DNA from: Candidatus Methanoperedens sp.
GTDB lineage: Archaea > Halobacteriota > Methanosarcinia > Methanosarcinales > Methanoperedenaceae
Assembly: GCA_049301735.1 (NCBI GenBank)
Contig: JBAQLI010000086.1
Coordinates: forward strand, 45,295 to 77,294
DNA: 32,000 bases
Direction: 5' to 3'
The notes under the pieces are model-generated. The model searched no databases. It saw only the letters and a program-made list of their open reading frames with translations, and was not told where the DNA came from. Both the position numbers and the translations under genes were made by a program. Shown here piece by piece: positions 1 through 32,000 of the stretch (the stretch's first letter is position 1; each line of letters starts with the position of its first letter).

Positions 1-321
1 TAGTACCTTTTTTCTTCGATCATTGAGCTTATTAATCAGTAATATATTTTCATTAAACAAATCCAGAGCTTCCTTGCGACTCATAGTTGAATGAATATGA
101 CCAAGTAAAATCTCTTGTAACCTTAGGTTCTCTCTTTCTAATTCACTTATTTTCTGTTCTATATTTTCATAATTTCTAAACCATTTGCCCTCAAAATGAA
201 TGTCAAGATTTGAGCATTTATGAGCTTCAGGTAAATGATGTTCATCACAAAAAATACCACTACATCTTTTGCATTTAAAAGGCATACAATTTATAGATTT
301 TTTACAATATTCACACAACAT
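1..321 (-). CDS. AN1-type zinc-finger protein, N-terminal 107 codons (C-terminus lies beyond the left window edge)
   Basis: Not in the supplied ORF track because there is no stop in the window. My own reverse-strand translation from the ATG at 321-319 gives MLCEYCKKSINCMPFKCKRCSGIFCDEHHLPEAHKCSNLDIHFEGKWFRNYENIEQKISELERENLRLQEILL... This fits the AN1 pattern C-x2-C-x10-C-x2-C-x4-C-x2-H-x5-H-x-C and continues into a heptad-like coiled coil. There is no in-frame stop down to position 1. Confidence 0.6.
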   Translation of the reverse strand, partial: MLCEYCKKSINCMPFKCKRCSGIFCDEHHLPEAHKCSNLDIHFEGKWFRNYENIEQKISELERENLRLQEILLGHIHSTMSRKEALDLFNENILLINKLNDRRKKVL

Positions 322-369
322 AATTTTACTCTCTTTTAAATTTTGGTAGTTAGTTGATAAATTTTTATT

Positions 370-594
370 TCAATTAATTGATAATATAATATATATACTG
401 GCTATAATGCCAAGAAACATTATAAAAATCAAGATTGTATTTGGATTATCTGAATCCGAGTAATTATTTGTTCTTCTATTTGTTTTGCGTCCCCACTCGT
501 TCTTATAAATTATTTGAGATACTCCAGGAATTGAGTATGTATCTACTCTTCGATTCATATTACGTTTTTTTGATCCCCAATTTATCTCGGGCAT
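370..594 (-). CDS. hypothetical small protein with C-terminal transmembrane helix
   Basis: 74-aa ORF with a polar/basic N-part and a C-terminal hydrophobic run ILIFIMFLGIIASIYIILSI. It is co-directional and tightly packed between the 46-aa Cys-rich ORF and the AN1 gene. No family recognised. Confidence 0.35.
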   Translation of the reverse strand: MPEINWGSKKRNMNRRVDTYSIPGVSQIIYKNEWGRKTNRRTNNYSDSDNPNTILIFIMFLGIIASIYIILSIN

Positions 595-613
595 TTATTC
601 CTCAATTGAGTTA

Positions 614-754
614 TTAAGTATAACTGAACTTGCCGTTATCGCACCAATTATATTGATGTTTTATATTACTGTGAATATCGCAGTTTCCAAATTCACGATT
701 TGCCATGCCTTCATGACCTATAAAATGCCAAAATTTACAATTACTACATTCCAT
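614..754 (-). CDS. hypothetical 46-aa Cys-rich (possible zinc-ribbon) protein
   Basis: Below the ORF-track length cutoff. My translation is MECSNCKFWHFIGHEGMANREFGNCDIHSNIKHQYNWCDNGKFSYT*, with CxxC plus two further Cys and several His. Same strand as the two downstream genes. Confidence 0.3.
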   Translation of the reverse strand: MECSNCKFWHFIGHEGMANREFGNCDIHSNIKHQYNWCDNGKFSYT

Positions 755-808
755 ATTTCATCTAATAATAAGTAAAATTGTTTTTATATAAACATTTCTT
801 ATATTTAT

Positions 809-2527
809 ATGAGCATGATATTTTTTCCTGCGATGACTATATTTTTATACACTATGTTGTTATTTATTAAATATAATTATTCAAATGAAGGTGTTTTCTT
901 TAGAAAAAGGAATCAATATAAATCTCCATCGACAGGAGAGTGTTATATTTGCGAAAAACGGATTTTAATTCCATTTAGATGCAAAAGATGTAGTGGGATA
1001 TTTTGTAATGACCATCGTTTACCCGAAAATCATTCATGTTTTTCAAATAGAAAATTTATTAAACAAGCTCAAGAATATCCAGAAAATGAAATATCTTCAA
1101 CTAGGAATCTCAGTAAAGAAGAAATATTTAAAGAATTGCAACTGATAAAAAAATGTAAAAAACGGTTTATTTCTGAAATGAATGACTATGTGGATAGGGG
1201 GTTGTTAGATAAACGACATGAGATATTAAAAAAAATATCTGCCTTAGACAAAGAAGAAAAAGAACTTGAAGTTATTTTGAGGCCTATTAATATCGACAGA
1301 AAAATTCCTCTAAAGCCTCTTGATTATGAAACGAAAAGTTTGGTTATCAAACGAATGGAGGAAAATAAAATAAGTGAAGAAGAAAATAATATTATAATAA
1401 ATACCCCATCCCAGGTTGAAAAGATTAAATCAAAGGACAAAGATTTTGCAAACATTTTACAGGAACTTCCAACTGAAGCCTTAGTGCAAGAATCCAATAA
1501 AGCTGATACGATTTCTAAATCAGAGAGTCGTTCTAGATATAATATGTATGGTATTATATTTATAATTATTATACTGTTGTCTGCAATACTTGTAGCAGTA
1601 AACATTAATAATCCAAACTCTTCAAATTCAAACCGCAGTATTCCAGTTAATGTTCCAGTTAATGAACTGCAACAAGATTCTAGTACATCAATAGTAGGTA
1701 CATGGAAATTTGAAAATTCTCAAGGTATCATATCAACCGTTGTTTTTAATAAAGATGGTAATGCTGTAATCAATGGTAAACCATTTAAATATAATATTTC
1801 TGAAAGTAATTTAATCTTAAAAGATAATAAATCCAGTAGTGCTATTCCTTTTATATTAATAGATGGAAACAATTTGCTTTTGAAACTAAAGGGAACTAAT
1901 TATGATAATTACGTAAATATAATAAAAAATCCAATAGATAAGTCAAATCATGTTGTTGCACCAACCCCAATCGCTACTGTTGAAATTAAAGTAGAGCAGA
2001 ATTTTGAGTCATCAATTGAAAAAGCAATAGTTGGATGGTGGAATGAAAATAAGCCTAAAGCAGAATTTAATTCAGCAACTTATGAAATTGAGACTATGGT
2101 TTTTAATAAAGTGAATGAGGAAAGAAAGAAACAAGGACTACAAGCATTGAAATCTGAACCTAAGATAGCAGAGGTTGCGAGATTACATAGTTTGGATATG
2201 GCAAATAGGAGTTATTTTTCCCATGTAAATCCAGAGGGAGAAGACCCTACAATGAGGGCAAAAAAGCGAGGTATAGAAACTGAGACACAGAAAGGGTCAG
2301 TTATAATGGTTGGAATCGCTGAAAACATAGGAATGATGCCGACAGGAAATGTCGAAGGAAATGGATATGTCAGTTCCTCAAACGATGTAGCCAATGCTAT
2401 GATGAGGGGCTGGATGAATAGCCCTGGACATCGTGCAAATATCTTAAATGTTGATTATAATTTCATTGGAGTTGGTGTAGCATACAATGGATATGGCACT
2501 TATTACTTAACTCAAGATTTCAAATGA
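809..2527 (+). CDS. AN1 zinc finger / single-pass membrane / extracytoplasmic CAP (SCP/PR1, YkwD-like) domain protein
   Basis: 572-aa ORF. AN1 finger CYICEKRILIPFRCKRCSGIFCNDHRLPENHSC, then a K/E-rich helical stretch and one hydrophobic helix YGIIFIIIILLSAILVAV. C-terminal CAP signature: LHSLDMANRSYFSHVNPEGE ... AENIG ... GWMNSPGHRANILNVDYNFIGVGVA. The true start among M1/M3/M9/M16 is unresolved. Confidence 0.7.
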   Translation: MSMIFFPAMTIFLYTMLLFIKYNYSNEGVFFRKRNQYKSPSTGECYICEKRILIPFRCKRCSGIFCNDHRLPENHSCFSNRKFIKQAQEYPENEISSTRNLSKEEIFKELQLIKKCKKRFISEMNDYVDRGLLDKRHEILKKISALDKEEKELEVILRPINIDRKIPLKPLDYETKSLVIKRMEENKISEEENNIIINTPSQVEKIKSKDKDFANILQELPTEALVQESNKADTISKSESRSRYNMYGIIFIIIILLSAILVAVNINNPNSSNSNRSIPVNVPVNELQQDSSTSIVGTWKFENSQGIISTVVFNKDGNAVINGKPFKYNISESNLILKDNKSSSAIPFILIDGNNLLLKLKGTNYDNYVNIIKNPIDKSNHVVAPTPIATVEIKVEQNFESSIEKAIVGWWNENKPKAEFNSATYEIETMVFNKVNEERKKQGLQALKSEPKIAEVARLHSLDMANRSYFSHVNPEGEDPTMRAKKRGIETETQKGSVIMVGIAENIGMMPTGNVEGNGYVSSSNDVANAMMRGWMNSPGHRANILNVDYNFIGVGVAYNGYGTYYLTQDFK

Positions 2528-2545
2528 TTATAGGAAGAGGTTAAA

Positions 2546-2971
2546 ATGACCATTTATAAAAGAAGGCGAGGAACAGCAATTGTGGAAACTTCTAAAGGCA
2601 TTTTACTAGTTGCAGGCAGAAGTAAATTATTTATCTTACCTGGTGGCGGAGCCGAGAAGGACGAAACCAGAACAGAAGCTGCAATCCGAGAGTTAAGAGA
2701 AGAAACAGGTTTAATTGCTAATTATTCAAAAGTTCTCTTCAGATACATTGGAAGTGTCCACAAATCACATTCTGGCGGTTTCTTTCGAGATTATCATACT
2801 GTTTGCTTAATTAAAGCTGATGGAATTCCCAGACCAAAACATGAAATAAGATATGTTGAATTTTATGTTCCTGCTGACACTGCTTCAGAACTCAAAATTT
2901 CAAGAAATACAAAGGAAATAATCGACATTTTTTATGAATCTAAAAATGAATATCTTACTTATAAGGGGTGA
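2546..2971 (+). CDS. NUDIX hydrolase
   Basis: 141 aa. Nudix box GGGAEKDETRTEAAIRELREETGL (G-x5-E-x7-REUxEExGU). gaggt ribosome-binding site just upstream. Confidence 0.85.
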   Translation: MTIYKRRRGTAIVETSKGILLVAGRSKLFILPGGGAEKDETRTEAAIRELREETGLIANYSKVLFRYIGSVHKSHSGGFFRDYHTVCLIKADGIPRPKHEIRYVEFYVPADTASELKISRNTKEIIDIFYESKNEYLTYKG

Positions 2972-3669
2972 AGATTTTGGCGCACTACTTAATAGAGTTT
3001 AGATTTCATGGTTATGCAAAATGGTATGCTAAAAATTTAATCTATGATGTAGCAAGGAAATTCAATGTTAGAGGTGTTACACAAAAAAAAGCTGTTCCTC
3101 ATATTTCTCTATTCGGGCCCTTTCAGACCAATGATGAGAGGAGGCTCGTATCAGAGATTATTTCAGTTGGAAATAGATATGATTTAGTTCCTTTTAGGAT
3201 AAAAGGGTTTGATTTTTTTAACAATCAAAACAAGGTTATTTATTTGGATATTAGACCATCTGAAGAATTAAAATGCTTAAGAAGAGACCTTGCTTACAAA
3301 TTATTAAAATTTTCAAATTCAAAGGCGATTGACAATAATCATGATTTTACCTTTCATGCTACTGTTGCTTTCAAAGACATTGATTATAAATTTGACCGAA
3401 TTTGGAATTATATTCAGGAGAAACAGGAACCTGAAATACATCAACATCTTTTAAGAATTACGATAATAAAAAATAGTAAAATTCTATATGAATATGATTT
3501 GATGCAGAAAAGGTTAATGAATCGCAGACAGGCTTTAAGTAAATTATACTGGAACAAAACAATCGAGTTGTTAAAACACAAAACACCAGATTTTCATCAA
3601 GACATAGATGTTAATCAAAAACATGAGAGTTTTTGGGATAAAATAAAGAGTATTTTAAAATTTAATTAA
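2968..3669 (+). CDS. 2H phosphoesterase superfamily protein (LigT / cyclic phosphodiesterase-like)
   Basis: 233 aa. The GTG start overlaps the Nudix stop (GTGA). Two H-x-S/T-x motifs, PHISLF (His45) and FHATVAF (His130), lie 85 residues apart, which is the 2H-fold hallmark. The extra C-terminal ~70 aa are unassigned. Confidence 0.6.
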   Translation: MKILAHYLIEFRFHGYAKWYAKNLIYDVARKFNVRGVTQKKAVPHISLFGPFQTNDERRLVSEIISVGNRYDLVPFRIKGFDFFNNQNKVIYLDIRPSEELKCLRRDLAYKLLKFSNSKAIDNNHDFTFHATVAFKDIDYKFDRIWNYIQEKQEPEIHQHLLRITIIKNSKILYEYDLMQKRLMNRRQALSKLYWNKTIELLKHKTPDFHQDIDVNQKHESFWDKIKSILKFN

Positions 3670-3722
3670 CATTAAATTATAATATTTATATGGAAATCGC
3701 TATATGATGGATTGAAAAACGC

Positions 3723-4703
3723 ATGAGCTCTTTGACTATTGGAAAATTGAAACTTGATGGAAATCTTGTTCTTGCACCGATGTCTGGTGTTACAAACCTT
3801 CCATCCAGGCTCCTTTGCAGGAAGTATGGTGCATCTCTTGTGTATTCCGAGATGACATCTTCTGAAGCAGTAGTGCGGCAAAGCCTGAAAAGCATAGAAA
3901 GGGGTTTTACCTGCAAAGACGAAAGACCGATGGGAATACAATTAATGGGTTCTGTTCCAAAAAATCTTGCTGCATCTGCAATATTTTTGCAGGAAAAATT
4001 CAGACCTGAACTCATTGATATAAATTTTGGCTGCCCTGCACAGGGTGTTATAAAAAATGGATGCGGATCAGAACTTTTAAAAAAACCCGGACTGATAGGG
4101 GAGATCATAAGAATGCTTTCGGATTCCCTGGATATACCGCTCACAGCTAAAATAAGAATATCAGATAACTTTGATGAAACATTAAAAATAGCAGAAATTA
4201 TTGAAAAATCAGGTGCGGATGCGATCACAGTCCACGGAAGAACGCAAAAACAGGGCTATTCAGGGAAATCCGATCTTGATTTTATCAAAGGCATTAAAAA
4301 TGAGCTTACGATCCCGGTTATGGCGAACGGGGATATCTTTGATGAAAAAACTTCACAAAATGTGCTTGAATATACCAGGTGCGACGGGCTTATGATAGGG
4401 CGTGCCGCGATTGGCAATCCGTTTATTTTTAAGAAGATCTCTTATTTTTTAAAAACCGGGGAAATATTGCCTTCCCAGAATACGGAAGAAAGATTGGCTG
4501 ATTTTTTCGATTACATAAAACTATGCCGCAATTATGGTATGCTTACGTTTAATGATATGAAGCGCAATGCCCAGTGGTTTACAAAAGGCATGGAAAACGT
4601 GAAACAGGTTCGTATGGAAATAAACAAGACCCGTGATATTGATTCAATTATGGCGATCATGAATGATTTAAAGGATTCTGCTTCTTTAAATTTCGAATCC
4701 TAA
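3723..4703 (+). CDS. dus: tRNA-dihydrouridine synthase
   Basis: 326 aa. Dus FMN TIM-barrel motifs LAPMSGVTNLPSR, INFGCPA, AITVHGRT and ANGDI. Confidence 0.85.
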   Translation: MSSLTIGKLKLDGNLVLAPMSGVTNLPSRLLCRKYGASLVYSEMTSSEAVVRQSLKSIERGFTCKDERPMGIQLMGSVPKNLAASAIFLQEKFRPELIDINFGCPAQGVIKNGCGSELLKKPGLIGEIIRMLSDSLDIPLTAKIRISDNFDETLKIAEIIEKSGADAITVHGRTQKQGYSGKSDLDFIKGIKNELTIPVMANGDIFDEKTSQNVLEYTRCDGLMIGRAAIGNPFIFKKISYFLKTGEILPSQNTEERLADFFDYIKLCRNYGMLTFNDMKRNAQWFTKGMENVKQVRMEINKTRDIDSIMAIMNDLKDSASLNFES

Positions 4704-4787
4704 TCTAAATAATGATGTAATTTTTAATAAATCTAGGTTAGGTTTATTAACCCCTTATGAGCATTATAATCTATATCATATAAATGA

Positions 4788-4795
4788 TTATATAA
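4788..4795 (+). promoter_or_regulatory. TATA-box-like element upstream of minD
   Basis: TTATATAA lies 21 nt upstream of the ATG at 4816. This spacing would give a leaderless or near-leaderless transcript. Sequence pattern only. Confidence 0.3.
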
Positions 4796-4815
4796 TTAAT
4801 GTAGAAGGACTCATC

Positions 4816-5604
4816 ATGACAGCACATGTATATACGATAGCTTCAGGAAAAGGTGGTACGGGCAAAACCACTACCACACTCAATCTTGGAACAGCTCTGG
4901 CTCTTTTGGGAAAGAAGACAGTAGTTCTCGATGCAGATATTGGTATGGCAAACCTGGGTCTTTTGATCGGCCTTGAAAGAAGCAAAATAACGCTGCATGA
5001 AGTAATGAGCGGCAGCGCTAATATAAAAGAGGCTATTTACGATGGTCCTGGCGGCCTTAAAGTGGTACCCAGCGGCTTATCATTGAAAGGATTCCAGAAA
5101 TCAAATCCTGATATATTGAAAGATGTTATGTCCACTCTTGTTGATGGAATGGATTTTCTATTGATAGATGCTCCTGCTGGCATTAGCAGGGATGGAGTTA
5201 TTCCGCTTGCTGTTGCCGACGAGGTTATTCTGGTTGTGAATCCCGAACTTGCATCAATGGCAGATGCATTGAAAACCAAAGCACTGACTGAAATGCTGGG
5301 GAGGACTGTAGAAGGTGCTATTTTGAATCGTGCAACTCTTGAGAAAACGGAAATAAACCGCAATAAAGTATCCGAACTTCTGGGTGTAAAAATACTTGAA
5401 ATGATACCAGAGGATCCAAATGTGAGACTTTCAGCAGCGTTCAAGACGCCAATAGTCGTGAAATATCCGAATTCTCATGCATCCATAGCATACAAGAGGC
5501 TTGCTGCCCAACTTGCAGGAGAGAAATACATAGAACCAACAGTGGAAAAAGATAGGGAGGGTTTCGTTGATCGTCTTGTAAAATCTGTTTTTGGAGGAAA
5601 ATAG
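4816..5604 (+). CDS. minD: MinD/ParA-family septum-site / positioning ATPase
   Basis: 262 aa. Deviant Walker A ASGKGGTGKTTT, plus VLDADIGMANL and LLIDAPAG. The C-terminal amphipathic GFVDRLVKSVFGGK resembles the bacterial MinD membrane-targeting tail (GFLKRLFGG). Confidence 0.85.
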   Translation: MTAHVYTIASGKGGTGKTTTTLNLGTALALLGKKTVVLDADIGMANLGLLIGLERSKITLHEVMSGSANIKEAIYDGPGGLKVVPSGLSLKGFQKSNPDILKDVMSTLVDGMDFLLIDAPAGISRDGVIPLAVADEVILVVNPELASMADALKTKALTEMLGRTVEGAILNRATLEKTEINRNKVSELLGVKILEMIPEDPNVRLSAAFKTPIVVKYPNSHASIAYKRLAAQLAGEKYIEPTVEKDREGFVDRLVKSVFGGK

Positions 5605-5605
5605 A

Positions 5606-5794
5606 ATGGATATTCTAACCATAATTCTAATTGTTATACTTTTTTTTGCATTTATTTTTATTTATTTGATGTCTGTCAGGATGAGACAATTGGAAAATGA
5701 ACTTCGTGAAGTGAAGAGCAGGATTTCCATTACAGATGAAGAGCTTACACGCTTATCACATGATATAGAGGATTTCAAGAAGATAAATATATAA
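5606..5794 (+). CDS. hypothetical 62-aa membrane-anchored coiled-coil protein
   Basis: I prefer the ATG at 5606 over the track start (TTG 5591). GGAGGA at 5593-5598 sits 7 nt upstream, and the ATG is 1 nt after the minD stop. The N-terminal helix ILTIILIVILFFAFIFIYLM is followed by a charged helical tail. Confidence 0.45.
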   Translation: MDILTIILIVILFFAFIFIYLMSVRMRQLENELREVKSRISITDEELTRLSHDIEDFKKINI

Positions 5795-5857
5795 TAATAT
5801 ATAAATTATTATATAAACTCATAAAGTTGAAAAAAAATCTGAAAAGGCAATGTAAAA

Positions 5858-8302
5858 ATGGTTCAAATGGAAAATAAGTCGGAATCAGAAGAAAATGTGA
5901 AGTTAAGCTCAGAGCTATCAGGATCCAGAAAGGGAAGAAAGCGAAAGGGAATTAGAAAAGATAAGGTATTATCCGAAAAAAATCAAACTCCGGAAATTGT
6001 TTTAAAACCTGATAAGCCGATTGAAAAGCCGGAACATGATGAGAATAAAAACAAAATAAATGTTACCGAAAAAGAATCTTCCGGGGAAAAACATCAAGAT
6101 CTGAAATCAGACAAAGAACCCAAAGAAGTAACTAAAGAAGAATCTAAAGAAGAACCTAAAGAAGTAGCTAAAGAAGAATCTAAAGAAGAGCTTAAAGAAG
6201 AACCTAAAGAAGAACTTAAAGAAGTAGCTAAAGAATCTAAAGAAGAGCCTATAAAAAGATCGGATGAAACAACGACTAAAAAGGAAACAAAACCTCCCGT
6301 AGGAAGTTCAAATAATGGGAATCCGAAAGAATTGCCGGGTGTGGATGAACATAAGACCGAAATAAAAAATATATCTGAACCAGATAAAGTATCAGGAAAA
6401 GATATAGAAAAAAATTCTTCATCAATTGATGGAAAGGTTATAGAAGAGAAAAAACCTGAAAAACTTTCCGAAAATAAAACAGGAAATAAAAAGCCTGCGG
6501 GTGATAAAAAAGCGGGAAAACCAGCCCGTGAAGAAAAACGGCCTTCTGAAGAAATGGGCGCCATTATGCAGCGCCTTGGTGTTGATACAACAAAAGATCT
6601 CATAAAAGAAAAGATGACCGCTGAAAAGCAGGCTGTTTATGAGATTTTGGAAGATAAATTAGTTTCGGATATTGAAACCCGGGTAAAGAAACTAGCTGAA
6701 ATGCAATCCCTGGATAATGTGGAAAAACCCAAATCCCTGATGGGAAAAATTAAACTGGTACTCACAAAGGAAGAAAGCGATAAGGAATTATACGATCCTT
6801 CTGTTCATGGGCCGCTTGTAATGTATGATGGTATTAGCGGGTATAATGAACTGGAACGCTACTGGGTTAATGAACCATATGCTTTAGTGGTAATTTTGTT
6901 TAATCCTGAAAAGAATTCAAACCTGTATTACGTAGTTGAACCAAAACTTTCTGATTTTGAGGAGCTATTCCTCAAGGAAATAAAAGACAGGTTAAAAGAC
7001 GTCCTTCTTTTTGAAGATATTAAAAGTGAAGAAGATAAAAATAAAACCCTTACAGATAAAGTTAAAAAGCTAGTTAAAGAATATTCAATAGATGTAAGCC
7101 CTTTAACAACTGAAAAAATATTATATTATACGCGCAGGGATTTTATAAAATTTGGTAAAATTGATCCTCTAATGCATGATGACAGGATTGAAGATGTTTC
7201 AGCGAATGGTTTTGGTGTTCCTATTTATTTATATCATAAGAAATATACCAATCTGGCAACAAATGTAGTTTATAGGGAAGACGAATTGGATTCTTATGTT
7301 ATACGGCTTGCCCAGCGGTGCGGAAAGCATATTTCAGTCGCAGAACCGATGATCGACGCAACTATGCCTGACGGCTCACGCATCCAGATGACACTCGGAA
7401 AAAATATAACAACTCATGGAGCTACTTTTACTATCCGAAAGTTCAGTGAGGTCCCGATAACACCAGTCGACCTGATAAACTGGAATACGTTCTCAGCCGA
7501 GGAAATGGCCTATCTGTGGCTTTGCATCGAAAACAATAAGAGTCTTATTTATGCTGGCGGTACAGCTTCAGGAAAGACTTCTTCTCTTAATGCGGTTTCA
7601 TTGTTTATTCCCTGGCAGGCCAAGATCATCACGCTTGAAGATACACGGGAATTAAAACTGCCTCATCCTAACTGGATACCGGGTGTAACGAGAGATTCCT
7701 TTACTGCTGATGGAAAAGGGACTATCGATATGTACGACCTGCTAAAAGCTGCACTCAGGCAGAGGCCGGAATTCCTTCTGGTGGGTGAAGTCAGAGGTAA
7801 GGAAGCACTGACACTTTTCCAGGCCATGAGTACAGGTCATACAACATTTTCAACTATGCACGCCGATTCGGTTTCAAGCGCCATTCACAGGCTTGAGAAT
7901 CCGCCTATCAGTGTTCCCAGGACCATGATACAGGCACTTAATATAATTAGCATTCAGTCGCAAACATTCGTAAAAGGAAAAAGGGCGCGACGAAATATGA
8001 AACTTGTTGAGATCACTGATATTGACCCGACAACGAGGAACATCAGGACCAATGATATTTTTGCATGGGATGCACTGACCGATAAATTCAACAGGGTTGG
8101 AGAATCAAAAGCGCTCAACGAAATAATGGTACGAAGGGGCTGGAATATTGCAGATTTGAAAAAAGAATTAATGAACAGACAAAAAATTCTCGAGTTCATG
8201 GTAAATAATAAAATATCTGATTTTAATGCGATAGCCACTATCATTCATGATTACCAGGTCACTCCAGACAAAGTACTCAAGAAATTATTGATATCCGGAT
8301 GA
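5858..8302 (+). CDS. type II/IV secretion-family ATPase (archaeal FlaI/PilB/TadA-like) with a ~330-aa N-terminal extension
   Basis: 814 aa. The core starts near residue 335 (ERYWVNEPYALVVI...YYVVEPKLS). Walker A GGTASGKTSSLNA, Asp box ITLEDTRELKL, Walker B region EFLLVGEVRGKEA, His box STMHA. Residues 1-230 are K/E/P-rich low complexity. Confidence 0.85.
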   Translation: MVQMENKSESEENVKLSSELSGSRKGRKRKGIRKDKVLSEKNQTPEIVLKPDKPIEKPEHDENKNKINVTEKESSGEKHQDLKSDKEPKEVTKEESKEEPKEVAKEESKEELKEEPKEELKEVAKESKEEPIKRSDETTTKKETKPPVGSSNNGNPKELPGVDEHKTEIKNISEPDKVSGKDIEKNSSSIDGKVIEEKKPEKLSENKTGNKKPAGDKKAGKPAREEKRPSEEMGAIMQRLGVDTTKDLIKEKMTAEKQAVYEILEDKLVSDIETRVKKLAEMQSLDNVEKPKSLMGKIKLVLTKEESDKELYDPSVHGPLVMYDGISGYNELERYWVNEPYALVVILFNPEKNSNLYYVVEPKLSDFEELFLKEIKDRLKDVLLFEDIKSEEDKNKTLTDKVKKLVKEYSIDVSPLTTEKILYYTRRDFIKFGKIDPLMHDDRIEDVSANGFGVPIYLYHKKYTNLATNVVYREDELDSYVIRLAQRCGKHISVAEPMIDATMPDGSRIQMTLGKNITTHGATFTIRKFSEVPITPVDLINWNTFSAEEMAYLWLCIENNKSLIYAGGTASGKTSSLNAVSLFIPWQAKIITLEDTRELKLPHPNWIPGVTRDSFTADGKGTIDMYDLLKAALRQRPEFLLVGEVRGKEALTLFQAMSTGHTTFSTMHADSVSSAIHRLENPPISVPRTMIQALNIISIQSQTFVKGKRARRNMKLVEITDIDPTTRNIRTNDIFAWDALTDKFNRVGESKALNEIMVRRGWNIADLKKELMNRQKILEFMVNNKISDFNAIATIIHDYQVTPDKVLKKLLISG
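6116..6250 (+). repeat. imperfect in-frame 12-nt tandem repeat (consensus GAAGAANCTAAA, ~11 units)
   Basis: The DNA reads gaa ccc aaa / gaa gta act aaa / gaa gaa tct aaa / gaa gaa cct aaa / gaa gta gct aaa ... It encodes KEPKEVTKEESKEEPKEVAKEESKEELKEEPKEELKEVAKESKEEP inside the ATPase N-terminal extension. Confidence 0.85.
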
Positions 8303-10266
8303 AAACAATGGAAAATATTAATAGATCTGCCGAATTGATTTTCTTAAAAATAAAGAAACTGCCATTTGTCTTGCTTGGCGACAAGATAAAAGCGAAAAAA
8401 GATCAGTTCCGTGATATGCGGATGGCATTAAGGCAGGCGCGCATCCCTATTTCGTATGAAATGTATTTATCAAACGCAGTATTTTATTCGGTAGTGACAG
8501 GTATTTTTGGAGCTATCCTGGGTTTGATAATTGCATATATTATTGTAGCCATTGTGGGTCTCCCCGACAGGATCACGCATCTGACATTCACTCAGGAAAC
8601 AGCATGGCTGCTGCAATATAAAACAATATCGATATCAATTTTTATCGTTCTATTCATGGGCGGGTTGTTTGGGATGATCACCTATCTGCTGTTTCTTGTG
8701 TATCCGGGTTTCAGGGCCGGAGAACGAAAGGGAGATATTGACAAAAACCTGCCTTATGCTGTTACTTATTTGTATGCGTTAAGCAGGGGAGGGATGAATT
8801 TAATAGAAATATTTCGTTCCTTGAGCAGGTGCGCAAGCACATATGGTGAGGTATCAAAGGAAATAGATGTTATAGTCAGGGATATGGATTATTTTGGAAA
8901 TGACCTGCGAACTGCTCTTCAAAACATTTGTGATTCCACACCATCGTCAAATTTCAGGGATCTTATGCATAATCTTCTGACAGTTATTGACAGCGGCGGA
9001 GATATTCCTACTTATTTCAGGGATAAATCAGAACAGTACCTGGTTAAGGCAAAGGTAGACCAGAAGGGATTCCTCGAAACCCTGGGATTAGTAGCTGAAT
9101 CCTATGTAACAGCTTTTGTTGCAGGACCTTTATTTATGATCATTCTTGGCGTCATGATGTCGGTCATGGGTTCTGGCACCGACATGATGATCTATGCGAT
9201 AATATACGCAGTAATACCCGTAGGTTCGATGATATTTGTGGTAATGGTCAATATTATTACACCAGGAAATACTGGTGAGGCGCCTCTTCTTCCTACCCAG
9301 AGCCATGTTGGTGAAATAATTGTTCCTGAAACTGAAGAAAAGCCGACATATCTTGGATTTATCAAGTCAAGAAATTCCCTGAAATTTAATCAAATGATCC
9401 GTGATCCGCTGAAACCACTGAGGGAAAAGCCGATATATGCTTTGGCTGTGAGTTTTCCAATTACATTTATATATTTAATTATTAACATATATTATGGGAT
9501 GAGATCACCCAACTTTATGGATTATATTGATGATAAAATCGTTTTCTCAATTTATATTCTTATTATCCCGTTGATGTTATTCCATGAGTATAAGAAAAGA
9601 AAGGAAGATAAGATACAGGAACAAATTCCTGATTTCTTAAAAAAACTGGCAAGTACCAATGAGACGGGTATGACTCTTCGCGATTCAATAAAATTGATGA
9701 CGCGTTCTGATATTGGATTGAGTAAAGAGATAAAGAAGATCAATAATGATATCGAATGGGGCCTTCCTGTTAATGAATCGCTCATCCGGTTCGCCAACCG
9801 TTTCAGGACTCATTTCATATCCCGGTCTGTCAATTTATTGACAAAAGCAAATGAATCAAGCGGAGATATTGGTGAAGTATTGAATGTGGCTGCAAGAGAC
9901 GTTGCAGCAGAACAGGAGTTGAAGAATGAACGTAAAACCAATATGTTCATTTATGTTGTAATTATTTATATATCGTTCATGGTTTTCGTAGGTATTATTT
10001 ATATTATTTCTACAACTTTCCTTACCGAGATGGTAAAAGCAGGAGAAAAGATGGCAGTCGGAGGCAGCGGGGCTGTTCCTCTTAGCCTTAACCGTGAGAA
10101 GCTGAATATGTACAATCGTATTTTCTTCCATGGCGCTCTTATCCAGGGATTTTCATCAGGTTTGATTGCAGGTGTCATGGGTGAAGGAAGTGCCCTGTCA
10201 GGCCTGAAGCATTCGGTCATCATGATGACTATTGGTTATCTGCTGTTCATATTATTCGTGCTTTAA
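8299..10266 (+). CDS. FlaJ/PilC/TadB-TadC-like polytopic platform protein (two T2SS-F type domains)
   Basis: 655 aa. ATGA overlap with the ATPase gene. Many hydrophobic helices. Two cytoplasmic T2SS-F-like segments (NLPYAVTYLYALSRGGMNLIEIFRSL... and IPDFLKKLASTNETGMTLRDSIKLM...). Confidence 0.8.
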   Translation: MKTMENINRSAELIFLKIKKLPFVLLGDKIKAKKDQFRDMRMALRQARIPISYEMYLSNAVFYSVVTGIFGAILGLIIAYIIVAIVGLPDRITHLTFTQETAWLLQYKTISISIFIVLFMGGLFGMITYLLFLVYPGFRAGERKGDIDKNLPYAVTYLYALSRGGMNLIEIFRSLSRCASTYGEVSKEIDVIVRDMDYFGNDLRTALQNICDSTPSSNFRDLMHNLLTVIDSGGDIPTYFRDKSEQYLVKAKVDQKGFLETLGLVAESYVTAFVAGPLFMIILGVMMSVMGSGTDMMIYAIIYAVIPVGSMIFVVMVNIITPGNTGEAPLLPTQSHVGEIIVPETEEKPTYLGFIKSRNSLKFNQMIRDPLKPLREKPIYALAVSFPITFIYLIINIYYGMRSPNFMDYIDDKIVFSIYILIIPLMLFHEYKKRKEDKIQEQIPDFLKKLASTNETGMTLRDSIKLMTRSDIGLSKEIKKINNDIEWGLPVNESLIRFANRFRTHFISRSVNLLTKANESSGDIGEVLNVAARDVAAEQELKNERKTNMFIYVVIIYISFMVFVGIIYIISTTFLTEMVKAGEKMAVGGSGAVPLSLNREKLNMYNRIFFHGALIQGFSSGLIAGVMGEGSALSGLKHSVIMMTIGYLLFILFVL

Positions 10267-10288
10267 CTAAAAAAACATATTTAAATTA

Positions 10289-10315
10289 TATTAATATTAT
10301 TAATAGTATTAATAA
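10289..10315. repeat. three tandem 9-mers TATTAATAN, each containing the perfect palindrome TATTAATA
   Basis: tattaatat / tattaatag / tattaataa sit in the 50-nt spacer between the convergent stop codons at 10266 and 10317. Confidence 0.7.
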
Positions 10316-10316
10316 T

Positions 10317-11642
10317 TTACCTCAGTATTTTTAGGCCCAGCATTTCCACAACACGTTTCTTCTTCGCAATGGCCTCTGCCGCAGCCTCGTCTACTGCTGT
10401 TTTCATCACATCAAAATTCTTTGGGGTCTTCTCACCAACCAGCTTCTTTATTGGCGTATATGCAGACTCCCGGAAGCGAGGGGTGAAATCCCGTGATTCA
10501 CCTTCGATTATCAATTCTGCACCTTCCCCATCTACAACTTTTCCGACAATATCAATAGCAACACCTTTTCTTCGCACACATTCCAGGATATCATCAGCAT
10601 AATCGCGCGGCGCTATTATTAAAAGCGCATCAAGCGAAACCCCAAGATAATCTATCTCAAGCTTATCAAGCATCGAAAGCACCTTTTTATTCACAAGCGC
10701 ACGCAATTTCTCTTCTTCAAAAACGAGTTTTACTTGAGCCGTTCTTGCTATTTCCTTTGCATCCCCGCGTACTCCGCCGTTTGTCACATCAGTCATTGCA
10801 TGTATTTTTTCAACCAATCCTGCATCAAAAAGCGCCTCGCAGGCATCTATGAACTTCAGGTTTATGGTCTCGTCCACAAGCTCATGCATCCCGTAATAAA
10901 GCGCAGTCGTAGAAACTGTACCCCCTCCTGCTCCTTCGGTCATGATTATGACATCTGCGGGCTTTGCCTGAATGCGTGCGGTGAGGTTCTCTGCGATTCC
11001 AACCGCGCCAACGCCTCCGGTCATCCGTTCACCGATCACCATGTCCCCTCCTATCCGCAGAGTGCTGCCTGTAATAAGTGGAATGCCTGTCAGGTCTGAA
11101 ACAGTAGTAATCCCGGCGATATGGTCGAAGATTTTTGCCACGTCCCCGTCATCTGCCACATGTATGTCTGAGAGCATCGCCACAGGACGCGCGCCCATTA
11201 CATATACATCACGAAGCGCCGCACGGGCGACATGAAATCCTGCAAGGAAAGGAAAATCCGAAAGGCGTGAATGCATCCCGTCGATCGTAACCACAAGATA
11301 CTGCCCCCCGGCCTGCACAACCCCGGAATCATCAAGATGCGATGAATCCACAACAGCCGAGGTCTTTCCTATCACTTCGGCTATCTTCTCATGAGTATAG
11401 AAATCCCCCATGCCGCGTGAGCCCACGCCAAAATCTCCCATGGTTACACCAGAACATATGGGTTTCAGGATTTCAGATTTCGGGTCAAGGGTAGCTTTGG
11501 CCTCGACGATCACTGCACTTGCGATTTTCTCAGCATGCTTTTGTGAGATATTTTTTATTTCAAGGATCCTTTGTGCAAGCTTCTCTTTTAACGACTTATC
11601 TCCACGCATTAGACCGCGTTTTGCGTATCCTTCAATGTCCAT
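10317..11642 (-). CDS. AIR synthase-related protein (PurM / HypE / ThiL / SelD superfamily)
   Basis: The track ORF starts at TTG 11654. I prefer the ATG at 11642 (MDIEGYAKRG...), giving 441 aa. PurM-superfamily features: VVTIDGMHS...ARAALRDVYVMGARPVAMLSDI and a Gly-rich MTEGAGGGTV. The ATG lies 11 nt inside the end of hisH. Confidence 0.7.
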   Translation of the reverse strand: MDIEGYAKRGLMRGDKSLKEKLAQRILEIKNISQKHAEKIASAVIVEAKATLDPKSEILKPICSGVTMGDFGVGSRGMGDFYTHEKIAEVIGKTSAVVDSSHLDDSGVVQAGGQYLVVTIDGMHSRLSDFPFLAGFHVARAALRDVYVMGARPVAMLSDIHVADDGDVAKIFDHIAGITTVSDLTGIPLITGSTLRIGGDMVIGERMTGGVGAVGIAENLTARIQAKPADVIIMTEGAGGGTVSTTALYYGMHELVDETINLKFIDACEALFDAGLVEKIHAMTDVTNGGVRGDAKEIARTAQVKLVFEEEKLRALVNKKVLSMLDKLEIDYLGVSLDALLIIAPRDYADDILECVRRKGVAIDIVGKVVDGEGAELIIEGESRDFTPRFRESAYTPIKKLVGEKTPKNFDVMKTAVDEAAAEAIAKKKRVVEMLGLKILR

Positions 11643-12243
11643 AATTCTCCACAAAATTACGAAGCATCCGAAGTCCTGTTACACCGCTTTTTTCCGGGTG
11701 GAACTGGGTTCCGATCACATTTCCTGCTTCGCTGGCAATAATAGCCGGAAAGGAAAGCCCATAGTCACACATGGCAACTTCATACTTTTTATCAGTACTC
11801 ACATGGAAGGAATGCACAAAATAAACAAATGAACCATTTTCTATTCCTTTTAACAGGGGGATATCCTTCTTTTTAATAAGAGAATTCCACCCCATGTGCG
11901 GGACTTTTAATTCAGAAGCGGGAAAGCGAGTTACGCGTCCAGGGATTATATCAATGCCTTTATGCAAGCCACCCTCCTCACTTTCCGATGCCAGCATCTG
12001 CATTCCCAGGCAAATCCCAAGAAGCGGTTTTCCCTCATCAACTGCATCTTTTACCACGCGTTCAAGCGTTGAAAAATGCATCATAGCATCACGAAATGCC
12101 CCCACACCGGGAAGTATGAGCGCATCGGCTTTATCTATTACGTGTGCTTCTTTTGATATTTCAACCTCTGCGCCAACGTATTGAAGGGCTTTCTCGATGC
12201 TTCGAAGGTTACCGAGTCCGTAATCGATGATAATGGTTTTCAT
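11632..12243 (-). CDS. hisH: imidazole glycerol phosphate synthase, glutamine amidotransferase subunit
   Basis: 203 aa. Motifs IIDYGLGNLRS, LPGVGAF, GICLGMQML (nucleophile Cys), VPHMGWN, YFVHSF and GTQFHPEKSG. Confidence 0.9.
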   Translation of the reverse strand: MKTIIIDYGLGNLRSIEKALQYVGAEVEISKEAHVIDKADALILPGVGAFRDAMMHFSTLERVVKDAVDEGKPLLGICLGMQMLASESEEGGLHKGIDIIPGRVTRFPASELKVPHMGWNSLIKKKDIPLLKGIENGSFVYFVHSFHVSTDKKYEVAMCDYGLSFPAIIASEAGNVIGTQFHPEKSGVTGLRMLRNFVENYGH

Positions 12244-12381
12244 AGTGTTAAATAGATAATTTGAGTGATTTTTTTATCCTTAAATGGATAAACGCACGGG
12301 GATATCTACATGATTTATCGATGCAGACACGATTTATTCTAATATACCCCTCTGTTTAAAAGTATTGCGTTTAGGGGAGTT

Positions 12382-12693
12382 CTATGGATTTTCAGTAAGT
12401 TCCTTGAGTTGTTCTTTGTTCAGACCAATTCCTGGCTGCGCATCAAGCCGTTTATGCACTTTTCCTTTCCTGAACAAAATCACTGTCGGATAATATTCAA
12501 TTGAATATTCTTCGCAAAGATCAGGCCGGTCATCAACAATAATGCTTATACACTCTGATGGATGGCTTTTTGCGTATTCTTCAAAGATCGGCAAGAATCG
12601 CTGGGAAAATGAGCACCAGGATGCATAGAAGAGAACGATAGTTTTGTCCTTGTGTTTTATTTTGTCATTGAGGTTTTTTTTAGCATTTCTCAT
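12382..12693 (-). CDS. thioredoxin-fold protein with monothiol WCSFS (CxxS) active site
   Basis: 103 aa. IVLFYASWCSFSQRF sits where thioredoxins carry WCGPC. A cis-Pro region YYPTVILFRKG is present. ATGA overlap with the upstream CDGSH gene. Confidence 0.7.
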   Translation of the reverse strand: MRNAKKNLNDKIKHKDKTIVLFYASWCSFSQRFLPIFEEYAKSHPSECISIIVDDRPDLCEEYSIEYYPTVILFRKGKVHKRLDAQPGIGLNKEQLKELTENP

Positions 12694-13385
12694 TTTAATG
12701 ATTCATCGCCGTCATCAAAGCCTTCCTCTATGTGGGAACCGTCGCAAAAGGGCTTGTTTTCGGATTTGCCGCATCGGCACAATGTGACGCGATTGCGAAC
12801 TTCATAAGTCTTGCCATCAGACGATTCGATAGGTATCTCGCCCTTTAGCCATATCGGACCGCTCACCTTGTTCTGGGGATCCTCGATAAGGCTGATTGAC
12901 TTTTCAAACTCTTTTTCTATCACCTTTCCGGTCTTCTTGTCGCACTCAACTAATCTTCCTGAAGGGCAGTTGCAGGCTTCTTCAATAGCTAATTCTCTGG
13001 CCTCTTGGTTATCAGAATGGTGGGTAAGTTCCCATGTTCCCCCACCTATGTGGCAAAATCTTGCAGCAGCACACAACGGAGTTACATCTTTTAGCTTCAA
13101 TGTCGGCCCATCCATAACCTTTGCCTGTTTATCAAATGGCTTTCTGCTTGCGGTTTCCGTACCATCGAAGCCGATTTTTGCATGCATGCCATCGCAAAAA
13201 GGTTTGTTCTTAGATTCACCGCAACGACACAGCGCGCATTGTTCATCAGATATTTTTTTACCTTTAATCCACTTTTCAGGTTCACCATCCTTTCCTATTC
13301 CAATTATCTGCTTGTCGATAGGCAAGCCTCCCAAAACTAGAATCGGTCCGTCTTTAGTGATCATTATCGTGGTTTCTTTCGTCAT
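12690..13385 (-). CDS. CDGSH-type iron-sulfur domain protein (two CDGSH motifs plus a central Cys cluster)
   Basis: 231 aa. Motifs CRCGESKNKPFCDGMH and CRCGKSENKPFCDGSH, plus a central CAAARFCHIGGG...CNCPSGRL. Confidence 0.8.
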   Translation of the reverse strand: MTKETTIMITKDGPILVLGGLPIDKQIIGIGKDGEPEKWIKGKKISDEQCALCRCGESKNKPFCDGMHAKIGFDGTETASRKPFDKQAKVMDGPTLKLKDVTPLCAAARFCHIGGGTWELTHHSDNQEARELAIEEACNCPSGRLVECDKKTGKVIEKEFEKSISLIEDPQNKVSGPIWLKGEIPIESSDGKTYEVRNRVTLCRCGKSENKPFCDGSHIEEGFDDGDESLK

Positions 13386-13432
13386 ATGAAAGAATACGCA
13401 GTGAGAACTACTTATACCTTGACCCCAACGTA

Positions 13433-14578
13433 TTAAATTCTCAACTTCTCAAGCCGCTGCGCCGCTTCCATGAGCGTCTCATCCTTTTTGGAAAAAGTAA
13501 AGCGTAGTTTATGTTTTCCTGCTTCACTCTTGTAGAAACTGCTTCCAGGAACGGCAGCTACACCAATTTCACTTACCATATGTTTTGCAAAAGCCATGTC
13601 ATCCATATTTACGCTTTCGGGGATGTCAGCTAATATGTAATATGCACCTTCGGGCATATTGCACTTGAATCCTGCTTTTATTAAAGCGCTATGGAGGAAC
13701 TTTCGTTTTCCGTCATATACACTTGCAAGCTCCTTATAATAAGAGTCGGGATATCTCAATGCTGTTACGCATGCATGCTGGAGCGGTGCAGGTGCGCCAA
13801 CTGTGAGGAAATCATGCACCTTTCTTATTGCAGATGTCAGGTTCTTTTCCGCAAGGGCATAGCCGATACGCCATCCTGTGACGCTATAGGTTTTTGAGAA
13901 TCCGCTTATTGTTATTGTCCTGTCTTTCATATCATCAAGGGAAGCGATGCTGATATGCTTTCTATCGTCGTACAGGATGTATTCATATATTTCATCAGTA
14001 ACCGCAATGACATCATTGTCAACACAAAGGTCAGCAATCATTTTCAGCTCGCCTTTTGTGAAAACCTTTCCGCAGGGATTGTTGGGCGTATTGAGGATTA
14101 TAACACGCGTTTTTCTATTGAATGCAGATTTAAGGGCATCTTCATCGATGCTGTTATCATCATTAAGGGGAACAAATCTTGGAACAGCCCCCGAAACAGC
14201 GGCATCCGGCCCATAGTTCTCGTAAAATGGCTCAAATATTATAGCTTCGTCACCTTCATTTATCAAGGCAAGCATGGATGCCATCATCGCTTCGGTCGAG
14301 CCGCAAGTCATGGTGATCTCACTTTCAGGATCCGATTCGATATGATTATATTCCCGTGCTTTTCGTGATATCTCATCCCTCAGGTCTTTTGCACCCCAGG
14401 TGATAGAATACTGGTTATAATCTTCCATGATCGCAGCGGCTGCTGCTTGCTTTAGCGTAAGCGGTGCAGGAAAGTCAGGAAACCCTTGCGCAAGATTAAT
14501 TGCATTATGTTTTAATGAAAGGCGTGTCATATCTCGAATGACCGACTCTACAAAATAACCTGTTCTACGGGCTAACAT
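13433..14578 (-). CDS. class I/II PLP-dependent aminotransferase (YbdL / kynurenine-aminotransferase-like)
   Basis: 381 aa. Motifs INLAQGFPDFP, LNTPNNPCG, SGFSKTYSVTGWRIGY (PLP lysine) and KLRFTFSKKDETL. Confidence 0.85.
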   Translation of the reverse strand: MLARRTGYFVESVIRDMTRLSLKHNAINLAQGFPDFPAPLTLKQAAAAAIMEDYNQYSITWGAKDLRDEISRKAREYNHIESDPESEITMTCGSTEAMMASMLALINEGDEAIIFEPFYENYGPDAAVSGAVPRFVPLNDDNSIDEDALKSAFNRKTRVIILNTPNNPCGKVFTKGELKMIADLCVDNDVIAVTDEIYEYILYDDRKHISIASLDDMKDRTITISGFSKTYSVTGWRIGYALAEKNLTSAIRKVHDFLTVGAPAPLQHACVTALRYPDSYYKELASVYDGKRKFLHSALIKAGFKCNMPEGAYYILADIPESVNMDDMAFAKHMVSEIGVAAVPGSSFYKSEAGKHKLRFTFSKKDETLMEAAQRLEKLRI

Positions 14579-14725
14579 AAATCTCTTAAAAAGACTTTGG
14601 TGTATATCTAACTTTCATTTTGGTCAAATATTCGAAAACTGTTATAAAAGTAAACCCTATCAAATTTGAGTCAAACCGTTATGTTTATATTTCACGTATT
14701 CAATGGTAGGCAAAAGGTGACATAA

Positions 14726-14899
14726 ATGGCAGCAAAAGTAAATAATGAAGAATGTACCGGTTGTGGTATATGTGTTGATGAATGCCCTGCAACGGCGATA
14801 GAATTGAAAAATGATAAGGCAAAAGTAGACCCGGAAGAGTGCACTGAGTGTGGCACCTGTGTTGATGCCTGCCCGAATAGTGCTATTTCAATGGAATGA
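14726..14899 (+). CDS. 2x[4Fe-4S] ferredoxin (57 aa)
   Basis: Below the ORF-track cutoff. My translation is [57 protein letters not shown], with two perfect CxxCxxCxxxCP motifs. AGGTGA ribosome-binding site at 14715-14720. Confidence 0.8.
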
Positions 14900-14900
14900 T

Positions 14901-15929
14901 ATGCAAAAAATAAAAGCAGGGGTTTTAGGAGCAACAGGCAATGTAGGCCAGCGATTTATAGAGCTGTTGAGCAAACATCCATGGTTTGAATTAACATCTC
15001 TGGCAGCTTCCGACAAAAGCGCCGGAAAAAAATATGGTGATGCCGCTAGCTGGAGGCTTGAAAGCAAAATTCCCGAAAACGTCGGCGATATGACTGTTGT
15101 GCCTGTTGATCCGAAGAAGGTTGATGCAGATATTGTTTTTTCTGCTCTTCCCACCGACCTTGCCAAAACTGTTGAACCTGAATTTGCAAAAGCGGGTTTT
15201 GTTGTTGCAAGTAATGCAAGCGCTTTACGTATGGTGAAAGACATTCCTCTTGTCATTCCGGAAGTTAATCCGGAACATCTTGGCCTGATAGATGTTCAGC
15301 AGGATAAGCGCAAATGGGACGGATATGTTGTCACAAATCCTAATTGTACGACTATAATGATGGCCGTTACGCTGAAGCCGCTTGCGAAATTCAATATTGA
15401 AAAAATATATCTTGCATCCATGCAGGCGATATCGGGCGCAGGTTATGATGGGGTTCCATCAATGGCAATCCTTGATAATGTTATTCCTTATATCGGCCAG
15501 GAAGAGGAAAAGGTCGAAAGTGAGACAAAGAAACTCCTGGGGGAATTTAACGGCAGTGAGATAATTGATGCACCATTCAAGGTAAGCGCAAGCTGTAACC
15601 GTGTTATGGTCATGGATGGCCATACTGAGGCTGTATGGGTGGAAATGGCAGATGATCCTTCAATTGATGAAGTTAAACAGGCTTTTCTGGATTTTGATCC
15701 CGGATTATCCGAATTGCCAACAGAACCTACACCAGTGATCGAAGTAAAGGAAGAAAAAGACAGGCCACAGCCGCGCATGGACCGGAATATCGGAGGAGGC
15801 ATGACTGTTTCAGTGGGACGAATACGACCAGGCATACGATACATCTGTATGGGCCATAATACCATAAGAGGCGCAGCAGGTGCCAGTGTCTTGAATGCTG
15901 AGCTTCTCAGGAAGAAAGGGAAACTTTAA
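14901..15929 (+). CDS. asd: aspartate-semialdehyde dehydrogenase
   Basis: I trimmed the start from the track (14850) to the ATG at 14901. This gives MQKIKAGVLGATGNVGQRF (Rossmann GxxGxxG at the N-terminus), 1 nt after the ferredoxin stop. Also NPNCTTI (active-site Cys) and GHNTIRGAAGASVLNAELL. Confidence 0.9.
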   Translation: MQKIKAGVLGATGNVGQRFIELLSKHPWFELTSLAASDKSAGKKYGDAASWRLESKIPENVGDMTVVPVDPKKVDADIVFSALPTDLAKTVEPEFAKAGFVVASNASALRMVKDIPLVIPEVNPEHLGLIDVQQDKRKWDGYVVTNPNCTTIMMAVTLKPLAKFNIEKIYLASMQAISGAGYDGVPSMAILDNVIPYIGQEEEKVESETKKLLGEFNGSEIIDAPFKVSASCNRVMVMDGHTEAVWVEMADDPSIDEVKQAFLDFDPGLSELPTEPTPVIEVKEEKDRPQPRMDRNIGGGMTVSVGRIRPGIRYICMGHNTIRGAAGASVLNAELLRKKGKL

Positions 15930-16015
15930 AAATTTATTGGATTTGGTAGGAAGTTAAAACCAAAAGATATAAATAACGAAATAACGGGTTAGTTGAAATT
16001 AGAAAAAACGATAGA

Positions 16016-16040
16016 TTTAAAACGGTATAAAGGTATAAAT
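16016..16040 (+). promoter_or_regulatory. candidate BRE/TATA promoter of MHC operon 1 (TTTAAAACGGTATAAAGGTATAAAT; tandem GGTATAAA duplication)
   Basis: The AAAACGGTATAAA core lies 36-48 nt upstream of the ATG at 16067. The same core recurs upstream of the other two cytochrome operons. Confidence 0.4.
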
Positions 16041-16066
16041 TAAAAAATAATTGTAAAACGGAAGGT

Positions 16067-17032
16067 ATGAATAAAATGCGAATGGTATTATTTAATAAAA
16101 TCTTAATTGTATTACTAATTTTAGCAGGAATTTCGGTATCTCTTTCTGGAGTGAATGCTTCTGAAAATTCATGTATCGATTGTCATAAAACCTTAACTCC
16201 TTTTATCGAAGAACAAAAGCGTTTCAACCAGATAAGGATCCAGCATCTTGAACGAGATGTGACATGTTCTCTTGAATGTCATGAAGACAGGATTAGGCAG
16301 CTTGCAACCTCTAATTACCAGCAATGGCAGGAATCTCTTCATGCTGTAAAGGGAGTCACATGTGACGCATGTCATGGAGGAGATCCAAAACAGGCTACTA
16401 AAGAAAAAGCACACGTTAATTTCAAGAACAATACAGATCCGCAAAGCCCTGTTTATTATACCAATGTTCCAAAGACCTGCGGTAAATGCCATCCAAAAGA
16501 ACTGGATAATTTTGAAAATAGTACACATTTCAAGAAGCTTGAATCATTGGAGCTTGCCCCGACATGCACAACATGCCATCATCCACATACTTTCACGGTA
16601 CTTAACCCTGAAGATTTCAGGAACTCCTGCGGAAACTGTCATTCAGTTTATAAGAAAGTAGCACCTTATGATATACCGCTTAAGGCAGAAGATATGTTAA
16701 GAAAAGTAAACAGGTTAAAATTCAATATAGAAAATGCGAGAGAGGATATTTTCTGGGCAAAGAAGAACGGAACAGATGTAGGACAGGCAGAAAAATATAC
16801 TGATAATGCCCTGAAAATATACCAGAATCTTGCTCCGATGTGGCATGAATTCAATCTCACGCATTTCGAGGATGTAATAGATTCAGCCAATATGGAAGTA
16901 AAAAAGGCTGAAGATATAGTGAAACCCACACCTTTGCCAACTAGAACTGAATCAACCCAGGTGCCTGGATTCATAGGTTTGACTGGATTAATTTCGCTGA
17001 TAGCTGTATTCTATATTCTGAGGAAAAAATAA
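16067..17032 (+). CDS. multihaem c-type cytochrome (5 CXXCH + 1 CX3CH) with PGF-CTERM-type tail
   Basis: 321 aa. Signal peptide. Haem motifs CIDCH, CSLECH, CDACH, CGKCH, CTTCH, CGNCH. Helical C-terminal region, Thr/Pro linker KPTPLPTRTESTQ, then VPGFIGLTGLISLIAVFYILRKK. Confidence 0.85.
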   Translation: MNKMRMVLFNKILIVLLILAGISVSLSGVNASENSCIDCHKTLTPFIEEQKRFNQIRIQHLERDVTCSLECHEDRIRQLATSNYQQWQESLHAVKGVTCDACHGGDPKQATKEKAHVNFKNNTDPQSPVYYTNVPKTCGKCHPKELDNFENSTHFKKLESLELAPTCTTCHHPHTFTVLNPEDFRNSCGNCHSVYKKVAPYDIPLKAEDMLRKVNRLKFNIENAREDIFWAKKNGTDVGQAEKYTDNALKIYQNLAPMWHEFNLTHFEDVIDSANMEVKKAEDIVKPTPLPTRTESTQVPGFIGLTGLISLIAVFYILRKK

Positions 17033-17086
17033 AGGCCAAAAAACGATGAAACAATATAATATTCAGTTATAGAAAGGTGATATGTA

Positions 17087-17536
17087 ATGCAGCCACATTT
17101 AAAAAGAGCTTTCACATTATTAGCTCTTGTAATAATTGCTTTTATTCTCGTAAGGTCCCTGCTTGTCCCTGAATCATTTGGACAATACGGATGGTACAGG
17201 GGAGATTCTGTAAGTGAACTCAGGAACCTTAATGTAAATTATGCAGGTTCGACAAGTTGCGGTGAAGAGAATTGTCATAAAATAATATATTCGGTCTGGG
17301 TAAAGGACAGGCATAAAACCGTAAATTGTGAAACATGTCATGGGCCAGCGCAAAAACATGTTCTTAATGCCAGGGAACCATTGGAAAAAGCGGATGAGTC
17401 AAGAGAATATTGCGGTAAATGCCACTTTAAGGGAATAGCAAAACCAGAAACGTTCCCGCAGGTCGATCCAGAGACACACGGCGAGGATCTAAGATGCGTA
17501 TATTGTCATAATCCGCATAAGCCGTGGTTTGTATAA
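17087..17536 (+). CDS. small membrane-anchored multihaem cytochrome c (3 CXXCH + 1 CX4CH; DsrJ/NrfB/ActA-position subunit)
   Basis: 149 aa. N-terminal anchor FTLLALVIIAFILV. Haem motifs CGEENCH, CETCH, CGKCH, CVYCH. GGTGA ribosome-binding site upstream. Confidence 0.8.
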   Translation: MQPHLKRAFTLLALVIIAFILVRSLLVPESFGQYGWYRGDSVSELRNLNVNYAGSTSCGEENCHKIIYSVWVKDRHKTVNCETCHGPAQKHVLNAREPLEKADESREYCGKCHFKGIAKPETFPQVDPETHGEDLRCVYCHNPHKPWFV

Positions 17537-17549
17537 AAGGAGGCATAAT

Positions 17550-18341
17550 ATGGATATATCAAGGCGAGAGTTTACTAAGATCGGATGCAAAATCATTATA
17601 GGCGCAACTGCCGGGACTACAATTGTAGAATCCCTTATTACAAATAGCATTGCAGCTGAAAACTCACCTGTGCAAGGTGGGTATAATTGGGAGGAACACT
17701 TCTGGGGCTATGTCGTGGACACACGCAAATGTATCGGCTGTGGAAGGTGCGCCAACGCATGTAAACTGGAAAACAAGGTACCATTTGATGAAGAAGTGTA
17801 CAGGACATGGATCGAAAGATATAGGGTGAAAAAAACATCATTTGAAACAAGGGAAGAAGAAGTTGTAATCGATTCGCCAGACGGGGGAATAGAAGGATTC
17901 GTAGACGACATACCCGCGGAAGAGATCAAAAAAGCTTTTTTTGTACCAAAGATATGCAATCACTGCGATAATCCTCCATGTGTCCAGGTTTGTCCTGTGG
18001 GTGCAACATATACAACAAAAGATGGTGTCGTTCTTGTGGATTATGAGTATTGTATCGGGTGCAGATATTGTATACAGGGATGTCCTTATGGCGCAAGGTA
18101 CTTTAATACTGAGAAGAGGACTGCTGACAAATGCACATGGTGTTATCACAGGATAACCAAAGGTTTATTACCGGCATGTGTTCAGGCCTGTCCTACAGGG
18201 GCACGAAAATTCGGAGACATGAAGGATAAAAATAGTGAAGTGAATAAAATAATTGACGAAGAAAGGATCAATCTTCTTAAACCCGATCTTGGTACAAAAC
18301 CCAAGGTGTTCTATATCGGTTTAGACCGGGAAGTGAAATGA
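17550..18341 (+). CDS. TAT-exported 4x[4Fe-4S] ferredoxin subunit (NrfC / PsrB / DsrO family)
   Basis: I prefer the ATG at 17550, which has AAGGAGG at 17537-17543. Twin-arginine motif MDISRREFTKIG. Four Cys clusters: CIGCGRCANAC, CNHCDNPPCVQVCP, CIGCRYCIQGCP and CTWC...CVQACP. Confidence 0.85.
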   Translation: MDISRREFTKIGCKIIIGATAGTTIVESLITNSIAAENSPVQGGYNWEEHFWGYVVDTRKCIGCGRCANACKLENKVPFDEEVYRTWIERYRVKKTSFETREEEVVIDSPDGGIEGFVDDIPAEEIKKAFFVPKICNHCDNPPCVQVCPVGATYTTKDGVVLVDYEYCIGCRYCIQGCPYGARYFNTEKRTADKCTWCYHRITKGLLPACVQACPTGARKFGDMKDKNSEVNKIIDEERINLLKPDLGTKPKVFYIGLDREVK

Positions 18342-19519
18342 TGTTAGAGAATCTGATATGGGGTTATGTTTATCCCAATGAATCTGAAATACAATGGAGT
18401 ATATTGATCGTATTGTATCCTTATATTACGGGTCTTGTAGCCGGTGCTTTCATTGCTTCATCATTATACCATGTTTTTGGCAAGAATGAGATCAAACCTG
18501 TTGCAAGATTCGCCCTTCTTACGGCATTGTCATTCCTGCTTGTTGCAATGTTGCCTTTACTTGTTCATCTTGGACGTCCTGAGCGTGGTATTGAGATCAT
18601 GTTCACGCCACATCTTACATCTGCGATGTCGGGTTTTGGTTACATATTTTCATTCTATCTTATCATAGTAGTCCTTGAGATATGGCTTTCTTTCAGGGAA
18701 GATATTGTCAAAAAGGCTCTTAGTTCACATGGATGGAAAGAATTGTTATATTCAAGTCTTGCACTGTTTTCATTTGATATTTCTGAAGAAACATTGCATA
18801 ATGATGAAAAATTTGCGAGAAAGCTTGCAATAATCGGTATTCCGTCAGCAGCGTTCCTGCACGGTTATGTTGGCTTTATATTTGGCGGCATCAAGGCAAA
18901 CCCATGGTGGTCAACTCCACTTATGCCAATTATATTCCTTATGTCAGCTATAGTATCAGGGATAGCCCTATTGATCTTACTCTATATTGTCGCAATGAAA
19001 ATAAGGAAACATGCTATTGACCATAAATGTCTCCAATCACTTGCACATTACCTGTGGATTTTCCTGATCCTTGATGTAACACTGGAATTGCTTGAGATAA
19101 TAAGCATGAAATACGCATCACGTGAAGATATCGATATTATTAACAGACTCCTTTCGGATAAAATTGGCTTTACTTTCTGGGGAGTGCAACTGACACTTGG
19201 CATATTAATACCATTTATTCTATTGCTCGCGGTCAACTTCATCAAGAAACGAGATACGCTGAAAATGATAATGATTTCTATTTCATGCATTTTTGTCGTA
19301 ATAGGCGTATTTGCCATGAGATGGAATGTAGTGATCGGAGGTCAGGAAATATCAAAGAGCCTTGTAGGAACGCTTACTTACGTTCCTGTATTCTTTAGCC
19401 AGGAAGGAGTTTTACCGGCAATAATAATATTTATGCTCCCATTCATTATACTGCGGGTTGTGACGTCTATCCTGCCGCCGTGGAAAGATATGGAAGAAGA
19501 AACACAAAAGCTTAATTAA
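18338..19519 (+). CDS. NrfD / PsrC / DsrP-family integral membrane quinol-interacting subunit
   Basis: 393 aa and strongly hydrophobic, with roughly 8-10 helices by eye. ATGA overlap with the Fe-S subunit gene. The family call rests on size, topology and the canonical pairing with a TAT NrfC-type subunit. Confidence 0.7.
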   Translation: MMLENLIWGYVYPNESEIQWSILIVLYPYITGLVAGAFIASSLYHVFGKNEIKPVARFALLTALSFLLVAMLPLLVHLGRPERGIEIMFTPHLTSAMSGFGYIFSFYLIIVVLEIWLSFREDIVKKALSSHGWKELLYSSLALFSFDISEETLHNDEKFARKLAIIGIPSAAFLHGYVGFIFGGIKANPWWSTPLMPIIFLMSAIVSGIALLILLYIVAMKIRKHAIDHKCLQSLAHYLWIFLILDVTLELLEIISMKYASREDIDIINRLLSDKIGFTFWGVQLTLGILIPFILLLAVNFIKKRDTLKMIMISISCIFVVIGVFAMRWNVVIGGQEISKSLVGTLTYVPVFFSQEGVLPAIIIFMLPFIILRVVTSILPPWKDMEEETQKLN

Positions 19520-19544
19520 TTATATCAAAGCCCTGGAAAATTGA

Positions 19545-19581
19545 CACAGAGACTCAAAAAAGAACTCTGTGCCCTTTTTTT
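19545..19581 (+). terminator. hairpin plus oligo-T terminator of MHC operon 1
   Basis: CACAGAG (19545-19551) pairs with CTCTGTG (19565-19571) and is followed by CCC and T7 (19575-19581). It lies 26 nt after the NrfD-like stop. Confidence 0.5.
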
Positions 19582-19686
19582 CTAAAATATCGTTAAAAAA
19601 ATCTATTTCTTATACAGTTACATTAGTGAATATTATCGCAAACTTTTTATTGTAGGGAATCATCACATCATTAACAGATAAACAGA

Positions 19687-19705
19687 ATAAAAAACGGGTA
19701 CATAG
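19687..19705 (+). promoter_or_regulatory. candidate promoter of MHC operon 2 (ATAAAAAACGGGTACATAG)
   Basis: Shares AAAAACGGGTA with the element upstream of the minus-strand cytochrome operon and AAAACGG-TA with operon 1. Lies 53-71 nt upstream of the ATG at 19758. Confidence 0.35.
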
Positions 19706-19757
19706 TTCTGACATTAAAAGATAGGATATTGAATCATAACAACGGTGAAAAGGAAAA

Positions 19758-20729
19758 ATGTCTTCAAAAGTTAAAAGCCCAAATTCTTACGTGTATAGTT
19801 TTAGATTTGCTTGTTTAATATTAATTGTCTTTATTTTCTTGATTGCTCCTGCAGGAGCAAATTTAGAGGCCTTTAATAATTCGTGTATAAGTTGTCATAA
19901 AAGTTTATCACCTTTTACGGATGAACAAATAAGATTCAACGATATCAGATCCAATCATACCGACAGAAATATATCCTGCTCGCTTGAATGCCATGAAGAT
20001 ATAATAAGGAAAAAAGCTTCAGACAATTTCCAGCAGTGGTCTGATTCGGGTCATTCTAGTTATTTTGTGACCTGTGATGCATGCCATGGAGGCAATCCGG
20101 ATGTAAATACTGAAGCAGGAGCTCATTCTCCCATGAAGAATATTACTGATCCGGAAAGTCCGGTTTATTATAAAAATATTCCTGAAACATGTGGAGAATG
20201 CCATTCAACGGAATTAGAGCATTTTAAAAATACTATGCATTATCAAAGATTAAGCGCGGAAAAACGTGCTCCGTCTTGTGTTAATTGCCATCAGCCTCAT
20301 AGCTTTAAAGTGTTAAAGGCATCTGAAATTACTACACTTTGCAGTTTTTGCCACAATCAAAAAGACCAGATTGCATCTGCGAATGTTCCCGGTGATGCAA
20401 AATTTGCTCTTGAAAAAGCAGATGAATTAAAAGAAGATATTCGTTTGGCCGAAAATTCCATATCTGAAGCAAAGACAAAAGGAAGAGATATAGTATCAGC
20501 CCAAAATGATCTTGATAAAGCAAAATCTGTGTTGAACGATGTTCCATCATTGTGGCATAGTTTTGATCTTAAAGATTTCGACAATCAAATTCAAATCGGG
20601 ATAGATTCGGCCAACAGAGCACAAGGTAAATTAAGTGAAACTGAAAAAATTGTTCATTCTGTCCCTGGAATAGGAATAGTACTTGTCATGGGAATATTCA
20701 CAATATTGTATTTTATTAGAAAACGGTGA
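19758..20729 (+). CDS. multihaem c-type cytochrome, paralogue of 16067-17032 (5 CXXCH + 1 CX3CH), PGI-variant C-terminal anchor
   Basis: 323 aa. Haem motifs CISCH, CSLECH, CDACH, CGECH, CVNCH, CSFCH occur in the same order and spacing as the paralogue. C-terminus VPGIGIVLVMGIFTILYFIRKR. Confidence 0.85.
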   Translation: MSSKVKSPNSYVYSFRFACLILIVFIFLIAPAGANLEAFNNSCISCHKSLSPFTDEQIRFNDIRSNHTDRNISCSLECHEDIIRKKASDNFQQWSDSGHSSYFVTCDACHGGNPDVNTEAGAHSPMKNITDPESPVYYKNIPETCGECHSTELEHFKNTMHYQRLSAEKRAPSCVNCHQPHSFKVLKASEITTLCSFCHNQKDQIASANVPGDAKFALEKADELKEDIRLAENSISEAKTKGRDIVSAQNDLDKAKSVLNDVPSLWHSFDLKDFDNQIQIGIDSANRAQGKLSETEKIVHSVPGIGIVLVMGIFTILYFIRKR

Positions 20730-20740
20730 AGGGGATATCA

Positions 20741-21835
20741 ATGGATAATATATCACTTATAGATGTTATTAAGCATAGGATTTCAAAATATAAACTTCCT
20801 ATAATCATTGTATTGATAGTTTTGCTTTCAATCACACTGGTAATTTCAGTGGAAATGCTGGAAATTACTGAAAATCCTGCATTTTGTGGTAAGAATTGCC
20901 ATATAATGAGACCATATTACGACTCATGGAGATCATCATCCCACACTACAGTAAAATGTGTGGAATGTCATTATGAACCAGGTGTAATAGGCCATGTAAA
21001 AGGTAAAATAAACGGGCTGATGCAATTTTATAGCTATGAGACCACGGTGGAAGAATACAATGGTAAGTTATATGCTAAAGTCATGGATAAAAACTGCCTT
21101 GTATGTCATGAAGATCGTATTTTTTCAACCGATGTTCCATTCACAGGAGTTAATTTCAGTCATAAGAACCATTTGTTAAAACAAAATAGAGGTATAGGAT
21201 TAACATGTACAAGTTGTCATTCCATGCTTGTTATCGGAATGAAAGAACACCAGTCGGTATCAGATCCGTCATGTGCCCAATGTCATCCAAATATGGAACA
21301 GAAAGAAAGAGGGCACATAGTGGTAACAACATCTACATGTTTTACCTGCCACTTTAGAGATATTCCAGGCAATACTTCGGTATCAGGCTGTCCCTCATGC
21401 CACGGCCCTCCAAAAAATGTGCCCAAAAATTATACAAACTTTGATCATACAAGCCATTTGAGCCGTGGAGCTGATTGCCTGACATGCCATACTGGTATAT
21501 CAAAGGGTGCAAATGACATTGTTTCCAGGGACAAATGCAATTCGTGCCATTATAGTTCGGAAAGGCTAGAAAAATATAATGATTTTAATTTTGTACATAA
21601 GAATCATGTAACAAATAATAAGATCGCCTGTTACAACTGTCATTCTGAAGTACAACATGTACCCGGAATAAAGGAAAATCTATGTACCAATTGTCATAAG
21701 AGCGAGCATCCAGCCGATTGGTTGAGTACTCATAAGTCACAGGTATTAATAGGTAAAGTTTGCAGCGATTGCCACCAACCAAAGTTCTGTTCGGATTGCC
21801 ATGCCACAGGAAAGGCTGTCAAAATGGCAAAATAA
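20741..21835 (+). CDS. NapC/NirT-like membrane-anchored multihaem cytochrome (12 CXXCH + 1 CX3CH)
   Basis: I prefer the ATG at 20741 (GAAGGGG upstream). The track uses GTG 20726, which overlaps the previous stop. A transmembrane helix is followed by TENPAFCGKNCHIMRPYYDSWRSSSHTTVKCVECH, which is colinear with the NapC/NrfH N-terminus (EFCISCHEM...H...CxDCH). Eleven further CXXCH motifs follow. Confidence 0.8.
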   Translation: MDNISLIDVIKHRISKYKLPIIIVLIVLLSITLVISVEMLEITENPAFCGKNCHIMRPYYDSWRSSSHTTVKCVECHYEPGVIGHVKGKINGLMQFYSYETTVEEYNGKLYAKVMDKNCLVCHEDRIFSTDVPFTGVNFSHKNHLLKQNRGIGLTCTSCHSMLVIGMKEHQSVSDPSCAQCHPNMEQKERGHIVVTTSTCFTCHFRDIPGNTSVSGCPSCHGPPKNVPKNYTNFDHTSHLSRGADCLTCHTGISKGANDIVSRDKCNSCHYSSERLEKYNDFNFVHKNHVTNNKIACYNCHSEVQHVPGIKENLCTNCHKSEHPADWLSTHKSQVLIGKVCSDCHQPKFCSDCHATGKAVKMAK

Positions 21836-22062
21836 TTAGTGAACCAGAGTCATATTATAGAAAAATAATGCTATGGTATGGCTTTCTCATTTTTTTTAGT
21901 CCGTAACTCAGCATATCCAAATAGAATGTTTATTTATGTAGTTTCGAACTTCTGCGATGTAATAATACATATTACCATATCTTGATGAATGAAACCTACC
22001 AGAATTGCAATGCGGTGAGCCGATAAGCGTACTATTAACACTTTCGGTCAACATTATCTTAA

Positions 22063-22118
22063 CGGCGCTGGGGTTTCGACCCCAGACCCCGGCGGATGCG
22101 CCGCCGCTGGCGGGGTTT
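22063..22118. other. GC-rich double-hairpin element in an AT-rich convergent intergenic region (candidate small structured RNA; strand unknown)
   Basis: Hairpin 1 is CTGGGG-tttcga-CCCCAG (22068-22085). Hairpin 2 (22086-22116) has outer stem ACCCC/GGGGT and inner stem GGCGG-atgcg-CCGCC, with a 6-nt 3' bulge. No ORF and no known family recognised. Confidence 0.3.
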
Positions 22119-22270
22119 AAATAAACTCACGGTTGCATATTTTTGCGATTCTCCACACTTACACGATATAAGAAGATAATATCCATTATCTGTTTGTCCG
22201 GTCAGTTCCCCTTTTAACAGATTGAATTAAAAAAGAAAACTATCTGCCGACTGGCAAATAGTAATAAAAC

Positions 22271-23029
22271 CTACCTGGACAAAGAACTATCCATTTTTTC
22301 ATTCGTCTGTCTCATGGCCTCTTCATACTCAAGAGGATGTTCATGTTTCATCTGTTTCTCTGACAGGTTGCCTGTAAGCCATGCTTTTGACATGGGGAAT
22401 ACTTCAGGGCTGTAATGAACATTCCACCAGTGGACAATAAAGATAAACAGCGTAGCCAGTAATGCTTCATCTGTATGAACGATGGTGGAAAGATGCACGT
22501 AAGCATAAGGAATTATTTCCATAGCCTTGAACGGATACAACATTATTAATCCGGTTACGCAGAGCATCACCATTCCCCAGAATGCACCCCAGTAATCAAA
22601 TTTCTCCTTCCAGCTATATCTTCCATATTTAGGCGCTTGCGCTTTTCCAAGGTAGAACATTATTGTCTGCCAGAAATCCTTTGCATCCTTTAAAGTAGGC
22701 CATATTTTTCTATCAAGCAACGATTCCTTATCAACAAAAACATGATAAACAATATGATACACCCCAAGGATAACCATCCCTATACCTGCAGCATGATGTA
22801 TCTGTGTCCTCATTGCAAATCCTCCAAGGAGATTGACAATTACCGGGGACCACCACGCATCCGGGAATTTCAGGGGCATTCCACTTATTACTAAAAGCAT
22901 GAACGTGCCTATCATTGCCCAATGCTGTGCAAGCTGATTGAAAGTAAACCTTTTAAAATAAATTTCACCCATATTTCTTTCTCCATTTTTTTTAAAATCT
23001 AAAGCTTCAATTATTTTTTGCCTGGACAT
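22271..23029 (-). CDS. dihaem cytochrome b-type membrane subunit (FdnI / HydC / cytochrome b561-like)
   Basis: 252 aa. N-terminal FKRFTFNQLAQHWAMIGTFMLLVISG pattern, 4-5 helices, and His-bearing helices (IHHAAGIGMVILGVYHIVYH; VHTDEALLATLFIFIVHWW). Starts 3 nt after the upstream cytochrome c gene. Confidence 0.75.
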   Translation of the reverse strand: MSRQKIIEALDFKKNGERNMGEIYFKRFTFNQLAQHWAMIGTFMLLVISGMPLKFPDAWWSPVIVNLLGGFAMRTQIHHAAGIGMVILGVYHIVYHVFVDKESLLDRKIWPTLKDAKDFWQTIMFYLGKAQAPKYGRYSWKEKFDYWGAFWGMVMLCVTGLIMLYPFKAMEIIPYAYVHLSTIVHTDEALLATLFIFIVHWWNVHYSPEVFPMSKAWLTGNLSEKQMKHEHPLEYEEAMRQTNEKMDSSLSR

Positions 23030-23032
23030 ATT

Positions 23033-23986
23033 CTAAAATCTCCTCTGGATCTTTAGCCTTGATAAGAAATCAAGAATTACCATTCCTGTAAAGAAACCTA
23101 TCACGGTAGTGGTCAATATCTTGAAAAATATTGCTATCCAATAAGCAAGGTCAAACGGACCAAGGAAATAATCTTTCATATTAGAATCCATGTTTTTTTT
23201 ATTCCACTTAAGCTCGGCTGTATGCAAAGATTCTTTATCATGTACGAGCCCTCCTGCTACCTTGGCATCAAAATTCACTCCCGCATGGCAATTATCTTTT
23301 CCGCATGTTTTAGGAATATTTTCAGGGTAAGTACTTGAAGTGGGATCTGTATGGGATTTAGTTTTATGATTCTCATGGCAGTCGGCACATGTTGCAACCA
23401 GGGTATAGCCTTTATCAAGCGCCCTCCAATGGAATGATTCTTTATATGTATCGAATCGGTCTGCCTTAATACCGTAATACCATGCACTCATCATTTCGCT
23501 GTTTGAATGACACTTGGCACATGTCGCAGGGCTGTTATGATGATTAGAAGATGAATTAGGATCTTTTATGGCCCGGATCTCATGTATTCCATGACAATCT
23601 GTGCAGGTTGCTGCATCAGGATGGCCTTTCTGGATCGCATCCCAGTGAATGCTTGTCTTATAATCTTGAGTCTCCTTTATATGACATTTAGAGCAAATGT
23701 CGGTAATATTATTTCTTGTGGGCCTGCCAACAAAATCTCCTGACATTACAGAATTGGAGATCAAACTGGAATTGGATTTTTCTGCTCCACCATGACAACT
23801 TGCACAGTTAAAGCCTTTATCGTAATGGATATTGTTCCTGAATTCATTCACCACTTTAGTGTGGCAATGATAACATGAAACATCTTCCTGGGCACCAGCA
23901 ACACCGATATATAACGATAACAAAATTGCTAAAATTAACATGTATTTATTTTTAAACAGTAAATATTTTCTATTGCTTAGAGACAT
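23033..23986 (-). CDS. multihaem c-type cytochrome (6 CXXCH + 1 CX4CH) with C-terminal transmembrane anchor
   Basis: 317 aa. Signal peptide. Haem motifs CYHCH, CASCH, CSKCH, CTDCH, CAKCH, CADCH, CGKDNCH. C-terminal helix TTTVIGFFTGMVILDFL. Confidence 0.85.
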   Translation of the reverse strand: MSLSNRKYLLFKNKYMLILAILLSLYIGVAGAQEDVSCYHCHTKVVNEFRNNIHYDKGFNCASCHGGAEKSNSSLISNSVMSGDFVGRPTRNNITDICSKCHIKETQDYKTSIHWDAIQKGHPDAATCTDCHGIHEIRAIKDPNSSSNHHNSPATCAKCHSNSEMMSAWYYGIKADRFDTYKESFHWRALDKGYTLVATCADCHENHKTKSHTDPTSSTYPENIPKTCGKDNCHAGVNFDAKVAGGLVHDKESLHTAELKWNKKNMDSNMKDYFLGPFDLAYWIAIFFKILTTTVIGFFTGMVILDFLSRLKIQRRF

Positions 23987-24020
23987 TCAATGATACCTCT
24001 CATAACCTATCCATCCTTCA

Positions 24021-24037
24021 CTTATACCCGTTTTTAA
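24021..24037 (-). promoter_or_regulatory. candidate promoter of the minus-strand cytochrome operon (reads TTAAAAACGGGTATAAG on the minus strand)
   Basis: Lies 35-51 nt upstream of the ATG at 23986. It has the same AAAACGG(G)TA core as the two plus-strand cytochrome operons. Confidence 0.4.
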
Positions 24038-24138
24038 TAAGTTACTTTTAGCGTAATGCTTTATATAACTTATCATTTTTTTTTATCATTATTTTATATG
24101 TTATAACTATTTATCTTGAAGAGTTGATTAAATGAATA

Positions 24139-24816
24139 ATGAACGCAGTTGATATTGAAAAAGAAATAGAGTGTATTTATTCATTTCCTGACGAAGTTTA
24201 TATTAAAATAATCCGTGAAGTGGGATTTGAATGTGATTTCTGCGGTAAATGCTGCACGAGTGAATTTAACGATCATGTCTTCCTGCTCGATGATGATGCG
24301 CAAAGGATAATCGAAATTGCCGGGAGGGAATTTCTCAGGCCTGCGCCATATTTTGATCTATGTGACAATCTTGGAAGATTTTACGTAATGGGTTATGCCC
24401 TGAAAACAAAACCGAATGGGGATTGCATATTCTATACTGGCACAAGATGCGAACATTATGAAGCTCGTCCCTGGATATGCAAAATATATCCATATATGCT
24501 TCACAGGGAGCCTGATGAAGAAGGAAATATTGAATTCAGGCAAATAAGCGGCCTGGATCTGCATGGATTGTATCACAATGAAATAAGTGAGAAGATATGC
24601 GAGGAGATACTAAAATCAGTAAAGGATTATGAATCCGGATTTCTCAGGCAAAAAATTGGATTTATCAAAGAGATCGAAAGATATTTCAAAGAAAATGATT
24701 TAAGAAGCAGCAAGCAGATGTATGACAGGATGATGAGGCAGTATCAGAAAGGTAAAGCAATAGAGGTATATGTATTCTTCCAGGGAAGATTTGAAAAAGA
24801 AGTAATAGCCAAATAA
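24139..24816 (+). CDS. YkgJ-family Cys-cluster (CxxCxxCC) putative Zn/Fe-binding protein
   Basis: 225 aa. Motifs CDFCGKCCT and GDCIFYTGTRCEHYEARPWICKIYPY, typical of the family. Confidence 0.75.
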   Translation: MNAVDIEKEIECIYSFPDEVYIKIIREVGFECDFCGKCCTSEFNDHVFLLDDDAQRIIEIAGREFLRPAPYFDLCDNLGRFYVMGYALKTKPNGDCIFYTGTRCEHYEARPWICKIYPYMLHREPDEEGNIEFRQISGLDLHGLYHNEISEKICEEILKSVKDYESGFLRQKIGFIKEIERYFKENDLRSSKQMYDRMMRQYQKGKAIEVYVFFQGRFEKEVIAK

Positions 24817-24866
24817 ATTATTAACCCTGAGTGATATTGAGAGTAATCAAATTCGAATAGATATTT

Positions 24867-25673
24867 ATGACAAAAGAATGTTATTATTGCGGTTTCAAGG
24901 ACCCTATGCCGTTCACGTGCAAATTCTGCGGTAATTCCTATTGTTATAACCACCGGCTTCCTGAATCACACAATTGTCCCGGGCTTTTAGAATATAAATC
25001 GAGGGCAAGAGATACCGGGATCTTTTATAAGAAGGACTCTGTAGTTAGACGGAAACAAAACCCTCTCTTGAATTCATTAAATAATATTATCTCTGCTGTT
25101 AAAAGTAATTATTCTTTGATGATTCTTTTGATCGCTCTCATTTCTTTTGTGTTGCAGTATATTATTCCCGGATATTTTTCTTATCTGGCTCTTTCACCCT
25201 ATTATATTTTCTCCAGGCCATGGACACTTATCACACACATGTTCCTGCATTCCGGACCTGTACATCTTCTCTTCAATATGATGTTCCTATTCTTTTTCGG
25301 GCCTGAGCTTGAGCGACGAATAGGGGGAAAAAGATTCCTCTTTGTATTTTTCATTTCTGGGATTATCGCTGCGATCGGCTATTCATTGTGGTCGGTTTTC
25401 ATTTTGAAAGAATATTCGACAGCCGTTGGTGCTAGTGGCGCTTTGTTCGGGATATTTGCATGTCTTGCTGTTCTTGCGCCAGATATCGAGGTTGGTTTGT
25501 TTTTTTTTATTCGCATGAAGATAACATATGCATTGATATTTTTTGCTCTTTTTGACCTTTTGTTCATAGGCTCAAGCGGTGACCTGGTAGCAAGAAGTGC
25601 ACACTTAAGCGGAGTGGTAGCGGGTCTGGCTTTTGGAAAATACTTAAAAAAGAAAGGAAATTATCTTCGTTAA
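24867..25673 (+). CDS. rhomboid-family intramembrane serine protease with N-terminal AN1 zinc finger
   Basis: 268 aa. AN1 finger CYYCGFKDPMPFTCKFCGNSYCYNHRLPESHNC. Rhomboid motifs HMFLHSGPVHLLFNM, GASGALFG (catalytic Ser) and AHLSG (catalytic His). Confidence 0.8.
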   Translation: MTKECYYCGFKDPMPFTCKFCGNSYCYNHRLPESHNCPGLLEYKSRARDTGIFYKKDSVVRRKQNPLLNSLNNIISAVKSNYSLMILLIALISFVLQYIIPGYFSYLALSPYYIFSRPWTLITHMFLHSGPVHLLFNMMFLFFFGPELERRIGGKRFLFVFFISGIIAAIGYSLWSVFILKEYSTAVGASGALFGIFACLAVLAPDIEVGLFFFIRMKITYALIFFALFDLLFIGSSGDLVARSAHLSGVVAGLAFGKYLKKKGNYLR

Positions 25674-25680
25674 TAAGATA

Positions 25681-26028
25681 TTATATTTCTCTAGGTCCTG
25701 CTACTCTTTTATAATCGCTATGATATTCGTATGATTTATCTCCCGCTTTTAAGATGATCTTGAACCCGGGTGTAATTACCTGTGCATACATCATGCCTTT
25801 TTCAGGATAGCCCAGGCTGGTGTCTGGCCACTCAACCGCTTCTTCTTTAACTAATTGAATATTTTCAACAGGAATTTTTAATCGTTCAGAAAGATCTTTT
25901 TTGGCCAAATCCACCACCGGAGAATATTCAGGGATGACAGAATTATTATAAATCGGCTCATTTTGACTTTGTTCCACGCAACCCGTGAAATAAATTGATA
26001 TTAAAAACAGGATCATTAATCGTTTCAT
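25681..26028 (-). CDS. hypothetical secreted lipoprotein
   Basis: I prefer the ATG at 26028, giving MKRLMILFLISIYFTGC with the lipobox-like FTGC. The track start is TTG 26073, and ATGs at 26061 and 26052 are alternatives. No family recognised. Confidence 0.5.
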   Translation of the reverse strand: MKRLMILFLISIYFTGCVEQSQNEPIYNNSVIPEYSPVVDLAKKDLSERLKIPVENIQLVKEEAVEWPDTSLGYPEKGMMYAQVITPGFKIILKAGDKSYEYHSDYKRVAGPREI

Positions 26029-26131
26029 AATATCGTATCTTTTCCTGAACATATTTAACATGACTGTAATCAAGTTGAGTCATTATATTGAAAATATATT
26101 TATATCAAATAGACCATATTAAACGTCTATA

Positions 26132-27097
26132 ATGAACGGAGAATTTACGAAAATAATCGAAGCATCACGACCATCTGTGGCCGTAATCGGACTTGGGGGT
26201 GCTGGAAGCAACATAATAACCTTCCTTTCGGATAAAAACATTGCAGGCGCAAAAATCATTGCGGCAAATTCAGATATCAGCCATCTTATCCTCCAGCGGG
26301 CAGATAAATTATTGCTGCTGGGAAAAGACAGAAGTAAAGGCAAAGGATGCGGTGGATTCCCGGAAGTTGGCGCAGAATGCGCGCAGGAAAGTAAGGAGGA
26401 TATCCAAAAAGAACTTGAAGGAGCAAATATTGTATTTATCGTTGCAGGTCTTGGGGGAGGGACTGGCACAGGCTCAGCTCCTGTTGTTGCAGAAATTTCA
26501 CATTCAATGGGCGCACTCACAATAGCCTGCCTGACAATGCCTTTTGAAATCGAATCCTTGAGACGTGAAAATGCCAAAAAAGCGATACGTGCTCTTTCGC
26601 AAACATGTGATTCCGTCGTTTTGATAGATAACACAAAACTCAGGCAGGTCGCAGGAAACCTGCCTCTTAAGACGGCTTTTGCTGTAGCGAATTCATTAAT
26701 CGGGGCATTCATTAAAAGTATTACAGAAACCATCACCCTCCCGAGCCTTATGAACCTTGATTTTGCAGACTTAAAAGCTGTGCTTGAAAATAAAGGTATT
26801 TCCTCATTCGGGATAGGGGAATCAGAAGGTCCGGACCGCGTGAAAAAAGCAGTATTAAAGGCAGTATCTGCTCCTCTTCTTGATATTCCTGATCTTGGGT
26901 CTGCACATGGTCTGCTGATCCATATCAGTGGCGGGCAGGACCTGACCCTTGAAGAAGTGGCGCATGTGGATGAATTGATGGCGCAACAGGTTCCAGGTAC
27001 AAAAAGGATAATCTGGGGTGCAAATGTGGATGAGACCATGACAGGGCGAATCCGCATTATGGCATTGTTCGCAAGCGTCGGCAACCCTTTTGAGTGA
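26132..27097 (+). CDS. ftsZ: FtsZ/tubulin-family GTPase, short paralogue lacking a C-terminal tail
   Basis: 321 aa. Motifs VAVIGLGGAGSNI, GLGGGTGTGSAPVVAEI (tubulin signature), GALTIACLTMPF and NLDFADLKAV (T7 loop). The protein ends right after the globular domain (IRIMALFASVGNPFE). Confidence 0.8.
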   Translation: MNGEFTKIIEASRPSVAVIGLGGAGSNIITFLSDKNIAGAKIIAANSDISHLILQRADKLLLLGKDRSKGKGCGGFPEVGAECAQESKEDIQKELEGANIVFIVAGLGGGTGTGSAPVVAEISHSMGALTIACLTMPFEIESLRRENAKKAIRALSQTCDSVVLIDNTKLRQVAGNLPLKTAFAVANSLIGAFIKSITETITLPSLMNLDFADLKAVLENKGISSFGIGESEGPDRVKKAVLKAVSAPLLDIPDLGSAHGLLIHISGGQDLTLEEVAHVDELMAQQVPGTKRIIWGANVDETMTGRIRIMALFASVGNPFE

Positions 27098-27345
27098 TTG
27101 AATTTTTGACAAATATAAGAGAAATTAGCAATTACGAGACTAAAGAGCAAAAAGAGGCATTATAAAAAGCAGCTGATCAAAGTGTAAAGGGTTGTTTTTT
27201 TTTTGTTATAATCATAATTATTACAATAATTTTTTAAATCTTTAAACTGCAATAATTATAAGTAGACAGTAATCCAATAGAAAATAATCATTCAAGACAG
27301 GTCTTTTGACGATTCATTGAATGAACCAAAATATGGAGGAAGAAA

Positions 27346-27429
27346 ATGATACATGAGAAATTATGGAATAGGATATTATTCTGTATGTTAATATCTATCT
27401 TACCGGCGATGCTGCTTGTTCCTTTATGA
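27346..27429 (+). CDS. possible 27-aa hydrophobic micropeptide
   Basis: MIHEKLWNRILFCMLISILPAMLLVPL*. GGAGGA at 27335-27340 lies 5 nt upstream of the ATG, and T-runs follow downstream. No other support. Confidence 0.2.
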   Translation: MIHEKLWNRILFCMLISILPAMLLVPL

Positions 27430-27507
27430 GCAGCACAAAAAGGGATTCTTTGATTTTTCCGTAGATTTTTTTGCTTTTTGCTTTTGAAAAAAAGCTCTTT
27501 AAACAAG

Positions 27508-27515
27508 TTTATATC
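27508..27515 (+). promoter_or_regulatory. TATA-box-like element upstream of the beta-RFAP synthase gene
   Basis: TTTATATC lies 33-40 nt upstream of the ATG at 27548 and is preceded by an A-rich BRE-like AAACAAG. Confidence 0.3.
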
Positions 27516-27547
27516 TTATTGAAATAGATACGTCTAACCCGAAAAAT

Positions 27548-28492
27548 ATGCTCGAAATAATAACTCCCTCCCGTCTGCATTTGACACTGATCGATATGAA
27601 TGCCAGCATTGGGCGCGTTGATGGAAGCATTGGCCTGACTCTTGATAATCCCGTAATAAAAATAAAAGCCCGAAAATCGGATATTATTGAAATAACAGGC
27701 TGTAGCGAGCATATTGAACGCATAAGGAATAGCGCAAAAGCTCTGCTTCCTGATGGCGAGGGAATACAGATCTCAATCGAAGAAGATTACCCATCACATA
27801 TTGGTCTTGGTTCAGGCACCCAGGCAGCTCTTGCGGCTGGCATGGCTGTAGGTGAATTGTATGACCTTGGCCTGTCTGTTCATGAAATTGCAGTAAAAGT
27901 GGGAAGGGGAGGCACAAGCGGCATTGGAGTCGCTGCATTTGAAAATGGCGGATTCATACTTGATGGGGGGCATAAATTCAGCCAGAAGAGGGCATTTCTT
28001 CCCTCAGCGGCAAGCAAGCTTCCTCCAGCACCTGTTTTATTAAGAAAGGAGTTCCCTGATTGGGATATCGTTGTAATTGTGCCTGAACAGAAAGGTGCAT
28101 CACAACAAAATGAAGTGGATATATTCCAGAAAGAATGTCCGGTTCCACTCAAGGAAGTTGAGGCGCTATCCCATGTGATCCTGATGCAGCTTCTTCCGGC
28201 GCTTTTCGAGAACGACATCGTTACATTCGGGAAAAGTATCTATGCGATCCAGGAACTGGGTTTTAAGAAACGGGAAGTTGAATTGCAGCCAATTTCATTG
28301 GATTTGATGCAGGCTTTAAGAGATGGCGGTGCCAATGGCGCAGGTATGAGTTCATTCGGGCCAACCGTGTATGCTTTCGGGGAGGATACGGAAAACCTCA
28401 AGAAAATCGCCAGTGAGCTCCTTGGTGGCAGAGGACTGGTATTTCGTACAAAAGCGAGGAACAGGGGAGCGATTATTGGTAAATGTCAATAA
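27548..28492 (+). CDS. mptG: beta-ribofuranosylaminobenzene 5'-phosphate synthase (GHMP-kinase fold; methanopterin biosynthesis)
   Basis: 314 aa. N-terminus LEIITPSRLHLTLIDMNASIGRVDGSIGLTL and GHMP motif HIGLGSGTQAALAAG match my memory of the beta-RFAP synthase family. Confidence 0.7.
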   Translation: MLEIITPSRLHLTLIDMNASIGRVDGSIGLTLDNPVIKIKARKSDIIEITGCSEHIERIRNSAKALLPDGEGIQISIEEDYPSHIGLGSGTQAALAAGMAVGELYDLGLSVHEIAVKVGRGGTSGIGVAAFENGGFILDGGHKFSQKRAFLPSAASKLPPAPVLLRKEFPDWDIVVIVPEQKGASQQNEVDIFQKECPVPLKEVEALSHVILMQLLPALFENDIVTFGKSIYAIQELGFKKREVELQPISLDLMQALRDGGANGAGMSSFGPTVYAFGEDTENLKKIASELLGGRGLVFRTKARNRGAIIGKCQ

Positions 28493-29256
28493 GAATTAGT
28501 GTATTAAAACATTATCAAAGTCTCTCCAGGGACTATGATCATAGATTTGACAATCCCCGTATCAATTATATGAGGTCTGTAGAGAAAATAGTTCTCCTGA
28601 ATAGCCTGAAGATGGGATTGATACTTGATATTGGTTGCGGAACAGGAGAACAATCTGTGTTCCTGGCTGAAAAAGGATATCGGATACTGGGTGTAGATAT
28701 ATCTAAAGAAATGATAAAAATAGCAAAAGGGAGGATAAAAGATGCCAAATTCAAGGACAATTTGTCTTTTGTTATTGCATCAGCTGAATTTCTTCCATTT
28801 CGCGATAAAAGTTTTGAAGGCATAATTTCCATCTTTGGAATATTTAATCATATTCCAAACGTCGATCATGCCTTCCATGAGACATCCAGGGTTTTAAAAA
28901 CTGGCGGCCAGGCCATCTTTACAGTGGTTAACAGGTGGAATCTGACATGGTGGGTCAATGCTTTTATAAAATGTAAGGGAAGCTGGATAATATCTTCCCT
29001 GAGAAGTAAAGAGTATGTAGTGAATGGGTTGTGGACGTATTATTTTTCAAGAGGGGACCTGATAAAAAGACTCAAGGATGTCGGATTCAAAGTAAAAATC
29101 GGAAGTTTGTTATTGTTTGTATACCCGTTTTATTCAAAGAAATTATTATTGTATGAAAAAATATTCATTCGTTTTGAGGATGCATTAAGATGGTATTACC
29201 CATTCAATAGCCTGGGTTATTATCACCTTGTCATGATAGAAAAAGATGCCGTATAA
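28483..29256 (+). CDS. class I SAM-dependent methyltransferase
   Basis: 257 aa. Motif I ILDIGCGTGEQS, plus ILGVDIS. The start lies 10 nt inside the end of the upstream gene. Confidence 0.8.
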   Translation: MSIRISVLKHYQSLSRDYDHRFDNPRINYMRSVEKIVLLNSLKMGLILDIGCGTGEQSVFLAEKGYRILGVDISKEMIKIAKGRIKDAKFKDNLSFVIASAEFLPFRDKSFEGIISIFGIFNHIPNVDHAFHETSRVLKTGGQAIFTVVNRWNLTWWVNAFIKCKGSWIISSLRSKEYVVNGLWTYYFSRGDLIKRLKDVGFKVKIGSLLLFVYPFYSKKLLLYEKIFIRFEDALRWYYPFNSLGYYHLVMIEKDAV

Positions 29257-29624
29257 TGGAGACCGTTACTAAGCTGCGTCAGATTGTGTGAAAAATCATA
29301 TTCATATTAAAAATAAATCCTATATCTTGCGCTCAAGTAGCCATGAGGCAATATAATACACATTAAGGAGATGTCTTGGACTCTGGTTGCCTACTTGTTC
29401 GTTCTGCAGGAGCTCAACCATGATTAGGAGGAAGAAATTGGCATAAAATTACTGGATATGGATGAAAAATTTTTATTAGTCCAGGATGTTGAGATAAACA
29501 TGAATAGAATTTCGAGATTTGTGTTTTTGGAAAGGTATTTAATATACTATCCCCATAAAGAGTTGCCTTCGCTTATATAGAATTTGAAAATCAATTGGAA
29601 ATAATAATTATTGGAGAAAATTAA

Positions 29625-30080
29625 ATGGCAAGAATGCACACACGCAAAAAAGGTCAGGCAGGGTCCACAAAACCAATCAGGACGGAGCCCCCAAAGTGGT
29701 CGAACACGAACAAGGATGAGATCGAGAGTACTATACAGCAGCTTGCAACGAGCGGAACATCCTCAAGCAAGATCGGTATGATCTTAAGAGACCGTTATGG
29801 CGTCCCTGATGTCACACTTGTGACCGGTAAGAAAATAGGGACCATAATGAAGGAAAAGAATGTTTCTTCAAAAGTCCCGGAGGACATTCATAATATTATA
29901 ATCGATGTACTTGATCTCAATAAACACCTTTTAAAGAATCCTAAAGATATGCATAATAAGCGCGCGCTTAATAATAAGATATCAAAAATAAGGAGACTTG
30001 AAAAATATTATCGCCGTGAAGGTGTACTTCCAGCAGACTGGAAATTCTCTATTCAGAGAGCAGAAATGCTCATTTCATAA
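29625..30080 (+). CDS. rps15: 30S ribosomal protein uS15 (archaeal S15P/S13e type)
   Basis: 151 aa. MARMHTRKKGQAGSTKP N-terminus, plus ...MILRDRYGVPDV... and HNKRALNNKISKIRRLEKYY. Confidence 0.9.
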   Translation: MARMHTRKKGQAGSTKPIRTEPPKWSNTNKDEIESTIQQLATSGTSSSKIGMILRDRYGVPDVTLVTGKKIGTIMKEKNVSSKVPEDIHNIIIDVLDLNKHLLKNPKDMHNKRALNNKISKIRRLEKYYRREGVLPADWKFSIQRAEMLIS

Positions 30081-30086
30081 GTCCCG

Positions 30087-31406
30087 ATGACTGATGGACA
30101 GGAAAGCCTCGCTGAACTTGAGGCTTTAAGCAGGCAGGTAGCAGAAGCCATATTGGAACATGATATAGTTCGGCTTATTTCGCATAACGATGCTGATGGC
30201 TTATCTGCTGCCGGTATCATGTGTAATGCCCTTCATAGGAAGGGCATACTTTTTCATGCTACGATAGTCAGCCAGTTTGACCAATCAACTTTAGACTTAA
30301 TTGAAAAAACATCCAATGGACCCGTTATTCTTTGCGATATGGGAAGCGGCCAGGTCGAACTGACTTCCAGGATAAAAGAAGCCATAATAATAGACCATCA
30401 TAAACCAACAGGGAAACTGGAACATGTCCAGTTCAACCCGCATCTTGTGGGTATTGACGGCTCAACTGAATTATGTGCTTCATGTGGCGCTTACATGGTG
30501 GCTCGCCAGATGGGCGACAATACCGACCTTGCAGGACTTGCTATTGCAGGGGCGACAGGGGATAAACAGCCAATGAAAGGCGCTAATAAATTTATCCTCG
30601 ATGAAGCCATTGCCAGGAAGACAATAACTTCCAGTAGAGGGCTTCGAATGGGGGATGGGTCCCTCGCAGAAATTTTTGAAAATAGTGTAGACCCTTATCT
30701 TGATATAACCGGCGATAAGGATAAGATCAAGGTCTTTCTGGATAATCTTGGAATAAAAGGTGAATTGCGAAATATTTCAGAAGAACAATTGACGAAACTT
30801 TCTTCTGTGATCATATTAAAACTTGTAAAGCAAGGAAGCCTTCCGGCTATTGATTCTCTTATAGGTGACAACTATAACCTTGATAGGGAAGTTGTACAAA
30901 ATATTTATGATTTTGTAAATATCCTGAACGCTTGTGGTAAAGATGAAAAGGCAGGAATTGCACTTTCGCTGTGTATGCGGGATGAATCGGTCATTGATGA
31001 GGCAAAGGTCATAGCACGAGAGAACCAGCGCGCTTTGATCAGCGTAATTAAAAAAGCACAAGCCCGGATCAAGTCAGCCCGGAGTTTCAGGTATGTGCTT
31101 CTAGAGGATTCAAGCGGCACTGGAATAATTGCAGGAACGATGACGCGATACTTATATCCGGATAAGCCTTTCCTTACATTTAACGAAATTGAGGGAAAGA
31201 TCCGTGTTTCAGGTCGCGGGACAAGGAAATTGGTGGGCAAAGGACTTGATCTTGCAGCGGCTATGAGGGAAGCATCAGCAACTGTCGGAGGCATGGGAGG
31301 GGGGCATGATGTTGCATCCGGCGCAACAATTCCCATTGGAACGGCAATGAAGTTCATAGATCTGGTCGATTCAATTATTGAAAAACAGTTAAAACCAAAA
31401 GCATGA
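30087..31406 (+). CDS. DHH-family phosphoesterase, archaeal RecJ-like
   Basis: 439 aa. Motifs SHNDADGLSAAGI, IIIDHHKP (DHH) and GGGHDVASGA (DHHA1 GGGH). Confidence 0.8.
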   Translation: MTDGQESLAELEALSRQVAEAILEHDIVRLISHNDADGLSAAGIMCNALHRKGILFHATIVSQFDQSTLDLIEKTSNGPVILCDMGSGQVELTSRIKEAIIIDHHKPTGKLEHVQFNPHLVGIDGSTELCASCGAYMVARQMGDNTDLAGLAIAGATGDKQPMKGANKFILDEAIARKTITSSRGLRMGDGSLAEIFENSVDPYLDITGDKDKIKVFLDNLGIKGELRNISEEQLTKLSSVIILKLVKQGSLPAIDSLIGDNYNLDREVVQNIYDFVNILNACGKDEKAGIALSLCMRDESVIDEAKVIARENQRALISVIKKAQARIKSARSFRYVLLEDSSGTGIIAGTMTRYLYPDKPFLTFNEIEGKIRVSGRGTRKLVGKGLDLAAAMREASATVGGMGGGHDVASGATIPIGTAMKFIDLVDSIIEKQLKPKA

Positions 31407-31409
31407 AGC

Positions 31410-31649
31410 ATGAAGATAGAAGGAAAATTAACATTCAAAGGTGAAAGAGCAGGAGAACTGGTTAATATTAGTGCACAGTCCCTGGCGCCGGATAATATTC
31501 CTGGAATGAAGACAATTATCAGGGATGGTTCTGCGATGGTTTTATTCGAAGGAGAAAAGGTGGGTACGATCCTTGCTTCGGTTGATGATTACCTGATGAA
31601 TGCTACAATAGTTGAAAAGCTATTTTATTCTCTAAAAGCTATTAGATGA
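31410..31649 (+). CDS. pcc1: KEOPS subunit Pcc1-like protein
   Basis: 79 aa, starting 3 nt after the RecJ-like stop. The pattern ...SLAPDN...IIRDGSAMVLFEGEKVGTILASVDDYLMNATIVEKL resembles archaeal Pcc1 (L-PE ... ALRAxxNSYLRW). This is a weak motif-level call. Confidence 0.5.
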   Translation: MKIEGKLTFKGERAGELVNISAQSLAPDNIPGMKTIIRDGSAMVLFEGEKVGTILASVDDYLMNATIVEKLFYSLKAIR

Positions 31650-31759
31650 TAACCTAATGAAGCTTTATAAATTTTTATTCTTTTTTTATGAAATTTATAT
31701 CTAAATAAATAATTTTATAATATTGAGATGTTTAGTATTATCTTGAATCAATAAAATGT

Positions 31760-31794
31760 TGTGGAGTGGCGGATTTGAACCGCCATGAGTCGTC
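31760..31794 (-). tRNA. tRNA 3'-half-like element (anticodon-stem 3' strand, variable loop, T-arm, 3' acceptor strand); no complete cloverleaf found
   Basis: The minus strand reads GACGA-CTCAT-GGCGG-TTCAAAT-CCGCC-ACTCCAC-A. The T-arm is perfect, with a canonical TTCAAAT loop. The required 5' acceptor strand GTGG(A/G)GT is absent from the remaining 240 nt of the window. Confidence 0.35.
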
Positions 31795-31838
31795 TGTGTA
31801 AGAACAAGATTTACTAAGCCATTGCAAATTACAACATT

Positions 31839-31880
31839 AGAGGGGATAGCAAACCTGCCATCCACATAGACGACCCCTCC
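31839..31880 (-). other. minus-strand structured element resembling a tRNA 5' part (acceptor-like stem + D-arm-like segment)
   Basis: The minus strand reads GGAGGGG-TC-GTCT-ATGTGGATGGC-AGGT-TTGCTAT-CCCCTCT. It forms a 7-bp terminal stem and has U8-, A14- and GG-like positions. The alternative inner hairpin is ATGGCA-ggtt-TGCTAT. The G-U pairs on the minus strand become A-C mismatches on the plus strand, which favours minus-strand transcription. Confidence 0.3.
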
Positions 31881-32000
31881 AAATGCAGTAATGCATGCTT
31901 TTAGTGTCATGGTCATCACCTCTATTTTGCTAATGACCAATGCTATAACTAAGACAATGACCGCTGTAAGCTCTAGTTCCACATATAGGAAGTATCTCAT

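Follow-up and report, generated by a model that had tools for sequence, protein, structure and literature searches.

The closest described relatives of the locus studied here are the 'menaquinone:cytochrome c oxidoreductase' clusters of Candidatus Methanoperedens (ANME-2d). Group 1 of the Methanoperedenaceae comprises six genes, in order a cytochrome with 5 CXXCH motifs, one with 3, an FeS protein, an NrfD protein, and cytochromes with 5 and 12, and is proposed to pass electrons from menaquinol to outer cytochromes (PMC7327174, PMC10542353). Groups 3 and 4 pair a cytochrome b with a multihaem cytochrome (MHC) that has 6 CXXCH motifs and a signal peptide (Leu et al. 2020). That such clusters come without a terminal reductase, and that cells may switch from one module to another with the potential of the acceptor, after the example of Geobacter ImcH/CbcL, has been published along with the cluster types themselves (PMC7327174, PMC10542353).

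In the 32-kb stretch of DNA that we analysed (the window), an 8-kb region of Candidatus Methanoperedens probably encodes three membrane modules that pass menaquinol electrons to extracellular multihaem cytochromes. We read this region, with a probability of roughly 0.78, as two adjacent clusters of the previously described kinds, exporting electrons by the mechanism proposed for them. Judged by sequence, genes A-F (16067-21835) are the published Group 1 cluster, ANME2D_00599-00604: genes, order and CXXCH counts are the same, orthologues are 60-98% identical across the genus, and the window is a member without essential difference. The CXXCH counts of Methanoperedens_02260-02265 ('Group 1'; 12, 5, two non-cytochrome genes, 3 and 5) equal those of F, E, D, C, B and A, and ANME2D_00599/600/603/604 and MPEBLZ_03194/5 and 04299/300 match A, B, E and F likewise. 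Genes G-H (22271-23986) are of the published 'cytochrome b + 6-CXXCH cytochrome' cluster type. The core finding is thus already known, both the cluster types and the idea of module switching being in print. What appears to be added is that the Group 1 cluster carries two quinol-entry modules, an ActC-type NrfD core and the 13-haem NapC/NirT/NrfH-type F; that in Methanoperedens loci a promoter-proximal AAAACGG(G/A)TA motif belongs almost only to cytochrome genes; and that the adjacency of G-H is strain-variable, yet two Chloroflexi-type loci unite all three module types.

Gene content, cofactor motifs, topology signals, homology, synteny and motif conservation were established in this analysis. 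The open reading frames named in the first-pass annotation all lie where it had placed them, its attribution to Methanoperedens/ANME-2 is correct (NrfD is 76-98% identical across ~40 Methanoperedens loci), and profile-HMM runs upheld all its family assignments (NrfD, FeS, NapC/NirT, FdnI/HydC). The nine genes in three operons that it described become eight (4 + 2 + 2) in three transcription units, each of which would have its own promoter region and terminator. The ~36 haem-binding motifs it had estimated were counted as exactly 36 in A, B, E, F and H (31 canonical CxxCH and 5 variant), and these five genes hold 31 of the 34 CxxCH matches in a six-frame translation of the 32-kb window.

In the proposed mechanism, electrons would leave menaquinol on the outer side of the cytoplasmic membrane and reach multihaem cytochromes that are tethered to the membrane within the pseudoperiplasm; cytochromes encoded elsewhere would then carry them onward to extracellular acceptors or partners. 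A quinone or methanophenazine pool had been suggested as the source; menaquinone is retained and methanophenazine is not (PMC7327174, PMC4683180). Here we infer the direction of electron flow, the subunit contacts, the quinol specificity and the choice of module by acceptor potential, and the functions ascribed to the Methanoperedens proteins follow from homology and transcript levels.

The NrfD/FeS/tetrahaem unit

Unit 1 contains the following features.

16067-17032, plus strand: gene A, hexahaem c-type cytochrome, 5 CxxCH + CSLECH
17087-17536, plus strand: gene B, N-terminally anchored tetrahaem cytochrome of 149 aa, CbcS-like
17529-18341, plus strand: gene C, Tat-exported protein with four [4Fe-4S] clusters, PsrB/DsrO/NrfC/ActB-type
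18338-19519, plus strand: gene D, NrfD-family integral membrane subunit, ~10 TM helices, ActC-like fold
19545-19581, plus strand: likely terminator, hairpin CACAGAG-N13-CTCTGTG, then CCC and T7

A, which is MPEBLZ_03194 / ANME2D_00599 / Methanoperedens_02265 by motif count (PMC4683180, PMC10542353), begins with a signal peptide and carries, towards its C-terminus, a TM helix with the tail PGF...RKK. It is a paralogue of E (41% identity, E-value 4e-89), as had been proposed. Of the surface-anchoring tails suggested for this pair, the C-terminal TM helix and basic end are present; the tails resemble PGF-CTERM signals, with a model score below cutoff (12.4 vs 24.5 bits). B carries 3 CxxCH motifs and CGEENCH, and adjoins C-D in all bacterial loci examined, at 24-41% identity. 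C, for which the ATG at 17550 is a likelier start codon than the TTG at 17529, has the Tat motif SRREFTK and 16 Cys spread over four cluster motifs, in agreement with the first-pass annotation. It scores with Fer4_11 (1e-29), DsrO (204 bits; cutoff 200) and TtrB (5e-68), and matches PsrB (2vpw_B, 2e-48) and ActB (6btm_B, 5e-30) in the PDB. D matches Pfam NrfD (PF03916, 3e-50), and its predicted structure (pTM 0.83) finds ActC in Foldseek (8k9e_C, TM 0.76, E-value 3e-8). Because PDB sequence searches detected no relative of D, whose identity to ActC in the structural alignment is 16-19%, the menaquinol site that it presumably carries is assigned from the predicted fold only. The hairpin and T7 noted earlier after D (stem 19545-19551 / 19565-19571, T7 at 19575-19581) were read directly from the sequence, the loop being too long for the hairpin scanner.

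Alternative Complex III (ACIII; ActA-ActB-ActC) works as a quinol:cytochrome c oxidoreductase and has no catalytic metal site. The predicted fold of D is nearest to ActC, C resembles the FeS domain of ActB, and F and B match ActA-type haem packing, whereas the window lacks the ActB molybdopterin-like domain, ActD, ActE and ActF. Cbc4 of Geobacter sulfurreducens (CbcS-CbcT-CbcU = CbcSTU, GSU0068-0070) offers an analogous three-part architecture without a catalytic subunit: like B-C-D, it combines an anchored tetrahaem cytochrome of ~150-160 aa, a four-[4Fe-4S] protein and an integral membrane subunit. Methanoperedens differs in its extra tethered hexahaem A and in the CX4CH first motif of B, and the likeness is at the level of architecture, at which the Geobacter analogies of the first-pass annotation hold also for G-H (with CbcBA) and F (with ImcH, NrfH and CymA). 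In this first module, with a core of the ACIII or Cbc4 type, menaquinol would bind to D, a haem-free NrfD protein of the ActC type, and be oxidised there, with C as the Tat-exported four-cluster FeS wire, B as the anchored tetrahaem exit cytochrome and A as the tethered hexahaem acceptor.

A thirteen-haem NapC/NirT/NrfH-type cytochrome

Unit 2 consists of two cytochrome genes and a T-run.

19758-20729, plus strand: gene E, hexahaem paralogue of A, 5 CxxCH + CSLECH
20726-21835, plus strand: gene F, 13-haem cytochrome, 12 CxxCH + CGKNCH
near 21890, 3' of F: T8 run

E (MPEBLZ_04299 / ANME2D_00603 / Methanoperedens_02261) carries a signal peptide and, C-terminally, a TM helix (PGI...RKR). F (MPEBLZ_04300 / ANME2D_00604 / Methanoperedens_02260) has a single N-terminal TM helix and an N-terminal tetrahaem domain of the NapC/NirT/NrfH type (PF03264, 4e-11 and above cutoff; NrfH, 1e-17), outside which its haem packing is ActA-like. 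As in NrfH, CymA and ImcH, F carries a haem-1 CH-x-M and an equivalent of Lys82, both aligning with NrfH; among its best 120 homologues the haem-1 Met is invariant, and the quinol-site Lys is kept in 116 of the 117 that cover the site. F differs in its haem number, thirteen against four in NrfH and CymA and seven in ImcH, in the CX3CH spacing of its first motif and in Gln at the position of Asp89; it also falls below the NCBIfam NrfH cutoff (64 vs 134 bits) and lacks an NrfA partner. Presumably, F would act as a single-helix quinol dehydrogenase of this type lengthened to 13 haems, with E as its tethered acceptor. In the published descriptions of Group 1 that were consulted, F is just one cytochrome of the cluster among others, and the term NapC is not mentioned in the text of the Methanoperedens/ANME literature searched for it.

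The cytochrome b unit and the shared promoter motif

Unit 3 lies on the opposite strand.

22271-23029, minus strand: gene G, FdnI/HydC-type cytochrome b, four TM helices, two haems
23033-23986, minus strand: gene H, heptahaem cytochrome, 6 CxxCH + CGKDNCH, CbcA-like architecture
22239-22262, minus strand: terminator-like hairpin 3' of G with T-rich tail, from the hairpin scan

G scores with Ni_hydr_CYTB (2e-10) and FdnI (2e-15), and against 1kqf_C (5e-8) it keeps all four FdnI haem-ligand His (H36, H78/79, H185, H200). H, invariably accompanied by G, has a signal peptide and a C-terminal TM helix. The pair is assignable to either Group 3 or Group 4, with H having seven motifs when CGKDNCH is counted, and here it adjoins Group 1, as in a minority of genomes. 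In Geobacter sulfurreducens CbcBA, a four-helix two-haem cytochrome b likewise stands beside a seven-haem, C-terminally anchored cytochrome c, and one haem-b His is thought to come from the C-terminal helix of CbcA; G retains all its own ligands and the C-terminal helix of H is without His. The likeness is one of layout. The H-G pair would form an FdnI-type two-haem cytochrome b with a heptahaem cytochrome on a C-terminal helix, in the CbcBA architecture.

The promoter-proximal motif that the first-pass annotation ascribed to all three operons is real, and comprises these elements.

16019-16032, plus strand: box upstream of A, AAAACGGTATAAAG, a degenerate copy one G short
19682-19726, plus strand: element upstream of E, core AAAAAACGGGTAC, exact 10-mer at 19691-19700
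24007-24034, minus strand: element upstream of H, AAAACGGGTATAAG, exact 10-mer at 24025-24034, then GGATGGATAGG

All three promoter regions share the AAAACGG(G/A)TA box, often with GATAGG downstream. Lying 48 nt ahead of the ATG of A, the copy AAAACGGTATAAAG shares bases with a TATA-like TATAAA, and orthologous A-upstream regions of other loci have AAAAACGGATAGGTAT at a similar distance. Upstream of E, the two arms of an imperfect inverted repeat (CAGAA/TTCTG) enclose the AAAAAACGGGTAC core, and a GATAGGAT box comes after it; an RNA hairpin at this element was not supported. A free-standing H-G unit in locus L089 has tandem AAAAACGGG boxes plus GGATAGG. Across Methanoperedens loci the motif lies upstream of 54 of 83 cytochrome genes and 4 of 306 other genes, and it is probably the site of a common regulator. 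The co-regulation proposed earlier is supported only as a shared cis-element; simple co-expression is disfavoured because Groups 1 and 3 of M. nitroreducens differ in their response to acceptors (PMC10542353).

Synteny, expression and the direction of electron flow

The A-D core occurs in all Methanoperedens loci not cut short, and is followed by E-F in ~26 and not in ~11. G-H adjoins F in only 6 of ~40, so that the compact co-location of three modules holds for the window and not as a conserved feature. This variability bears on whether the modules are parts of one co-inherited machine, a supercomplex or redox loop, rather than alternatives. L081 and L088, bacterial loci of the Chloroflexi type, encode counterparts of H (an MHC), G (a cytochrome b), F (a NapC/NirT MHC) and B (an MHC) together with FeS and NrfD proteins, all in a single co-directional string without interruption (E-values to the window proteins 1e-13 to 1e-132), the NrfD clade of these bacteria is sister to that of Methanoperedens (PMC7327174), and a single motif is common to the three promoter regions. 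However, the modules separate freely within Methanoperedens: strain BLZ2 has no G-H next to F despite a 98% identical NrfD, and the pair also stands alone elsewhere, as in L089. Furthermore, B-C-D is the only part conserved across bacteria, and Groups 1 and 3 respond unlike one another (PMC10542353). We therefore regard a single machine as unlikely.

Three alternative modules of electron export remain the preferred reading, and published transcriptomes fit such a role (PMC4683180, PMC10542353, PMC7082337), with A-F orthologues expressed on nitrate, Fe(III) and Mn(IV). The genes could instead serve ordinary respiration, supplying menaquinol electrons through cytochrome c to a pseudoperiplasmic Nar or Nrf encoded elsewhere. 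Consistent with this, A, B, E and F reach RPKM 767-1073 in nitrate-fed culture (Arshad 2015; PMC4683180) and Methanoperedens_02265 ~1459 on nitrate (PMC10542353), C is similar to FeS subunits of Psr, Ttr, Arr and Nrf enzymes, and Arshad et al. proposed cytochrome c as a Nar donor (PMC4683180). In Arshad's model, though, it is a Rieske/cytochrome b complex that supplies Nar, and Nrf is provided with an NrfH of its own. Group 1 expression peaks on soluble Fe(III) (Zhang 2023; PMC10542353), three of its four cytochromes rising 4-5 fold over nitrate, and the NrfD/FeS/MHC operon is strongly expressed on Mn(IV) (Leu 2020; PMC7082337). The first-pass annotation had seen no catalytic subunit among these genes, and the 32-kb window as a whole has none, whether of the molybdopterin or of another type. 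Nor does a catalytic gene recur next to B-C-D in ~40 bacterial loci, in related loci or beside G-H homologues, and a conserved reductase neighbour was found in none of >90 loci; the bacterial homologues adjoin very large MHCs. Respiratory supply is thus improbable.

In other organisms, both NrfD modules and cytochrome b modules can operate either way. The modules might be reversed here, so that menaquinone is reduced with electrons drawn from outside the cell (from Fe(II), a cathode or a partner cell), in the manner of QrcABCD of sulfate reducers. Qrc and similar complexes of the NrfD/FeS/cytochrome type are described as quinone reductases (PMC6303296, PMC13059093), and FdnI-type cytochrome b anchors reduce quinone in Fdh-N (1kqf). 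Methanoperedens, by contrast, is a methane oxidiser that must shed electrons, oxidised acceptors raise expression (PMC10542353, PMC7082337), and the structural matches are ACIII and NrfH, both quinol oxidases; reversal is very improbable.

Nitrate-fed cultures also express the genes well (PMC4683180, PMC10542353), and pseudoperiplasmic nitrate or nitrite reductases could be the recipients in place of extracellular acceptors.

Gene content and cofactor assignments of the cytochrome island

Methanoperedens removes methane in freshwater sediments with the reduction of nitrate, iron, manganese or electrodes, and the exit of electrons from its membrane is the central open step. The locus described here holds the leading candidates for that step, which earlier work has already named, counted and traced by transcriptomics. 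The first-pass annotation had read it as an island of nine genes that combines three quinol-oxidoreductase modules and 36 haem motifs with no terminal reductase. The layout of open reading frames agrees with this arrangement, except that eight genes, not nine, lie at 16067-23986.

Genes of the cytochrome island. Haem motifs are given as CxxCH plus one CX3CH or CX4CH per cytochrome gene; MHC, multihaem cytochrome.
A: 16067-17032, + strand, 321 aa, hexahaem MHC, 5+1 haem motifs
B: 17087-17536, + strand, 149 aa, tetrahaem cytochrome, 3+1 haem motifs
C: 17529-18341, + strand, 270 aa (longest ORF), FeS subunit
D: 18338-19519, + strand, 393 aa, NrfD-type membrane subunit
E: 19758-20729, + strand, 323 aa, hexahaem MHC, 5+1 haem motifs
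F: 20726-21835, + strand, 369 aa, 13-haem NapC/NirT-type cytochrome, 12+1 haem motifs
G: 22271-23029, - strand, 252 aa, FdnI/HydC-type cytochrome b
H: 23033-23986, - strand, 317 aa, heptahaem MHC, 6+1 haem motifs

The window is AT-rich (GC 0.28-0.48), and 31 of the 34 CxxCH motifs in the six-frame translation of its 32 kb lie inside A, B, E, F and H, so their concentration in the island is not due to chance. The motif count across these five genes is indeed 36. The proposed paralogy of A and E is borne out by 41% identity (E value 4e-89). Each of the three units (A-D, E-F and H-G) ends in a candidate terminator, in order a hairpin with T7 at 19545-19581, a T8 run near 21890 and a hairpin with a T-rich tail at 22262-22239. 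The TTG that opens the longest ORF of C overlaps the end of B (17529-17550); ATG 17550 (263 aa), with the Tat motif after it, is the more likely start. The only CxxCH within an ORF outside the island is a CEQCH near 27073, in a 343-aa ORF with no Pfam match (26119-27150, - strand) that overlaps almost fully with another long ORF on the opposite strand (26132-27097, +).

Families were assigned with Pfam and NCBIfam profiles against curated cutoffs, and topology was read from plain hydropathy and from motifs. The present analysis establishes homology, synteny, cofactor motifs and signals of topology, and expression is taken from the cited papers. All four proposed families, NrfD, four-cluster FeS, NapC/NirT and FdnI cytochrome b, were matched. 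D scores 172 bits with NrfD (PF03916; cutoff 25.8), and its roughly ten transmembrane (TM) segments with only two cysteines fit the polytopic, haem-free NrfD/PsrC family; it also has invariant polar residues. Searches of PDB sequences with D, as a single sequence or as an 18-sequence profile, gave no match, so D was placed by fold comparison only. The best match of its AlphaFold model (pLDDT 79, pTM 0.83) is ActC of Alternative Complex III (ACIII) (TM score 0.76, E value 3e-8), followed by ActF, with the eight-helix PsrC far behind (0.42). C carries 16 cysteines in four cluster motifs behind a twin-arginine SRREFTK, as in PsrB/NrfC/DsrO-type subunits, and scores 103 bits with Fer4_11 and 204 bits with DsrO (cutoff 200), while TtrB and NrfC fall close under their equivalog cutoffs. 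Its nearest PDB match is PsrB (2e-48), and the FeS domain of ActB was also matched. The ActC-type NrfD/FeS/tetrahaem core shares its architecture with CbcSTU of Geobacter Cbc4; Cbc4, CbcBA and ImcH are likened here by architecture as described (bioRxiv 10.1101/2025.04.14.648717, 10.1101/2021.04.15.440034).

G belongs to the prokaryotic cytochrome b561/FdnI family (PF01292, 41 bits; cutoff 30.1) and matches E. coli FdnI (1kqf_C, 5e-8) with all four haem-b histidines kept, G H36, H78/79, H185 and H200 aligning with FdnI H18, H57, H155 and H169. As expected for a non-Fdh member, it misses the formate dehydrogenase gamma equivalog cutoff (57 versus 116 bits). A, E and H each have a signal peptide and a C-terminal TM helix, and B and F a single N-terminal anchor. 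The surface-anchoring tails proposed for A and E stand as far as the C-terminal membrane helix is concerned. The tails (PGF, TM helix and RKK in A; PGI, TM helix and RKR in E) resemble PGF-CTERM sorting signals and score under the model cutoffs (TIGR04126, 12.4 versus 24.5 bits; Heimdall-CTERM, 16.6 versus 24).

F has a TM helix at residues 24-42 and matches PF03264 over profile positions 8-167 of 174 (43 bits; cutoff 24.1), the ACIII ActA chains and NrfH, the last under the NCBIfam cutoff (1e-17, 64 versus 134 bits). In the alignment, the NrfH haem-1 site C43xxC46H47-I-M49 corresponds to C54-GKN-C58-H59-I-M61 of F, NrfH Lys82 to K94 and NrfH Asp89 to Gln100. Among the 120 best homologues of F, the haem-1 methionine is invariant and the lysine is kept in 116 of the 117 sequences that span its position. 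The CX3CH spacing of haem 1 reflects a one-residue insertion confined to Methanoperedens; bacterial relatives of about 600 aa have the canonical CXXCHXM. The conserved residues suggest that the published cluster to which A-F correspond, Group 1, has two different quinol-entry proteins rather than one, the ActC-type NrfD core and F, which would call for a different reading of the expression data of that cluster. In the Methanoperedens and ANME papers whose text was searched for it, NapC is absent as a term, and NapC/NirT is mentioned only for a separate NrfH by Arshad et al. (2015; PMC4683180).

Published clusters, expression and conservation within the genus

The first-pass reading of the island is correct and well founded, and it is also already known, because both the cluster types and their proposed use according to acceptor potential have been published (PMC7327174, PMC10542353). 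Five "MK:cytochrome c oxidoreductase" clusters (MK, menaquinone) were defined in Methanoperedenaceae, some built of NrfD, FeS and MHC subunits and others of a cytochrome b with a 6-haem MHC, and several of them were proposed to serve acceptors of differing potential; the cytochrome b was reported to descend vertically (Leu et al., 2020; PMC7327174). G-H is of the cytochrome b type, either Group 3 or Group 4. A-F match Group 1 of M. nitroreducens, which comprises Methanoperedens_02260 (12 CXXCH), 02261 (5), 02264 (3) and 02265 (5) (Zhang et al., 2023; PMC10542353). The order MHC-MHC-FeS-NrfD(-MHC-MHC) and the CXXCH counts (5, 3, -, -, 5, 12) agree, also with ANME2D_00599-00604, and Methanoperedens_02260-02265 correspond to F, E, (D, C), B and A, with two unlisted genes in between. 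The same four cytochromes were described as MPEBLZ_03194/03195/04299/04300 and ANME2D_00599/600/603/604, with extra CxxxCH or CxxxxCH motifs recorded for A, B and F (Arshad et al., 2015; PMC4683180). Another Methanoperedens cluster, induced on electrodes, joins NrfD/FeS/MHC and Fdh-like cytochrome b/MHC sets (Ouboter et al., 2024; PMC10874420).

The best-supported reading is that the island encodes three menaquinol:cytochrome c oxidoreductase modules that are independent of one another and face the pseudoperiplasm, each with its own promoter and terminator, in which electrons would pass from D through C and B to A, from F to E and from G to H. We infer the direction of electron flow, the partner contacts and the potential-dependent use of the modules. 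The modules could instead supply Nar or Nrf, and the four cytochromes are indeed highly expressed in a nitrate-fed culture (RPKM 767-1073; PMC4683180). Nar and Nrf are, however, not linked to these genes, and there is induction on Fe(III) and Mn(IV): Group 1 MHCs are highest on soluble Fe(III) (~1600-2060 versus 100-174 on an electrode; PMC10542353), and high expression on Mn(IV) is reported for the NrfD/FeS/3- and 6-haem operon (Leu et al., 2020; PMC7082337). An explicit parallel with Geobacter ImcH/CbcL was drawn for the way in which Groups 1, 3 and 5 are differentially used (PMC10542353). Operation of the modules in reverse is unlikely, the organism being a methane oxidiser.

A scan of reference genomes with D found about 40 Methanoperedens loci (76-98% identity; closest strain BLZ2 at 98%, then LFW-24 at 97%) and about 40 bacterial loci (43-54%), with the same picture in the protein database. 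The next-best named matches (55-57%) are mostly Chloroflexi/Dehalococcoidales, with one annotated as Thaumarchaeota and one as Clostridiales. By identity, D is thus an orthologue of the NrfD subunits in other Methanoperedens, and its nearest outgroup is Chloroflexi/Dehalococcoidia. Synteny was assessed by tblastn of all window proteins against the fetched loci (L numbers), and conservation falls into three levels. A-B-C-D is present in all Methanoperedens loci not cut off at an end; E-F lies directly 3′ of A-D in about 26 loci and is missing from about 11 with room for it; adjacency of G-H was found in only six (L001, L008, L013, L030, L037 and L043). In BLZ2, similarity stops 56 nt past F, the next genes being one for an S-layer protein and others that are unrelated, and in L089 H-G is a free-standing pair amid housekeeping genes.

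The 435-nt spacer between the convergent F and G contains a GC-rich, strongly self-pairing element GGCGCTGGGGTTTCGACCCCAGACCCCGGCGGATGCGCCGCCGCTGGCGGGG (21900-22230, core 22062-22118; -31 kcal/mol for 85 nt), which is missing from all other Methanoperedens loci fetched and has no match among tRNA or Rfam families. Conservation of the spacer is limited to its first 56 nt on the F side, shared with BLZ2, and its last 46 nt, shared with L037. The element marks a synteny breakpoint and could be an insertion remnant. Scans of the whole window for tRNA and Rfam families found nothing.

Housekeeping genes flank the island. Two other proteins in the window (809-2527 and 24867-25673) have an N-terminal zinc finger of the AN1 type, joined in one to a CAP/cysteine-rich secretory domain and in the other to a rhomboid protease, domains unrelated to it; the rhomboid gene and a CxxCxxCC-domain gene (24139-24816) adjoin H-G in L001, L008, L013 and L037, four of the other loci with G-H adjacency. 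The genes at 5858-10266, which lie upstream of the cytochrome region by about 6 kb, encode an archaeal type IV pilus-like assembly pair: an 814-aa secretion ATPase resembling PilB3 and a 655-aa membrane platform protein of the T2SSF type.

The first-pass claim that no catalytic reductase belongs to the island also held. There is no molybdopterin or NrfA catalytic subunit with the FeS and NrfD genes in the window, and no catalytic neighbour is conserved in the loci of closer relatives or in the ~40 bacterial loci, where the B-C-D core alone is conserved. What does recur beside the bacterial core are response regulators of the LuxR type and very large MHCs that contain CarboxypepD_reg and collagen-like domains, and bacterial G-type cytochrome b genes lie in MHC-cytochrome b tandems. 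One molybdopterin gene occurs 8.5 kb downstream in L088, past unrelated genes. In the high-GC bacterial loci the simple ORF picker gave antisense artefacts; the use of neighbour clustering was confined to showing the absence of a recurring catalytic neighbour, with Pfam matches of representative loci as support.

A promoter-proximal motif shared by the three units

The promoter-proximal motif noticed in the three units is real and specific. Exact AAAACGGGTA precedes E by 67 nt and H by 48 nt, AAAACGGTATAAAG precedes A by 48 nt, and all four intergenic AAAACGG in the window lie in the upstream regions of A, E and H in sense orientation. Across genomes, about 20 of 27 loci keep the core AAAAACGGGTAC upstream of E, AAAAACGGATAGG is present in upstream regions of A, and the free-standing H-G unit has two tandem AAAAACGGG boxes and GGATAGG. 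In Methanoperedens loci, sense AAAACGG lies within 150 nt upstream of 54 of the 83 MHC genes that have an upstream spacer, compared with 4 of 306 other genes, orthologous positions being included so that the counts are not independent. In the window alone, the 10-mer with one mismatch allowed has 3 matches versus 1.9 expected, which is not significant, and the case therefore rests on position, orientation and cross-genome conservation. Since the motif abuts a TATA-like sequence, it may be either a special element of the BRE-like kind or the site of a regulator. Such a specific, conserved motif could serve to trace the regulator and the rest of its regulon.

An RNA hairpin at the E-upstream motif (GCCAGAA/TTCTGGC, with apparent compensatory changes) was considered and rejected: among 24 sequences, 76% of cells pair compared with 74% after shuffling, 37 of 500 shuffles reach the observed value, covariation at the inverted repeat lacks significance, and the stem is not among the structure predicted by RNAalifold. 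The conserved element is thus more likely a DNA-level site than an RNA structure. A sigma-70 promoter scan (32 found versus 31 expected) is uninformative for an archaeon. The bases that immediately precede the start codons of A, E and F (16055-16069, 19740-19760 and 20720-20728) share AACGG(A/T)(A/G)... (AAAACGGAAGGTATG, AACGGTGAAAAGGAAAAATG and AAAACGGTGAAGG, respectively), part of which is probably a Shine-Dalgarno region (GGAGGTGA-like); simple AAAACGG counts near cytochrome genes are inflated by these sequences. A third exact AAAACGGGTA at 29122-29131 (-), on the opposite strand inside a methyltransferase gene (28483-29256), probably occurs by chance.

Multi-module loci in other organisms

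In two Chloroflexi-type bacterial loci, a single co-directional string of genes encodes homologues of H, G, F (its N-terminal domain), B, C and D.

Tri-modular strings.
L081:3275-13044
L088:5291-19138

Each string comprises an MHC (7 CxxCH, C-terminal TM helix), a cytochrome b, a 512-514-aa NapC/NirT MHC, a 194-aa MHC, FeS and NrfD, with a 15-haem MHC directly after NrfD and, further downstream, a large, surface-type MHC of ~800 aa with collagen-like and CarboxypepD_reg domains. This string looks like a complete candidate electron-export operon of Gram-positive-type or monoderm bacteria, and such operons offer more tractable material for biochemistry or structure determination on these complexes.

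These operons, together with the motif common to the three promoter regions, would favour a single cooperative machine formed by the modules; against this, the modules separate freely within the genus and are differentially expressed. We consider it improbable that the module types descend from a single tri-modular operon, intact in L081 and L088, and stay one functional and regulatory unit, with a dedicated regulator that binds AAAACGG(G/A)TA...GATAGG and controls an electron-export regulon, and with modules that cooperate, for example in a redox loop or supercomplex, rather than being interchangeable. Three independent modules remain the preferred reading.

The packing of several quinol-oxidising modules into one locus is a recurrent theme, since it is seen in L081/L088, in L086/L087, where the NrfD module is stacked with a Rieske/cytochrome b complex, and in L092; B-C-D is the mobile core. 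In L086 (7711-15236), from a more distantly related archaeon (62% identity in NrfD), A-B-C-D leads into an E-like MHC and two small ORFs, after which come a Rieske protein and a split cytochrome b, so that an NrfD cluster is joined to a non-canonical bc1-type cluster, a separate group in Leu et al. The Dehalococcoidales contig L092 (1-10614) has three successive NrfD/FeS modules, of which two include MHCs and one a mono-haem-type cytochrome c, followed by an MtrC-like MHC.
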